From contig JBGANV010000004.1 of assembly GCA_044222185.1 (NCBI GenBank), positions 352,001 to 416,000 on the forward strand: a stretch of 64,000 nt of DNA, read 5' to 3'. Numbering within the stretch: position 1 is the first letter of the stretch; each line of letters opens with the position of its first letter. This document shows, piece after piece, positions 1 through 64,000 of this stretch. This stretch comes from Planctomycetota bacterium. GTDB taxonomy: Bacteria > Planctomycetota > GCA-002687715 > CAIWVZ01. The position numbers and the translations under genes are program-made. The notes beneath the pieces were generated by a model. The model saw nothing but the letters and a program-made list of their open reading frames with translations, did no database searches and was not told the DNA's origin.

Positions 1-354
1 ATCGAGTACCAGGTCCTGCTCGGCCGCGGCCTCAACTACGTGTACGTGGGATGTGACATCGCCCAGACGCTCGTCTACGTGGGGATCACGCTCAACTTCG
101 CCGCGCGCGCTGGTCAGCACGCGGCTGCGGGCCGGAGCTTCAAGATCTGCAAGGTGATCGACAAGGGCGTCTCGAGGAAGGAGGCGCGCCTCCTCGAGCA
201 GTGCCTCATCGACAAGTTCGGTGGACCGAAGGGACCGCACCTCCAGAACAAGATCAACAGCATCGGGAGATCCTCGCCTCTGAGGAATCTCCTGAAGAAG
301 GTCTGCGGGCCGTTCGCACCGTTGTTGGACTGCGCCAAGCTCGTCTGCAAGTGA
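1..354 (+). CDS. 3' end of a probable polymorphic/RHS-type toxin with a GIY-YIG/URI-fold (Tox-URI2-like) nuclease domain; truncated by window edge
   Basis: Frame is open from base 1. Motifs YVGIT..F..R..QH, AR..EQ.LI and L.NKINSI match my recollection of URI-fold toxin tips. Confidence 0.7.
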   Translation: MEYQVLLGRGLNYVYVGCDIAQTLVYVGITLNFAARAGQHAAAGRSFKICKVIDKGVSRKEARLLEQCLIDKFGGPKGPHLQNKINSIGRSSPLRNLLKKVCGPFAPLLDCAKLVCK

Positions 355-364
355 GGTTCGATCC

Positions 365-2284
365 ATGACTCGATGCCTGACCGTGTGCGTGGTGGCGGCG
401 CTGGCGAATGCGGGGCTCTGCGCGCAGCAGATCCGATACGTGCGGATGCCGTCGCAGCCGGTGATCGCGACGGTCGTTCGTGGAGCGGGCTCTGGTCCCG
501 GTGGCGGCCCGTCGCTCGTGGGCACGGGGCTCCAGAACGGCGGATTCTCTTCGGGGCTCGCCTCGTGGACCGTGGCGACCTACGGCGGTGGCTCGCAGGC
601 GGGCTCGGTGTCCGTCGCCGGCGGCCGGGCGGTGTTGCTCGAGGGGGCGTCGTTCCTCGTGACGCTGAGCCAGACGTTCACGATTCCGCAGAACGCCACG
701 TCGCTGTCGTTCGACGTGTTCCTCTCGCCGGGGTTCGACACGTCGGCCACGGTCGTGCCGGATGCGTTCGAGGCGGCGCTCCTCGACTCCGCCATGCACT
801 CGGTCGTTCCCACGTGGAACGCGCTCGCGACCTCGTTCGTGAACTACCAGGAGAACGGCACCGTCCATCAGGGACCGGGAGTTCAGCGGACGGGCACGCG
901 CGTGACGCTCGACATCAGCGGCGTGCCGGCTGGCACGCAGGTCACGCTCTTCTTCGATCAGGTGGGCGCGGACGCGGACACCGGCAGCGGCACGTCGGTC
1001 GATGGCGTGATGGTGCAGACGCCGCCGTTCTTCGACGTCCCGAGTCCGTGTGGGCAGACGATCAGCGGGCAGGTGGGCGTGCCGCTCGCATTCACCGTGC
1101 TCGCGCGGGATCTGGATCCGCTGGATTCGGTGGCTGTGACGGTGTCTGGTCTTCCGAATGGCGCCGCCTTCGGCACCGGGCCGGTGACGGGCAACCCGGC
1201 CTCCGCACCCTTCACGTGGATTCCCGGATTCGGTGACGGCGGCACCTACGTCGTGACGTTCACGGCGACGGATCTCTTCGGCGCCACGGCGTCATGCCAG
1301 GTGACGCTGTCGATTGCGAGCAGCGGACCGGCGTTCACGTCGCCTGCGGCTTGCGGCGGCACGCTCACCGTCGCCGGCGGCGGGACGCTCACGTTCAACG
1401 TCGCGGCGACGGATCCCGATCCGGGCGATCTCGTGTCGATTTCCGTGAGCGGCGCGCCCGCGGGGCTCACGTTCCAACCGGTACTCCCCGCGCTGGGGAA
1501 TCCCGCGGCGACGACGGCGAGTTGGACGCCGACGGCGGCCCAGGGTGGCCCGCACGCGCTCGTCTTCACGGCGACCGACCTGGGCGGACACTCGACGACG
1601 TGTTCGCTCTCGATCCTCGTGTCGGGAACGGCGCCGGTGTTCGCGAATCCGATCTGCGGCGGCGCGGCGATCGGGGCCAGCGTCGGAGTTCCGGTGACGC
1701 TTCCGATCCTCGTGACCGACGCCGATCCCGGCGACGTGGTCACGCTGAGCGTGCTTTCCGCGCCCTCGAACGTCACGTTCACACCGAGCTTGCCTGCGAC
1801 GGGCAACCCCGTGGCGGCGACTCTTCATTGGACGCCGACGAACGCGCAGGCCGGATCGCGGACGGTTCAGCTACGTGCCGTCGACGGACAGGGCCACGCG
1901 GTGACGTGCTCCGTGCAGTTCGCCGTCGCCGAGTGCTACCTCATCTCGAATCTCGCACCGGCGTACTTCACCGTCGCACCGGGGGACGTGGCGCTGGTGG
2001 ATCCGGTCGGCGCGCTGTGGAGTCCCGTGACGCTCGAGAGCATTCCCGGGGGCACGCTTCCCACGGACCCGTCGTTTGCGGGAGTCCACGTCTACACGCA
2101 GCTCGTGATGTTCAACCCGACGGTGTTCCCCACGGATCCCGTCCGCATGTCGAACGGGCTCCACATCGTCATCGGCGGCGGCGTGACGTCTTACGGACCT
2201 TCGAGCGGGATGACGCAGTGGACGAACTACGTGCCGCTCCAGGGCGCTTACTTCTCGGTGGCGTTTTCGATCGCGGGGTTCTGA
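365..2284 (+). CDS. Secreted protein: N-terminal jelly-roll/CBM-like domain, three Ig/cadherin-like repeats, C-terminal domain
   Basis: Signal peptide. LQNGGFSSGLASW start of a CBM-like domain. Three ~100 aa repeats with CG, D.DP.D.V, GNP, W.P, A.D..G....C. Confidence 0.8.
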   Translation: MTRCLTVCVVAALANAGLCAQQIRYVRMPSQPVIATVVRGAGSGPGGGPSLVGTGLQNGGFSSGLASWTVATYGGGSQAGSVSVAGGRAVLLEGASFLVTLSQTFTIPQNATSLSFDVFLSPGFDTSATVVPDAFEAALLDSAMHSVVPTWNALATSFVNYQENGTVHQGPGVQRTGTRVTLDISGVPAGTQVTLFFDQVGADADTGSGTSVDGVMVQTPPFFDVPSPCGQTISGQVGVPLAFTVLARDLDPLDSVAVTVSGLPNGAAFGTGPVTGNPASAPFTWIPGFGDGGTYVVTFTATDLFGATASCQVTLSIASSGPAFTSPAACGGTLTVAGGGTLTFNVAATDPDPGDLVSISVSGAPAGLTFQPVLPALGNPAATTASWTPTAAQGGPHALVFTATDLGGHSTTCSLSILVSGTAPVFANPICGGAAIGASVGVPVTLPILVTDADPGDVVTLSVLSAPSNVTFTPSLPATGNPVAATLHWTPTNAQAGSRTVQLRAVDGQGHAVTCSVQFAVAECYLISNLAPAYFTVAPGDVALVDPVGALWSPVTLESIPGGTLPTDPSFAGVHVYTQLVMFNPTVFPTDPVRMSNGLHIVIGGGVTSYGPSSGMTQWTNYVPLQGAYFSVAFSIAGF

Positions 2285-2481
2285 CGCGCGCTGCCGGGAC
2301 CTCCGCACCCCCCGTCCAATCGAGGGTGTGGATCTCCCGCCACGACAGGAGGCGGACGTCTCCGCGCCGGCCGGACGTCTCGCCGCCGTACACGACGACT
2401 CGTTCGCGGATCGTCGGCGTGCGCACATCGCCGATGAGCACGGATTCGAGGCCGGCGCACTGGTCGAGGCTTCGCGTGCAA

Positions 2482-2502
2482 ATTGTCAATCGGATTGACA
2501 AT
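2482..2502. promoter_or_regulatory. Perfect AT-rich inverted repeat ATTGTCAAT-CGG-ATTGACAAT (operator-like; contains TTGACA)
   Basis: 9-3-9 palindrome read directly from the sequence in a GC-rich intergenic region. Confidence 0.5.
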
Positions 2503-2647
2503 CTGTACAGGCAAGCCGAAGTGCCTCGTCTTGCGTCGCTTCCTGCCCGGGGAACGAAGGTGTCGGAGCGAGGGACGTCCGCGGGCAGATCCCGGGACAT
2601 CCGACTGGCACGCGTGGAGAGCCGGTCCTCATTGGACGGCCGACCGG

Positions 2648-2776
2648 ATCTCCGTGCAGCTCCAGGTTCCCCCGGGACTCGGCGGTCTGACCTTCCGAGT
2701 CCAGGGATTCGCGAGGTTGGCCTTCGCAGCGAACGGAGTCTTCGCCACGAGCAACGCGCTCGACGTCACGTTCTGA
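2648..2776 (+). pseudogene. Orphan remnant of a secreted-protein C-terminal domain
   Basis: ISVQLQVPPGLGGLTFRVQG...FATSNALDVTF* resembles the C-terminal regions of 365..2284 and 53292..55331. Upstream part of the ORF looks non-coding and has no signal peptide. Confidence 0.5.
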
Positions 2777-2785
2777 ACGAGCGCG

Positions 2786-3049
2786 TCACCCGCCGCTGAG
2801 CGCTCCGAGGATGTGCACCACGTCGTCCGCGCCGACCTTCGTCGTCAGCGCGCGGACGGCCTTCTTGCCGATGAACACGGCGATGTGGGGGCGCACGCGG
2901 TCCTGCTCGTCGACGATGCGGAAGCGGATCCCCGGGTGGCGGCGGTCCAGATCCTCGAACAGCGCCGCGAGCGTCGCGCCCTTGGCATCTACGTCGGACG
3001 CACCATCGGCGTACGACGTGAGGATGCTGCCGAGGTGGACTTGCGTCAT
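2786..3049 (-). CDS. MoaD/ThiS-family ubiquitin-like protein
   Basis: 87 aa, ends LSGG; overlaps the upstream gene (ATGA). Confidence 0.9.
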   Translation of the reverse strand: MTQVHLGSILTSYADGASDVDAKGATLAALFEDLDRRHPGIRFRIVDEQDRVRPHIAVFIGKKAVRALTTKVGADDVVHILGALSGG

Positions 3050-4179
3050 GAGATCTGCGCCCAGCGGAGCCCGTAGATGTGCGGGAGCGACGCGAACGCC
3101 CGGTTCCAGTTCTCGCCCCCATCCCGGCTTTCCCAGATCTCACCGCCGGTCGTGCCGAAGTAGATCCCGGGCTTCTTGCGGTCGCCGTCGCAAACCATGG
3201 CCTGGCGTTTGACGGTGAAGTACGCGTGCTCTCGCGGCAGGCCGCGGTCGAGCCGCTCCCACGTGCGACCAGCGTCCTGCGTGCGATAGATCGCCGGCTT
3301 GGCGTCGATCGGCGTCCGCGGCCAGAGCGACGTCCCGTTCATGGGGAACACCCAGACGGTGTCGCGGTCCGCGGGATGGCCGACGACCACGAATCCGATG
3401 TCGCCGATCGCCTTCGGCATATTCTTGCCGATGCGCACCCAGGTGTCTCCGTCCTTGCGATCGAGGCGATAGATGCCGCAGTGATTCTGCTGGTAGAGGC
3501 GGTCCGGGTCGGCGGGATGCAGGATCGCGCAGTGCGGGTCGTGCCCATACTCGTCCGGCGGACCCGGCTTGAAGTCCATGGCGACGCCACGATTCATCGG
3601 CTTCCACGTCTTGCCGGCGTCGAGGCTCTCGAACGTGCCGCCGGACGAGGTCGACACGTAGAGGTGCTTGGAATCCTTCGGGTGGACGAGGATCGAGTGG
3701 AGCATGGATCCGTCGGGCGTTCCGGAGTCGCCTCCGCCGGTCCACGCGAGCCATTTGGGGTTGCCGTTGAAGCCCTCGACGCCGCTCCACGTCGCGCCGC
3801 CGTCCCGCGAGTGGAAGAGAGCGGGCGGGCTCGTGCCGCAATACCACGAGCCCGGCTGATCCGCCGGGCCGGGCTCGAGCCAGAAGTTCATCTTCACGGC
3901 TTGCCCGCGAGAGGTCCCCTTCGCCGCGCCGGCCTTTTTCTCGAACTGCGGCGGGCGCTTCGCCTCGGTCCACGTCTTCCCGAGGTTCTTCGAGCGGAAG
4001 ATCGTGGGTCCCAGGTGACCGCCCGTGGAGGTCAGGAGGAGCGTACGACCGTCGCGCGGATCCACGCGGAAGTCGTGGACTTTCGAGCCCAGGTGGAACG
4101 GTCCGTGGATCTTCCACGCGCGGCTCCCGCGTTCGAGCAGGAAGCCGCCCTTGATCGTCGAGACGAGCAACGCCTTCAT
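3046..4179 (-). CDS. BNR/Asp-box repeat beta-propeller protein
   Basis: Repeated S.D.G.TW Asp-boxes, HDPH and YQQNHCG motifs; RBS AGGAG; no signal peptide. Confidence 0.88.
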   Translation of the reverse strand: MKALLVSTIKGGFLLERGSRAWKIHGPFHLGSKVHDFRVDPRDGRTLLLTSTGGHLGPTIFRSKNLGKTWTEAKRPPQFEKKAGAAKGTSRGQAVKMNFWLEPGPADQPGSWYCGTSPPALFHSRDGGATWSGVEGFNGNPKWLAWTGGGDSGTPDGSMLHSILVHPKDSKHLYVSTSSGGTFESLDAGKTWKPMNRGVAMDFKPGPPDEYGHDPHCAILHPADPDRLYQQNHCGIYRLDRKDGDTWVRIGKNMPKAIGDIGFVVVGHPADRDTVWVFPMNGTSLWPRTPIDAKPAIYRTQDAGRTWERLDRGLPREHAYFTVKRQAMVCDGDRKKPGIYFGTTGGEIWESRDGGENWNRAFASLPHIYGLRWAQIS

Positions 4180-4252
4180 GAGGTCTCCTATTCGTTCGGG
4201 CCGAGGTGCCGGGACCTGCCCGCGAGGGGCGCATCATGCCCAATATCCTCCC

Positions 4253-4629
4253 GGCGCGCCAAGCGTCGCTTCGCCGTGAACACGCACTCGCATCTCGTCC
4301 CGTCGTGGATTCCGTCCGAGTTGCGCGTGATGAGGCTGAGCTCGCGCCGAGTCGCCAGCGAGCCCCGCGGCGGGCTGGAGCCCGCCGATCCAGCCGCGGT
4401 GGACCGCGGCGTTCCGGAGCGCCAAGCTTTGCTTGGCCGGATGGGCAGGCTCTGCCTGCCCGCGAGCTCGCTGCCGCATTCCGTGCTGCGTCTCTGCCAG
4501 CACGCGGCATCGGCGACGACGCTGAGCCCACCCGGTTCGCCGCGGGTCGCATCGCGGATCAGCGGCCCGATGCGGACTCCGCGGCGGGCTGGAGCCCGCC
4601 GATCCAGCCGCGGTGGAGGGCGGCGTTCC
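4253..4629. repeat. Two tandem REP-doublet/MITE-like elements (4253-4415, 4416-4629)
   Basis: Each starts GG(A/C)GCGCCAAGC..GCTT(G/C)GC and ends GCGGCGGGCTGGAGCCCGCCGATCCAGCCGCGGTGGA..GCGGCGTTCC. Related copies at 8887 and 36337. Confidence 0.75.
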
Positions 4630-4668
4630 ACCTCGAAAACCGCCCCGGCACGCCTCACAATCCGCGCC

Positions 4669-5382
4669 ATGCCTCCCGAGTCCCGGACCGCCATCACGTC
4701 GACGCTTCGCGAGCTGCCGCACTTCCGGTTGCTGAAGCGCGACATGCTCGACGCCGTCGCGGCCGCGTGCAACCTGCGCGTCTACGAAACTCCCCAGCCC
4801 GTCTTCTTCGAGAAGGATCCGTGCCGGTCGTTCTGGGTCGTGCGCGCGGGGGGCGTGAAGCTCTTTCGACTGCGACCGGACGGCCGCGAGCAGGTCATCA
4901 ACCACCTTCACTCAGGCCAGAGCTTCGCGGAGGCGGCGCTCCTGAACATCGGCGTCTATCCCGTGAACGCCATGACGACGGAGCCGCCGACGGAGTTGAT
5001 CGAGATCTCGGGCGAGCACCTGCGCCGGCTGATGCGCGAGAACGACGGGATGGCCGCTGCGATGGTCGGATCGCTGTCGATGAAGCTCCTCGACCTCGTT
5101 CAGCGGATCGACGAGCTCTCGGCATCGAACGCGGCGACCCGCCTCGCGCGGCACTTCTTGCGGTTGCCGGGCGCGGGCCCATCAGACCGTCCCACGATCG
5201 AGCTCTCGGTGACGAAGAAGGACCTGGCCGCGAGCCTCTCGATCACACCGGAGACGCTCTCCCGCATCCTGCGCAAGTGGCAGGACGACGGGCTCATCGA
5301 GAGCAACGGCCGCAGCATCACGATTCTCGACGCGGCGCAGCTGATGCAGCTTTCGGACGGCGAGGACGGGACGCCGGTTTGA
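4669..5382 (+). CDS. Crp/Fnr-family transcriptional regulator (DNR/HcpR-like)
   Basis: cNMP-like domain (G.VKL, DGREQ, FAE) and HTH TPETLSR; no N-terminal FNR Cys cluster. Real start lies inside the longer ORF 3079..5382. Confidence 0.9.
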   Translation: MPPESRTAITSTLRELPHFRLLKRDMLDAVAAACNLRVYETPQPVFFEKDPCRSFWVVRAGGVKLFRLRPDGREQVINHLHSGQSFAEAALLNIGVYPVNAMTTEPPTELIEISGEHLRRLMRENDGMAAAMVGSLSMKLLDLVQRIDELSASNAATRLARHFLRLPGAGPSDRPTIELSVTKKDLAASLSITPETLSRILRKWQDDGLIESNGRSITILDAAQLMQLSDGEDGTPV

Positions 5383-5731
5383 CGGGCGGCGGCGCGCGCA
5401 CGCCCGCGAGCTTGCGTTGCGCCTGATCCAGCGCCCGGGTGCACATGAGATCGCACAGCCGCCGCACGACGTCGTCTCCGATGGCGCAGACGATGCTCGT
5501 GCCGTCGCGGCGCCGCGTCACGAACCCGACGGCCGCGAGCACGGCGACGTGCTTGCTCGCGTTGGCCTGGCTCGTGCCCAGGTGATCCGCCAGCTCACCG
5601 ACGGTCGCGTCCCCCTGCATCAACCGTTGGAGGATTCGCAGCCGCGCCGGCTCCGACAGCGCGCGGAACTGGCCGGCGACGTCGTCGAACAACGCATCGG
5701 ACATGGCGGGGGGGGAGTGCTGGCGGCTCAT
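5318..5731 (-). CDS. ArsR/SmtB-family transcriptional regulator
   Basis: FRALSEPARLRIL...VGELA...SQANASKH..L...G.V.RRRDG; C-terminal LCDLMC. Confidence 0.9.
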   Translation of the reverse strand: MSRQHSPPAMSDALFDDVAGQFRALSEPARLRILQRLMQGDATVGELADHLGTSQANASKHVAVLAAVGFVTRRRDGTSIVCAIGDDVVRRLCDLMCTRALDQAQRKLAGVRAPPPVKPASRPRRPKAASAAPRRES

Positions 5732-5747
5732 GAAGGCTCCGTGTTCG

Positions 5748-7187
5748 TCAATTGTCCACGCCGGTGGCGACGGGCAGTTCGGGCTTCGCCGCCCATTCCT
5801 TCCACGAGCCGTCGTACCACCGCACGTTCGTGTGTCCGAGCAGGAAGCGCAACGTGAAGTACGTCTCGCTCGCCTGATGACCCGTGCGGCAGGAGACGAT
5901 CGCCGTCTTCTCCGGCGTCAGTCCAAGCGCCTCGTATCCCGCGCGCAGTTGCTCCTTCGGCCGCCAGAACAGGCCGTCGCCCACCCTCGCCAAATCCGCT
6001 GCGACCGGCCGATTGCGCGCGCCCGGAATGTGGCCGCCGCGCGGCTCGTTCACCGTTGCGCCGGAGAACTGGTCCTGCGGACGGCTGTCGATGATCAATG
6101 CACTCCCCGTCGTGCTCGCCGCCTTCACGTCGTCGAGCGAGGCCTTGACGAAGTTCGTCGCCGCGCGCGGCGTGTAGACCTTCGCCTTTGGAGTCGTCGC
6201 GTCCTTGACGACGGCGCCTCCAGCTCCCGTCCACGCGGCGAGGCCGCCTTCGAGGATCGCGACCTTCTCGTGGCCCAGACTCAGGAGCGCCAGCGCGAAG
6301 TGCGTCGCGTCCTGCATCTTCTCCGTGGAGTAGGCGACGACTTCCGTGTCGGCGTCGATCCCGAGCGCCCCGAGCTTCAGCGCGAGCGCCGCGGGATCGA
6401 GGAGTTCGTCGGCGACGCCGTCTCGCGTTCCGCGCACGAGGCTGATGGGAGCGTGGACGGCTCCGGCGATGTGACCGGCAGCGAAGTCCTCCGCCTTGTC
6501 GCGCGTGTCGACGACCACGACTTGCCCGCTGCGTTTCGCCACCCATTCAGCCGAGACGATGGTCGGTGTGGTCAGCCGTTCGGGATCCGTCGCATAGCGC
6601 TGAATCGTCGGCTGCGAGGTGGCCTGTGGTTTCGGCGCCTCCTGTGGACCGAGGATCGCCGCGCGCAACGCCGCGAATCGCGGCAGCGCGGCGGCGGCGT
6701 CCGCCTCGTTGGTGATGCCGCGCAGCGACGGCGGAGTCAGCTCGTCGCGTTTGAATCCCGCGAGGCCGTCCTCGAGCACGCGCACGTCGCGCCGCCCGCG
6801 TTGCGCGAGCGCGACCCACGCCTGTGCCGGGTGCGTCATGCCTTCGGAGACGAGCACGACGAGCGATCCGTGGAATCCCGCGAGCAACGCCCGTCCCTCA
6901 TCGCCGAGCAGCGCCGGAAGATCCAGGTTGTGCGATCGCGGGAGATGGAACGCTGCGAAGTCCGCCGCGGGCCGCACGTCGACGACGAGCACGTCGTCTT
7001 GGTTCGCGAGCCATCGGTCGGCAAGTTCGCGCGTCGAGATGTGATCGGCGCCGGTCTCGACGTCACGGGCCCACGAGAGGTCGGCGACGTTCGGCGACCC
7101 CGGGTGCCAGCGCACGAGGAGCGCGACCGCGACGGTCAACGCCGTGGCACCGAGGGCCGCCAGTTGCGTCTTGAGAGAGATGAGCAT
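5748..7187 (-). CDS. Membrane-anchored multi-domain rhodanese/sulfurtransferase
   Basis: N-terminal hydrophobic segment, three rhodanese domains (FHLPRS, GHIAGA, GHIPGA), active-site loop CRTGHQA, YDGSWKEW signature. Confidence 0.9.
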   Translation of the reverse strand: MLISLKTQLAALGATALTVAVALLVRWHPGSPNVADLSWARDVETGADHISTRELADRWLANQDDVLVVDVRPAADFAAFHLPRSHNLDLPALLGDEGRALLAGFHGSLVVLVSEGMTHPAQAWVALAQRGRRDVRVLEDGLAGFKRDELTPPSLRGITNEADAAAALPRFAALRAAILGPQEAPKPQATSQPTIQRYATDPERLTTPTIVSAEWVAKRSGQVVVVDTRDKAEDFAAGHIAGAVHAPISLVRGTRDGVADELLDPAALALKLGALGIDADTEVVAYSTEKMQDATHFALALLSLGHEKVAILEGGLAAWTGAGGAVVKDATTPKAKVYTPRAATNFVKASLDDVKAASTTGSALIIDSRPQDQFSGATVNEPRGGHIPGARNRPVAADLARVGDGLFWRPKEQLRAGYEALGLTPEKTAIVSCRTGHQASETYFTLRFLLGHTNVRWYDGSWKEWAAKPELPVATGVDN

Positions 7188-7202
7188 GGAACGATCTCCT
7201 GT

Positions 7203-7775
7203 TCAGTCGGCGGTCCGGACGGTGAGCCGGCCCGTGATCGAGAAAGCGATGAGCGCCAGGGCGACGACCCCGGCGACGACGGCGGTGGGCGCGAGCCCGA
7301 ACACCTGGGGGAGGGTGAGAACGCCGCAGGCGCCGGCGGATGCGAACGATCCGATGGCAGGCCAGGCGGCGGCGAACGCCAGGCTCCCGGCCCCGGCGCC
7401 GAGCAGGAACGCGAGCGCGTCGACCTTGCCCGATGCGGCGCCGACGAGCGCGGTTCCCGGACACCAGCCGCCGGTGACGAATCCGACGCCGAACACGAGC
7501 CCGCCGACGATCTGCGGCCAGAGGAACGTCTCGAGGCGCGTCACGCGATCGTCCGGGACGAGGCCCGTGAGCGAGAGCACGTGCATGCCGACGGCCGCGG
7601 TCACGATGGCGGAGAACATCACCTTCAGCACGGCGAAATCGCGGCGGTAGAAGATCGCCGTGAGCTTGCGGCTCGAGCCGAAGCCCGCGCGCTCGAGCCA
7701 GAAGCCGAAGAAGATGCCGACGACGAGCGCCAGGCCGCGGGCCGAGTCCGTCGCGAGGAAATCGCCGCCGTTCAT
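7203..7775 (-). CDS. YeeE/YedE-family sulfur-compound transporter subunit
   Basis: GIFFGFWLERAGF, FG.GF..GGWCPGT; ATG at 7775 overlaps the upstream stop. Confidence 0.88.
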   Translation of the reverse strand: MNGGDFLATDSARGLALVVGIFFGFWLERAGFGSSRKLTAIFYRRDFAVLKVMFSAIVTAAVGMHVLSLTGLVPDDRVTRLETFLWPQIVGGLVFGVGFVTGGWCPGTALVGAASGKVDALAFLLGAGAGSLAFAAAWPAIGSFASAGACGVLTLPQVFGLAPTAVVAGVVALALIAFSITGRLTVRTAD

Positions 7776-8329
7776 GACCACTCCTTCCTCACGAGCGGTG
7801 CCGCGGCGAACCCGCCGGCGAACACCGCGAACATGAACGCCCAACTGCCCGCGAGGAGGAGCGACCCGCCGGTCAATGCCTGGCCCGACGTGCATCCACC
7901 CGCGAGTCGGCTCGCAAAGCCCACGATGCCGCCGCCGATCACGGCGAGGGCGAGGCGGCGAAGACGCGATGCCGTGGGACCCGCTTCGATCGCAGGCCGC
8001 ACGCGCCGAGCCGCGAGGGCCGAGATGAATCCACCGAGGATCGTGCCCAGCGCCATGAACACGAGGTAGTGCGAGAGCGGGGATCCACCGGACGCGAACC
8101 ACTCCGACAGATACCCGTTCTGCTCGACGAGCTGCGGCGACGCCGCATGCGCTCCGACGGCCGCGACGCGCGCGAGACCGCCGGAGGCGCCCAGCCCCGC
8201 GCCGAGGACGACGAAGGAGAGGACCAGCGTCAAGCCGATGCCGATCCCGGCGAGGTAGGGGTTCCAGTACGTCACCGGTGCCGGTCGGCTCGGCGGCGTG
8301 ATGCGGAGTTCTGAGTCGGTTCCGTGCAT
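7772..8329 (-). CDS. YeeE/YedE-family sulfur-compound transporter subunit
   Basis: YWNPYLAG, GLGASG, RLAGGCTSGQAL; RBS AAGGAG. Confidence 0.88.
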   Translation of the reverse strand: MHGTDSELRITPPSRPAPVTYWNPYLAGIGIGLTLVLSFVVLGAGLGASGGLARVAAVGAHAASPQLVEQNGYLSEWFASGGSPLSHYLVFMALGTILGGFISALAARRVRPAIEAGPTASRLRRLALAVIGGGIVGFASRLAGGCTSGQALTGGSLLLAGSWAFMFAVFAGGFAAAPLVRKEWS

Positions 8330-8341
8330 CGTGCGTCTCCT

Positions 8342-8815
8342 TCAGCAGCCCGAGCTTCGAGGTTTCACCGGCTGCGATGCGGTCGCGGCTTTGGATGACG
8401 GCCGTGTGTCGGCGGGAGTGGACCGCAGTTCGATCTCGTTCCACCACCGCAGCGTGCCTCCGGCGAGGACGCGCACGTCTTGGGTGCCGGCTTGCGCGGT
8501 CGCGAGCGCCGCGCCCGCAACGGCCCACGCCGCCGTGCCATCGCGATCGACGACCACGACCTTGGCTCCCGCGCCGGCCGCGGCGATGGATGTGGCCACG
8601 TCGCCGGGAGCGAGGTTCTTCGCGCCGGGAATGTGGAATTCCGCGAACTGCCACGCCGGGCGGATGTCGAGGACGAGCCAGCCCGAAGCCTTGGATTTGA
8701 GTTCGTTCCACAACGCCGTCGGCTCGATGGCTGGCGGAATCCCCGACGTGGACGTGGCGAAGAGCCCGAGCGAAGTTGCCGTCACGAACGAAGCGAGAGC
8801 CCAGCGCAACTGCAT
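8342..8815 (-). CDS. Exported single-domain rhodanese-like protein with C-terminal Cys tail
   Basis: Signal peptide, LDIRP..F..FHIPGA, VVVDRDG loop (no Cys), ends PRSSGC. Confidence 0.8.
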   Translation of the reverse strand: MQLRWALASFVTATSLGLFATSTSGIPPAIEPTALWNELKSKASGWLVLDIRPAWQFAEFHIPGAKNLAPGDVATSIAAAGAGAKVVVVDRDGTAAWAVAGAALATAQAGTQDVRVLAGGTLRWWNEIELRSTPADTRPSSKAATASQPVKPRSSGC

Positions 8816-8852
8816 GATCGTCTCCTGTGGGTCGGGTGTGCCGTCGAAGGTT

Positions 8853-8878
8853 ACTAAATAACTAAGTAGTTAAATAGT
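8853..8878. promoter_or_regulatory. Imperfect 12-2-12 inverted repeat, probable ArsR-family operator of the sulfur operon
   Basis: ACTAAATAACTA-AG-TAGTTAAATAGT, strongly AT-rich, ~40 bp upstream of the 8815 start; 12-2-12 geometry is typical of ArsR/SmtB operators. Confidence 0.7.
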
Positions 8879-8886
8879 CGCCAATC

Positions 8887-9079
8887 GGAGCGCCAGGCTC
8901 CGCCTGGCCGGACCGGGCAGGCTCCAGCCTGCCCGAGAACTCGCCGCGTGCGAAAGTTCCGCCCACAACGACGCCGCCGGACGTCGCGTGCCGATCGACG
9001 GGCTGCGAACGCGCGATCGTGGCGAACTCCGCGGCGGGCTGGAGCCCGCCGATCCGGCCGCGCTGGAGCGCGGCGTTCC
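8887..9079. repeat. REP-doublet/MITE-like element
   Basis: GGAGCGCCAGGCTCCGCCTGGC...GCCGCGCTGGAGCGCGGCGTTCC; same ends as 4416-4629 with a different interior. Confidence 0.75.
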
Positions 9080-9166
9080 TGGTCTTTAGATGGCGCGACC
9101 GATCGCCTATCCTGCCCGCCTCGAAACCACTTCGGCGCCGCCGTTTCGCGGTGCCGGGAGGCCGCC

Positions 9167-9217
9167 ATGCGATTCCGTGTGACTCACACCATCGCGACGA
9201 GCCTCGGGCGCGACTGA
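9167..9217 (+). CDS. Putative 16-aa leader peptide (MRFRVTHTIATSLGRD)
   Basis: GGAGG RBS just before the ATG; ends ~90 nt upstream of the rbfA-like gene. Confidence 0.45.
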   Translation: MRFRVTHTIATSLGRD

Positions 9218-9304
9218 TCGACATCCGCCGCACCGGGCTCTCGCCGTTCTTGGGCGAAATTCCAAGTCTCTGACGCGCTGATCGCGTCCCCGGAGAGAGT
9301 CCAC

Positions 9305-9709
9305 GTGAATCGAAAGTCCCGATGGGGGAAGGATCCGTCCCCCGGGCCCGACGACGGGCCGTCCCAGGATCCGCTCGTATCCAAGTTCTTCCATCCCGCG
9401 CCGAAGGCCGCCTTCGAGCGCAAGGCTCGCCAGCTTTGCGAGGAAGTCCGTCGCACCCTGGAGTTCGCGCTCGATTGGGAGTGTGACGACGACCTGCTCG
9501 CCGAGCTTTGGATCGCCGCCGTCGATCCGGCCCCCGACGCCTCACGCTTGCGCGTGTCGATCGAGATTCCGCCCGGCCGCGATCCCGTGGCCGTGCTCGA
9601 ACGCCTCGATCGCATGCGGCCGCGTCTGCGGGCGGAGGTCGCGAGAGCCGTGACGCGCAAGCGCGCGCCCGACTTCTTCTTCGCCGTGGGAAGCGGAGGT
9701 GACGCATGA
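9305..9709 (+). CDS. RbfA-like (ribosome-binding factor A paralogue) KH-II protein
   Basis: D..L.EL.I..V.PAPDASRLRV and RLRAEVARAVTRKRAP.F.F parallel RbfA motifs; N-terminal extension PGPDDG; GTG start with RBS GGAGAG. Confidence 0.75.
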   Translation: MNRKSRWGKDPSPGPDDGPSQDPLVSKFFHPAPKAAFERKARQLCEEVRRTLEFALDWECDDDLLAELWIAAVDPAPDASRLRVSIEIPPGRDPVAVLERLDRMRPRLRAEVARAVTRKRAPDFFFAVGSGGDA

Positions 9710-10848
9710 CTGCGCCGCACGGAGCGAACGTGCGCGTGTGGGCGGCTCATCGCCTCGCAGCGGACGTGCGCGGCATGATCGACCGCGTCGCCGCGTCGGC
9801 AGACGTCGTTCACGTCGCGGTGATGCCCGACGTCCACCTCGCCGAGGAGGTGTGCGTCGGGTGCGTCGTCGCCACCACGAACACGCTGTACCCGCAGGCC
9901 GTCGGCGGCGACATCGGGTGCGGCATGGCGGCGATGGCGCTCGAGGCGTCCGCCGACGACGTCGACGAGGTCCGCGCCGCGCGGATCCTCGACCGATGGG
10001 GCGCCGAGATCCCCGCGATCCGGCGTGCTCGCGCGAATCACGTCGCCATCCCCGACTCCGTGCTCGCGATGCCGCTCAGTCGTAGTGGCCTCGAGACGTG
10101 CCGAGACCGCGACGGCACCGTCGAGTTCGCCACGCTCGGGCGCGGGAACCACTTCATCGAGTTGCAGGCGGGCGACGACGATCGGCTCTGGCTGATGGTT
10201 CACAGTGGCTCACGGGCGATCGGGCCCGAGGTCCGCAATCATCACCTCTGGATCGCGCGCGCCGCAGGTGCGGCGGCGTACCTCGCAGGGCTCGGTGCGG
10301 ACCGCGACGACGGCCGTGACTATCTGGCCGACGTAGCCTTCGCCATCGCCTACGCGGAGGCGAGCCGGCGAGCCATGCTCGCGCGCGCCGCCGCGAGCGT
10401 CGCGGACGTCCTGCGATGCGCGATCGACGAGGCCTCGGTGATCACCTGCGTCCACAACTCCGTGCGGCGCGAGGTCCACGACGGACGCGCGTCGTGGGTG
10501 CATCGCAAGGGCGCTGCGCCCGCGGCCCACGGCGAGCCGGGCATCATCCCGGGATCCATGGGCGCCGAGAGCTTTCACGTCGTCGGACGTGGATGCTCGG
10601 CTGCGCTCGCCTCCAGTTCGCACGGAGCGGGCCGCGTGATGGCACGCGGCGACGCTCGCCGTCTCATCTCGCGTCGGCGACTCGAGCGCGAGATGGAGGG
10701 CGTGTGGTTCGACCATCGCCTCGCCGCGCGTCTCGTGGATGAAGCGCCCTCGGCCTACAAGGACATCGGCGAAGTGATGCGCGCACAGGCCGACCTCGTG
10801 CGCATCGAGCGGCGGCTGCGACCGCTCATCAGCTACAAGGGCGCGTGA
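9706..10848 (+). CDS. rtcB: RtcB-family RNA ligase (2',3'-cyclic/3'-phosphate to 5'-OH)
   Basis: MPDVH, GGDIGCG, TLGRGNHFIE, HSGSR, HN, HRKGA, PGSMG, SSSHGAGR, EAPSAYK and terminal KG all present. Confidence 0.95.
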   Translation: MTAPHGANVRVWAAHRLAADVRGMIDRVAASADVVHVAVMPDVHLAEEVCVGCVVATTNTLYPQAVGGDIGCGMAAMALEASADDVDEVRAARILDRWGAEIPAIRRARANHVAIPDSVLAMPLSRSGLETCRDRDGTVEFATLGRGNHFIELQAGDDDRLWLMVHSGSRAIGPEVRNHHLWIARAAGAAAYLAGLGADRDDGRDYLADVAFAIAYAEASRRAMLARAAASVADVLRCAIDEASVITCVHNSVRREVHDGRASWVHRKGAAPAAHGEPGIIPGSMGAESFHVVGRGCSAALASSSHGAGRVMARGDARRLISRRRLEREMEGVWFDHRLAARLVDEAPSAYKDIGEVMRAQADLVRIERRLRPLISYKGA

Positions 10849-10907
10849 CGGGCCGTTGCTCCCCGATCGCCGCAGGCAGGTCGCGGCCCCGCAACGACTT
10901 GCGCCGT

Positions 10908-10925
10908 CCTTGACATCCGTCAAGG
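10908..10925. promoter_or_regulatory. FNR/DNR-type box upstream of qNor
   Basis: CCTTGAC-ATCC-GTCAAGG, perfect TTGA-N6-TCAA palindrome ~80 bp before the start. Confidence 0.8.
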
Positions 10926-11004
10926 AGCGGCGCGCCGCGCTTTCCGATGATCCTGCCGAACGCCGCGCGCGCTCGTGCCAGCGGCCTGGAAAGCGAGGTT
11001 CGTC

Positions 11005-13359
11005 ATGTCGGTGCTGTCGAAGTTCACGATCGGGCGAGTCCTGGTCTTCACGGTGGTCGTCGGGTTCTCGGTGCTGCTCTTCGGTGGGTGGCAGCTCTTC
11101 CGCAACCGGGCGCCGATCCCGGGCCGGGTCACGAGCGAAGCCGGCGAGGTCGTGTTCACCCACGATCAGATCCTGGGCGGCCAGGCCGTCTACCAGAAGT
11201 ACGGACTCATGGACTGGGGCTCGGTCCTCGGACACGGCACGTACTTCGGGCCGGACTTCACCGCCGAACTCCTCCACAAGCGCGTGGAGCTCCTGCGCGC
11301 GGCCGAGGCGACGGCGCGCGGCGGCAAGGCCTACTCTGATCTGGATGCGAGCGCGCGTGCGGCCATCGACGCCGCCGTGAAGGCGCAGATCAAGCTCAAC
11401 CGCTACGACGAAGCTCGTGACACGCTTATCCTCGCACCGAGCGACGTGACCGCGTTCCGCACGATCGAGGCGGACGTCCGGCGCCGCTTCACGCAAGGCG
11501 AACCGGGTCGCGCCATGCCCGCGGGAGTGGTGAGCGAATCCCACATGCCCGCCGAGCGCGCGTGGGTCGCGAGCGGTGATCAGATCCACCAGCTCGCCTC
11601 GTTCTTCTGGTGGACGTCGTGGATCGCGGGCACGAAGCGCCCCGACCGTGACTCCACCTACACGAACAACTGGCCTTTCGACGAGGACGCGGGCAACACG
11701 CTCTCGGCCGGCGCCATCACGTGGAGCGGAGTCTCGGTGGCGGGCTTGCTCCTCCTCCTGCCCATCGTCCTGCTCGTGTGGTTCCGTGGCCGCTACATGA
11801 TGGAGGACGCGTATCCGGAAGGGCAGTTCCCGCGGCAGGAACTCTCGTGGCTGCCGGTCTTCCCGAGCCAGCGCAAGACGATCAAGTACTTCGTGACCGC
11901 GGGCGCGCTCTTCCTCGTGCAGACGCTGCTCGGCGCCTACATGGCGCACTACTACGTGGAGGATGGTTTCTACGGCGTCGACCTCTCGAGCATCCTGCCG
12001 TTCAACGTGGCGAAGACGTGGCACCTCCAGCTCGCCATCTTCTGGATCGCGACGGCCTGGCTCGGCATGGGCATCTACGTGGCGCCGCTGATCGGCGGCC
12101 GCGAGCCGAAGAAGCAGGGACTCCTCGTCGATCTGCTCTATGGCGCGCTCGTGTTCGTCGCCGTGGGCTCGCTCGCCGGTGAGTGGCTCGGCGTGAAGGG
12201 CCGCCTCGGCAATGCGTGGTGGTGGCTTGGACACTCGGGTTGGGAACTCGTGGAGCTGGGCAAGGTGTGGCAGATCCTCCTCGCCGTCGGCTTCGGCCTG
12301 TGGCTCGCGATCATCTGGCGCGGCGTCCGCGCGGCGATCCAGGGCAACAACGACCGGCCGGGCCTGGTCAAGCTGTTCATGGTGAGCGCCGTCGCGATCC
12401 CGTCCATGTTCGCGGCGAGCTTCCTCATCACGCCGGGCAGCCACCTGACCATGGCGGACTACTGGCGTTGGTGGGTGATCCACCTGTGGGTCGAAGGCAT
12501 GTTCGAAGTGTTCGCCGTCGTCGCCCTGGGGCTCATCATGGTCCACATGGGACTCGTCACCGCATCGTCGACCGCGCGTGCGCTCAAGTTCCAGCTCACG
12601 CTGCTCCTCGGCAGCGGGATCGTCGGCATCGGACACCACTACTACTGGATCGGAACGAACGACTTCTGGGTCGCCATGGGAAGCGTGTTCAGCGCCCTCG
12701 AGGTGGTGCCGCTGACGCTGCTCGCCGTGGAGGCGGCCGAACAGTGGATGGTGATCAAGCGCGGCGGGCGTGAGTTCCCGTACAAGCACGCGTTCGGGTT
12801 CCTCGTCGCCGTGGCGTTCTGGAATCTCTTCGGCGCCGGCGTGCTCGGGTTCTTCATCAACCTGCCCGTCGTCAACTACTTCGAGCACGGATCGATGCTG
12901 ACGGCCAATCACGGCCACGGCGCGACGATGGGCGTCTTCGGCATGCTGGCGATCGCGCTCGCGCTGTGGTGCTCGCGCAACGTCGTGAAGGAGGATCGCT
13001 GGACGAACCGGCTGTTCACCACGAGCCTGTGGGGCCTCAACATCGGCCTCTTCGGCATGGTGGTGATGACGCTCACGCCGGTCGGCGTGATGCAGATGCT
13101 CGAGTCGATCCGCCACGGGTTCTGGTCGGCGCGCACGCTGGAGTTCTACCGGCAGGACACCGTGAACACGCTCTTGTGGCTGCGCATGATCCCCGACTCG
13201 ATCTTCATCGGCTTCGGCGTGATCCCGCTCCTGATCGGGCTCGTGCGCGGGCTCCTGAACCTCCGCCCCGCGACGCCCATCGAGTCCGAGATCGATCGCC
13301 GCGTGCGGCGCATCGGCGTGACCGAACCCGAAGTCGAGCTCGTCGGCCAGACTCGCTGA
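11005..13359 (+). CDS. norZ: Quinol-dependent nitric oxide reductase (qNor)
   Basis: GSVLGHGTYFGPDFTA, YTNNWP, TWHLQL, WWVIHLWVEGMFEVF, GIGHHYY, HGH, LRMIPD; RBS GAGG before ATG 11005. Confidence 0.95.
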   Translation: MSVLSKFTIGRVLVFTVVVGFSVLLFGGWQLFRNRAPIPGRVTSEAGEVVFTHDQILGGQAVYQKYGLMDWGSVLGHGTYFGPDFTAELLHKRVELLRAAEATARGGKAYSDLDASARAAIDAAVKAQIKLNRYDEARDTLILAPSDVTAFRTIEADVRRRFTQGEPGRAMPAGVVSESHMPAERAWVASGDQIHQLASFFWWTSWIAGTKRPDRDSTYTNNWPFDEDAGNTLSAGAITWSGVSVAGLLLLLPIVLLVWFRGRYMMEDAYPEGQFPRQELSWLPVFPSQRKTIKYFVTAGALFLVQTLLGAYMAHYYVEDGFYGVDLSSILPFNVAKTWHLQLAIFWIATAWLGMGIYVAPLIGGREPKKQGLLVDLLYGALVFVAVGSLAGEWLGVKGRLGNAWWWLGHSGWELVELGKVWQILLAVGFGLWLAIIWRGVRAAIQGNNDRPGLVKLFMVSAVAIPSMFAASFLITPGSHLTMADYWRWWVIHLWVEGMFEVFAVVALGLIMVHMGLVTASSTARALKFQLTLLLGSGIVGIGHHYYWIGTNDFWVAMGSVFSALEVVPLTLLAVEAAEQWMVIKRGGREFPYKHAFGFLVAVAFWNLFGAGVLGFFINLPVVNYFEHGSMLTANHGHGATMGVFGMLAIALALWCSRNVVKEDRWTNRLFTTSLWGLNIGLFGMVVMTLTPVGVMQMLESIRHGFWSARTLEFYRQDTVNTLLWLRMIPDSIFIGFGVIPLLIGLVRGLLNLRPATPIESEIDRRVRRIGVTEPEVELVGQTR

Positions 13360-13374
13360 CGGACGCGCCGCGCG

Positions 13375-15633
13375 TCAGCGCTTGCGACTCTCCGCGCCTT
13401 GCGTGTCGCCACGCAGGGCGCGGTTCACTTGGGCGAGCAGCTCATCGGCGCGAGACACGGGCTCGAAGCAGAGCGTGTCGATGCAGACGGTGGCGCGGAC
13501 GCGGTCGGTGGGGACATCGTCCCGCGTCAACACGACGTGGGGTGAGTAGCCGACCGTGATCGGGGCCCGCAGCAATCGCGCGACGGCGATGGGGCCCCCG
13601 AGTGCCACGCGCGCCACGGGCCGGGCCACGAGGTCCCAGGCGATGAGGCCGTACGTGGAATCCACGGGTGACTTCGCCACGTCGACCGACACGGCGTCGA
13701 GCGCGCGACGGGCCGCATCGAGATCCGCCGGCTCGCCGCTGATGCGCGCCAGCCGGGCGAGGGCCACGTTCATCTGCGAGATCCCCGAAGGCCATGCTCC
13801 GTCGTGGACTTCGCGCGTGCGGAAGATGAGGTCGGGCTCGACCGAGTCGAAGAACCCGCCGTCCGACGCGCCGAACCGTGCCCGCGTCGCCGTCGTGAGG
13901 CTTCGCGCTCGCTCGAGCCAGCCCGGATCGAGCGTGAGTTCGTGGAGGTCGAGGAACGCCTCGATCATCGCCGCCTGATCACTCAGCTCGCCCGCGGGGC
14001 TGGCATCGCCGACCGAGAGCCGACGCGCGTAGAGACCGTCCGACCGCAGCGATTTCGACGTCAGCACGCGGACGATCTCGACGGCCGCGTCGCGATAGCG
14101 GACGTCGTTCAGTGCAAGCGACGCGCGCGCGAGCGCGGACGCGAACCATGCGTTCCACCCCGTGATCACGTGATCGACCCGCGCCGGTTGCGGGCGCACG
14201 CGTCGGGCCGCGAGGAGCTTCCCGCGGGCTTCGCGGAGCGCGCTCTCGACGGCGTCGAGCCCGAGGCCCAGGGTCTTCGCGACTTCGGCGGGCGCTCGGC
14301 GCTCCGCGATCGTCTCCTCACCCGATCCCGCGGGCGGGCGATCGAACCCGGCCCAGCTCGTGAACGCCGCGAGTTCGGTGCCCGACAAGACGGCCGCGAC
14401 CTGCTCGCGCGTCCACAAGTACGTTGCGCCCTCGACTCCGTCCGTCGTCGCGTCGAACGCCGCGATGAATCCACCACTGGCCGCGCGCATGTCGCGCAGG
14501 GTGAAATCCAGCACCTCGCGCGCCAGGGATGTGTACGTTTCGTCGCCAGTCGCCTGCGACAGCTCGATCAGGACGCGGGCGTTCAGCGCCTGGTCGTAGA
14601 GCATCTTCTCGAAATGCGGCACCTGCCAGGCGCGGTCGGTCGAATAGCGGTGAAAGCCGCCGGCCAGATGATCGCGGATGCCTCCGCGCGCCATGGCGTC
14701 GTATTGGTGCCGGACGGCGTCGAGTGGGGCGCTCACGTCGCGAGATCTGGCCCACTGACGCAACAGGAGGAGCGACAGGGTCGGCGACGGGAACTTGGGG
14801 GCGAGTCCGAACCCGCCCTTTTCGTCCTCGAGATCCTTCAGGCGATCGGCCGCGACGCGCATGGGGTCGGAGGGCCGCGACGTCGTCTCCCTGCGCTCGC
14901 CCCAGACCCCCAGGACTTCCAGTGCGCGGCGCTGTTCTGGATCGAGCTGGTCGAGCGGACGCGACGGCTTGCTTGCGGCCGCGCCCGGCACGGCCTTGGC
15001 GCGGGCGTCGAGCTCATCGAACGGGAGGTTGGCGAGCGTCATCACGCGCGCCAGCCCGTCGGCTGCGTCGGTCAACGTCTGCCGCTTTTCCTTCCACGCT
15101 TCTGCGACTGAATGGACGAGCGTGCGGAAGCCGCGTTGGTTCGGTCCGTCATCGGGCGGGAAATAGGTCCCCGCAAAGAACGGCTTGCGGTCCGGTGTCA
15201 GGAAGAGGTTCAGCGGCCAGCCGCCCTCGCCGATGGCGCGCACGGCCGCTTGCATGTAGACGCGGTCGACGTCGGGGCGCTCCTCGCGATCGACCTTGAT
15301 CGAGACGAACGACGCGTTCAGCTCGGCGGCGATCGCAACGTCCTCGAACGACTCCCGCTCCATCACGTGGCACCAATGGCAGGACGCGTACCCGATGGAG
15401 AGGAAGATCGGCTTCTGCTCGCGGACGGCACGGGCGAAGGCCTCTTCGCCCCACGGGTACCAGTTCACCGGGTTGTGACCGTGCTGGCGAAGGTAAGGGC
15501 TCGCTTCCTTCGCGAGACGGTTCTCGTAGGCCGGCCGGGTCGATGTCGGGGTCGACTCCTGCGCTGCGCCGATCGTCGCGAGGGCGATCGAAACGATCGC
15601 AACCAGACTGCGCCGCTCAACTCCGCGGCGCAA
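13375..15633 (-). CDS. YyaL/SSP411 (DUF255) thioredoxin-domain protein, exported
   Basis: [42 protein letters not shown]; signal-like N-terminus. Confidence 0.92.
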
Positions 15634-16168
15634 TGAACGCCTCGCGGTAGTACCGAAGCTCGGCGACGGACTCGCGAATGTCAGCCAGGGCGTCGTGCAG
15701 GTTCTTCTTCGGCGGCGGCGAGTACTTGTCCGGGTACCAGCGCTTCAACACTTCCTTGAACGAGCTCACGTCCACGTTGCGGTAGTGGACGAAGTCGTGG
15801 AGCTTCCGCATGCCGTGCCAGAGGAAGATGCGGTCGTTCCAGATGGAGTTGCCGCAGAGCGGCGCGTTCTGGGGAAGCACGTGCTGCTTCAGGAACTCCA
15901 GCGTGAGGCGCTCGGCGTCGGCGCGCGAGGTGGTGGACTGGCGGACCCGGTCTATCAACCCCGACTTCGTGAACGTGTCGCGCGACCAGTCGGAGAGCGT
16001 CAACAGCTCGTCCTCCGTCGCGTGGCAGACGAAGCTCGGGCCTTCGGCGACCAGTTCCAACTCGCCGGTGGTGACGATCGTGGCGATTTCGATGATCTGG
16101 CAGCGCGTGGGATCGAGTCCGGTCATCTCCAGATCGACCCAGACGAGTCTGTCGGCATTCGCGGGCAT
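15617..16168 (-). CDS. orn: Oligoribonuclease
   Basis: [39 protein letters not shown]; RBS GGAGG before ATG 16168. Confidence 0.95.
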
Positions 16169-16235
16169 GGAGCCTCCGTCCGTGAGACGGAGCATAGACG
16201 CATGCCAGTCCACCCGAAAGGCGGAGACGGTCGGG

Positions 16236-17480
16236 CTACTTCGAGAGGACCCACTCCCGCCAGCCTGCCTCGAGCGTCACGAGGTCGACGTTCCAGGTGT
16301 CTCGCACGGCGAGCGAAAGTGCCTTCGTCCGCGAGGATCTCGGGAGCGATGAAGCCAGTTCGTCGACGAAGAGCGCGAACTTCGCCGGGTCGAGCGCGAT
16401 CAGATAGCGCACGAGGCTCGCGGCTTCGGCCCTTGGGAGCGGACCGATGGCGCGGATCGGCATGAGGCTGAGGGCCGCGATCGATGCCCCCTTGCCCGCA
16501 TTCACCCGCTCGAACGCCGCCTTCGTCGCGTCGACGAGCGGTTCCTGTCCCGGCCTGAACGTCGAAGGCTCCAGCGCGAACGCGCGGAGGTCCCGAGCCT
16601 GGATCACGTCCGCGAGTCCCACCTCGAGCCATGGGGGCAGCACCGAGTCCTCCGAGCCAGCCAGCCCTCGCATGAGCTGGAGCGCGGCGCTCCAGTCGAA
16701 CCGACGGCGCTGCGCGGCGGTGTCGTCCTCCGAAAGCGTCAACGTCGCCATCGGTCCGTGATCGAAAAGCCCGCCGCCGAGCGCCCAAGTGTCGGGCGGG
16801 AGTCCCTGCCCGGCGAACGCGGCGGCGGCCACGTCCGTCGAGAAGAGAAATAGTTGGGCGCTCAGCGGCGTGCGAATGCTGTCGGTGCGGAGCGGGTCGG
16901 CGGCCCAGCCGCGCCCGTTCGCGTCGAGGAGTGCCGCGAGGGCGGCCTCGACTTGCAAGAGACGTTCAGCCCAGACGTGCGCGACCTGATGGGCGGTCAG
17001 CGCAGTGCACTGGGGTGGGAAACCCGGAAACACCACCCGAAGGCGTTCCACTTCGGCTTGCGTGAGGTCCGTGACCTTCGCCTTCGGAACGCAGACGACG
17101 AGACTCGCGTGATGCGTGTCGATCACGATCGGGTCCACGCCGGAGATCGCCTTGAGCCACGGCATCACGCTTCGAGGGTCGCGTCCCAGGATCTGCCGCG
17201 TGGTCCACGCGGTCTGCTGCGGCCGGGCGGCCTGCTGCCTCGCCTGGATGCAGGTCCGACAGGCGCTCGCGAGTGCGACGTACGGTTCCGTGGGGCCATG
17301 CCGCGACGGCGGCGGAGGCGCATTGACCCACGACATGCCCGTGGCGGCAGTCTGCGGCCTGACGCGGAGCGAGTCAGGCACTGCCACGGACGCGGTCGTC
17401 GTCCCGTGTTGCGCGTGGGCCGCTCCCTGGAGCACGAGGCCCATGATGATTGCGCACAGACTGAGTTTCAGACGAGTCAT
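16236..17480 (-). CDS. Hypothetical exported protein
   Basis: Signal peptide MTRLKL...AHA; LPPWLEVGLA resembles a degenerate gluzincin-type segment. Confidence 0.65.
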   Translation of the reverse strand: MTRLKLSLCAIIMGLVLQGAAHAQHGTTTASVAVPDSLRVRPQTAATGMSWVNAPPPPSRHGPTEPYVALASACRTCIQARQQAARPQQTAWTTRQILGRDPRSVMPWLKAISGVDPIVIDTHHASLVVCVPKAKVTDLTQAEVERLRVVFPGFPPQCTALTAHQVAHVWAERLLQVEAALAALLDANGRGWAADPLRTDSIRTPLSAQLFLFSTDVAAAAFAGQGLPPDTWALGGGLFDHGPMATLTLSEDDTAAQRRRFDWSAALQLMRGLAGSEDSVLPPWLEVGLADVIQARDLRAFALEPSTFRPGQEPLVDATKAAFERVNAGKGASIAALSLMPIRAIGPLPRAEAASLVRYLIALDPAKFALFVDELASSLPRSSRTKALSLAVRDTWNVDLVTLEAGWREWVLSK

Positions 17481-17675
17481 GGAATTCGATCGAGGAAGCA
17501 GCCTTGCCACCCCAAGTCGCCGCGCGGTTCCGACATCGTCGACCGACGACGGTCGCGCGGCGATACGTGCAATCCTCCCGACCGGCGCCGGCCCTTCCTG
17601 TCCATTGCCCTGGAGTTCAGATGTGCCTGAAATCACCTGCGCAACGCCGGCCGAAGAGGACCTCACGGTTTTCGA

Positions 17676-18647
17676 TCACTTCGTAGCGGGCATTCGGAGA
17701 GCGGCGATCGAGTTGTCGCAGGCATCCCCGCGAACCTTCAACTTGCCGAGTTCCTCGACGATGTCCTCACGCTCGTGGCCGCAGTCCGGGCACACGACTC
17801 CGCCTTCGATCTGCTTCGCGCGATGGTCGACGTAGGCCTTCGACTTCAGGAGCGCGTCCATCTGCGGAGCCTTCTCCGCCAGATTGACCTTCATCTCCTT
17901 CCCGTACGCGATCTCGAGCGTGTCGTAGGCGCCGTTGAACTTCCGCTGGCCTGCGATCTGGGCCATCTCGGCGCCGTCGCGTCCGAAGACGTAGAGGCGC
18001 GCGTCACCGGCCTTCGTTCCGGTCGCATCGACCTTGAAGCAGTTGAAGAAGTTCGCGGCCGTCTTGAAGCGCGAGTCGCTCTCGAGTGCCGAGAGGAGCC
18101 GCTTGTGGTCCGCGTTGCCGGAATCGAAGACGATGACGATCGACGGGCGATCGTCACGCGCCCAGCCGCCCTGGGCCTGCGGCAGTTTCACGCCGTCCGC
18201 GATCGTACCGACGGACGAGCCGTACCCCTCGCGTTGCACGACTGGGAGGAACACGCTCTTCCACGGGATCGTGACCTTCTCGTCCCACATGGACAGCATG
18301 CCCTTGGACTTGCCCGGCGTCGCCATTCCGCCCGTCGTGCGGCCTGCGGCCCCATGCGGAGCGGCCGCCGTCGCGCCCGGAGTGAAAGTCGTTGGCGCAC
18401 CCGTGGTGCCGCCAGTGGCATTTCCACCGCCGGTCGTCGTGCCCGTGACCGCGCCACCCGTGGGGCCATTGAACTCGGGAGTCGGGGCCCCGCCGACGGG
18501 CGTCTGAGTCGGGTTTCCGCCACCCATGGCCGGCGGCGGCGGTGGTGGCGGTGGCGGCGGCGACCAGCCGTGAGCCAGAACCGGGGCTGCGATGACGGCT
18601 GCAACCAGCAGCCGGCGCAGAGTGGTCGAGAACGTGTCGGGTGTCAT
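17676..18647 (-). CDS. Hypothetical exported protein with poly-Pro and Gly/Thr-rich linker
   Basis: RBS AAGGAG, signal peptide, run of ten Pro, possible thioredoxin-like core, CPDCGH near the C-terminus. Confidence 0.75.
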   Translation of the reverse strand: MTPDTFSTTLRRLLVAAVIAAPVLAHGWSPPPPPPPPPPAMGGGNPTQTPVGGAPTPEFNGPTGGAVTGTTTGGGNATGGTTGAPTTFTPGATAAAPHGAAGRTTGGMATPGKSKGMLSMWDEKVTIPWKSVFLPVVQREGYGSSVGTIADGVKLPQAQGGWARDDRPSIVIVFDSGNADHKRLLSALESDSRFKTAANFFNCFKVDATGTKAGDARLYVFGRDGAEMAQIAGQRKFNGAYDTLEIAYGKEMKVNLAEKAPQMDALLKSKAYVDHRAKQIEGGVVCPDCGHEREDIVEELGKLKVRGDACDNSIAALRMPATK

Positions 18648-19137
18648 GAACTTCTCCTTCGCGAACTTCGTGGAGCCCTGGGCTCCCCAGAAGACAGGCC
18701 GGGCGGCAGGCATTGCTGAACACACCGTTGCGTGGGGCGGACGGTCCGACGTGGTCCCGACTCTCATTTCGGCGGCGCGTCGCCGCGAAACGTGACTCGC
18801 ACCCGTCGCGATCGTCTTCTGACTCGGTTCCATGAAGAACGGGTCCGTCCGCACGCATCGGAGCCCGTCGCTTGGCAGGCATCGGCGCCTCCGATGAAAG
18901 TTCGGCGTTTGCAAATGCGATGCCGGATCAACGCGCGCTCGGCGCGATTCGTTGCGCGTGCCTGATTTCGCGGCGAACGACCTCCGAACGCTATGCCGAC
19001 GTGGAACTCGGGTGGTCGCTCGCACCGCGCTTTTTCGCGGAAATCGCGTGATTTCGCACGGTTTTTGAGCGGGCGCGCACGGCCCGTCACCGTCGCGCGC
19101 GTCGTCGCAGGCGGAACGGCGTGCCATGATCGCCGCC

Positions 19138-21210
19138 ATGAATCGCCGTTACGCAACGGTGCCGGCGCTGCTCCTGCCGGCCGTGCTCGCGATCCTCGTC
19201 GGATGGCCCGGCGTCGATGGCACCTTCGTGCGCGACGACTGGCTGTTCGTGCCGCTGAACCCACACGTTGTGGGCGACGTCTCCCTCGGGCAGATGTTCT
19301 CTTCGCCGTTTCAGCCGGATCAGCAGCTCGGGCTGTTCCGTCCCGTGACCACGCTTTCGTTGGCGCTCGATTGGCGCGCGGCCGGCGAATCGCCGCGCCG
19401 ATATCACCTGGTCAATCTGACGTTGAATGCCGTTGCCGCGCTGGCCCTCGCGGCGTTGCTGATGAGCTGCGGACTACCCGCGATCGCGAGCGGCGGTGCC
19501 GCGGCCTGGTTCGCCGTGCACGCCGCACGATCCGAGGCCGTGCTGTGGATCTCCGGGCGCGCCGAGATGTTGATGACGGCGTTCGTGCTGCTCTCGCTGC
19601 TGACGATCCGGGCGGGGAGAGGGGGATGGCGGTGGCCGGTCGCCGCCATCCTCGCCGCACTCGCACTCGCGTCGAAGGAGCAGGGGCTCGTCGTCGCGGC
19701 GCTCGCCCCGCTCCTGCCCGGGCTGTCGCGACGCGAACGCGCGCTCGCGATCGCCTGGACCTGGGTTCCACTCGGCCTCGTGATGGCGTGGCGCCAGCAC
19801 GTGCTCGGCGGCCTCGGCCCCAGCGGCATGATGCAGGTCTTCCCTGACGTCGACGTCTGGACGCGTGCGCAGTTCGGCCTGCGATTCCTCACGCAGTACG
19901 CCGGACTTGCGCTGTGGCCGCAACGCCTCATCAACGAATACGACGATCCCGAGCAGCCCGTGGGGTGGATCTGGATCGTGGCCGGTTGCGCGATTCTCTC
20001 TGTCGCCGCCGCACTGGCGGCGATGCGACGTCCGCGAGCCACGTTCGGAGCCTGCATCTTCCTCGGGGCGTTGGCTCCAGTCCTCAACGTGCTCTATCGG
20101 ACGGGAGAGACGTTCGCGGAGCGCTTTCTCTCGTTGCCGCTCGCGGGCGTGGCGTGGCTCGTCGCCTGCGCCTTGGCGCGGCTGTCCGACCGCCGGCCAT
20201 GGATTGCACTCGCGATCGTCGTCGTGATCACCGCGCCGCTCGCCGGGCGGTTCGTGGGGAGGGCGCGCGACTGGGTGTCGCAGGATGCGTTGTTTGCAGC
20301 GCAGCTTCGCGACGCGCCCGACGTGGGCGGATCGCACCAGTTGATTGCCGCGTCGCTTCTCGACGACTTCGGCCTGCGTGACCCCAAGCCCGACGACGTG
20401 GTTCGCGCCGCGAAAGAGCTCGAGCGCGCCGTCGAACTCGCCCCGCACCGCGTCGACGTCATGTACCGGCTCGGACAGTCGCGTCTGCGCGCCGCCGCCG
20501 CGGCGAATCCCGCGGACCCACGCCGCGTGACGGACCTGCGCGAGGCGGAGAAGCTCTTTCGCAAGGCCGTGGACGTGGCGCCCAGCATTCCCGAGTTGCG
20601 TGGCGCGCTCGGGCTCGTGCTGATCCTCGAAGACCGCAAGGACGAGGCGATTCCGATCCTGCGTGACGAACTGGCGCGAAACCCCCGGGAGTTCCGGGCT
20701 GCGACGAACCTCTCGGCCGTCCTCGACGAGAGGGGACAGCACGACGAGGCGAAGGGCGTGCGGCAACGTGCGCTGACCGAGGCCCTCGCCTACGCGGACG
20801 CCCACCCCGACGATCCCGGCCCGGTCCGCGTCGCGGCTCAGCTCTGCCTCGACATGGGGAACCTCCCGCAGGCGGCCGCGCTCGCGAATCGCGCACTCGC
20901 GTGTGTTGCGCCCGGACGGCCGCGCGCGGCGTCCGCCGCGATCGCCGCGACGACGATCGAGGCGGCCGCGGTCCTGCAGCGGGCTGGCCGCGATGCCGAG
21001 GCTCGCCGCGCCTTGCAGGAGGCGCGCGACCGGCTTGACGCGGCCGCGGCGCAGCCCGGCGCGCCCCTGGCCGACCTGTTCGGCTGGGCGGACCTGCAGG
21101 CGGCGATCGGTGAGACGTCTGCGATCCGCCCGCGGCTCGCCGCGGCGCACGCGACGGCGCGCGGGCTCGAACTCCGTCAACTCGACCATCGGTTGAAGAC
21201 GCTGAAGTGA
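19138..21210 (+). CDS. TMTC-like GT-C glycosyltransferase with C-terminal TPRs
   Basis: FV.DD..., FRP.TTLS.ALD, H..N, F.VH....EAV.WISGRAE, LASKE, AERFL.LP, followed by TPR-like helices. Confidence 0.85.
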   Translation: MNRRYATVPALLLPAVLAILVGWPGVDGTFVRDDWLFVPLNPHVVGDVSLGQMFSSPFQPDQQLGLFRPVTTLSLALDWRAAGESPRRYHLVNLTLNAVAALALAALLMSCGLPAIASGGAAAWFAVHAARSEAVLWISGRAEMLMTAFVLLSLLTIRAGRGGWRWPVAAILAALALASKEQGLVVAALAPLLPGLSRRERALAIAWTWVPLGLVMAWRQHVLGGLGPSGMMQVFPDVDVWTRAQFGLRFLTQYAGLALWPQRLINEYDDPEQPVGWIWIVAGCAILSVAAALAAMRRPRATFGACIFLGALAPVLNVLYRTGETFAERFLSLPLAGVAWLVACALARLSDRRPWIALAIVVVITAPLAGRFVGRARDWVSQDALFAAQLRDAPDVGGSHQLIAASLLDDFGLRDPKPDDVVRAAKELERAVELAPHRVDVMYRLGQSRLRAAAAANPADPRRVTDLREAEKLFRKAVDVAPSIPELRGALGLVLILEDRKDEAIPILRDELARNPREFRAATNLSAVLDERGQHDEAKGVRQRALTEALAYADAHPDDPGPVRVAAQLCLDMGNLPQAAALANRALACVAPGRPRAASAAIAATTIEAAAVLQRAGRDAEARRALQEARDRLDAAAAQPGAPLADLFGWADLQAAIGETSAIRPRLAAAHATARGLELRQLDHRLKTLK

Positions 21211-21431
21211 GCCGGTCGCGCCTCGGGGCGGACCCTCGGTACCGCCTCAACCTCTGGTGCTGCAATGATCTGAGACGTCAGGCCCGGTCCACGCGTCCTG
21301 AAGTGCGCCCGGCCGGTTCGCGCGTTGAACCTGAGACTGATTTGACGGAAGTGGCGGAGCCTTCGTTTTCCTGAGAGCCGAGCGGACCGCCGCGCTGGAC
21401 AGCGCCGGACGGTGGGTCTAGGCTCCCCGCC

Positions 21432-22232
21432 ATGACGTCGGCGGCCCCCCAGGCCGAGGACGTCGACCGCGCGTGCGACGGGCCCCGTGCCCGGGAGGTG
21501 TTCTCGATGGTTCCTCCAGCGACGTCGGAAGTGTTCGACCTTCAGCGCCTCGTGCCGGACCTGGTCCGACCGACGGACGCCGTCGAGCAGCGGATGCTCG
21601 ACTTCCACCTGACGCGCTATCGCTTCGCTGGCCGGTTCTGTCGCGAGTCCGACGTCCTCGACATCGCCTGCGGGGTCGGATACGGCGCCGCGCTGCTGCG
21701 GTCGCACGGCGCGCTCACGGTTCTCGGCGTCGACATCTCGGAAGACGCCATCGCCTACGCGCGCTCCCGCTACACGCGCGCCGGCGTCAGCTTCCAGCGC
21801 GATGACGCGTTCCGGTTCGAGCCCGGCCGCACGTTCAGCGCCGTCGTGAGCCTGGGGACCATCGAACACCTGGACGACCCCACGACGTTCGTTCGCCGGG
21901 CGCGTTCGTGGCTCGAGCCCGGTGGACGCTTCATCGCGTCCGTGCCGACCACGCTGACGACGGACCTGAATCCCTATCAGCGCCACGATTTCTCCCAGTC
22001 GTCCTTCGAGCGCATGCTCAAGGACTCGGGGTTCACGATCTCCGACCGCATGCACCAGGTGAGCCCCGTCTCGCCCGTGGAACTGCTCCAGAACCCGCGT
22101 TCGTACGGCGTCCGGGAGAACCTCGTCACCTATTACGCCTCACACCCGGGCAAGCTGCTGCGACGCGTGGCGTCGACGCTCGCCAACGGGTTCTCGACGC
22201 GTCACCTCGTCGTCGCCGCGCGCGCGGTGTGA
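21432..22232 (+). CDS. Class I SAM-dependent methyltransferase (start uncertain)
   Basis: HLTRY.FA, VLDIACGVGYG, GVDIS, IEHL, LEPGG. Confidence 0.88.
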   Translation: MTSAAPQAEDVDRACDGPRAREVFSMVPPATSEVFDLQRLVPDLVRPTDAVEQRMLDFHLTRYRFAGRFCRESDVLDIACGVGYGAALLRSHGALTVLGVDISEDAIAYARSRYTRAGVSFQRDDAFRFEPGRTFSAVVSLGTIEHLDDPTTFVRRARSWLEPGGRFIASVPTTLTTDLNPYQRHDFSQSSFERMLKDSGFTISDRMHQVSPVSPVELLQNPRSYGVRENLVTYYASHPGKLLRRVASTLANGFSTRHLVVAARAV

Positions 22233-22310
22233 CGGCGAGGCCCGCGGCCGAGGGAGTTGCGGTCGCCGTCGGACTCTTGTCCCCGTCGGGCCTCCGTTAC
22301 ACTCCGCCCG

Positions 22311-23114
22311 ATGGATCGGGAACGAGTCGAAGTCCTCTACAACGAGCGGGTGCGGCCATTCATGTGGCGGCTCGGTCTGCCCTGGGACGCCCTGCGGCGG
22401 GGGGCTCGGGCGGCGAAGTTCGTCATGCTCGGCTTCGACGGGCGGCGGGATCCTCTGCTGCCGCGGCCGTTCAGCATCTCGGACGTGTGGCGCGATCCCT
22501 CCGGAAGGGTCGTCACCGAGCTTCTCTACAAACCCGTGGGGACGGCGACGCGGCTCATGACCGAGGTGCGGCCTGGCGATCGTTGCCACGTGCTCGGGCT
22601 CCTCGGAAACGGCTTCCCCGATCCGACGCCGGGCCTGCGGCCCGTGCTCGTCGCGGGGGGCATCGGCAACGCGCCGTTCGCGCGCCACGTGCGTGAGTTG
22701 GTCGAGGGGCCGTTCGCGAAGGACCCGTCGAAGGTCGTCCTCTTCCTCGCCGGTCGCAACAAGGACGAGATCTACATCCAGGACGTGGTTCGCCATTCGG
22801 GGATCACCATCGTGGAGGTGACGGACGATGGCTCGCTCGGCGAGAAGGGGCTCGTCACCGAGGCGCTGACGAAGCGGCTCGCGACGCTGGGGCCCATCGA
22901 GGCGTTTGCCTGTGGTCCCACGCCCATGTTGCGGGCGCTTCAGAAGCTCGCGGTGGATCGCGGCTTCCGCTGCCACCTCTCCGTCGAGGAAGTCATGGCG
23001 TGCGGATACGGAGTGTGCAACGCGTGCGTCGTGCCGTCGCGCACGCACCCGGGCGAGTACGTGAAGGCCTGCAAGGAAGGTCCGGTGTTCGAGGTGTCGG
23101 AGATCCTGGCATGA
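22311..23114 (+). CDS. pyrK: Dihydroorotate dehydrogenase electron-transfer subunit
   Basis: LPRPFSI, GLLGNGF, AGGIG.AP, CGPTPML, MACGYGVCNAC...C.EGPVF. Confidence 0.88.
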   Translation: MDRERVEVLYNERVRPFMWRLGLPWDALRRGARAAKFVMLGFDGRRDPLLPRPFSISDVWRDPSGRVVTELLYKPVGTATRLMTEVRPGDRCHVLGLLGNGFPDPTPGLRPVLVAGGIGNAPFARHVRELVEGPFAKDPSKVVLFLAGRNKDEIYIQDVVRHSGITIVEVTDDGSLGEKGLVTEALTKRLATLGPIEAFACGPTPMLRALQKLAVDRGFRCHLSVEEVMACGYGVCNACVVPSRTHPGEYVKACKEGPVFEVSEILA

Positions 23115-23677
23115 CGTGGGTGATTCGGGCGGCATGGCTGATGGCGTTGGCGTTCGCGGCTGGCTGCGCGGGGACTCACGGCCCGCTCTACTCGGAGACG
23201 GAGCCGCCGCGGCTCCTCGACGGTGAGATCCGCATGACGACGCGCTGGACTGCCGGCGTGAAGGACAATCCGGACACGCGCTTGATCGCGTGCCGCGGCG
23301 GACAGATCGCCTGCGAGTACGACACGCCGCGCGGACGTTGGGAAGGAACGGCGACGGCGGAGGATTGGAGCGATCTGTGGAATCGCCTCCAGCCCGTGGC
23401 GCCGTGGGCCGAGCATCGCAAGTCCGTCGATGAAGACGATCCGACGGGCGGGCCGTACCACGTCGTCCACATGCGCGTCGGCGAGAGGTGGAGCGAGTTC
23501 TCCTCTCAACAGCGCGCCGATCTCGTCTTCGCTTCCAGCACCGAGACCATGCAGCGGGTCCAGTACACGAACGACATCGTGAACTTCGTCTCCGCGCACG
23601 CGACCACGAAGGTTCGCACGGGCCCGCCGCCGTCGGCCACGCCCGAGTCCGCGCCAGCCGCGCCCCGCAAGCCATGA
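23111..23677 (+). CDS. Hypothetical lipoprotein
   Basis: Lipobox-like AAGC after a hydrophobic stretch; ATGA coupling with both neighbours. Confidence 0.75.
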   Translation: MTWVIRAAWLMALAFAAGCAGTHGPLYSETEPPRLLDGEIRMTTRWTAGVKDNPDTRLIACRGGQIACEYDTPRGRWEGTATAEDWSDLWNRLQPVAPWAEHRKSVDEDDPTGGPYHVVHMRVGERWSEFSSQQRADLVFASSTETMQRVQYTNDIVNFVSAHATTKVRTGPPPSATPESAPAAPRKP

Positions 23678-24258
23678 CGCATCCGGACCTCGATCGACTC
23701 CTGGGCGACGTCGGCCGGGTCGTGAAGGCCATCGATCCGGGGGAGACGCGCGCGCTCGTTCGTGTTCTTGCCGAGGCTCGCATCATCTTCGTCGCGGGCG
23801 TGGGGCGCTCCGGCTGCGTGGCGCGCGCGTTCGCCGTCTCGTTGATGCAGCTCGATCTCCGCGTCCACGTCGTGGGTGATCCGACCACGCCCCCCATCAC
23901 CGCGCAGGATGTCCTCCTCGTCTGTTCCGGCTCCGGTCGCACCGAGTCCATGGTCGGCCTCGCCGGCCGGGCCGTTCAAGCGGGCGCGCGCCTCGCGCTC
24001 GTGACGAGTGCGATCATCGCGCCGCTGACCCAGCTCGCTCACGTGAAGGTGCTCGTCCCTCCGATCCTCCCCAGTTCCGGCGAGATGACCGTCGTCGGCG
24101 CGCCGCCCGACACGACAGGCAAGAACCTCTTCCAGCCCATGCGCACCCTGTTCGAGCAGGCCTCGCTGCTCTGCCTCGATTACGTCGTCCTCCTCCTCGC
24201 CGAACACCGCGGCGTCAGCCCGGCACAGATGCAGAGCCGGCACGGGAATTTGGAATGA
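23674..24258 (+). CDS. hxlB: SIS-domain sugar-phosphate isomerase (6-phospho-3-hexuloisomerase-like)
   Basis: G.GRSG, SGSG.T, QPM.TLFEQ, RH.NLE C-terminus. Confidence 0.8.
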   Translation: MTHPDLDRLLGDVGRVVKAIDPGETRALVRVLAEARIIFVAGVGRSGCVARAFAVSLMQLDLRVHVVGDPTTPPITAQDVLLVCSGSGRTESMVGLAGRAVQAGARLALVTSAIIAPLTQLAHVKVLVPPILPSSGEMTVVGAPPDTTGKNLFQPMRTLFEQASLLCLDYVVLLLAEHRGVSPAQMQSRHGNLE

Positions 24259-24405
24259 GTTGCGTCGCCGATGCCGCTTGCGGCGACGTTTGCGGGAAAT
24301 TGCCCCGCATGGGACGGAGTTCAGCCACTCTCCCGCGTTGATCCGCCCCGGTGCCCGTGTGACATTGAGCACCTGTCCGGTCTTCCCGGAACCAGGGAGC
24401 GTCAC

Positions 24406-25584
24406 ATGCCCGAAGCAGTCATCGTTTCAGCAGCGCGAACGGCCGTCGGCAAGTTCATGGGCACGTTGAAGGACATTCCGGCGACGGACCTCGGCGCGCT
24501 CGCGATCCGGGAGGCGGTGAAGCGGGCGGGCGTTGATGCGGCGCTCGTCGAGGACGTGATCATGGGATGCGTCCTGCCGGCGGGCCTGGGACAGAACCCG
24601 GCCCGGCAGGCGGCCATCCAGGGCGGCATCCCCGACAAGGCGGGTGCGCTCACGATCAACAAGGTCTGCGGATCGGGACTGAAGTCCGTGGCCCTGGCGG
24701 CGCAGGCGATCCGCGCGGGCGATCATCAGTGCGTGGCGGCCGGCGGCATGGAGAGCATGAGCCGCTCGCCGCACCTGATCCCGGGCTCGCGCGAAGGCTT
24801 CCGCCTCGGACACGGCAAACTCGTCGACAGCATGATCCAGGACGGCCTGTGGGACGCGTTCAACGACTTCCACATGGGCATCACCGCCGAGAAGGTCGCG
24901 GCCAAGTACGGCATCAAGCGCGAGGAGCAGGACCAGTTCGCCCTGAACAGCCACAAGAAGGCGGCGGCGGCGCAGGACGCGGGCGCGTTCAACGCCGAGA
25001 TCGTCCCGGTCGAGATCGCGCAACGCAAAGGACCGGCGCTGAAGTTCGCGACGGACGAGTCCGTGCGCCGCGACACGACGATCGAGGCCCTGGCGGCGTT
25101 GAAGCCCGCGTTCCAGAAAGACGGCACGGTTACGGCCGGCAACGCCCCGGGATGCAACGACGGCGCGGGCGCCTTCGTCGTCTGCTCGGATGCGTTCGCG
25201 CGTCAGCACGGGTTGAAGCCGCTCGCGCGCATCACCGGCTACGCCACGGGCGGCATGGCTCCCGAGTGGGTCATGATGGCTCCCGTGGACGCAGTGAAGA
25301 AGCTGAACCAGAAGCTCGGCGTGGGCATCGACCACCACGAGATCGTCGAGCTGAACGAGGCGTTCTCCGTGCAGGCCATGGGCGTCATGCGCGAGCTGGA
25401 ACTGGATCCGAACCGCGTGAACGTGAACGGCGGCGCCGTCGCCATCGGTCATCCCATCGGCGCGTCGGGATCGCGCATCCTCTGCACGCTGCTCTACGCC
25501 ATGAAGGCTCGGGGCAAGACGCGCGGCCTCGCGAGCCTGTGCCTCGGCGGCGGCAACGCCGTCGCGCTTTCGGTCGAGTGCTGA
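24406..25584 (+). CDS. Acetyl-CoA C-acetyltransferase (thiolase)
   Basis: [24 protein letters not shown]. Confidence 0.95.
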
Positions 25585-25621
25585 TCGGCGCATCCACCTG
25601 ACGAATCAACGAGAGAACCCC

Positions 25622-26251
25622 GTGAAACACCTGCTCCTCTTCGCGCTCTGCGTCCTTTCGTTCGCGCTCGCGTCCTGCGGTGACGACGTCCAGCTCGCGC
25701 CGCCGCCGAACAAGGATGCGAAGGCCGGGAAGTCGCAAGACCTTCCCATGGGACACCCCGCCGTGGGCGGCTCGCCGACGTCGGGAACGCAGCAGCCTTC
25801 GCCCCACGGGACGATGGACGGCGCATCACCGGCCGGCGCGCACGGCACACCCGGCGGCACCGATCCGTTCGCCGATGCGGGCGCGGCGGCGATGAAGGAT
25901 GGGCCCAAGCCCGCGGGCAATCCCGACGACGTGGTGCTCGCCGGCGAAGTCTCCCTCGACCCGGCCGCCAAGCTGCCCAGCCAGTACACCGTCTACATCA
26001 TGGCCGTGTTCGATCCGAAGGAACGCGCCGGCGCCATGATCAAGCGCATCGACGGATCGCCGAAGTTCCCCATCAAGTTCGAGATGACGGCGAAGGACTC
26101 GCCGTTCGGCGTCCAGAAGTTCGACCGCCCGCTCTGGGTTCGCGGGATGGTCAGCGAAACCGGCGAGGCCATGAAGTCGACGAACCGCACCACGTCGGAT
26201 GCGTCGTTCCAGCCGGGCACGAAGGACGTCAAGCTCACGCTGAAGCCCTGA
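25622..26251 (+). CDS. Hypothetical lipoprotein (LPMGHP motif; C-terminal beta-domain reminiscent of CcmI/CycH C-terminus)
   Basis: Lipobox LASC; LPMGHP/PHG; V.LAGEVSLDP...VYIMA...KFP.KF. Confidence 0.65.
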   Translation: MKHLLLFALCVLSFALASCGDDVQLAPPPNKDAKAGKSQDLPMGHPAVGGSPTSGTQQPSPHGTMDGASPAGAHGTPGGTDPFADAGAAAMKDGPKPAGNPDDVVLAGEVSLDPAAKLPSQYTVYIMAVFDPKERAGAMIKRIDGSPKFPIKFEMTAKDSPFGVQKFDRPLWVRGMVSETGEAMKSTNRTTSDASFQPGTKDVKLTLKP

Positions 26252-26263
26252 TTCGCGGATCTC

Positions 26264-27547
26264 ATGACGCACGACTTCTTCGGTGACATGGAGCGGCGCG
26301 GGCTCGTCTTTCAGAGCACCGCGCCCGATCTGCGCGACGTGATGATGAAGGGGCCGGTGACGGCCTACATCGGCTTCGATCCCACGGCGGACAGCCTCCA
26401 CGTCGGCAGCCTGCTTCCCATGCTCGCGCTGATGCGGCTGCAGCGCGCGGGGCATCGGCCCATCGCCATCGTCGGCGGTGGCACGGGGATGATCGGCGAT
26501 CCCAGCGGGAAGTCGGCGGAGCGCTCCATGCTCTCGCGCGAGCAGCTCGCGGCGAACGTGGAGGGCATCCGCAAGCAGCTCGAACGCGTCCTCGACTTCT
26601 CGGGGCCGCGGGGCGCGTTGCTCCTCAACAATCTCGACTGGCTCGGCGAGCTGCGCCTGCTCGAGTTCCTCCGCGACATCGGCAAGGCGTTCTCGGTCAA
26701 CCAGATGGTCAACCGGGATTCGGTGCGCATTCGCCTGGAAGGGCGCGAGCACGGGATCTCCTACACCGAGTTCTCCTACGCGCTGCTCCAGGCCTACGAC
26801 TTCCTCGCGCTCTACGATCGCTACGGCTGCACGCTCCAGGTCGGCGGTAGCGATCAGTGGGGCAACATCGTCGATGGTTGCGATCTCGTCCACCGCATGC
26901 GCAACGGTGCGGCGTACGGACTCACCATGCCGCTCGTCACGCGATCGGACGGCAAGAAGTTCGGAAAGAGCGAGCAAGGCAACGTGTGGCTCTCGGCCGA
27001 GCGCACGCGCCCGTTCGCGTTCCACCAGTTCTGGCTGAACGCGGAGGACGCGGAGGTCGTGCGGTACCTGAAGTTCTTCACGTTCCTCGCCGTCGACGAG
27101 ATCGAGGCTCTCGCGGCCGAAGTCGCCGCGCACCCGGAGGCGCGCGTCGCCCAGAAGCGCCTCGCCGACGAGGTGACGGCGCTCGTCCACGGCAAGGAGG
27201 CCGTCGCGCGCTCGCACCGCGCCGCGGCGATCCTCTTCGAGGGCGCCGACCTCGGTGGGCTGGAAGCTCCCGACGTCCACGAGATCTTCGCCGACGCTCC
27301 GCGCGTGAAGGTGGCGAAGTCGGCGTTGGGTTCGCCCGCCGCCTCCCTCGTCGAGATCCTGATGTCCGCCGGGATGTTCCAGTCGAAGGCGCAGGCCCGG
27401 CAGGCGGTGACGCAGGGCTCCATCGCCGTGAACCAGAAGCCCGTGTCCGACGTGACGCGCCAGCTTCAAACCACCGACGTCCTTCCCGGCGACCTGATCG
27501 TTCTGCGCCGCGGCAAGAAGACCTATTTCGTCGCCGAAGTGGGCTGA
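26264..27547 (+). CDS. tyrS: Tyrosine--tRNA ligase
   Basis: YIGFDPTADSLHVG, GDPSGK, LQAYDF, QVGGSDQWGNI, KFGKS, C-terminal S4-like domain. Confidence 0.97.
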   Translation: MTHDFFGDMERRGLVFQSTAPDLRDVMMKGPVTAYIGFDPTADSLHVGSLLPMLALMRLQRAGHRPIAIVGGGTGMIGDPSGKSAERSMLSREQLAANVEGIRKQLERVLDFSGPRGALLLNNLDWLGELRLLEFLRDIGKAFSVNQMVNRDSVRIRLEGREHGISYTEFSYALLQAYDFLALYDRYGCTLQVGGSDQWGNIVDGCDLVHRMRNGAAYGLTMPLVTRSDGKKFGKSEQGNVWLSAERTRPFAFHQFWLNAEDAEVVRYLKFFTFLAVDEIEALAAEVAAHPEARVAQKRLADEVTALVHGKEAVARSHRAAAILFEGADLGGLEAPDVHEIFADAPRVKVAKSALGSPAASLVEILMSAGMFQSKAQARQAVTQGSIAVNQKPVSDVTRQLQTTDVLPGDLIVLRRGKKTYFVAEVG

Positions 27548-27613
27548 GGCGGAACGCGCAACGACCGCGTTGAACCGGATCCGTCGCGGCCGGGGACGTG
27601 AGCGCGGAAGCCC

Positions 27614-30082
27614 ATGAACCCACGATTCGTCGATCCGGAAACCTTGCACGCCGCGGACGCGTTCGTCCGCGGACTCGCGCGCAGTCTCCTGTTCGACGCC
27701 GATCGCGCGGAGGACGTGGCGCAGGAGGCGTGGCTCGCGGCGTTGCGCACGCTGCACGAGGCTCGCGCGGGAATGCGCGCCTGGCTGACGGGCGCCGTCA
27801 AGCATCTGGCCGGCAAGTCCATCCGCACGGAGGGCCGACGGGCCGCGCACGAGGCGCATGCGGCGGCGTCCACCGGCGGCGGCGTGCCGTCGGCGCACGA
27901 GATCCTGGCCCGCGAGGCCATGCGCCGCGAACTGGTCGATGCCGTGCTGGCGCTCCCGGAGCCGTATCGCTCGCCACTCCTCCTCCGCTACTTCGAGGAG
28001 TTGCCGCCGCGAGTCATCGCGAGACGCCTCGATCTGCCGGTCGAAACGGTGCGCACGCAGGTCAAGCGCGGCCTGGCGATTCTGCGTGAGCGCTTGGACG
28101 ATCGGCACCAGCACCGCGCGTCGTGGGCTTTCCTTCTCGTTCCGTACGTCGGTCACGCCTCCGTGAAGTCGGCGCTGATCGGCGCGACGCTGAAAGGAAT
28201 GATCTCCATGAGCACGCAAGCGAAGGTCGTGGCTGCGGCGGCGCTGATCCTGGCGGCGGGCGGGTTCATGATGTGGAAACAGGCGAGCGACGCGGCGTTC
28301 GATGCGGCGCGTGCGCGGACGTTGGCCGTGGAGGCGGAGGCCTTGCAGATCGAACGCGCGGAGGCGGCTGCCCGCATTCGGGCGCAGAAGGCCGCCGATG
28401 CCGCGCCGGCCCTCGTGCCGTCGCCGTTCCGCGAGTCCGAGTCCGCGCCGGCCGTGCCGTCGGCACAGGAACCGGCGTCGCTGCGCATCTCGGTCGTGTG
28501 GGAGAAATCGGGTGCGGCGGCGGCCGGCGTTCCTCTTCAGATCACGGCCTTGATCCAGCCGAACCCGTTGATCCGCGTCACGAACGTCGTGACGGCCGCC
28601 GACGGGACCTGCCTCATGGAGAGGATCCCCGCAGCCGCGTATCGAGTCCGCTGTGGGCTTGGCGGAGAGGCGACGTCGCGCGTCATTCCGGGCAAGCGCT
28701 CGGAGATGCGACTCGCGATTCCTCACGGCACGACGGTCAAGGGATTGGTCGTCGATGCGGGCGAGCGGCCCGTCTCCGGCGCGGCCGTGTGGGTCTGGCC
28801 CGACCTCAGCGGTGGGGAAGGCAGCCCCGTGGCGACGACCGCGTCCGACGGGACGTTCGAGCTCAACAGCCTGAAGATGACGGGGTGGACGCGCATCGGA
28901 GCGAGAGCGCGTGGCTTCGCACCGTCGTTCGCGGTGATCATGACGGAGGCCGCGGGCGCCGTGTGCAACGTCAAGCTGCGATTCCACGCGGCGGGAGGGG
29001 AGATCTCGGGTGCCGTCAGCGATGCGAATGGCAAGCCCGTCGTCGGGGCCACCGTCGCCGTCGGCGACCCTTGGGGCGCGCAAATCAAGTTGCCGGACGG
29101 CGGCGTGGGGGCGAGACCGCCCGCGATCGTCGTGACGACGGACGATCGGGGCATCTACCGCATCGAGGGCGCGGCGGTGGAGAAGCTCCCCGTCGTCGTT
29201 CGCGGTGCGGGCTTCGGTCCGTGGCGCGGCGAGGTCGACGTCAGCGCGAACGTGACGACGCGACTCGACGTCACGCTTGGGCGGGGTGTCACCGTCAAAG
29301 GTGTGGTGCGCGACGACGCGGGCGCGCCGATCGCGGGCGCGAAGATCTCCGTCGGCAACTCGGACACGCTTGGCGGGGCCCTCGCGTGGAGCGCTGACGA
29401 CGGCAGCTACCGGGTCGACGACGTGAATGCGGGGGTCTTCGCGATCTCGGCTGGTCGCGACGGGCAGGGATACGTCAGCACCTCGTTCACGGCGGATGTG
29501 GGCGGCGAGATCGTCTGGGATCCGGTCCTCTCGCGGGGCAAGGTCTTCGGCGTTCGGGTCGTCGACGAGCGCGGCGCGCCGCTCTCGGGGTTTGGCGTCT
29601 TCTTCAAGGGCACGGAGGCCAGCGGCTCCGAGTCGCGCCAGGAGTACACCGGCGACGATGGTCGGGTGACGATCATCAACTGCCGCAGTGCCCGCTACGA
29701 CATCGAGGTGACCGACGTGAACGCGCGCTCCTGCCTCGTGGCCTCGCGCAAGGACGTCGCGATCGACATCGGCGAGGTGGAGCTGTCAGTCCCCGACGCA
29801 GCGAGGCCTACGTCGTACATCGTCGGCACGGTGCTGAAACCGGACGGCACACCGGCAGGCGGCGTCACCGTGCTCGAAGGACGGACGTCGGAGCATTCGC
29901 GGGTCATCCACAAGGCGGATCCGGAGGCGGGCACGTTCCGCCTCGGGCCGAGAGCCGCGGGCTCCTACGTCATCGAGATCGAATCGCCCGACTTCGAGAA
30001 GCTAACGTTGCCTCCCCACACCCTCGGGAAAGGCGAGACCTGGGACCTGGGCCAGCTCCAGCTGAAGCCGAAGAAGAAGTAG
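27614..30082 (+). CDS. ECF sigma-70 factor fused to a TM helix and carboxypeptidase-regulatory-like repeats
   Basis: [35 protein letters not shown]; TM segment [13 protein letters not shown]; repeated G.V.D..G.PV.GA.V. Confidence 0.88.
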
Positions 30083-30243
30083 ACCTGCCGCTTCCCGCCC
30101 TCCTCGCCCACGCGCCTCCGCGCACGAGCGGAGCCGAAGATCGCCCCGCCGCGCTCCAGCCCAGCCCTCCTGCGTCGTTCGTCGTCTGGATGACCGGGGG
30201 TCCGCGTCGTAGCTTCCCGCGGCCGTTCGGCTTCGAGAATCCA

Positions 30244-31107
30244 ATGAATCATCAACATGTCCTCGTGATCGGCGGCGGGACGATGGGCAACGGCATCGCT
30301 CACGTCTTCGCCCAATCCGGCCGCAACGTCACCCTGCTCGACGTGAAGACCGAGTTCCTCGACAAGGCGCGCGCCACCATCGAATCGAACCTGGCGCGCC
30401 AGGTGAAGAAGGGCACGCTCTCGGACGCAGACGCGAAGGCCACCGTCGGACGCATCAAGTTCGCAACCGACATGGCCGATGCGCGACAGGCGACGATCGG
30501 CATCGAGGCCGTGACCGAGAACCTGGCGGTCAAGCGCGACATCTTCCAGAAGATGGACGCGACGCTGGCGCCGAACGCGATCCTCGCCACGAACACGTCG
30601 TCCATCTCCATCACGAAGATTGCGGCGGCGACGAAGCGCCCGACGCAGGTCATCGGCATGCACTTCATGAACCCGGTGCCGGTCATGAAGCTCGTGGAGA
30701 TCATCCGCGGCCACGTGACGTCCGACGACACGACGCGTCAGACCGTCGAGCTGTCGCGCGACCTCGGCAAGACGCCGGTCGAAGTGAACGACTGGCCCGG
30801 CTTCGTCAGCAACCGCGTGCTGATGCCGCTCATCAACGAGGCGGCGTTCGCGCTGATGGAAGGCGTGGCGACGAAGGAAGCCATCGACGAAGTGATGAAG
30901 CTCGGGATGAATCACCCCATGGGTCCGCTGACGCTCGCCGACTTCATCGGGCTCGACGTGTGCCTGAGCATCATGAACGTGCTGTTCGAGGGGTTCGGTG
31001 ACGGGCGATTCCGCCCCTGCCCGCTGCTGAAGAAGCTCGTCGACGCGGGGCACCTGGGCCGCAAGAGCGGTCGCGGGTTCTACGACTACACGCAAGCTTC
31101 GGCCTGA
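30244..31107 (+). CDS. hbd: 3-hydroxybutyryl-CoA dehydrogenase
   Basis: [46 protein letters not shown]. Confidence 0.93.
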
Positions 31108-31111
31108 GCTC

Positions 31112-32257
31112 ATGGAGTACAGCCTCACCTCCGAGCAGGAGACGCACCGCGAGCGTGCGCGCGCGTTCGCGGACACGGTCGTGAAGCCGGGCGCCGGCGA
31201 TCGCGATGCGAAGAAGCTCTTCCCCCGCGACATCGTGAAAGCCGCGGCCGCCCAGGGCTACATGGGACTCCTCGTCCCGACGGCGTTCGGTGGCGCGGGC
31301 CTCGACAACGTGCGTCAGTGCCTGATCCTCGAGGAGATCGCCCGGGCCGACGCGTCGGCGCACGTCACCATCTCCGTGCACAACTCGCTCGTCTGCGGGC
31401 CGACGAACAAGTACGCGAGCGACGTCCTGAAGCGGAAATACCTGCCGCAGCTCGCCCGTGGCGAGATGATCGGGGCGTACGCCTTGACCGAGCCACACGC
31501 GGGGTCGGATGCCGCCGCGCTCTCGTGCACGGCCGTCCGCGATGGCGACGCCTGGGTGATGAACGGCTCGAAGATGTGGATCACGACGGGCGGTGAAGCG
31601 GGGCTCATCCTCGTGTTCGCCCGCACGGACAAGTCGGCCCAGAAGGCCAAGGGCATCTCCGCATTCCTCGTCGATCGGCATTCGCCCGGACTCACCGTCG
31701 GGAAGCCCGAGAACAAGCTCGGCATTCGAGCCTCGGAGACGGTCCAGCTGTTCTTCGAGAACGTCCGCATCCCCGGCGAGAACCTCGTGGGCGAGCTCAA
31801 TCGCGGCTTCAACTATGCGATGGAGACGCTGAACGGCGGCCGGATCGGGATCGCCACGCAGGCCGTCGGCATCGCGCAGGCAATCCTGGACGAGGTCGTG
31901 CTGGCTCTTCGTGGCCGCAAGCGCGACGGCGTGGCCGTGCGGACGACGCAGGACGAGGACTTCCGCGTGGCCGAGATGGCGACGAAGGTGACGGCGGCGC
32001 GGCACCTCGTGCGCCATGCGGCCCAGCTTCGTGATCGCAATCAGGAGCACGTCCGCGAGGCGTCGATGGCGAAGTTGTTCGCGTCGCAGGCGGCGAACGA
32101 GATGGCCCGCATGGCCGTCGAGCTGCTCGGACCCGAGGGGTATCGCGACGACCTGCCCATCGCGCGCTTGTTCCGCGATGCGCGGATCACCGAGATCTAC
32201 GAAGGCACGACCGAAGTCCAAAAACTCGTGATTGCCCGGACGTACCTGCGGGACTGA
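31112..32257 (+). CDS. Acyl-CoA dehydrogenase
   Basis: ALTEP.AGSD, NGSKMWIT, KLGIRAS, RDARITEIYEGT.E. Confidence 0.95.
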   Translation: MEYSLTSEQETHRERARAFADTVVKPGAGDRDAKKLFPRDIVKAAAAQGYMGLLVPTAFGGAGLDNVRQCLILEEIARADASAHVTISVHNSLVCGPTNKYASDVLKRKYLPQLARGEMIGAYALTEPHAGSDAAALSCTAVRDGDAWVMNGSKMWITTGGEAGLILVFARTDKSAQKAKGISAFLVDRHSPGLTVGKPENKLGIRASETVQLFFENVRIPGENLVGELNRGFNYAMETLNGGRIGIATQAVGIAQAILDEVVLALRGRKRDGVAVRTTQDEDFRVAEMATKVTAARHLVRHAAQLRDRNQEHVREASMAKLFASQAANEMARMAVELLGPEGYRDDLPIARLFRDARITEIYEGTTEVQKLVIARTYLRD

Positions 32258-32259
32258 AG

Positions 32260-33210
32260 GTGGATGTTGCCGATCGCATCGCGCGCGGTGACCGGGGCGC
32301 GCTCGCTCGCGCGCTGACGCTCGCGGAGAACGGCAGCCCGGACGTGGGCCCGCTCTTGCTCGCGCTGCGACCGCGGATCGGGCGCGCGCGCCGGATCGGA
32401 TTCACCGGCCCGCCCGGCGCGGGGAAGAGCACGCTCGTGTCGGCGCTCGTTCGGACCGCACGCGCCCGGGGCCAGACGGTGGCCGTGCTCGCCGTCGACC
32501 CGTCGAGCCCGTTCACGCTCGGCGCGCTCCTCGGCGATCGCATCCGCATGAACGAGCACGCACTCGACGCGGGCGTGTTCATCCGCAGTCAGTCGTCGCG
32601 CGGTGCCGAGGGCGGACTTTCGGCCACGGCGCCGGACATGCTGGATGTGCTCGACGCGGGTGGGTTCGACGTGATCTTCGTCGAGACGGTGGGCGTCGGT
32701 CAGGCCGAGCTCGAGGTCGTGCGGACGGCGGACGTCACGGTTGCCGTGGTCTCGCCGAACGCGGGCGACGTCGTTCAGGCGATGAAGGCCGGACTCCTCG
32801 AGGCGGCGGACGTCATCGTCGTCAACAAGGCCGACCTGCCGGGCGCCGAGCAGGCGCGAAACGATTTGATCGCCGGCCTGGAACTCGCCGAACACGGCGA
32901 GGAGAGCGCGCGGCGCGTGATCCTCGTGAGTGCGTCGAGCGGCGTCGGCGTCGCCGACGTGCTCGATCGGGCACTCGCCGTTCCCGATGCCGTCGTCGCC
33001 ACGCGGCGGGAGGCGGCGCTCGCGCGCCGGCTCGACGCGGCGGTCGTGCGTGAGCTCCTCCGCTTGCGACGCGCGCCGGGCGCGCGCGCCGCGTTCGACG
33101 CAGGCCTGGCTGCGGTGCGCGCGGGAGCCACAGATCTCGAGGCTGCGGCCAGAGCCGTGGCTGCCGCGGCCGCAAAATCCACGCATTCCCTGGGAGAGAC
33201 CCGTCCATGA
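32260..33210 (+). CDS. meaB: MeaB/ArgK GTPase chaperone of B12-dependent mutase
   Basis: [34 protein letters not shown]. Confidence 0.93.
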
Positions 33211-33614
33211 GTGATCGCCGGATCCGGATTCTCGTCGCCAAGCCCGGGCTCGACGGGCATGACCGCGGGGCGAAGGTCGTGGCCGCGGCCCTTCGCGACG
33301 CCGGCATGGAAGTTATCTACACGGGCCTTCATCAGACGCCCGAGATGATCGTGCGCGCTGCCATCGACGAGGACGTGGACGCGATCGGCCTGTCGGTCCA
33401 CTCGGGCGCGCACATGACGCTCTTCACCAAGGTCATCGAGCTGATGAAGCAGAACGGGCTGAACGACGTCCTCCTCACGGGCGGGGGAATCATCCCGGCC
33501 GAGGATCGCGGGAAGCTCGAAGCGCTCGGCGTCGGCAAGATCTTCGGACCCGGCACCCCGACCGGCGAGCTGGCCACCTACATCCGGTCCGAGGTGGCGC
33601 GCCGCAGGCCGTGA
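33207..33614 (+). CDS. Cobalamin-binding small subunit of an acyl-CoA mutase (methylmalonyl/isobutyryl-CoA)
   Basis: [27 protein letters not shown]. Confidence 0.93.
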
Positions 33615-33763
33615 GGGTTGACGGACGAGGCCTTCCACGGGGCGCGTCCGGCTGCTCCGGGGCGCCCTGCGGGCGCCTGACTGATAGCCACAACCCGTTT
33701 CCATGAATATTCTTGGGTTGCATGGTTGAAAATTGACATTCACGATGTCGAACCTCGAGCTGC

Positions 33764-34993
33764 ATGCTCGATCCGCATTGGCGTCACCACTTGGACCGAG
33801 CACTTCGAGAGGCGCCCATCGTGGCGCTCGTGGGCGCCCGTCAGGTGCCAAAAACGACGCTCGCTCGCACGCTCGACGAGCCGACGCGTCGCGATCTCGC
33901 CGCGACTGATCCCGTTGGCTTCCTCCGCCGGAACGAGCCCCTCATCATCGACGAGGTCCACCGGGTGCCGGAGCTGTTCCCCGCGCTGAAGATGTCCGTC
34001 GATGCGGATCGGCGTGCGGGACGGTTCGTGTTGCTGGGAAGTGCGAACTTTCTGCTGATGCGTCGCATCTCGGAGACTCTCGCCGGACGCATTCAGATCC
34101 TCGAGCTACCCGGGATGACGTTCTCCGAACGACACGCGCGGTCACCGTCGCCGATGTGGGCCGCCGCGATGTCAGCCCGGACCGTCGAGGCCGTCGAGCT
34201 GTGTCTTTCGTTCGTGACACCAAGCGAGTCCCTCGCAGCGGCGAGCGATCGCGGAGGCCTCATACCCGCGGCGCTCGACGATGACCCGGACCGCCGCGAC
34301 CGCTGGCTCGGCGCCTACGTCAGCACCTATGTCGAGCGCGACCTTCGTGACCTGTCCCAGGTCGGATCCCTGACCGACTTCCGCAGGTTCATCGGACTCG
34401 TCGCCCTTCGGACGGCACAGGTGTTGAACGCGTCAGACCTCGCTCGCGACAGTGGTGTGTCGGTTGGCACCGTCCGGAACTGGCTCGGCCTCCTCGAGAC
34501 GTCGTTCATCGTTCGCACAGTTGCCCCATTCCTGCCGAACCTCGGCAAGCGACTGACGCGAGCCCCGAAGCTCCACATCCGGGACGCCGCGCTTGCGTGG
34601 CACCTCGTCGGCGTGAACGGGGGCGAGGCTCGCCGAACTCACGCGCTCGCTGGATCGATCCTCGAATCCTGGATCATCGAGGAGATACTCGCGCAGTTGT
34701 CGGCAACGGATGTACGCGCCAACCCACTGTACATGCGCGTCCACGGAGGTGGCGAGATCGACATGGTCCTCGAACGCGGAGCACGGGCCCTTCCGGTCGA
34801 GATCAAGGCGGTCGCGCGCGTGCGGCCGGAGCAGCTCAAGTCGATCCGGATGTTGCTCGACGACCTCGGGCCGGATCGCGCCCCGCTCGGGCTCGTGATC
34901 TACGACGGCACGGACGTGATCCGCAGTCACCGGGATGTTCTCATCGTGCCTTGGCGACACGCGCTTTGTGGCGCGGCCGTTCCGCCACCCTGA
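33764..34993 (+). CDS. AAA+ ATPase with DUF4143 / C-terminal PD-(D/E)xK-like domain
   Basis: GARQVPKTT, IIDEV, LLGSA, ETLAGR, TYVERD, KRL..APK, EID.V.E....PVEIK. Confidence 0.85.
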   Translation: MLDPHWRHHLDRALREAPIVALVGARQVPKTTLARTLDEPTRRDLAATDPVGFLRRNEPLIIDEVHRVPELFPALKMSVDADRRAGRFVLLGSANFLLMRRISETLAGRIQILELPGMTFSERHARSPSPMWAAAMSARTVEAVELCLSFVTPSESLAAASDRGGLIPAALDDDPDRRDRWLGAYVSTYVERDLRDLSQVGSLTDFRRFIGLVALRTAQVLNASDLARDSGVSVGTVRNWLGLLETSFIVRTVAPFLPNLGKRLTRAPKLHIRDAALAWHLVGVNGGEARRTHALAGSILESWIIEEILAQLSATDVRANPLYMRVHGGGEIDMVLERGARALPVEIKAVARVRPEQLKSIRMLLDDLGPDRAPLGLVIYDGTDVIRSHRDVLIVPWRHALCGAAVPPP

Positions 34994-35010
34994 ACGCGAG
35001 CGGTGCGACG

Positions 35011-35610
35011 TCAGGGCTCGACGGGAGGGCCGGCCTGCCGCATCAACCGCTCGATGCGGCGGTCGGGAATCAGCCAGATGAGCGCGACCGTGACGTAGAG
35101 GGCGTTTGCGATCCATGGGCTCACGAACGCGCAGGGGATGGCGACGGCGTAGATCACGGGCGAGAGCTTGCCCTTCAGATCCCGCCCGACGGCGCGCGCG
35201 AGCATGGATTCGTTGCCGTGCACGACGAGGATCGTTCGCTGGAGGTTCCAGTAGGCGATCGCTGCCATCAGCAGCACGAAGCCATACAGCGCGGTGGGAG
35301 CCGCTGCGAATCGGCTCTCGCCGGTCCAACCCGTCGCGAACGGAATCAACGAAAGCCAGAACAAGAGGTACAGGTTCGCCCAGAGCACGCCGCCCGACAC
35401 CTGCTTCGCCGCCTGCAGCATGTGGTGGTGGTTGTTCCAGTAGATGCCGACGTAGAGGAAGCTCAGGACGTAGCTCACGAACACGGGCAGGATCGGCGTG
35501 AGGTCCGCGAGCGACGCCGTGGCGTGCGGCACCTTCATCTCGAGGACCATGATCGTGAGGGCGATCGCCAGCACTCCGTCGCTGAAGGCCTCCAGGCGTC
35601 CTTTGTTCAT
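35011..35610 (-). CDS. TMEM175-family potassium channel
   Basis: RLEAFSDGVLAIALTIMVL, YWNNHH. Confidence 0.92.
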   Translation of the reverse strand: MNKGRLEAFSDGVLAIALTIMVLEMKVPHATASLADLTPILPVFVSYVLSFLYVGIYWNNHHHMLQAAKQVSGGVLWANLYLLFWLSLIPFATGWTGESRFAAAPTALYGFVLLMAAIAYWNLQRTILVVHGNESMLARAVGRDLKGKLSPVIYAVAIPCAFVSPWIANALYVTVALIWLIPDRRIERLMRQAGPPVEP

Positions 35611-35789
35611 GGTATTGCTCGGGTCCTGCGGTGGGCTCGTCGTCAGGGGGCGGGTAAACCCCAGGCCGCCGTCGTTCGGGCGACGATCCTATCGCTCGTG
35701 CGACGATGCATGGCGCGGCGTAGGATGCGCGCCGGCGGGCTCGAGCAGGTCACGGTCGCGTCGCCTGCATTGTCATCTGGAGGATCGTC

Positions 35790-36314
35790 ATGGCCGAAGA
35801 TGCGAGGCCACGCCGTGCGAACCTGTTCACCACGGTCGGGTGCTACGGACTTGGGGCCGCGATCGGAGCTGGGATCGGAGCGCTCGGCTTTTGGGGACTG
35901 ACGTGCTTGATCCTGCGCGTCTTGGGCCGCGACTGGAACCGCTTCGGTACGGTCGTGCTGCTGACGATCGTGCCACCGGTCCTGACGCTCGTTGCGTCGT
36001 ACGTCCTCGTCCGGCTCGTTCCGCGGGTCGGTGCCTGGCGCGTCTCTCTCGGAGTCGGCTATCTGCTCGGAGTCTGGTTCCCTCCTCCCTGGGTCTTGGA
36101 GTCCATGTTTGGCTGGGTTGGCGATCAAGGCGCCCCTGCGCCGACAGTGCAATTCCATTGGCTCTCGACGCCCGCAGCCCTCCTCATCGTGTCGGTCCAC
36201 GTGGGATCGCCCCTGGCGTTGATCGTCGCGACCCTCGTTGGCATTCGCCTCGTCTTCCGCGGCCGCACTCAACCCAGCAACTCATCCGTCGAAGCCTGCC
36301 GCCCAGCCGCGTGA
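35790..36314 (+). CDS. Hypothetical membrane protein
   Basis: RBS GGAGG; about four hydrophobic segments. Confidence 0.65.
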   Translation: MAEDARPRRANLFTTVGCYGLGAAIGAGIGALGFWGLTCLILRVLGRDWNRFGTVVLLTIVPPVLTLVASYVLVRLVPRVGAWRVSLGVGYLLGVWFPPPWVLESMFGWVGDQGAPAPTVQFHWLSTPAALLIVSVHVGSPLALIVATLVGIRLVFRGRTQPSNSSVEACRPAA

Positions 36315-36336
36315 GCCGCGGCATGCCAGCGCCGCC

Positions 36337-36747
36337 GGAACGCCAAGCTCCGGCTTGGCTGGACCGCGAGGCCTCCGGACTCGCGTGAATGTTGAAAGCC
36401 ATTCCTCATCGGGCGGCTGCGGTCGAGTGGGCAACGGTGTGCTGCCAGGAATCGAGGCAGGGCTGGAGCGCGGCGCTCTTGTCGCTCGGAACGCCAAGCT
36501 CCGGCTTGGCTGGACCGCGAGGCCTCCGGACTCGCGCGAATGTTGAAAGCCGTTCCTCATCGGGCGGCCGCGATCGAGTGGGCAACGGTGTGCTGCCAGG
36601 AATCGAGGCAGGGCTGGAGCCCTGCCGTCCGGCCGCGCTGGAGCACGGCGCTCCGGCCGCTCGGAACGCCAAGCTCCGGCTTGGCTGGACCGCGAGGCCT
36701 CCGGACTCGCGTGAATGTTGAAAGCCGTTCCTCATCGGGCGGCTGCG
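36337..36747. repeat. Tandem array of near-identical REP-doublet elements (36337-36487, 36488-36662, partial 36663-36747)
   Basis: Each unit starts GGAACGCCAAGCTCCGGCTTGGCTGGACCGCGAGGCCTCCGGACTCGCG(T/C)GAATGTTGAAAGCC; units differ by a few SNPs and one indel. Confidence 0.9.
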
Positions 36748-37029
36748 CTGCACCAACCACCTGCGGTTCGCATTCGCCGCAGACCCATGTGCGGACCCGA
36801 TCCTGTGCGGCGCATTTGTGTGATGCGCGCATTGTTTCTGATTCCACGACGCCGCGGCGGCGAAACGAGTTGCGCGCCAGAAAAGTAGGCACGGCTGCGC
36901 CGGCTCCGAACGGCGCTTTTTCGCGGCGTAGTTTCGCACGACGACGGGGGCGTCTCGTGCGATCGAGGGAAGCGCGAAGGCACGGGGCCTTCGCGGACGC
37001 TCGCGCACCGCCCGCGGCGGGAGGGCGAC

Positions 37030-38037
37030 ATGAGCGGGCAATCACCAGGTGCGCAAGGCAACATCGCGATCTTCGAGGCGGCGGACGGAACGATCCGGCT
37101 CGACGTGAGGCTGGAGAGGGAGACGGTGTGGCTCACACAAGCGCAGATGGCGGAGTTGTTCGGCCGCGAGCGGTCCGTCGTGACCAAGCACATCCGGAAC
37201 GTGTTCCGCGAGGGCGAATTGGAGGAGGCGACCAATGTGCATTTCTTGCACATTGCTTCCTCTGACAAACCGATCGCGATCTACAGCCTCGACGTCATCC
37301 TCTCCGTCGGCTATCGCGTGAACTCCAAGCGCGGCACCCAGTTCAGGATCTGGGCGACGCGCGTCCTTCGGGATCACGTGCTCCGTGGCTGGAGTCTGAA
37401 CGAATGGCGACTGCGGGAGGTCGGACTTCGCGACCTCGAGCAGGCCATGGCCCTGCTGTCGGGGACGCTCGTCACCAACGCGATCGTCACCGAGGAGGGC
37501 GGGGCCGTCCTCGACGTCGTCCGCCGGTACGCGAGTTCGTGGCGGCTGCTTCTCGAGTTCGACGAAGATCGACTCGCCGTCACGCCCCGCCACCCCGTGC
37601 CGCCCACGCCGGAGGTGACGCTGGCGAGCGCGCGCCAGGTCGTCGCGACCCTCCGCGACGATCTGAACTCTCGGGGACAGGCGACGTCACTCTTCGGCCT
37701 GGAGCGGGGCGACCAGCTGGCAGCCGCGCTCGGCGCCATCGAGCAGACGTTCGACGGGCGTCCTCTCTACCCGAATGCCCAATCCCGCGCCGCGCACCTG
37801 CTGTACCTGGTGATCAAGGACCACCCGTTTGCCGACGGGAACAAGCGGATCGGCACCCTCCTGTTCCTCGACTACCCCCGCCGTGCGGGCCTGTTGATGC
37901 TGGCCGATGGCAGGCCGCGGCTCGCGGACAACGCCGTCGTGGCCCTGGCGCTGCTCGTCGCCGAGAGTCGGCCGGCTCAGAAGGACCTCATGGTTCGGCT
38001 CGTGCTGAGCCTGCTCGAGAACGGCGAGACCTCATGA
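37030..38037 (+). CDS. RhuM-Fic/DOC fusion protein
   Basis: ETVWLTQAQMAELF, I.SVGYRVNSKRGTQFRIWA; Fic motif HPFADGNKRIG. Confidence 0.92.
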   Translation: MSGQSPGAQGNIAIFEAADGTIRLDVRLERETVWLTQAQMAELFGRERSVVTKHIRNVFREGELEEATNVHFLHIASSDKPIAIYSLDVILSVGYRVNSKRGTQFRIWATRVLRDHVLRGWSLNEWRLREVGLRDLEQAMALLSGTLVTNAIVTEEGGAVLDVVRRYASSWRLLLEFDEDRLAVTPRHPVPPTPEVTLASARQVVATLRDDLNSRGQATSLFGLERGDQLAAALGAIEQTFDGRPLYPNAQSRAAHLLYLVIKDHPFADGNKRIGTLLFLDYPRRAGLLMLADGRPRLADNAVVALALLVAESRPAQKDLMVRLVLSLLENGETS

Positions 38038-38248
38038 TCCTTTGACCACGACGGGACCGTTCGGCGAGGCGAAACGCCACCGATGAACACGCGCCCGACG
38101 GTCCCACAAGGCTCCCCATGCGGCAGTTTCCGGCGATTTCGGGCCAAGGCCTGCAACGCGATGTCACCCTCGCCGGATGCGCGGGGTCATTGATACACTC
38201 CGACGCTTTTCGAAGCCGACGGATTCGCACTCGCTACGGAGCAGCCGT

Positions 38249-38944
38249 TTGAGCAGTTCCTGCAACCCACTCAACTCGTCGATCGGTGCCAAGAACGTGA
38301 TGGCCATCACGGGCATCTGTCTCGTCCTCTTCGTGCTCGTGCACATGGCCGGCAACCTCCAGGTCTTCGCGGGACCGGACAAGCTGAACGCCTACGCCAA
38401 GGGGCTTCGCGACCTCGGGCCGCTCCTGTGGGTCGCGCGGATCGGACTCCTCGCGCTGTTCGGGCTCCACATCGCGGCAGCGCTGCGGGTGAACGCCCGC
38501 AACAAGGCCGCGCGCCCCACGCCGTACCTCACGGCGCAGCCGCAGGTCACGAGCTACGCCGCGCGAACGATGTTCATGACGGGGCTCGTCATCGCCGCCT
38601 TCGCGCTCTATCACCTCGCTCACTTCACGTGGGGCTGGGTCCAGAGCGCCAACCACGGCCTCCTCGATGACAAGGGCCGCACCGACGTCTACACGATGGT
38701 CGTGAAGGGGTTCCAGAACCCGATCGTCACGCTCACCTACGTCATCGCGCAGGTGCTGCTGGCCCTGCACATCTCCCACGGCGCGTCGAGCGCGTTCCAG
38801 ACGCTCGGCGTCACGAACCCGCGACTGAAGTTCCTGAAGGCCGGCCTGGGCAAGGTCGTCGGCGGCATCGTGCTCCTGGGGAACCTGTCGATGCCCATCT
38901 CGATCCTCCTTGGGATCATCACCCTTCCGACCGGAGCCCGCTGA
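38249..38944 (+). CDS. sdhC: Succinate dehydrogenase/fumarate reductase cytochrome b subunit
   Basis: SSIG.K.VMAITG, HM.GNL, HISHG..SAFQTLG; TTG start with GGAG RBS inferred. Confidence 0.9.
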
Positions 38945-40856
38945 TGAAGCTCGATGCCAAGATCCCGTCGGGGCCGCTCGCGCAGAAGTGGGAGAAGCAC
39001 CGCTTCGATCTGAAGCTGGTCAACCCGGCCAACAAGCGGAAGTTCAAGGTCATCGTCGTGGGGACGGGGCTCGCGGGCGGTTCGGCCGCGGCCACCATGG
39101 CGGAGCTCGGCTACAACGTCGACTGCTTCTGCTTCCACGACAGCGCGCGCCGCGCGCACTCGATCGCCGCCCAGGGCGGAATCAACGCCGCGAAGAATTA
39201 CCAGAACGACGGCGACAGCACGTGGCGCCTCTTCTACGACACGATCAAAGGTGGTGACTTCCGCGCTCGCGAGGCGAACGTCCACCGCCTCGCCGAGGTG
39301 AGTACGGCGATCATCGACCAGTGCGTCGCGCAGGGCGTGCCGTTCGCCCGCGAGTACGGCGGGACGCTCGCCAACCGCTCCTTCGGCGGCGCCCAGGTGT
39401 CGCGCACGTTCTATGCGCGTGGCCAGACTGGGCAGCAGCTCCTGCTCGGGTGCTATGCCGCGCTCAGCCGCCAGGTCGGCGCGGGCAAGGTGAAGATGCA
39501 CCCGCGGCTCGAGATGCTCGACGTCGTCATCAGCGAGGGGCGCGCGCGCGGCATCGTCACCCGCGACCTCGTCAACGGGAAGATCGAGACGTGGGCCGCG
39601 GATGCGGTCGTCCTCGCGACCGGTGGCTACAGCAACGTCTTCTTCCTCTCGACGAACGCCAAGGCGTGCAACGTGACGGCGGCCTATCGCGCTTACAAAC
39701 GCGGCGCCGGGTTCGCCAACCCGTGCTTCACGCAGATCCACCCGACGGGCATTCCGGCGAGCAGTGATCACAGCTCGAAGACGACGCTGATGTCCGAGTC
39801 GCTGCGCAACGACGGCCGTGTGTGGGTGCCGCTGAAGCAGAAGGACACGCGGGCGCCGGACCAGATCCCCGAGTCCGAGCGCGACTATTACCTGGAGCGG
39901 CGTTATCCGTCGTTCGGCAACCTGGCCCCGCGCGACATCTCGTCCCGCGCGGCCAAGGCCGTGTGCGACGAAGGCCGCGGCGTGGGTCCGAGCGGCATGG
40001 GTGTCTACCTGGATTTCGCCGACGCCATCAAGCGCCTCGGCGTCGATCAGATCGCCCAGCGCTACGGCAACTTGTTCGACATGTATCAGAACATCACGGG
40101 GGAGAACCCCTACAAGACGCCCATGCGCATCTACCCGGCTGCGCACTACACCATGGGCGGGTTGTGGGTGGACTACAACCTCATGAGCACGGTGCCGGGG
40201 CTCTTCGTCATCGGTGAAGCCAACTTCTCCGATCACGGGGCGAACCGCCTCGGCGCGAGCGCACTGATGCAGGGCCTCGCGGACGGCTACTTCGTCCTGC
40301 CGTACACGATCGGCGGCTATCTGGCTGAGACGGGGCCGTCGAAGATCGGCGCCGATCACGGCGACTTCCGTACGGTTGCGAACGAGGTCGAAGCGGCGAC
40401 GAAGCGGCTCTTGTCGATCAACGGCAAGCGCTCGCCCGACAGCTTCCACATCGAACTCGGCAAGGTGATGTGGGACGAGTGCGGCATGGCCCGCACGAAG
40501 GAAGGACTGGGCCGCGCGCTCAAGCGCATCCCCGAGATTCGCGCGGAGTTCTACAAGAACCTGCGCGTCCTCGGCGAGCCTGGCAACTTGAACCAGACTC
40601 TCGAGAAGGCGGCGCGCGTGGCCGACTTCCTCGAGTTCGCCGAGCTCATGTGCCGCGACGCGCTCATGCGCGAGGAGTCGTGCGGCGGCCACTTCCGCGT
40701 CGAGCACCAGACCCCGGACGGCGAGGCGAAGCGCGACGACGCGAACTTCGCCCACGCGACCGTGTGGGAGTACCAGGGCCCGTCGGCCGAACCCGCGATG
40801 CACAAGGAACCGCTGACCTTCGAGAACGTCCACCTCGCGACCCGGAGCTACAAGTA

Positions 40857-40857
<1 letters not shown>
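38944..40857 (+). CDS. sdhA: Succinate dehydrogenase/fumarate reductase flavoprotein
   Basis: [38 protein letters not shown]. Confidence 0.96.
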
Positions 40858-41630
<773 letters not shown>

Positions 41631-41711
41631 TCACCGCGAGCCGAGCGTCCGGCGTCACCGGATGCGCGGCTCGGCGCCTCGCGGCATGGCAATCCTCGGA
41701 CCGGCCGCCGT

Positions 41712-44700
41712 TCAGAAGTTCCACAGGAGCCGCTGCAGGAGCGCATTGGGCGGCGGCGACGTGCCCGTGTCGTGCCGCGCATCGGCATTCTGGGGCTCGG
41801 TCAGGCGCTTCATGGCTCGCGGATCCGGGTCGAACACCTGCGGCTGCAGAGCCGCAGGGACGAGCGGCAACAGCCCCATGAGGTTCAGCGGGTCCCAACT
41901 GTGGACGCCATCGGCGGTCGGGTCGTGGGGTTGGTTTCCCGCCGCCAGGATGTGCCAGATCTCGTGCGAGAGGATGTGAGGATTGAGCCCGGGCGAGAAG
42001 TTGGGCGCGCCCGTGGGGACCATGGGCACTTCGAGCCCCATCGCGATCCTCCCGATGAACGCGGTGTTGCGGAACGCGATCGGGTCCGACGGCCCTTCGG
42101 GCCAGTGAGAGATCCCAAGAATCGACCCGGACTGGAGGGTGCTGCCGGCTTCGGGGTTGTCGAGCAGGAAGACGTCGATCGCCGTCGTGTCGGTCCCCGC
42201 ATAGTTCAACGCGAGCGCATACGCATCGTCTCCGGTCGCCACATCCGGCGGAGAATTCAATCCTGTCACGTGCAGGCCGATGATCTGGTCCTCCTCCGGG
42301 TCCTCGTTGTCGAAGTACTCGTAGTCGCTCACGTAGAACCTCGTCGTGATGTTCGCCGGGAAGGGGCTCTCTCGCCGGTTGACGACGACGAAGTAGTGCA
42401 GCGACATCGAGTAGGGGATGGGGACGACCTCCGTCGTGAGAGGCCCTTGCGCCGTGGGAGTCGCCTGAATTGCCGCGGCGATGTTCGCGGCGACCGTCGC
42501 CATCGATTGGTCCTTCGCAAACGGCACGGTGTAGTTCGTCCCGTTGATCGCGCCCACGATGGTTCCACCGCGCAGCATGTGATCCGCGGGACCCTGCTCG
42601 ATGAGGATCACGTTGTTCACTGGCACGAGGTTCGTCGTCGATGCGGCAACGGCCCGGATCCCGCATTGGGCGAGGTCGTCGTTCACCCAATCCACGGCCT
42701 GTGCGTAGTTCCACGACTGACCGGGCAGGCCGAACAGGCGGAGGCGGACCGTGCGAAGCGCATTGTCCTGGGGCTCGGACGGGGGGCGGAACACAGGCAG
42801 GCTGCGCTCCATGAACGTGATGCCACCCAACGCGAGCCTCGCCCGAATGGTGTCGTTCGATAGGACACCGGGCGGGTGCGACGCAAGGTCGTTGTCCAGG
42901 CGGGCGAGCCGCGTGCTCTGGCCACACTGGACGTCGTCGGCGGAGTTGGAGACGAGGCGGATCGTTCCGGTGCGCGATGCGGGAACCCCGTTCAGCGTGC
43001 CCGTCGTCAGGGGATGAACCTCGCTGCTTCGGATCGTCTCCGTCGCCGGGTCGATCATCACGTCGACGCGCACCATGAAATTCAACGAAGACTCGAGCCC
43101 GACGGCCTCAACGCGGAAGTTGTCGGGGTCGCCGGTCGGAAGCGCGTCGAACGCCAGCGCGGGCGGGAACGACCCGTCGGGCGCGTCGTTCGTCAGCCGG
43201 TTCGTCACCACCTTGCTGATCTGTAGCGCTGCCGTGGCGCCGAAGAGAGCCTTGGGTTGCGACGTGTCGTCGAGAAACCGCAGGCCGACGACCGTGACCG
43301 ACACCACGTCCCGGCACATGAGTCGAAGGGTCGTCGCGTTGCTCAGGACCTCCACGTGAATGAGCGTCTGCCCCGGATTGATGCCCTCGATGAAGTAGTT
43401 GACCGTTCCCGCAGTCGTGAACGGGAGGAACGCGCCGTTCGTGATCTCGCCCGTCTTGTTGGGTGCCGTGAAGATCCGGACGCCGTTGGTCGGGAACCAC
43501 GAGATGCGGAACTTCGCCTGGGTCGAGGGCGGTGCGAACGGGACGATCAACTGCATCGGGCGCAGGTCGTCGTCCACGAAGCCGCCAGCGTCCGCGAGGT
43601 CCGACACGCCGTTACCGTCGTCGTCATCGTCGTCGACGGGAACCAACGCACCAGGTCGACATTCCTCGGAGGCTTCGTCGGCGGTCGTGAGGGCTCCGTC
43701 GTCGTTCGTGTCGACGCGAAGGTTGGCTGCCGGATACACGGCGATCGTCAACGGCGTCGCGCTGGCGGCGGGGTCGTCGTAGTTGGCCCACGAGCCCGTG
43801 CTGCCATACCAGGGCGGCATGCCGTCGTCGCCGATCATGTTCAGCCGGATCGACGTCGCCGCCTGGATCGGGGGAGTCCACCAGACAGGTTGCTGCGCGT
43901 TCGACGTTCCCGAGCCGGACGTGAAGCTGCTGCCCGGCTCGCTCACGAAGTACCCCGGACCCGACACGGCAGACCACGAGTAGGTGACCGAGTCGCGGCA
44001 GTCGTACTCGATGAAGCTGTTGACCTGACATTGCCAGCGCTTGCGATCGTAGTCGGTGACCGTGGCCCAGACGGGCGTGGGTGTTTCGGCACAGAGGAAC
44101 CCGTCCGGCGGGCCCGACGTGCTCGACGTCAGCACGTATGGCGGCGTCACGTTCTGGGGAAGAGGCGACGAGAGCGTGCAGTTGCAGGATGCCCCCGTCT
44201 GCCCGATCACCGAGCCGGGCGGTGTCGCCTGGCAGTATCCCGGCGGCGGGTCGATCCGCACGTGATACATGCCATTCGCGGTCCGCGTCACCGTCACGAT
44301 CAGTTCGGGGAAGTGGCCATCGCACGCCAGCCGATCGACGCGAGGATCGTCGAACCCCGGCGGGACCGACACGCCCGTGGCCTGCGTGAAGAACGCATCA
44401 TCGATGTTCATGGAGATCGTGAACGTCGTGCTGGTGTTCACGGCGAGTTTCCACGGAGGGTAGAAGACGACGGTGTCGCCTTGGGACGTGCGCACCTCGC
44501 GGCACTGGCGATCGACGAGCGTCGACCCGGTTCCTGACACGTCGTTCAGGATCCAGCTCACGTGCGTCGAGTCCCGATGAGGCGCCACGGTGAGGGGCGT
44601 GATGAGGTCGGCCTGCATGCCCCAGAACGTCGCCTCGTCCAGATCGTGTGGGAACACGCGGATGACGATGGGCTCGGGGAAGCACAGCGTCTTGTCGTAA

Positions 44701-44864
44701 ACACCGCTCTGGTCGTTGAACTGGATCTGGGGTTGGATGGCGACCCGCGGGATCCACTCGAGCAGCATGTTCGGCGTGCACGTTTGCGCGGCGCCGAGCC
44801 CTCCGGTGACGACGAGGGACACGATGAGACGGACCGTCCATTGCGCGTGGGACCTGGCTTGCAT
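41712..44864 (-). CDS. Large secreted protein with Asp-rich putative Ca-binding domain and C-terminal zincin metallopeptidase motif
   Basis: Signal peptide; VDTNDDG...DDDDDDGNGVSD; HEIWHIL...H....NLM. Confidence 0.75.
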   Translation of the reverse strand: MQARSHAQWTVRLIVSLVVTGGLGAAQTCTPNMLLEWIPRVAIQPQIQFNDQSGVYDKTLCFPEPIVIRVFPHDLDEATFWGMQADLITPLTVAPHRDSTHVSWILNDVSGTGSTLVDRQCREVRTSQGDTVVFYPPWKLAVNTSTTFTISMNIDDAFFTQATGVSVPPGFDDPRVDRLACDGHFPELIVTVTRTANGMYHVRIDPPPGYCQATPPGSVIGQTGASCNCTLSSPLPQNVTPPYVLTSSTSGPPDGFLCAETPTPVWATVTDYDRKRWQCQVNSFIEYDCRDSVTYSWSAVSGPGYFVSEPGSSFTSGSGTSNAQQPVWWTPPIQAATSIRLNMIGDDGMPPWYGSTGSWANYDDPAASATPLTIAVYPAANLRVDTNDDGALTTADEASEECRPGALVPVDDDDDDGNGVSDLADAGGFVDDDLRPMQLIVPFAPPSTQAKFRISWFPTNGVRIFTAPNKTGEITNGAFLPFTTAGTVNYFIEGINPGQTLIHVEVLSNATTLRLMCRDVVSVTVVGLRFLDDTSQPKALFGATAALQISKVVTNRLTNDAPDGSFPPALAFDALPTGDPDNFRVEAVGLESSLNFMVRVDVMIDPATETIRSSEVHPLTTGTLNGVPASRTGTIRLVSNSADDVQCGQSTRLARLDNDLASHPPGVLSNDTIRARLALGGITFMERSLPVFRPPSEPQDNALRTVRLRLFGLPGQSWNYAQAVDWVNDDLAQCGIRAVAASTTNLVPVNNVILIEQGPADHMLRGGTIVGAINGTNYTVPFAKDQSMATVAANIAAAIQATPTAQGPLTTEVVPIPYSMSLHYFVVVNRRESPFPANITTRFYVSDYEYFDNEDPEEDQIIGLHVTGLNSPPDVATGDDAYALALNYAGTDTTAIDVFLLDNPEAGSTLQSGSILGISHWPEGPSDPIAFRNTAFIGRIAMGLEVPMVPTGAPNFSPGLNPHILSHEIWHILAAGNQPHDPTADGVHSWDPLNLMGLLPLVPAALQPQVFDPDPRAMKRLTEPQNADARHDTGTSPPPNALLQRLLWNF

Positions 44865-45076
44865 GTCTGGTGCTCCGGGCAAGCGACCCACGCGGTGGGC
44901 CGTGCCCACCAGGCTACTTGGCGTTCGGCTGCCCGAACCGACACCGAAAACGGATTTTCGGCGGGCCGATCCCACGGCTCGGCGCGACCGGTGTCATCGC
45001 GCGGTGTGCTCCCGACGCCTCACGCCCAGGTCGCGGCCTGGCGCTCGAGGCATCCGAACGCGTGCCCGGGCCTCGC

Positions 45077-46714
45077 TCACCCGCGCGGCGCGACCCTCAC
45101 GAGCCAGCTCACCCGCTCCTCGAGCAGATGCTTGGCGTCTTTGTAGACGTAGCCCGTGCCATCCACGACGACGGCCGTGATCCGATAGCGGCCTGGCTTC
45201 AGCCGGCCGATCGGGAACACGCACTGCGCGGCCTTCCCGGCGTCGCCCTTCTTCGTCATGCCGGTCGTGTCGATGTTCCCGCCGGGTGGGATGTCGTAGG
45301 TGATGCGGTTTTCGCGCTCGCGCTTGGCGTTGCGGCCCCAGCGACCCGTGAGGGCTTCCTGCATGCGGTTGCGGAATTCGTCGGACTTCGCTTCGCCAGT
45401 GCGGCCGCTCCCGGCGGCGACCGGGCCCGGCGCGTCGGTTTGCACCGGCTCCACGTACCAGGTCGTCTTCAGCTCGTGCTTCTTGGGCTTCATGGGCGTG
45501 ACCGAGAGGTACGCCTTGTCGTCGCCTTCCTTCACGTTCACCTCGTTCGTCGCCGGCGGATCGAACGAGTCAATGGGATTCACGTACGAGTAGATCTTCA
45601 GGATCGCGGCTTCGCGACAGACCGGGCAATACCCCGTGTGTCCCGCCGAGTTCATGGCGCAGCTACGTGATGGACGCCATACGCCCTTGAAGTAGGTCGC
45701 GCCGCCTTCGAAGACGCCGACGCCGGCGACCTTCTTCTCCAGGATGTGCGCCCACGGCACGAGCTTCGGATCCGGCGTCATGGAGGCGTTCGGCGCCTCG
45801 ATCTTGTACTGGGGCGTCGTCGGGTTGTTCGTGTACTCGTCGAGCAGGCCGACGAAGGAGTGTCCGAACTCGTGGACCGTCACCGATTTGTCCGGGCGCC
45901 CCACGTTGGCGATGCCGCCACCTCCCATGCCGAGCTGACCGAAGCGGGCGAATGCGATGATGAGCCCATCGTCCTGGCAACCCGCATCTTCCTTCGCCGC
46001 GATCTTCAACCACTTGTAGACCAGCCGCCGATCCGCGAGGACCTGTCCCTGCGGACCCGCGGCCTTGCAGTCGAGGGCGGTGGAGAAGTCCGTCTTCTTC
46101 TTGCGCGTGCGCGACTTGTTGCGCTCCTCGATCTTCGCTTTCTCCTCTGGCGAAAGCTGCGGATCCACTCCTTCTTCCAGCGAGGCGAGGCGCACGAAGT
46201 AGAAGTTGAAGTAGTCGCGGTACTCGTCGAAGGCGTATTCGTTGCAGAGGACTTCGAGACACAGCTTCGCCCACTTCAGCTCGAGGTTCTGATCCTCCGT
46301 ATCGATCGTGAACCCATCGCCCATGACCGCCACGTCGATGCGACGTTCCTTGGGTCCGCTGCGGTGGAAGACTTCGAGTCCCAGGTAGGCGTTGTCGTCG
46401 GAATGCTCCTCGATGGACTTCTTGTGGACCGAGTTCGGGAACTTGTCGAGGACTGAGCGCAGCGCCTTCTGCGCCGCACTCCACTTGCCCTTCCTCTGCA
46501 GTTCGAGGGCGGCCTTGAAGTCGGGGGTCGAGGCGTCGATGAGAGGTGCGGGAGGCTCCGGCGGCGCGGCGGGTTCGATCACCGGTTCGTCGCCGAGGAG
46601 TCCGCCCGGATCGAACGGCGGATCTCCCGAGCCTCCGCCGACAGGCTCCTGCGCCTGCACGAGCGGGAGGGCGAGCGCCAACGTGAGCAGAACGAACCAA
46701 CGCTGTGGGGACAT
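45077..46714 (-). CDS. Secreted M64-family (IgA peptidase-like) metallopeptidase
   Basis: RIDVAVMGDGF, HEFGHSFVGLLDEY, FEGG...GVWRP..CAM....YCPVC. Confidence 0.88.
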   Translation of the reverse strand: MSPQRWFVLLTLALALPLVQAQEPVGGGSGDPPFDPGGLLGDEPVIEPAAPPEPPAPLIDASTPDFKAALELQRKGKWSAAQKALRSVLDKFPNSVHKKSIEEHSDDNAYLGLEVFHRSGPKERRIDVAVMGDGFTIDTEDQNLELKWAKLCLEVLCNEYAFDEYRDYFNFYFVRLASLEEGVDPQLSPEEKAKIEERNKSRTRKKKTDFSTALDCKAAGPQGQVLADRRLVYKWLKIAAKEDAGCQDDGLIIAFARFGQLGMGGGGIANVGRPDKSVTVHEFGHSFVGLLDEYTNNPTTPQYKIEAPNASMTPDPKLVPWAHILEKKVAGVGVFEGGATYFKGVWRPSRSCAMNSAGHTGYCPVCREAAILKIYSYVNPIDSFDPPATNEVNVKEGDDKAYLSVTPMKPKKHELKTTWYVEPVQTDAPGPVAAGSGRTGEAKSDEFRNRMQEALTGRWGRNAKRERENRITYDIPPGGNIDTTGMTKKGDAGKAAQCVFPIGRLKPGRYRITAVVVDGTGYVYKDAKHLLEERVSWLVRVAPRG

Positions 46715-47058
46715 CGGGTACGTCTCACGCCCCGTTCCAAGGGCGTCGGAAGTGGGAGAGCTTAGTACGGCGGGGGGAGTGCTGAAAGGTCAGAGGTGTG
46801 CCTGAGCCTCGATTGGGCCGGTGGGCGTGGGCGCGAGGCGGCTGAACGGCCGGCTCGCCCCGGCTCTCATGCCGCTCCCGGCCCCCACGAGGCCTCCCTC
46901 GCGGCACCACGCCTCGCCGGTGGCACGCGTTCGCACGGGGCACCCGATCGGCGGCGCGGGCCGGCGCGGCGACCTCACCGGCCGACCCGGGGCTCGGCGG
47001 ATACGCGCAGGACTTGGTCCCGCGTATCGTTCCCGCATCAACTGGAGGAGTCGGTCCG

Positions 47059-48861
47059 ATGAAGTCTCTCGCCGTCGTTTCCATCGTGGTCGTCATGGGT
47101 TGCCTCGGGTGGTCGTGCGCGGGTCCGGGGAACGCGGAGAAGGCCCACCCAGACGCGCAGGCGTTCATCACGGCTTACGAGAAGGCGTTCTACAAGCTGC
47201 AATATGACGCAGCCCTCGCGGAGTGGACGTCGAACACGCACATCGTCGAAGGCGACGAGGGCAACGCGAAGCGCACGGAGGCGGCCAACGAAGCGCTGGC
47301 GGCATTCACGGGCAGCGTGGAGAACATCGAGCAGGCGCGAAAGTTCCTCGCGATGAAGGGTTCGCTGACCGAGACCCAGACGCGCCAGCTCGAAGCGATC
47401 CTCTATCGCGCGGCCGACAAGCCGCAGACGGCGCCGGATCTCGTCAAGCAACGCATCGCCGCGGAGACGGCCCAGACGGAGAAGCTCTACGGGTTCAAAT
47501 ACATGCTCGGGGGTCGCGAGGTCACGACGAACGATCTGGACGACGCGCTCAAGAACGAGAAGGACCTGACGAAGCGCCTCGCCGCGTGGGAGGCGTCGAA
47601 GACGGTCGGACCCGCGGTGAAGGACGGGCTCGTCAACCTGCAGCGCTTGCGGAATGCGACCGTGCGCGCGCTCGGCTACCCCGACTACTTCAGCTACCAG
47701 GTCTCCGAGTACGGAATGACCAACGACGAGATGATGACGCTGCTCGAGAAGATCAACGACGAGCTGCGGCCTCTCTATCGCGAGCTTCACACCTACTTCC
47801 GCCACGAGCTGGCGAAGAAGTTCGGGCAGCCGGTCCCCGACCTGATCCCCGCGCACTGGCTTCCGAACCGCTGGGGCCAGGACTGGAACGCCTTCGTCAA
47901 CGTCGAGGGCCTGGACCTCGAAGGCGCCCTCAAGGACAAGACGCCCGAGTGGCTCGTCAAGCAAGCCGAGAGCTTCTACGTGAGCCTGGGCTTCGAGCCT
48001 CTGCCCGCGTCGTTCTGGGAGAAGTCGTCGCTCTATCCGGCGCCGCCGAACGCCGGCTGGAAGAAGAACAACCACGCGAGCGCGTGGCACCTGGACCTGG
48101 AGCGCGACGTCCGCTCGCTCATGAGCGTCGAGAGCAACGCCGAGTGGTACGAGACGACGCATCACGAACTCGGTCACATCTACTACTACCTCACGTACAC
48201 GAACCCGGACGTCCCGCTGCTCCTCCGACAGGGCGCGAACCGCGCGTATCACGAGGCCATCGGATCCATGATGGGACTGGCGGCCATGCAACCGCGCTTC
48301 GTCTCGGGGATCGGCCTGAAGATCGGCGACAAGAAACCCGACCCGATCCAGACGCTGCTGAAGGAAGCCCTCAACTTCGTGATCTTCATCCCGTGGTCCA
48401 CGGGGACGATGACCCGGTTCGAGCACGACCTCTACGCCGAGGAGCTGCCGCCGAACCAGTGGAACGCCCGGTGGTGGGAGCTGGTCGCGAAGTACCAGGG
48501 CGTGGCACCGCCCTCGTCCCGCGGCGAGGAGTGGTGTGACGCGGCGACGAAGACGCACATCAACGACGATCCCGCGCAGTACTACGACTACGCGCTCTCG
48601 TTCGTGCTCCTGTTCCAGGTGCACGACCACATCGCGCGCGAAATCCTCCACCAGGATCCGCGCGACACGAACTACTTCGGGCGCAAGGAGGTGGGGGACT
48701 TCCTCAAGGGAATCCTCCGTCCTGGCGCCAACACGGACTGGCGCAAGCTGCTCCGTGACGCGACTGGCGAGGACCTCTCGGCCCGAGCGATGATCGACTA
48801 CTTCAAGCCGCTCCTCGAGTGGCTGAAGACCCAGAACGCCGGGCGAAAAGCGACGATTTGA
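47059..48861 (+). CDS. M2-family peptidyl-dipeptidase (ACE-like), probably lipoprotein
   Basis: IPAHWL.N.WGQDW, HASAW, HHELGHIYYY, GAN.AYHEAIG; RBS GGAGGAG. Confidence 0.93.
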   Translation: MKSLAVVSIVVVMGCLGWSCAGPGNAEKAHPDAQAFITAYEKAFYKLQYDAALAEWTSNTHIVEGDEGNAKRTEAANEALAAFTGSVENIEQARKFLAMKGSLTETQTRQLEAILYRAADKPQTAPDLVKQRIAAETAQTEKLYGFKYMLGGREVTTNDLDDALKNEKDLTKRLAAWEASKTVGPAVKDGLVNLQRLRNATVRALGYPDYFSYQVSEYGMTNDEMMTLLEKINDELRPLYRELHTYFRHELAKKFGQPVPDLIPAHWLPNRWGQDWNAFVNVEGLDLEGALKDKTPEWLVKQAESFYVSLGFEPLPASFWEKSSLYPAPPNAGWKKNNHASAWHLDLERDVRSLMSVESNAEWYETTHHELGHIYYYLTYTNPDVPLLLRQGANRAYHEAIGSMMGLAAMQPRFVSGIGLKIGDKKPDPIQTLLKEALNFVIFIPWSTGTMTRFEHDLYAEELPPNQWNARWWELVAKYQGVAPPSSRGEEWCDAATKTHINDDPAQYYDYALSFVLLFQVHDHIAREILHQDPRDTNYFGRKEVGDFLKGILRPGANTDWRKLLRDATGEDLSARAMIDYFKPLLEWLKTQNAGRKATI

Positions 48862-49007
48862 CCCGCCATCACGGATAGGCTCACGTCCTTTTGCGCCGAG
48901 GCGCGAGCGACGCGCGCGTCCTTCTCCGACGCGCGGCCGCAGCGCTCCTCCAGGTCCCGAGCGATGTCGGTTAGAACGACCCCGCCGATTTTGGCGGACA
49001 CTCATCC

Positions 49008-50099
49008 ATGGAACGTTCCGATCTCGACTTTCTCCTGACCGAAGACCAGGCACTGCTCGCCGAGACCGTTCGCGGATTGGCGAAGGACCAGCTCGCTCCG
49101 CACCACGAGCACATCGATCACGCAGGCGTCCATCCCGAGGCGGCCGTCGCATCCATGGCCGAGACCGGCTTGTTCGGGATCCTCGTCCCCGCGGATGCGG
49201 GCGGCGTTGGCATGGGAATGCTCGCGCACGTGCTGGCCGTCTCCGAACTCGCGGCCGGCGCGGGCGTGGCGGGCGCCATCCTCGCGGCTCACGGGATCGC
49301 GGTCGACGCTCTCGTGGCGTCAGGCAAGGCCGCCGAACAACTCGGCGATCTGTGCGGAGGCACCGCGTTCGCCTCGCTCGCCCTCCAGGAATCGGGGGGT
49401 GGCGTGACGGCCCGCGCGGAGGGATCCGGTGACCAGGCCCGACTGACCGGCGAGAAGACGCAGGTGCCGTTCCCCGGCCGCGCCCGCGTGGTCGTCGTGC
49501 TCGCGCGTGACTCCGCAGGCATTGCACGTTTGTATGCCGTCGATCCCCGATCCGCCGGCGTGCGTCATGACGCACGCGACGTGCGGTTGGGGCTGCGCGG
49601 ATTCGAGACGGCCTCGCTCGGTCTTTGCGGGGTCGCCGCGCGCGAACTCGGCGGGAGCGAACTCCTCGAACGCGTTCTCACGACGGCGCGGATCAACGTC
49701 TCCGCACTTCTCGTCGGATTGGGCCGCGGGGCGATCGGCCACGGCGTGCGCTACGGCCAGGAGCGGAAGCAATTCGAGACGCCGCTCCTGGGTCTCGTCG
49801 CCATGCAGGAGCGCCTCGCGCGCTCCGATGCCCGCGTCGCCGCCGCGTGCGCGCTCGTGCACGGTGCCGCGCGGCTCGTCGACCGTGGGGAGACCGCGAG
49901 TCTTGCGGCCATGCGCGCGCGCTACGTGGCGGGGGAGGCGGCCGTCGCGACGGCAGACGACGTGTTGCAGGTGTTTGGAGGCTATGGCTACAGCCGCGAA
50001 TACCCGGCCGAGCGCTTCTATCGTGACGCGCGCTTCTGTGGTTTCGGCGAAGCCGTCGTCGCCGAACTCGTCGGTGGAATCGCGCAGGCGATCGCATGA
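49008..50099 (+). CDS. Divergent acyl-CoA dehydrogenase-family protein
   Basis: LGLRG, Y..ERKQF, QVFGGYGYSREYPAERFYRDAR; FAD-binding loop degenerate (ALQESGG). Confidence 0.85.
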   Translation: MERSDLDFLLTEDQALLAETVRGLAKDQLAPHHEHIDHAGVHPEAAVASMAETGLFGILVPADAGGVGMGMLAHVLAVSELAAGAGVAGAILAAHGIAVDALVASGKAAEQLGDLCGGTAFASLALQESGGGVTARAEGSGDQARLTGEKTQVPFPGRARVVVVLARDSAGIARLYAVDPRSAGVRHDARDVRLGLRGFETASLGLCGVAARELGGSELLERVLTTARINVSALLVGLGRGAIGHGVRYGQERKQFETPLLGLVAMQERLARSDARVAAACALVHGAARLVDRGETASLAAMRARYVAGEAAVATADDVLQVFGGYGYSREYPAERFYRDARFCGFGEAVVAELVGGIAQAIA

Positions 50100-50665
50100 G
50101 CCCACGACGGCTCGTCGTGGGGATCTCGGGGAGCAGCTGCCCGCAGCTTGGCGTGCGGCTGCTCGAGGTCCTGCGGGATCTCGGCGGTCGGGAAATCCAC
50201 CTCGTGGTGACCGCAGGGGCGGCGCGCTGTCTGAAGCTCGAGATGCCCGAATGGCCGCTCGATCGCGTGCTTGCGCTGGCGGACGTCGTGCACGACGACC
50301 GCGATCTTGCCGCGCCGATCTCGTCCGGTTCGTTTCTGCACGACGGAATGGTGATCATTCCGGCGAGCATGAAGACCGTCGGCAATCTCGCGTACGGCAA
50401 CGCGGGGCAGCTTCTCGTTCGCGCGGCGGACGTCACTCTGAAGGAGCGCCGCACGTTGATCGTCGTCCCGCGCGAGACGCCCCTCCACCTGGGACACCTG
50501 CGAGCCTTGACCGCGCTCGCCGAAATCGGGGCCGTCATCGTCCCGCCCATGATCGCGACGTACCACCAGCCGAAGACCGTGGCCGACGTGATCGATCACT
50601 GCGTCGGCAAGGTGCTCGACCTCTTGCGTATCGAGCATTCGCTCTTCACGCGCTGGGGATCCTGA
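50096..50665 (+). CDS. ubiX: Flavin prenyltransferase
   Basis: VVGISGSS, A.ISSGSF, P.SMKT, RAADVTLKERR, PRETP, Y.QP.T. Confidence 0.92.
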   Translation: MSPRRLVVGISGSSCPQLGVRLLEVLRDLGGREIHLVVTAGAARCLKLEMPEWPLDRVLALADVVHDDRDLAAPISSGSFLHDGMVIIPASMKTVGNLAYGNAGQLLVRAADVTLKERRTLIVVPRETPLHLGHLRALTALAEIGAVIVPPMIATYHQPKTVADVIDHCVGKVLDLLRIEHSLFTRWGS

Positions 50666-50856
50666 GAGCCTGACGCCGAGCGCATTTGCGATCGGCGCCA
50701 TCTGGGTCCGAGTGCTCGCCCCGGAGTCGATCGTCGCTTCGTTGCTTGACACCGCGTTCCTTTGGAGGTGAGACTGCGCCCGGCGACACTCCCCGGTCGC
50801 GTCGAAAGGTCTGCTTTCGGCTGGTGTGAGAGGTCTGCACTGACTGGGGATCCGCG

Positions 50857-53130
50857 ATGCCATCGAGAACTCCGACGGCTCGACGTCCGTGGCTGTTCAT
50901 CTGGGCTGTGTGCGTGCTTTCCGCGACGTCCGTACTCGGACAGGGAGGCTGGGGAGGCGGCTCGGGACCGTCCGGCCCTCTTGGCCCGCTCGGGCCTGCA
51001 CCGAACACCCTGACTCTCGGCAACGGGGATCTGACGCTCGTGCTCGCGAAGGGCGCGACGAGCTACGACGTTCAGTCCATCACCAGTTCGGCGACCGGCA
51101 GCATGACGTTCGAACCGGGCGGTCTCTGGTCGCTCACCATGCACACCGCCGCGGGAGATCAGGTGCTCGTGCCGGCGAACTTCGCGACCACGCAGGTCGC
51201 GACGGCGACCGGCGGTTACATGATCCAGTGGTCGAATCAGTCCGTCATCCCGGGCAACGTCGTCGTGAAGGCCCTGATCCGGTTCCAGTCCGGTGCCTTC
51301 GACTTCCAGATCTGGGTCAACAACTCGAGCACCACGCGGGCGCTCCGGAACGTGAGGTTCCCGATCATCCGCATTCAGCCGCTGACCACCGAGTTCCTGG
51401 GGGAGGTGCTCATGTTGCCGCTCCTGGGCGGCGGTGGGACGTTCCTGTTTCCCGAAACGCTGCCGTCCCTCCAGTTCCCGAACCCCGGCACGTCGACCCA
51501 GTTGTTCAGCCTGTTCGAGCGTCTTGGGAATCGTGTCCTGTACTGGCAGACGAAGGACATCCTGGGCACGCACAAGGAGTATCGCGTGCAGGGACTCGGC
51601 GGGAGCACGCTCTTCGAGGTGATCAACTTCCCCGTGAACAACCACCTCGCGGGCAGTGATTACTCGCCGCTCTACTCGTTCAGCCTGACGGCGTTGTCAG
51701 GCACCTGGTTCGACGCGGGCGTTCGCTACAGACAGTGGGCGACGCAGCAGCCATGGGCACTGCGCGGGCGAATCGAAACGTCGAGCTGGTTCACTCCGCG
51801 GATGAAGGCGCTCGAACTCGAGGCGCTGATGTACCCGAACCACCTCGTCGGGTTCAACGACTTCGACGCGTTCACTGCGGATGCGATCCGGATCCGCGAC
51901 TTCCTGGGACTTCAGCCCGACGAGCTGGCGCTGCTCTGGTCGGATTGGGGCGCGAACGTGTTCAACACGGTCGAGCCCGACACGCTCCCGGCACGATCGA
52001 CCGCGTCCGGCGCGGTCGGCGCCGCCCACGCCGCGGGCATCCGCGTCCTGCCGTACGTCATGATCGACTTCTGGTCGCCCAACTCGACGAACTACGCGGC
52101 GTTCAACGTGGCGAACTACGCATGGACGGACATCGACGGAAACGTCCCGGTGTCGTTCCTCGGACCCGACGTCTCGACGCTCGTGTTCCCGCACATCCGC
52201 CTCGACCCGGCGCTCTCGGGAACCCGGACTGCGGAGGGGGGAATCCTCAACCAGGTTCTTGGGGCTCTGGGCACGCAGTCGTGGGACGGCCTGTACCTCG
52301 ACACGTGGAGCGGGCAGGTTCCCGAGCTCGACTACAACCCGCAGCTTCCGCTGAAGGGCGGGACCCCGCTCTGGTCGCTGGGCCGTACGTTCGAGGGGCT
52401 GATGTTCCAGCAACTCGTGAAGGGGCCGGACCCGGATCGATTCCTCACTTCGGAGGCGCCGAACGAGACCGTCGTGAGCGTGATCGACCTCGTCCACTAC
52501 AACCCGTTCGAGAACGGCATCGTCCAGTTGCCGATCTGGGAGACGGTGTACCACGGGTACATCTACAGCTCGAACCTCGGCGCCACGGTCCCCCAGCAAC
52601 CACTGGCGTTCCAAGAGGCAGTGAACATCCCGAACATCACCTACGACTTCCACCTCGGGAAGATCCTCGGACTCTCGAACTACTTCGCGGACGTCCTCCC
52701 ATACATCCACCCGGATCCGATGCAAAACCAGGGAATCGAGACGTTCGAGTACGTTCGGTCGCTCATCCAGGTCGATCGGTTCGCACGGAAGTACCGGGTG
52801 TTCGGGGAGATGCTGAGGCCGCTGTCGTCGTCCGTTCCGACGTCGTTGTTGACCGGCGCATACTTCGCGCAACCGAGGCCAACGGCGTTCACGTCGATCT
52901 GGAAGGCGAGCACGGGAGAGATCGGGATCCTGGCGACGAACGACGGATCCGCGAGCGCATTCGCGGACGTCACGCTGAGCTTCTCCACGTACGGCCTCAC
53001 AGGCTCCTGGGACCTGTTTGCGAATCTCGGCGGCACCCGTGTGCTCGTCGGGACGTTCAGCGGATCGCTCTCGATTCCGGTGCCGCTGGGGCCGCGCTCG
53101 GCGTTTCTCCTCGAGCTCGTGCCTCACTGA
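50857..53130 (+). CDS. Secreted glycoside-hydrolase-like protein (DUF6259-like)
   Basis: Signal peptide; G.WFDA...YR.W, AHAAGIRVLPY, DGLYLD, SEAP.E; architecture like beta-sandwich + TIM barrel + beta domain. Confidence 0.65.
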   Translation: MPSRTPTARRPWLFIWAVCVLSATSVLGQGGWGGGSGPSGPLGPLGPAPNTLTLGNGDLTLVLAKGATSYDVQSITSSATGSMTFEPGGLWSLTMHTAAGDQVLVPANFATTQVATATGGYMIQWSNQSVIPGNVVVKALIRFQSGAFDFQIWVNNSSTTRALRNVRFPIIRIQPLTTEFLGEVLMLPLLGGGGTFLFPETLPSLQFPNPGTSTQLFSLFERLGNRVLYWQTKDILGTHKEYRVQGLGGSTLFEVINFPVNNHLAGSDYSPLYSFSLTALSGTWFDAGVRYRQWATQQPWALRGRIETSSWFTPRMKALELEALMYPNHLVGFNDFDAFTADAIRIRDFLGLQPDELALLWSDWGANVFNTVEPDTLPARSTASGAVGAAHAAGIRVLPYVMIDFWSPNSTNYAAFNVANYAWTDIDGNVPVSFLGPDVSTLVFPHIRLDPALSGTRTAEGGILNQVLGALGTQSWDGLYLDTWSGQVPELDYNPQLPLKGGTPLWSLGRTFEGLMFQQLVKGPDPDRFLTSEAPNETVVSVIDLVHYNPFENGIVQLPIWETVYHGYIYSSNLGATVPQQPLAFQEAVNIPNITYDFHLGKILGLSNYFADVLPYIHPDPMQNQGIETFEYVRSLIQVDRFARKYRVFGEMLRPLSSSVPTSLLTGAYFAQPRPTAFTSIWKASTGEIGILATNDGSASAFADVTLSFSTYGLTGSWDLFANLGGTRVLVGTFSGSLSIPVPLGPRSAFLLELVPH

Positions 53131-53291
53131 ACGATCGACCGGGAGAGTTTCGGCAACGACCACGCGTTCTTAACGCACGATTTCATCTCCGGCTGCATAG
53201 TCCCCGGCGTCGACACGCCCGGGGGCAATTGGGCGACGACGTCGGAAAGCAGCCAATCCGCAGGTCCGCCATCGGACGCCCATCCGAGGAG

Positions 53292-55331
53292 ATGATGAAC
53301 GTGAAGAACGCAGTCTTGAAGATTCTCGCCCTGACCGGCGTCGTGCTCGTCGCCGGTCCGGTGCACGCCCAGACGGTGAACGTGACGTCGGACATCGCGG
53401 TGTCGACCACTTGGACGGCGACGAACACCTACAACCTCCAGCAGCAGATCTACGTGCTGCCTGGCGCCACGCTCACGATCGAGGCGGGCACGGTCATCGC
53501 CAGCACCACCAACCTCGGTGGCAGCCTCGCGGTGTGCCGCGGTGCGCAGATCTTCGTGCGCGGCACGCAAGCCAAGCCCGTGATCATGACGTCTCTCGCG
53601 GACGTCGCGACGTGGGCGGCCGATCCGGGTCAGCCCAACGGCAAGAACCCCCAGACGGGCACGTGGCGCGTGGGCGCGAACGAGTGGGGCAACCTCACCA
53701 TCATGGGTGGGGCCTACATCTCGGAGGACGCCATCGCGTCGAACACGGCCGCACCCAATCCCGCCAACTACGGCACGATGGAGGGCCTCACGCAGTCGGG
53801 TCCGTCCGACACGCGCACGTTCTACGGTGGCGGTGACGACTACGACGACAGCGGCACCGTCGCCTACCTCTCGCTGCGCTACGGCGGGAAGGTCATCGGC
53901 CTGAACAACGAGCTCAACGGAATGTCCCTCGGCGGCATCGGTCGCGGCACGACCATCCACCACGTCGAAGTGATGAACAACGTCGACGACGGCTTCGAGA
54001 TCTGGGGCGGAACGGTCAACCTGAAGTACGTCAGCATCTGGAACGTGGGTGATGACAGCTTCGACGTCGACCAGGGCTGGCGCGGGAAGGCCCAGTTCGG
54101 CCTGCTCGTTCAAGGGTACAGCGCGAACGCGGCGCAAGGTTCAGGTCTCGGCGACAACATGTTCGAGACGGACGGCGCCGAGAACTCCTACTACCAGCCG
54201 GTCACGACCGCCTCGATCTGGAACTTCACGTGCATCGGGCAGCCAGGTGGCGGCAACGCCGGCGGCGATCACGCAACGGCGTGGCGCGACAACGCCCGCG
54301 TGCAGTACCACGGCTGCATCTTCATGGATGTGGGTGAGCGCGTCGTCTCCTTCGACAACCTCGATGGTGACGGAGCGGCTGGCTACGCGGCGAATGGGAC
54401 GCTCGCCTGGGCGAACACGTGGACGACGCCCTACACGACGACGTCGACGGTGAACGCGCCCGTGAACCCGGGCGCCTTCTATACGGCGCAGGCCTCCGGC
54501 AACCTCGCGGAGATCACGGACAGCATCTTCTTCCACAACACTTTCGCTACCGCGTACACGGAAGCGATCGCGCGCGGAGTCTTCGGCGCGGGCACCAACA
54601 ACCTGCAAGAGCCGGCGAGCTCGCCCATCACCGCGCTCACGCGTAGCGGTCCGGTTCTCGTGACGGGTGCGCTCACGGTCCAGCCGGTGTCGTTCCTGAA
54701 CCCGCTTCCCGCGAACGATGCGCTCACGAGCGCGACGTCAGCTCCGAACGACGGGTTCTTCAAGCCGGCGAACTACCGCGGCGCGTTTGCGCCGGGGATC
54801 AACTGGCTCTGCGGCTGGACGGCCTCGCAGGCGTTCGGCCTCACCCCGGCACCCACACCTGGCCCGGGTCAGCCCGGAGTCGCGGGCGCGTCGATGATGG
54901 ACGTCAACGCGGCCGTGAATGCGAACGGTTGCGGAGTCGGAGTTCCTGGCGACCTGCGCGGGCCGTTCTTCACGACCGTGACGTCGGGCACGTCGCTGAA
55001 CTTCACGTTCAACGGGGAGCCGAACCGCGCGATCCTCCTCGCCTCGGGCGCGATCTTGAACCCGGCGAACTTCGACCTGGTGAACTTCGGACTGCCAGGC
55101 GCGGGGCTGATCGACGTGGGAACGGTGGTCCCGTTCGCGGTCACGTTCCTTGCGGACGGCACCCAGCCGGACTTCCTGAACTCGCTCTTCAACACGGGGC
55201 CGACGGGAACGATGAACGTCTCTCTTCCGGCGAACTTCCCCGTCGGGGCGACGTTCAACCTCCAGGCGATCATCTTCAACTCCTCGACGTTCCTGCGCAC
55301 GTCGAACGCGGTCCGCGTCACGATCAACTGA
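53292..55331 (+). CDS. Secreted parallel beta-helix protein with a C-terminal domain
   Basis: RBS GAGGAG, signal peptide (VHA-Q); TLTIEAGT, DDSG...Y...RYGG, NELNG.SLGGIGRGT, DDG.E.WGGTVN, GDDSFD.DQG. Start may be 53295 or 53301. Confidence 0.85.
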   Translation: MMNVKNAVLKILALTGVVLVAGPVHAQTVNVTSDIAVSTTWTATNTYNLQQQIYVLPGATLTIEAGTVIASTTNLGGSLAVCRGAQIFVRGTQAKPVIMTSLADVATWAADPGQPNGKNPQTGTWRVGANEWGNLTIMGGAYISEDAIASNTAAPNPANYGTMEGLTQSGPSDTRTFYGGGDDYDDSGTVAYLSLRYGGKVIGLNNELNGMSLGGIGRGTTIHHVEVMNNVDDGFEIWGGTVNLKYVSIWNVGDDSFDVDQGWRGKAQFGLLVQGYSANAAQGSGLGDNMFETDGAENSYYQPVTTASIWNFTCIGQPGGGNAGGDHATAWRDNARVQYHGCIFMDVGERVVSFDNLDGDGAAGYAANGTLAWANTWTTPYTTTSTVNAPVNPGAFYTAQASGNLAEITDSIFFHNTFATAYTEAIARGVFGAGTNNLQEPASSPITALTRSGPVLVTGALTVQPVSFLNPLPANDALTSATSAPNDGFFKPANYRGAFAPGINWLCGWTASQAFGLTPAPTPGPGQPGVAGASMMDVNAAVNANGCGVGVPGDLRGPFFTTVTSGTSLNFTFNGEPNRAILLASGAILNPANFDLVNFGLPGAGLIDVGTVVPFAVTFLADGTQPDFLNSLFNTGPTGTMNVSLPANFPVGATFNLQAIIFNSSTFLRTSNAVRVTIN

Positions 55332-55405
55332 GCAGGTGTCGATGGATCGGCGGCGGGCGGGCGCACGTGCGCCACCGCCGCGCCTCTCACAGCCGGGCGA
55401 CGACC

Positions 55406-56686
55406 ATGACTTCACGAATTCTCATCTTCTGCATCGCGATTCCCGTCCTCGCGGGATCGGTCGTCTGGCTGCGTTCGTCCCATGACGTGCGCACGTGCGC
55501 CACCCACGGCCCGTCGCGCTGCGGGACTTCGTCCTCACCGTCGACGGGCGTCGCCGATGGGCCGATCTCTGCCGCCCAGAACGAGTTGCTTCGATTGGCG
55601 TTCGAGGCCGCCACGAAGCTGCCGGCGGATCCGCACATCAAGACGCGGTCGCGCGCCCAGGAGGCCGTCGTCACCGCCTGCCTCGAGCTCGATCAACCCA
55701 GCCGGGCGATCGCTTGCGTCGAAAAGATCGGAGACTGGCGCCGCGGAGAGGCCTACGCCGACGTGGCCCTGCATCTCGCGCGCCGCGGCGATGCGGCCTC
55801 GGCAGACCGGTACATGGATCTGGCGCGCGACGTGGCGCGATCGTGCAAGGCGCTCCCGGACGCCCAGGACTGGCACGCGGACCGCATCTTTTCGAAGGTG
55901 GCCGCGGCGTGCACGGTGCTCGGGCGGACGGGTGAGGCGCGGGCGCTCGTTGCTGGAATCGCCACGTCCGAACTGGCTGAGCTCCAATCGGTCCGGGCGG
56001 CCTTCAGCGACCAGACCGGCCTCGACCAGCAGGTGATGGAGGCCGACGCGCTCCTCGCCACGGGAGACCTGGACGCGATCCGCGCCGCAATCGAGACGTA
56101 TGCGCAGGCCTTTCGGCGTGCGTACGGCGACGTCGAAGCGCGCAATCGCATGGAGGCGAACGTCAAAGAGGCGGCGAAGCGCATCCCTCTCCAGCTTCGG
56201 GTGGAGTTCATCACCGAGCTGGGCAGTTTCGCGGCCGAGAACGCGGACTCGGCCAAAGCCCTCGAACTGGCGCGCGACGCGACGGTCATACTCGACTCGG
56301 CGAAGTGGACGGCGTCGGACCGCATTCCCATGGTGGCGAAGCTCGCAGAACTGCGCTTTCGCGCCGGCGACCGCGTCACGGCGAGGCAGGACCTCGACGG
56401 AGCGCTCGCGCTGTACTCCGCCGAGCGCGACAGGATCGTGAACATCTACCGGGCTGGCGCACTGCGCGCCATCGGCGAGGCCCTCGTCACCCTGGGCGAC
56501 CAGGATGGCGCCCTGCGCGCGTACACGCGTGCCATCGAGGAGGGCGTCACCAATCCCAACTCGCGTCCGCGCGCCATCGACCTCTCGGCGACGTGTCGCT
56601 CCATGGCGCTGCGCGGCGTCGACGTGCCGGAGCGGCTGAAGGCGCGGATCCAGGAAATCTGCAACGGGCTGGGAGAGCCGTGGTGA
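55406..56686 (+). CDS. Membrane-anchored alpha-solenoid/TPR-like hypothetical protein
   Basis: N-terminal TM segment, Ala/Leu-rich helical repeats; stop overlaps the receptor start (GTGA). Confidence 0.75.
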   Translation: MTSRILIFCIAIPVLAGSVVWLRSSHDVRTCATHGPSRCGTSSSPSTGVADGPISAAQNELLRLAFEAATKLPADPHIKTRSRAQEAVVTACLELDQPSRAIACVEKIGDWRRGEAYADVALHLARRGDAASADRYMDLARDVARSCKALPDAQDWHADRIFSKVAAACTVLGRTGEARALVAGIATSELAELQSVRAAFSDQTGLDQQVMEADALLATGDLDAIRAAIETYAQAFRRAYGDVEARNRMEANVKEAAKRIPLQLRVEFITELGSFAAENADSAKALELARDATVILDSAKWTASDRIPMVAKLAELRFRAGDRVTARQDLDGALALYSAERDRIVNIYRAGALRAIGEALVTLGDQDGALRAYTRAIEEGVTNPNSRPRAIDLSATCRSMALRGVDVPERLKARIQEICNGLGEPW

Positions 56687-59664
56687 CGGTGACGCGATTT
56701 CTCCTTCGAGCGCTCGCGTTCGCCGTGTTCGCAGCCGGGCTCGTCCGCGCGCAGGACCCGGCCGGCGCGATTCGTGGTTCCGTCACGGACAAGGATTTCG
56801 ACGGCCCGTTGACCGGCGCGCAGGTCACCGTCGTCGAGACGAACCAGAAGGCGACGACCACCGACCAGGGGAGTTTCGTCGTCAACCAGGTCCCACCGGG
56901 GAAGTACACGCTGACGTTCACGAAGGAGGGATATGCGCGGCAGGTCAAGACGGACGTGATCGTTCGTCCGGCCGCGCTCACGGACCTCGACGTGGCCCTC
57001 GCGGGTGAATTCACCGACATGGAGGAGTTCGTCGTCCAGGACATCCAACTCGGGGCAGGTACCGAATCCGGGCTGCTCAAGCTCCGGCTCGAGAGCCCGG
57101 CGCTCCTGGATTCGATCAGCGCGGACCTCATGAGTCGGGCTGGCGCGGGCGATGCGGCGAGTGCTCTGCGGCTGGTCGCCGGCGCGACCGTGCAGGACGG
57201 CAAGTACGCCGTCGTGCGCGGACTGCCCGATCGCTACGTCGTCTCGCAGATGAACGGCGTTCGGCTTCCGACGGCAGACGCGAACAAGCGTGCCGTGCAA
57301 CTCGACCAGTTCCCCTCGGCGATCATCGAGAGCATCCAGGTCAGCAAGACGTTCACGCCCGACCAGCAGGGCGACGCGTCGGGCGGCGCCGTCGACGTGC
57401 GCCTGAAGGGCATCCCGGACGAGCCATTCTACGCCCGGTTCTCGAGCCAGGTGAGTCGCAACTCGCAGGTCGGCGGCCGGAGGAACTTCCTCACGTACGA
57501 GGACGGCGGCCTGAACTTCTTCGGCTTCGACGACGGGAGCCGCGAGATCCCCGCGGGCGACATCGGCGGAAACTTCGATCGGTCGGTCGGGACCTCGCGG
57601 AACGATGCGCCCACCGACTACAAGTGGTCGGTTTCCACGGGGCTGAAGGAGGAACTCGGCAGCGGCGTGAAGATCGGCGGCGCGCTGAACTTCTTCTACG
57701 AGCGTGACAGCTCGTTCTTCGATCACGGGCGTGACGACTCGTATTGGGTCACATCACCCGGGAACGGCATGACGCCGCGTACGTCGCAGGGAACGCCGGA
57801 GCAGGGCGACTTCAAGACGGCGCTGTTCGACGTCACGCAAGGCTCGCAGCTCGTGCAGTGGGGCGGGCTCGGGACGTTCGGCGCCGAGATCGAGAACCAC
57901 TCGATCAATCTCACGTACCTCTACACCCGCACGGCGACGGACACGGCGACGCTCGCGGAGGACACTCGCGGCAAGGCGTACTTCTTTCCAGGCTACGACC
58001 CGGCGAATCAGACCAGCCCAGGGCAGGAGTCTCCCAACGCGGCTCCTTACCTCCGTCTCGAGACGCTCAATTACACCGAGCGCGAGGCGGACACGCTGCA
58101 GCTCCACGGCAAGCACCGGTTTCCCCTGAAGGATGTCGGCGTCGACGATCTCTTCGCCCTGAAGTCGATCGATGTCGACTGGACGGCCGCCTGGAGCACA
58201 TCCACGCTCGACCAGCCGGACAAGCGTCAGTTCGGCGAGCTTTGGTACCCAGGCGCGACGGTCGGCACGCTCGTGATCCCGCCGGTCCATCTTCCGTTCA
58301 AACCGGCCGCGAACTTCACGCTCGGCAACCTGCAACACATCTGGCAGCGCGTCGAGGAGGAGAGCGCGCAGTACCAGGTCAACCTCGGCGTGCCATTCAG
58401 GGCGTGGACCGAGGATGACGGTCGGTTCTCGTTCGGCTTTTTCACGGATCAGGTCGATCGCGGTTTCAACCAGGACACGTTCAGCAACTTCAACGACTCG
58501 AGCGCGTTCTTCTACGGGGGATTCGACGAGCTGTGGAGCGGCGCATTTCCGGCGGAGAACCATCCGATCACGGAGTCGCTGTCGGATGTCGACTACACGG
58601 GCAAGCAGTCGATCACGGCGTGGTACTCGATGCTCGAATTGCCGCTCGTGCCCGACCTGAAACTCGTCGGCGGCGTGCGTCTGGAATCGACGGAGATCGG
58701 CATCACCAACGCGCCCGAGCAGGACGCCACGTGGTTTCCGCCCGGTGCCGCGGCGGCGACCGAGCTGAACCCGGGCGATGCGGACGTGAGCTTCTCGCAG
58801 GACGACGTCCTGCCGTCCATCGCGCTCGAGTACAAGCCGTGGACGGAGGTCACGCTCCGCGGCGCCTACAACAAGACGTTCGCGCGCCAGACGTTCAAGG
58901 AGCTGACGCCCATCATCCAGCAGGAGTTCCTCGGCGGGCCGATCTTCATCGGGAACCCCGAGCTGCAGATGAGCGCGGTCAAGAACTACGACTTGCGCGC
59001 GGACTACGCACCGTACGAAGGTGGCCTCGTCTCCGCGTCCTGGTTCCGCAAGGACATCAAGGCGCCCATCGAGTACGTGCAGCGCGTGGTGTCGTTCGAC
59101 TACACGACGGCGGTCAACTATCCGAAGGGCGAGCTGATGGGCTTCGAGTTCGAGCTCCGGCAGGATCTGGGGCGCTTCCTCGACCCGTTCGCGGGGCTGT
59201 CGATCGGCGCCAACGCGACCTTCATCTCGTCGGAAGTGCATCTGCCCGAGGACGAGATCGCCGGGTTCAACCTGCCGAACATCCAGGCGCCGATCACGAG
59301 CCGTGACATGACCGGCGCGCCGGATCACCTCTACAACGTCTACTTGACCTACGACCTGGCGGAGACGAACACGCAGTTCGCGCTCTTCTACACGATCACG
59401 GGCGACACGTTGATCGCGGGCGCGGGCCAGGCGGCAGGCAACTTCATCCCCAGCGTCTACGCGCGGGAGTTCGGCACGTTGAACGCGAGCGTGACCCAGA
59501 AGTTCACCGACTGGCTCAAGCTCCAGGTGCAGGTGAAGAACATCACGAATCCGGACATCGAGACCGTCTACCGCTCGAAGTTCATCGGCGATGACGTCCT
59601 GAAGACGTCATCCAGCAGAGGAGTGGAGTACTCGATCACGCTCTCCGCCGAGTTCCGCTTCTGA
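56683..59664 (+). CDS. TonB-dependent receptor with N-terminal carboxypeptidase-like domain
   Basis: Signal peptide, G.V.D...PL.GA.V, plug VRGLPDRY...NG..LP, KTFTPD, GNP.L, C-terminal aromatic residue (EFRF). Confidence 0.93.
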   Translation: MTVTRFLLRALAFAVFAAGLVRAQDPAGAIRGSVTDKDFDGPLTGAQVTVVETNQKATTTDQGSFVVNQVPPGKYTLTFTKEGYARQVKTDVIVRPAALTDLDVALAGEFTDMEEFVVQDIQLGAGTESGLLKLRLESPALLDSISADLMSRAGAGDAASALRLVAGATVQDGKYAVVRGLPDRYVVSQMNGVRLPTADANKRAVQLDQFPSAIIESIQVSKTFTPDQQGDASGGAVDVRLKGIPDEPFYARFSSQVSRNSQVGGRRNFLTYEDGGLNFFGFDDGSREIPAGDIGGNFDRSVGTSRNDAPTDYKWSVSTGLKEELGSGVKIGGALNFFYERDSSFFDHGRDDSYWVTSPGNGMTPRTSQGTPEQGDFKTALFDVTQGSQLVQWGGLGTFGAEIENHSINLTYLYTRTATDTATLAEDTRGKAYFFPGYDPANQTSPGQESPNAAPYLRLETLNYTEREADTLQLHGKHRFPLKDVGVDDLFALKSIDVDWTAAWSTSTLDQPDKRQFGELWYPGATVGTLVIPPVHLPFKPAANFTLGNLQHIWQRVEEESAQYQVNLGVPFRAWTEDDGRFSFGFFTDQVDRGFNQDTFSNFNDSSAFFYGGFDELWSGAFPAENHPITESLSDVDYTGKQSITAWYSMLELPLVPDLKLVGGVRLESTEIGITNAPEQDATWFPPGAAAATELNPGDADVSFSQDDVLPSIALEYKPWTEVTLRGAYNKTFARQTFKELTPIIQQEFLGGPIFIGNPELQMSAVKNYDLRADYAPYEGGLVSASWFRKDIKAPIEYVQRVVSFDYTTAVNYPKGELMGFEFELRQDLGRFLDPFAGLSIGANATFISSEVHLPEDEIAGFNLPNIQAPITSRDMTGAPDHLYNVYLTYDLAETNTQFALFYTITGDTLIAGAGQAAGNFIPSVYAREFGTLNASVTQKFTDWLKLQVQVKNITNPDIETVYRSKFIGDDVLKTSSSRGVEYSITLSAEFRF

Positions 59665-59703
59665 GGGCACGGCGACCACGGCATTCAGCAACAGGACGAC
59701 GAC

Positions 59704-60603
59704 ATGAAACCCATCAACAGCAAACCCAAACGCCCGGCAACGGGTCGAAGTCCGATCTCGGGGGCGATCGGGCTCGCGGCCGTCGGGTTGATCTGGCTCT
59801 CGGCCGGCGCGCAGGCGCAGGAATCGAGTGCTCGCACGCAGGTCGCAACGTCGCGGCCGTCGGCGGACGACTCGGATTCCCGCCCGGCGGCAACGCCCGC
59901 CCCCTCGGGTCGCGCCTCGATCGAGGACACGCGGCTCCTCATGAGCAAGTGGATCGAGAGCCAGCAGATCTACTCGAAGGAGCGGAAGGACTGGCAGCAG
60001 GGCAAGGAGGTGCTCGCCGGGCGCCGCGACCTCGTGAAGCAGGAGGTCGATGGCCTGCAGGAGAAGATCAGGGTCGCCGAGGCGAGCGCGGCCGAGGCCG
60101 AGAAGAAGAAGGCGGACCTCGTCGCGGAGAATGACCGGCTGAAAGCCCTCGGTGAACAGCTCGCGACGGGCGTCACGGCGATGGAGGGGGAAGTCCGGCG
60201 GCTGGTCAAGACGATCCCGGAGCCGATCCAGGCAAAGCTGCTTCCACTGTTCCAGCGAATCCCCGAAGACGCGGCGAAGACCAAGGTCTCGGTTGCCGAG
60301 CGGTTTCAGAACGTGCTCGGGATCCTGAACGAGCTGAACAAGGCGAACAACGAGATCACGGTGAACTACGAGGTGCGTACCCTCGCCGACGGGAAGCCGG
60401 CGGAGGTGAAGGCGGTCTACATCGGGCTGTCGCAGGCCTACTACGTGAGTGCCGGCGGAGAGGCGGGCATCGGATGCCCAACGGCCGACGGCTGGAAGTG
60501 GGAACCATCGAAGGCCGTCGCCTCCGACGTCGCGACCGTGCTGGAAGTTCTCGACGGAAAACACTCTCCCGCGTTCATCCCACTTCCGGTGAAGATCCAA
60601 TGA
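59704..60603 (+). CDS. DUF3450-family periplasmic coiled-coil protein
   Basis: Signal peptide, long coiled coil, ERFQNVLGILNE, YIGL...YY; located in a TonB operon. Confidence 0.8.
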   Translation: MKPINSKPKRPATGRSPISGAIGLAAVGLIWLSAGAQAQESSARTQVATSRPSADDSDSRPAATPAPSGRASIEDTRLLMSKWIESQQIYSKERKDWQQGKEVLAGRRDLVKQEVDGLQEKIRVAEASAAEAEKKKADLVAENDRLKALGEQLATGVTAMEGEVRRLVKTIPEPIQAKLLPLFQRIPEDAAKTKVSVAERFQNVLGILNELNKANNEITVNYEVRTLADGKPAEVKAVYIGLSQAYYVSAGGEAGIGCPTADGWKWEPSKAVASDVATVLEVLDGKHSPAFIPLPVKIQ

Positions 60604-62084
60604 AGACACTCATCAGCATCACGTGTGTCGTCTGCCTGACGATCACCGGCCACGGCCAGCAGCCGGCCGCGCACGAAACGATTTCACGGCTGTCTCGAAC
60701 GGCGGAATTGGACCTGGCGAAGAGCGTGCAGGAGCTGGGTCGTCTCCGCGAGCAGATCGCGGCGGAGAAGCTGCCGCTCGCTCAGGAGCTCTCGACGCTC
60801 GAGGAGCGCGTCACGGACCTGCGGCGCGAACACGATCGCCTCACGCGATCGGTCGATGCGGGCAACCTGGATCTGCACACGCTCAAGGCTGAATCCAAAG
60901 CGCGACAGGACGAACTGGGCTACGTCGCGAACCTCCTGGATGAGTACGCCCGGACGTTCGAATCGAAGATCAACGTCAGCGAGCTGCAGTACTGCGGCGA
61001 GTCGATGACGGCGGCGAAGCAGGCGGGGGAGAATACGACGCTCGAGTTGCCCGAGAAGTTCGCGCGCCAGTTGGCGTTTGCGGAGGTCTCGTTGAAGCGG
61101 CTTTTCGACGTCGTCGGCGGGATCCGCTTCCCGGGCCGCGCCGTCGACCTCGCGGGAGCGGTCGTCGACGGGCAATTCGCGCTCATCGGGCCGGTCGCGC
61201 TGTTTCGCGCGGCGAGCGGGACGGCGGGGTTGGTCGTGCCGCAGTCAGGGTCGACGAATCCGTTGATCCGCCCCCTCGAAGGCGAGATCCAGGCTTCGAT
61301 CGGCAACCTGGTGCAGACCGGCGAGGGGATCTTTCCGCTCGACCCGTCTCGCGGCGGGGCGTTGAAGGCCCTCGTGCAGAACAAGTTCAGCATCGTGCAC
61401 GTCTTCGAGAAGGGTGGCCCGATCATGTGGCCGCTGCTCGTCGCGTCGATCATCGCGCTCGCGACGGTGCTCGAGCGCCTCTTCTTCCTCATGCGCGAGA
61501 AGACCAAGAGCGATCGGAAGGCCCTGGAGAAGTTCTTCGTGGCCGTCGCGAACGACGACTTCGAGGGTGCCATCCGCATCGGAAAGAGCACGAAATTCTT
61601 CGTCGTGAAGGCGCTCACGAACGCGCTGTCGCACGAAGGGGCGTCGCTGCCGAACGCGCTGATGTACGCGCAGGCGCAGGAACTGAAGCGGTTCCGCCGC
61701 GGCATTCCGGTCCTCGACACGGTGATCACGCTGGCACCGCTGCTCGGGCTTCTGGGCACGGTCACCGGAATGATGGGCTCGTTCTCGCTGATCGGTGGAG
61801 ATCTCGGGGCGCCGGGAGCGATCACGGGAGGTATCGCCGAGGCACTCATCGCGACGGCGTTCGGCCTCGGGATCGCCATCATGTCCGTGCTGCCGTTCAA
61901 CTACCTGAACTCGCGGATGGAGGAGGTGAAGCACGAGCTCGAATCGGCGGCGTCACAGCTCGAGCTCTTGGCTCAACAGCAAGGGCATGGTGTGGGGCAC
62001 CAGGGGCATGTGACGGCGACCAAGGTGCCTACCACGGGCGCGCGTCCCATCGTCCACCTGGCGATGGAAGCCGGGAGGAGCTGA
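60600..62084 (+). CDS. MotA/TolQ/ExbB proton channel with long periplasmic N-terminus (TtpC-like)
   Basis: P.DPS.G, GGPIMWPL, APLLGLLGTVTGM, GIAEALIATAFGL. Confidence 0.9.
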   Translation: MKTLISITCVVCLTITGHGQQPAAHETISRLSRTAELDLAKSVQELGRLREQIAAEKLPLAQELSTLEERVTDLRREHDRLTRSVDAGNLDLHTLKAESKARQDELGYVANLLDEYARTFESKINVSELQYCGESMTAAKQAGENTTLELPEKFARQLAFAEVSLKRLFDVVGGIRFPGRAVDLAGAVVDGQFALIGPVALFRAASGTAGLVVPQSGSTNPLIRPLEGEIQASIGNLVQTGEGIFPLDPSRGGALKALVQNKFSIVHVFEKGGPIMWPLLVASIIALATVLERLFFLMREKTKSDRKALEKFFVAVANDDFEGAIRIGKSTKFFVVKALTNALSHEGASLPNALMYAQAQELKRFRRGIPVLDTVITLAPLLGLLGTVTGMMGSFSLIGGDLGAPGAITGGIAEALIATAFGLGIAIMSVLPFNYLNSRMEEVKHELESAASQLELLAQQQGHGVGHQGHVTATKVPTTGARPIVHLAMEAGRS

Positions 62085-62086
62085 TC

Positions 62087-62506
62087 ATGCACGGTGGATC
62101 CAGTGGCGGCGGAAAGCGGGCACGCATCGAGATCATCCCGCTGATCGACATCATCTTCTTCTTGCTGGCGACCTTCATCATGGTCTCGCTCTCGATGACC
62201 AAGAACCAAGGCGTGCAGGTCGCGCTGCCGACGGCGGCAAGCGCGGCGTCCCTCGGGAGTCACGAGGAGATGGACAAGGCTCTCACGCTCAGCGTGACGG
62301 CGAAGGGCGATGTCTTCTTCAACAAGGAGAAGATCACGCTCGCGCAACTGCCCCTGAAGCTGCAGACGTTCAGGGCCTCGGCGAAGGACCCTCGCGTGAT
62401 CATCAACAGCGATGCAGGGGCCGACTTCAAACACGTCGTCGGCGTCCTCGACGAGGTTCGCAAGTTCGGCATCGTCAAGGTGGGCATCAACACGGACAAG
62501 AAGTAG
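62087..62506 (+). CDS. exbD: Biopolymer transporter ExbD
   Basis: IEIIPLIDIIFFLLATF, V.LP.A, D......V..LD; RBS GGAGGAG. Confidence 0.92.
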   Translation: MHGGSSGGGKRARIEIIPLIDIIFFLLATFIMVSLSMTKNQGVQVALPTAASAASLGSHEEMDKALTLSVTAKGDVFFNKEKITLAQLPLKLQTFRASAKDPRVIINSDAGADFKHVVGVLDEVRKFGIVKVGINTDKK

Positions 62507-62508
62507 CC

Positions 62509-63225
62509 ATGCGCGTCGTCATCGGTGTGATCATCGCGCTCGTCGTCCACGCGGCCGTGCTCTTGTTCGGCGGCGTGATCGTCGACGGCCGCGAAGAGGC
62601 GAAGCCCAAGGTACAGCAGATCGACCTTTTGAGTGAGGACGACGCGGCGAAGGCGAAAGACAAGGAGCCTCCGAAGCCCGAAGAGCGGAAGACCGAGAAG
62701 AACGACGAGGTCGAGGCCGACACGGAGAGGCCGCCGGACGCGGCCGAAATCATCCGCAATCTCGAGGCGCCGGTGAACCCCGCGCCTGCGCTTGACGCCG
62801 CCAGCCTCTCGGCGATCGAGCAGGCCCTCAGTGGCGCGCCGGGTGGCGGCGAGTTCGCGGACTCGTTGTCATTCGCATCGGGCGGTCGGATCGGCGGCGT
62901 GGGCAAGGCGGGTGTGTCGGAGGAGAAACTCGACGGCGCGTTCAGCCTTGCTGAGATCGACCAGAAGCCTCGCGCGGTATTCCAATCGGCGCCTGGCTAC
63001 CCGTCCGAGTTGCGCAGCTCGAAGATCGAGGGAGTCGTCGCAGTGATCTTCATCGTCGATGCGTCGGGTCGCGTGACGAACCCGCGGGTGGAGAAGTCGT
63101 CGCACCCGGCCTTCGAGAGGCCCGCGTTGGATGCCGTCAAGCAGTGGAAGTTCGAACCTGCGATCAAGGGCGGTGAGCGCGTGGGCTGCCGCATGCGTGT
63201 CCCGATCAGATTTCAGCCGAGTTGA
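62509..63225 (+). CDS. tonB: Energy transducer TonB
   Basis: TM helix with ALVVH, charged/Pro linker, P.YP......EG.V...F.VD..G.V, W.F.P. Confidence 0.9.
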   Translation: MRVVIGVIIALVVHAAVLLFGGVIVDGREEAKPKVQQIDLLSEDDAAKAKDKEPPKPEERKTEKNDEVEADTERPPDAAEIIRNLEAPVNPAPALDAASLSAIEQALSGAPGGGEFADSLSFASGGRIGGVGKAGVSEEKLDGAFSLAEIDQKPRAVFQSAPGYPSELRSSKIEGVVAVIFIVDASGRVTNPRVEKSSHPAFERPALDAVKQWKFEPAIKGGERVGCRMRVPIRFQPS

Positions 63226-63228
63226 ACC

Positions 63229-64000
63229 ATGAGTCAGTCATCGTCCGTGGGCGTGCCGGGGTTTCGCGTCGTCGTCTTGACGACGTTTCTCTGCTTCGTC
63301 GGTTTGCTCTCGACGGGTTGCACCTCTGGATCCGGCAAGGTCGACCCGCCACCGGCGCCGAAGGTCGCACGTGCAGAGTCGCAGGCGTCGTCGATGAGCG
63401 GAGCTCGTGGCGCGGCGGCGTCGTCTGGTGCCGGGCGGTCCGATGCCGACATCGACGCGATGTGGGCCGACCCCACGTTCCAGAAGCAGTTCGTAGCCGG
63501 ATACGGCGTCAACTCCGAGATCGAACCGCGCGTGATGGCGGATGAGGTGGCGCTTCTCGAGAAGGTCCGACCGCTCATGGCCGAGAACCTCCCGGCGGCG
63601 GAGGCGATGCTGATCGAGCAGATGAAGCCGAACGCGTCGGCCATGCTGGATTTCACACTCGGTGGAATCCAGTTCCAGCAGAACAAGTTGCCCGAGGCCC
63701 TGGAGAACTACCGGAAGGCCGTGACGAAGTTCCCCGGCTTCCGCCGCGCTTGGCGCAACCTCGGGTTGATTCACGTGCGCATGGCCGCCTACGACGACTC
63801 GATCCAGGCGTTCACGAAGATGATCGAGCTTGGAGGAGGCGATGGTTACGCGTTCGGATTGCTTGGGTTCGCGTATTCCGCGAAAGAGGACTACCAGCCG
63901 GCGGAGGCGGCGTATCGGAGCGCTCTGCTGCTTCAACCTGACAACACGGAATGGCGGCTGGGCCTCACACGTTGCGTCTTCAAGCAGCAGAAGTACGAGG
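63229..64000 (+). CDS. TPR-repeat lipoprotein, truncated by window edge (absent from ORF track)
   Basis: Hand translation: MSQSS...LLSTGC lipobox; W.DPTFQKQF...YG..SEIEP; TPRs (ALENYRKAVTKFPGFRRAWRNLG). Confidence 0.85.
   Translation, partial: MSQSSSVGVPGFRVVVLTTFLCFVGLLSTGCTSGSGKVDPPPAPKVARAESQASSMSGARGAAASSGAGRSDADIDAMWADPTFQKQFVAGYGVNSEIEPRVMADEVALLEKVRPLMAENLPAAEAMLIEQMKPNASAMLDFTLGGIQFQQNKLPEALENYRKAVTKFPGFRRAWRNLGLIHVRMAAYDDSIQAFTKMIELGGGDGYAFGLLGFAYSAKEDYQPAEAAYRSALLLQPDNTEWRLGLTRCVFKQQKYE

Follow-up and report, generated by a model that had tools for sequence, protein, structure and literature searches.

A diverged RbfA paralogue coupled to a short RtcB RNA ligase: a candidate RNA-repair pair of Planctomycetota and other phyla

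We analysed a locus within a 64,000-nucleotide stretch of planctomycete DNA (hereafter, the window), in which a gene for an RbfA-like protein is directly followed by a gene for a short RtcB RNA ligase. The features of this locus, as read from the sequence and from the predicted structure of the RbfA-like protein, are as follows.

9292..9299, + strand: Shine-Dalgarno-like GGAGAGAG, 5 nt 5' of the GTG of the RbfA-like gene (read from the sequence)
9305..9709, + strand: RbfA-like paralogue gene, an ORF of 134 aa with a GTG start and a TGA stop
9305..9403, + strand: N-terminal extension, residues 1–33, predicted as a basic disordered start and then a short DP..FF helix (AlphaFold2)
9404..9688, + strand: predicted KH type II (RbfA-fold) core, residues 34–128 (AlphaFold2 and Foldseek)
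9695..9699, + strand: GGAGG ribosome-binding site for rtcB, within the 3' end of the RbfA-like gene (read from the sequence)
9706..9709, + strand: ATGA start/stop overlap (ATG 9706–9708, TGA 9707–9709), read as translational coupling
9706..10848, + strand: gene for the short RtcB RNA ligase of the RbfA-linked clade, an ORF of 380 aa with an ATG start

Both ORFs and the shared ATGA letters were present as in the original prediction of a two-gene layout, and the GGAGG stands 6 nt from the RtcB start in the window sequence. The GTG start at 9305 is supported by the closest homologue of the RbfA-like protein (P0002, 69% identical), because this protein opens with the same MNR residues. The junction between the two genes was spanned without indel by contigs from another study (X3 record, 9469–10034; X4 record, 9697–10184). 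One flank of the pair carries rhodanese and sulphur-transport genes and the other carries genes for a NorB-like oxidase and a DUF255 thioredoxin, which places the RbfA-like gene outside the usual infB–rbfA–truB context, as had been claimed. A sigma-70-like promoter was absent from 8700–11200, no convincing terminator was found around the pair, Rfam gave zero matches in window positions 1–20000, and no compositional island was detected at the locus. Searches of PADLOC, plasmids, phages and viral contigs gave no match for the pair.

The RbfA-like gene is not the only rbfA of this genome. The canonical copy (92.4 bits) sits on a different contig, where the ORF ahead of it reads, from its translation, as the putative end of IF-2, and both the canonical copy and the paralogue were detected in all five of the other genomes tested, in agreement with the first description of the gene as a paralogue. 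In the RbfA tree, the paralogues formed a clade of their own, apart from canonical RbfA (SH-aLRT 91).

Against the Pfam RBFA model (PF02033), the RbfA-like protein scored 25.1 bits over residues 41–127, below the cut-off of 34.7 bits, and against NCBIfam NF001802 it scored 25.8 bits, below the cut-off of 142. For 80 homologues, the PF02033 score reached 34.7 bits or more in 25, fell below it in 54 and was missing in the one without a match. The family profile (A2) matched RbfA structures only, the comparison of the family with canonical RbfA by hhalign gave a probability of 96.2% (E 2.7e-9), and at least 1736 cluster representatives were recovered with the profile at E ≤ 1e-10. Members of the family are labelled simply as ribosome-binding factor A in public databases, and a protein-atlas lookup of one homologue returned planctomycete clusters only, auto-named RbfA.

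An AlphaFold2 model of the RbfA-like protein, built on alignment A2, predicted a core with pLDDT of 86–94 and the elements H34–59, E69–75, E81–87, H94–115 and E123–128, preceded by an extension with pLDDT below 50 at residues 6–21 and a helix at 23–28. When this model was compared with the PDB by Foldseek, the best 21 matches were all RbfA (best match 2dyj, E 7e-6; rmsd 1.9–3.0 Å), and the target-normalized TM for the six best bacterial RbfA matches was 0.73–0.83. The predicted fold is thus the KH type II fold of RbfA, of alpha-beta-beta-alpha-alpha-beta order, as expected from the original prediction, and it is shared with canonical RbfA (PF02033; 1KKG, 1JOS, 2DYJ, 7AFL) over the whole domain, together with the C-terminal R..P.L.F strand motif.

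Compared with canonical RbfA, the paralogue, an extra copy located away from infB, has an additional N-terminal extension of about 35 residues, lacks the DPR loop, which is replaced, and for the most part lacks the aromatic residue and the Gln by AXG, while its core is far less basic. The median pI of the core was 6.5 in paralogues (6.6 in the window protein) versus 9.6 in the canonical RbfA domain, and that of the N-terminal extension was 10.0. According to PMC8177701, the KH domain of canonical RbfA grips 16S residues G1530–A1536, and E. coli Phe78, which follows the helix–kink–helix motif AXG, stacks on 16S A1534–C1535. Among canonical RbfAs of planctomycetes, 20 of 21 have an aromatic residue after AXG, whereas the 79 paralogues have one in 19 cases and R or K in 39. 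The glycine position of AXG was occupied by G in 52 and by P in 23 of 79 RbfA-like members, and the window protein reads R-P-R at the AXG and aromatic positions. The Gln beside AXG, invariant in canonical RbfA, is an invariant Arg in paralogues. As judged from these alignments, the residues by which canonical RbfA contacts the 16S 3' end are mostly lost in the paralogues.

The N-terminal motifs noticed at the outset recur across the RbfA-like family, with PGPDDG..DP..FF and RKARQLC as its signatures. The N-terminal motif was found in all gene contexts of the family and, being present whatever the context, is not supported as an RtcB-docking peptide. Between RtcB-linked and unlinked copies, no group-specific residues were detected except K/R swaps, and no RtcB-docking surface therefore stands out.

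The downstream protein scored 260.9 bits against Pfam RtcB (PF01139; cut-off 27). Its motifs aligned to those of solved RtcBs, and D42, H44, D69, C72, N148, H149, H166, H250, K268 and H306 were invariant across 51 linked RtcBs, confirming that the catalytic motifs are kept. We take the conserved Asp, Cys and His residues of RtcB to bind metal, and the His of the HGAGR motif to be the GMP acceptor. The ligase is distinct from the RtcB2 type: the window protein fell below the cut-offs of both RtcB2-type models (TIGR03073, 132.4 versus 271.8; NF007153, 180.6 versus 407), and for all 51 linked RtcBs, which apart from the window protein were judged from E-values and not from bit scores, the E-values (best 4.8e-49 and 1.2e-61) imply scores under both cut-offs. 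An RtcB adjacent to PrfH, included as a control, exceeded the cut-offs of both models. In phylogenetic analysis (37-row tree), all 19 sampled linked RtcBs formed one clade (SH-aLRT 92), with the E. coli RtcB type as its sister (SH-aLRT 86), and RtcB2, represented by a single row, lay outside both on a long branch. The linked clade is without two insertions that the E. coli type carries.

The genome of the window, which is 93.8% complete and to that extent covered by genome-wide searches, contains a second RtcB, of the long type, with a small archease gene directly upstream. The archease–RtcB pair and the pair described here therefore both place a small accessory gene immediately upstream of rtcB, but the accessory protein here is of another fold and family, Pfam finding no archease match in it, and the ligase is of the short type. 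RtcA (PF01137) and RtcR (PF06956) gave 0 matches in this genome, and no PrfH reached the cut-off (two weak matches, 114.6 and 96 bits versus 166.65, on contigs C8 and C1, apart from the contig of the window), which extends to the whole assembly the earlier statement that no rtcA, rtcR or prfH lies nearby. This lack of RtcA and RtcR also sets the locus apart from the rtcBA–rtcR system of E. coli K-12, which has no RbfA-like partner, although the linked clade has its nearest sister in the E. coli RtcB type.

To assess the conservation of the pairing, we examined the loci from both sides. Of 80 genome loci identified solely by the RbfA-like gene, 50 had RtcB as the next gene downstream in the same orientation, and contig ends cut two of the remaining 30. 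Of 80 metagenome loci, 10 were cut; among the 70 that were informative, 39 had RtcB directly downstream. From the RtcB side, we surveyed 301 genomes of the window's phylum (Planctomycetota). The paralogue was just upstream in all 11 other genomes with RtcB matches of at least 320 bits to the window's RtcB and in all five with matches of 231–257 bits, one of these with a SpoU-like gene between, and no match of 203 bits or less in the 301 genomes adjoined a paralogue. In this sample, the association of the linked-type RtcB with an upstream RbfA-like gene was exclusive (16 of 16 other genomes), and the predicted linkage is thus strongly conserved on all three counts.

Among the 53 distinct pairs, the genes overlap by 4 nt (NTGA) in 40 and by 8 nt in three, and the pairs that keep the overlap span four phyla. 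Of 54 junctions, 50 had a Shine-Dalgarno-like 4-mer no more than 20 nt from the RtcB start; no upstream 8-mer other than the Shine-Dalgarno sequence was common to the loci. The pairwise distances of the two proteins were correlated (r = 0.90, 51 pairs), a value reached by 0 of 1000 permutations, and the terminal groups of the RbfA-like and RtcB trees agreed. RtcB-linked copies were spread throughout the paralogue tree, its basal branch included, and outside Planctomycetota 17 of 20 RbfA-like copies accompanied RtcB. Carriers in culture include Sorangium cellulosum So ce56 (RtcB, sce3688) and Singulisphaera acidiphila.

A Pfam match under the curated cut-off, in a GC-rich genome with abundant spurious ORFs, could mean that the upstream ORF is unreal or its adjacency to rtcB accidental. 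We regard the probability of such an artefact as negligible: it is already refuted by the size of the family, the confident model of an RbfA fold, the linkage replicated in genome and metagenome collections and the independent contigs across the junction. Chance pairing in particular is ruled out because the linkage recurs in the genome, metagenome and RtcB-side counts.

These results establish the two genes and their coupled layout, the RbfA fold predicted for the upstream protein, its status as a paralogue and the exclusive tie of the linked RtcB clade to it, and we regard the two-gene module as solid. Three of the refuting conditions set at the outset (an unconserved linkage, a sole rbfA and a missing KH-II fold) were examined, and the results contradict each of them. 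Considering these results together, we propose that the two genes form a conserved RNA-repair module, consisting of a dedicated RtcB subfamily and a diverged RbfA paralogue in the roles described below, a proposal to which we give an even chance. The RtcB subfamily, a 3'-phosphate/5'-OH RNA ligase, would be made by translation coupled to that of its RbfA-like partner, and the partner would act as an RNA-recognition or holding subunit. Because this protein descends from RbfA, its ligand would probably be the small subunit of the ribosome or, within it, the 3' minor domain of 16S rRNA, and RtcB would reseal a break with 2',3'-cyclic-phosphate/3'-phosphate and 5'-OH ends. We infer that the proteins make contact, that such an RNA is the target and that ligation depends on the partner; an adaptor presenting damaged 30S subunits to RtcB would fit the evidence. 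According to PMC5416887, E. coli RtcB rejoins the MazF-cut 16S 3' fragment, resealing a break in the 3' minor domain, and reportedly interacts only weakly with ribosomes; the 16S 3' end is gripped by canonical RbfA (PMC8177701). The loss of 16S-contact residues, the less basic core, the stand-alone copies described below and the kinship of the ligase with E. coli RtcB over RtcB2 are observations against a ribosome-adaptor role.

About a third of the RbfA-like copies are without RtcB or RtcA alongside, and their neighbours vary. Pfam detected some RtcB in three of four checked genomes with a stand-alone paralogue, and any RtcB was present in 36 of 37 paralogue genomes versus 239 of 301 genomes overall, only a mild excess. 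In 11 of the 80 genome loci, from Isosphaeraceae and from MAGs under the label Planctomycetaceae, the paralogue converges with a bona fide RtcA gene, and the same convergent arrangement was found in eight metagenome loci. The RtcA neighbour fits as a second tie of the paralogue to RNA-end chemistry; the adjacency could also be inherited synteny, because the two genes converge and the arrangement is limited to a single lineage.

The stand-alone copies could be explained if the paralogue serves 30S maturation or silencing in its own right, as a stress-specific alternative factor that shares a translation-stress operon with RtcB for co-expression only and does not target the ligase. The conserved core, which is the same in linked and unlinked copies, and the plain database name of the family are in line with this explanation. 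However, every linked-type RtcB in the other genomes sampled has the partner (16 of 16), the overlap is kept across four phyla, and both genes transfer between phyla together. Shared regulation alone usually gives weaker patterns, so these three points count against an independent factor, which we rate as quite improbable.

Alternatively, the RbfA-like protein may help the catalysis of this RtcB clade as archease does for other RtcBs, for example by promoting guanylylation or turnover or by chaperoning, with tRNA or another RNA, and not the ribosome, as the substrate. The layouts within the window's genome are parallel (archease before the long RtcB, the RbfA-like protein before the short RtcB), the linked RtcB clade was never seen without its partner in the 301-genome sample, the 16S-contact residues of RbfA are lost from a core that is not basic, and the sister clade includes E. 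coli RtcB. For the last enzyme, a review (PMC10630183) states that it functions without archease. Such a cofactor role seems unlikely to us, since many genomes keep the paralogue alone, without an RtcB of the linked clade, another lineage has it beside RtcA, a different enzyme, and the KH fold is RNA-binding, with ribosome factors as its sole known relatives.

The proposed repair module resembles the RtcB2–PrfH system of E. coli ATCC 25922 and others (PMC9304027, PMC9223846, PMC13166195), whose two-gene operon likewise joins a short RtcB to a diverged translation-factor or ribosome-factor paralogue. A 4-nt gene overlap was also found in the one planctomycete example of RtcB2–PrfH examined (L161). 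According to PMC9304027 and PMC13166195, RtcB2 and PrfH mend 16S rRNA cut by colicin E3, with PrfH making the damage, at the decoding centre, accessible. The two systems differ in that the partner here is an upstream RbfA-like KH protein, whereas PrfH is a downstream release-factor homologue, and in that the ligase here fails the RtcB2 cut-offs, branches with E. coli RtcB and occurs in a genome without a PrfH above the cut-off.

More broadly, the RbfA-like family as a whole may recognize small subunits after ribotoxins or MazF-type nucleases have cleaved the 16S 3' minor domain, and may hold such a subunit, or the detached 3' fragment, for transfer to RNA-end enzymes, to a dedicated RtcB in most lineages and to RtcA in Isosphaeraceae. 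We hold this wider reading tentatively, as somewhat less than probable; if true, a second system of ribosome repair, independent of PrfH, would be common in Planctomycetota and Myxococcota.

Within the part of the literature that our search covered, no paper linked RtcB and RbfA, in line with the original remark that no characterized system of this type is known. The pair looks like an undescribed RNA-repair pair of several phyla, possibly directed at the ribosome. To our knowledge, the substrates repaired by most bacterial RtcB ligases are largely unknown, and the pairing would supply a testable substrate hypothesis for the linked RtcB clade. As RtcB2–PrfH is the best-defined case of ribosome repair, an RtcB clade tied to a diverged ribosome factor would be a second. 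It would also assign a function to the at least 1736 sequence clusters currently labelled as ordinary RbfA, and would show the recruitment of ribosome-assembly factors into repair.

Finally, we searched for fusions of the two proteins. No long fused RbfA-like/RtcB forms were found, which is weak evidence given the caveat of the search tool. In one MAG locus (L038), possibly through a frame error, a single ORF of 531 aa runs across both domains.

The predicted pair was found as a two-gene arrangement with an ATGA overlap, in which the start of the second gene and the stop of the first were read directly:

9305–9709, + strand: RbfA-like ORF, 134 aa, GTG start (ORF reading)
9706–10848, + strand: RtcB ORF, 380 aa (ORF reading)
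9706–9709, + strand: shared ATGA, with ATG at 9706–9708 and TGA at 9707–9709 (sequence reading)
9695–9699, + strand: GGAGG, 6 nt ahead of the RtcB start (sequence reading)
9292–9299, + strand: GGAGAGAG, ahead of the RbfA-like GTG start (sequence reading)

The gene junction was bridged without indels by contigs of other sequencing runs. The downstream protein is an RtcB (260.9 bits, Pfam), and its motifs were aligned with those of solved RtcBs; D42, H44, D69, C72, N148-H149, H166, H250, K268 and H306, which we take to be the metal ligands and the GMP-accepting histidine, were invariant among 51 relatives, in agreement with the original prediction of intact catalytic motifs. The upstream protein gave a weak RbfA match (25.1 bits against a Pfam cut-off of 34.7). 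The flanking genes encode rhodanese and sulphur-transport proteins upstream and, on the downstream side, a NorB-like oxidase together with a DUF255 thioredoxin; they are unrelated to the pair and place the RbfA-like gene outside the usual rbfA context, as had been proposed. No compositional island was found, no sigma-70-like promoter around the pair and no Rfam match in window positions 1–20000. Within the upstream flank, a YeeE/YedE-like sulphur-transport protein (7203–8329, − strand) is encoded by two adjacent ORFs corresponding to the two halves of PF04143, with rhodanese genes on both sides, and looks like an ordinary two-gene form.

In the assembly of this genome (7.08 Mb, 16 contigs, 93.8% complete), a canonical rbfA (92.4 bits) was detected elsewhere, directly after an ORF that, read by eye from the translation, resembles the end of IF-2. 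At C6:40409–42287 (loci L092 and L003 of G000, the window's genome), an archease gene (127.9 bits) lies directly upstream of the gene for a long RtcB (549.6 bits). The window gene is therefore an additional rbfA-like copy that has diverged, its RtcB is the second ligase, and the genome thus has two RtcB systems, each with a small upstream partner. RtcA and RtcR gave no match in this 93.8% complete assembly, and the genome-wide search for PrfH gave only two sub-threshold matches, both on other contigs; the separate canonical rbfA and the lack of rtcA, rtcR and prfH near the pair were both as expected from the prediction.

To describe the upstream protein, we used A2, an alignment and profile of 79 members of the RbfA-like family. 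Against the PDB sequence set, A2 matched RbfA structures only, over the whole domain, the best being 1jos (2.4e-5), followed by 2dyj, 1kkg, 7afl, 8bxa and 6ye5. In profile–profile comparison with 21 canonical planctomycete RbfAs, positions 3–97 of 104 were aligned with 96.2% probability (E 2.7e-9). The AlphaFold2 model built from A2 showed a core of helix, two strands, long helix and strand (residues about 34–128, pLDDT 86–94); ahead of it, the basic N-terminus is disordered and the DP..FF motif forms a short helix. In the PDB, each of the model's top 21 Foldseek matches was an RbfA from bacteria or mitochondria, as predicted for a KH-II fold; for the six best of bacterial origin, target-normalised TM was 0.73–0.83 and rmsd 1.9–3.0 Å. 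The paralogues formed a clade apart from three canonical RbfAs (SH-aLRT 91), and both kinds were present in all six genomes tested. Among 1.84 billion cluster representatives, A2 matched 2664 with E <= 1e-3; the number was 1736 for E <= 1e-10 and 384 for E <= 1e-30. Public records name these proteins 'ribosome-binding factor A' or 'hypothetical protein'. The family is a real and widespread paralogue with a predicted RbfA fold, and the upstream protein is an RbfA by modelled fold and by descent.

Judged on its sequence by the family's own criteria, however, the upstream protein is not a standard RbfA member: it missed the curated RbfA cut-offs, and the Pfam cut-off was reached by only 25 of 80 homologues. 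According to passages of PMC8177701, the KH surface of canonical RbfA holds 16S G1530–A1536, and A1534–C1535 stack on the conserved Phe78 beside the AXG motif. Canonical planctomycete RbfAs have A-R-G-[F/Y/W] here (aromatic in 20/21), with an invariant Gln two positions on. In the paralogues, by comparison, the AXG glycine is G in 52/79 and P in 23/79, the next residue is R/K in 39/79 and aromatic in 19/79, the Gln is replaced by an invariant Arg, and the DPR loop is also replaced; the window protein reads R-P-R at the AXG and next positions. With a median pI of 6.5, the core is far less basic than the canonical domain (9.6), while the N-terminal extension has a pI of 10.0. Many members carry, after the basic tail, the motif C..(L/V)H.DDG(V/I)DP(R/K).FF, irrespective of the neighbouring gene; its window variant is GPDDGPSQDPLVSKFF (9344–9391). 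The RbfA identity thus held for fold and descent, whereas the family cut-offs and the canonical contact residues spoke against it.

Conservation of the linkage was surveyed by scanning one genome per prokaryotic species and keeping the best 80 of 159 relatives. In 50 of these 80 loci the next gene downstream, on the same strand, was RtcB; of the 30 loci without RtcB, two were cut by contig ends. A separate scan of metagenome contigs yielded 80 loci, 10 of them cut, and among the 70 informative loci the neighbour was RtcB in 39, RtcA in 8 and other in 23, so that the proposed linkage is conserved in both sets.

Neighbours of the RbfA-like gene by phylum (best 80 of 159 relatives)
Planctomycetota: 59 loci; RtcB 33, RtcA 11, other 15
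Myxococcota: 17 loci; RtcB 14, RtcA 0, other 3
Acidobacteriota: 2 loci; RtcB 2, RtcA 0, other 0
Pseudomonadota: 1 locus; RtcB 1, RtcA 0, other 0
Phylum unknown: 1 locus; RtcB 0, RtcA 0, other 1

RtcA constitutes a second, weaker genomic link of the paralogue. It was convergent to the paralogue in 11 of the 80 loci, from Isosphaeraceae and related MAGs (L026, L028, L031, L034, L039, L042, L054, L055, L078, L081 and L090, at about 4300–6800 in each), and is bona fide (Pfam 240.8 bits; TIGR03399 342.5 against a cut-off of 250). In Isosphaeraceae, RtcA is followed by a conserved 288–333-aa gene with no Pfam or NCBIfam match; the single RtcB of Singulisphaera acidiphila is of the long type and lies about 5.8 Mb away. 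A GNAT acetyltransferase was downstream in three of the 80 loci, and the remaining neighbours were varied. In one Sandaracinus MAG (L084:3854–4899), a SAICAR synthetase gene is followed by two tandem RbfA-like genes and RtcB is absent from the vicinity; the related Sandaracinaceae loci L085 and L086 carry one copy.

Next to this count from the RbfA-like gene, the window's RtcB was used as query against 301 genomes of its phylum. At 320 bits or more, the paralogue was directly upstream in 11 of 11 other genomes, and at 231–257 bits it was upstream in 5 of 5, once with a SpoU-like gene in between (G225) and once detected by local HMM only (G170); none of the matches at 203 bits or below adjoined a paralogue. 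The paralogue stood alone, with varied neighbours, in about 20 of roughly 37 carrier genomes of this sample. In this sample the RtcB type never occurs without the partner and the partner often occurs without this RtcB type, indicating an asymmetric dependence. The RbfA-like protein could be an archease-like cofactor, a role recalling the small upstream partner of the long RtcB; with so many copies standing alone, we consider it unlikely. Among five separate RtcB loci of Sorangium cellulosum So ce56 (G309), only that at 5157147–5158196 has an RbfA-like partner.

A 4-nt NTGA overlap was found in 40 of 53 distinct pairs and an 8-nt overlap in three, the rest being mostly gaps of 4–17 nt; an SD-like 4-mer preceded the RtcB start at 50 of 54 junctions. 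These junctions show that the paralogue is in tight translational coupling with an RtcB clade of its own, whose catalytic residues are intact. In one MAG (L038:3941–5533), a single 531-aa ORF contains both domains, retaining the ATGA with the tail of the upstream gene in the RtcB frame; it may be a natural fusion or a MAG frame error, the latter being possible because the search found no further long fused form. Distances of the paired proteins were correlated (r = 0.90, 51 pairs; reached by 0 of 1000 permutations), as neighbouring genes inherited together would to some extent show anyway. In both protein trees the terminal groups agreed and lineage f59 was basal. In a 37-row RtcB tree, all 19 linked ligases fell in one clade (SH-aLRT 92). 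Its sister clade (SH-aLRT 86) joins planctomycete and Sorangium relatives to the RtcB encoded in the rtcBA-rtcR operon of E. coli K-12; two insertions seen in this E. coli type are missing from the linked ligases. Outside both clades were the long archease-type RtcBs and a PrfH-adjacent RtcB2, the exact position of the latter being uncertain, as only one long-branched row represents it. Neither of two RtcB2-type NCBIfam models accepts the linked ligases: the window RtcB stays under both cut-offs (132.4 and 180.6 bits), and even the best E-values among the 51 linked RtcBs imply scores that fall short of them. RtcB-linked members were scattered throughout the paralogue tree (few columns, weak deep support), so that an ancestral linkage with repeated losses is probable.

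The two genes were inherited jointly and transferred jointly between phyla. The sequences make a transfer between Planctomycetota and Myxococcota, in either direction, likely. The window RbfA-like protein, though from a planctomycete, groups with Myxococcota copies (L012, L013 and Sorangium loci; SH-aLRT 81–87). The window RtcB is most similar to that of a Myxococcales MAG (58% identity) and sits in the RtcB tree with planctomycete G063 instead.

In kind, the pair resembles known cases in which an RtcB ligase has recruited an accessory protein; no paper linking RtcB with an RbfA-like partner was found in the literature searched, and RNA-repair surveys may contain an earlier mention. In the adaptor model, the KH protein would recognize or hold the RNA and RtcB would seal it, a proposal that we regard as evenly poised. 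Its ribosome-directed version is more tentative. The ribosome would be the favoured target because the only known relatives of the fold act on the 16S 3′ end, because E. coli RtcB, which is reported to interact only weakly with ribosomes, re-ligates the MazF-cut 16S 3′ fragment (PMC5416887), and because RtcB2 gains access to 16S rRNA cleaved at the decoding centre through PrfH, a diverged translation factor (PMC9304027 and PMC13166195). Stand-alone copies also favour it, since they suggest an activity of the paralogue itself that RtcB exploits. Against the adaptor model count the loss of the canonical RNA-contact residues and basic core charge, and the finding of no features separating linked from unlinked copies. 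An independent ribosome factor merely co-expressed with RtcB would likewise have an activity of its own; beside an RtcB type that never lacks the partner, we hold this to be improbable.

Locus L109 of G225 (C77:3608–6549) is a single case of an intervening gene. This gene encodes 308 aa between the RbfA-like gene and RtcB, matching only the C-terminal part of SpoU/TrmH-type 2′-O-methyltransferases (Pfam 68 bits) and scoring below the cut-off of NCBIfam RlmB (50 bits). This arrangement recalls the Hen1 methylase of Pnkp–Hen1 RNA repair.
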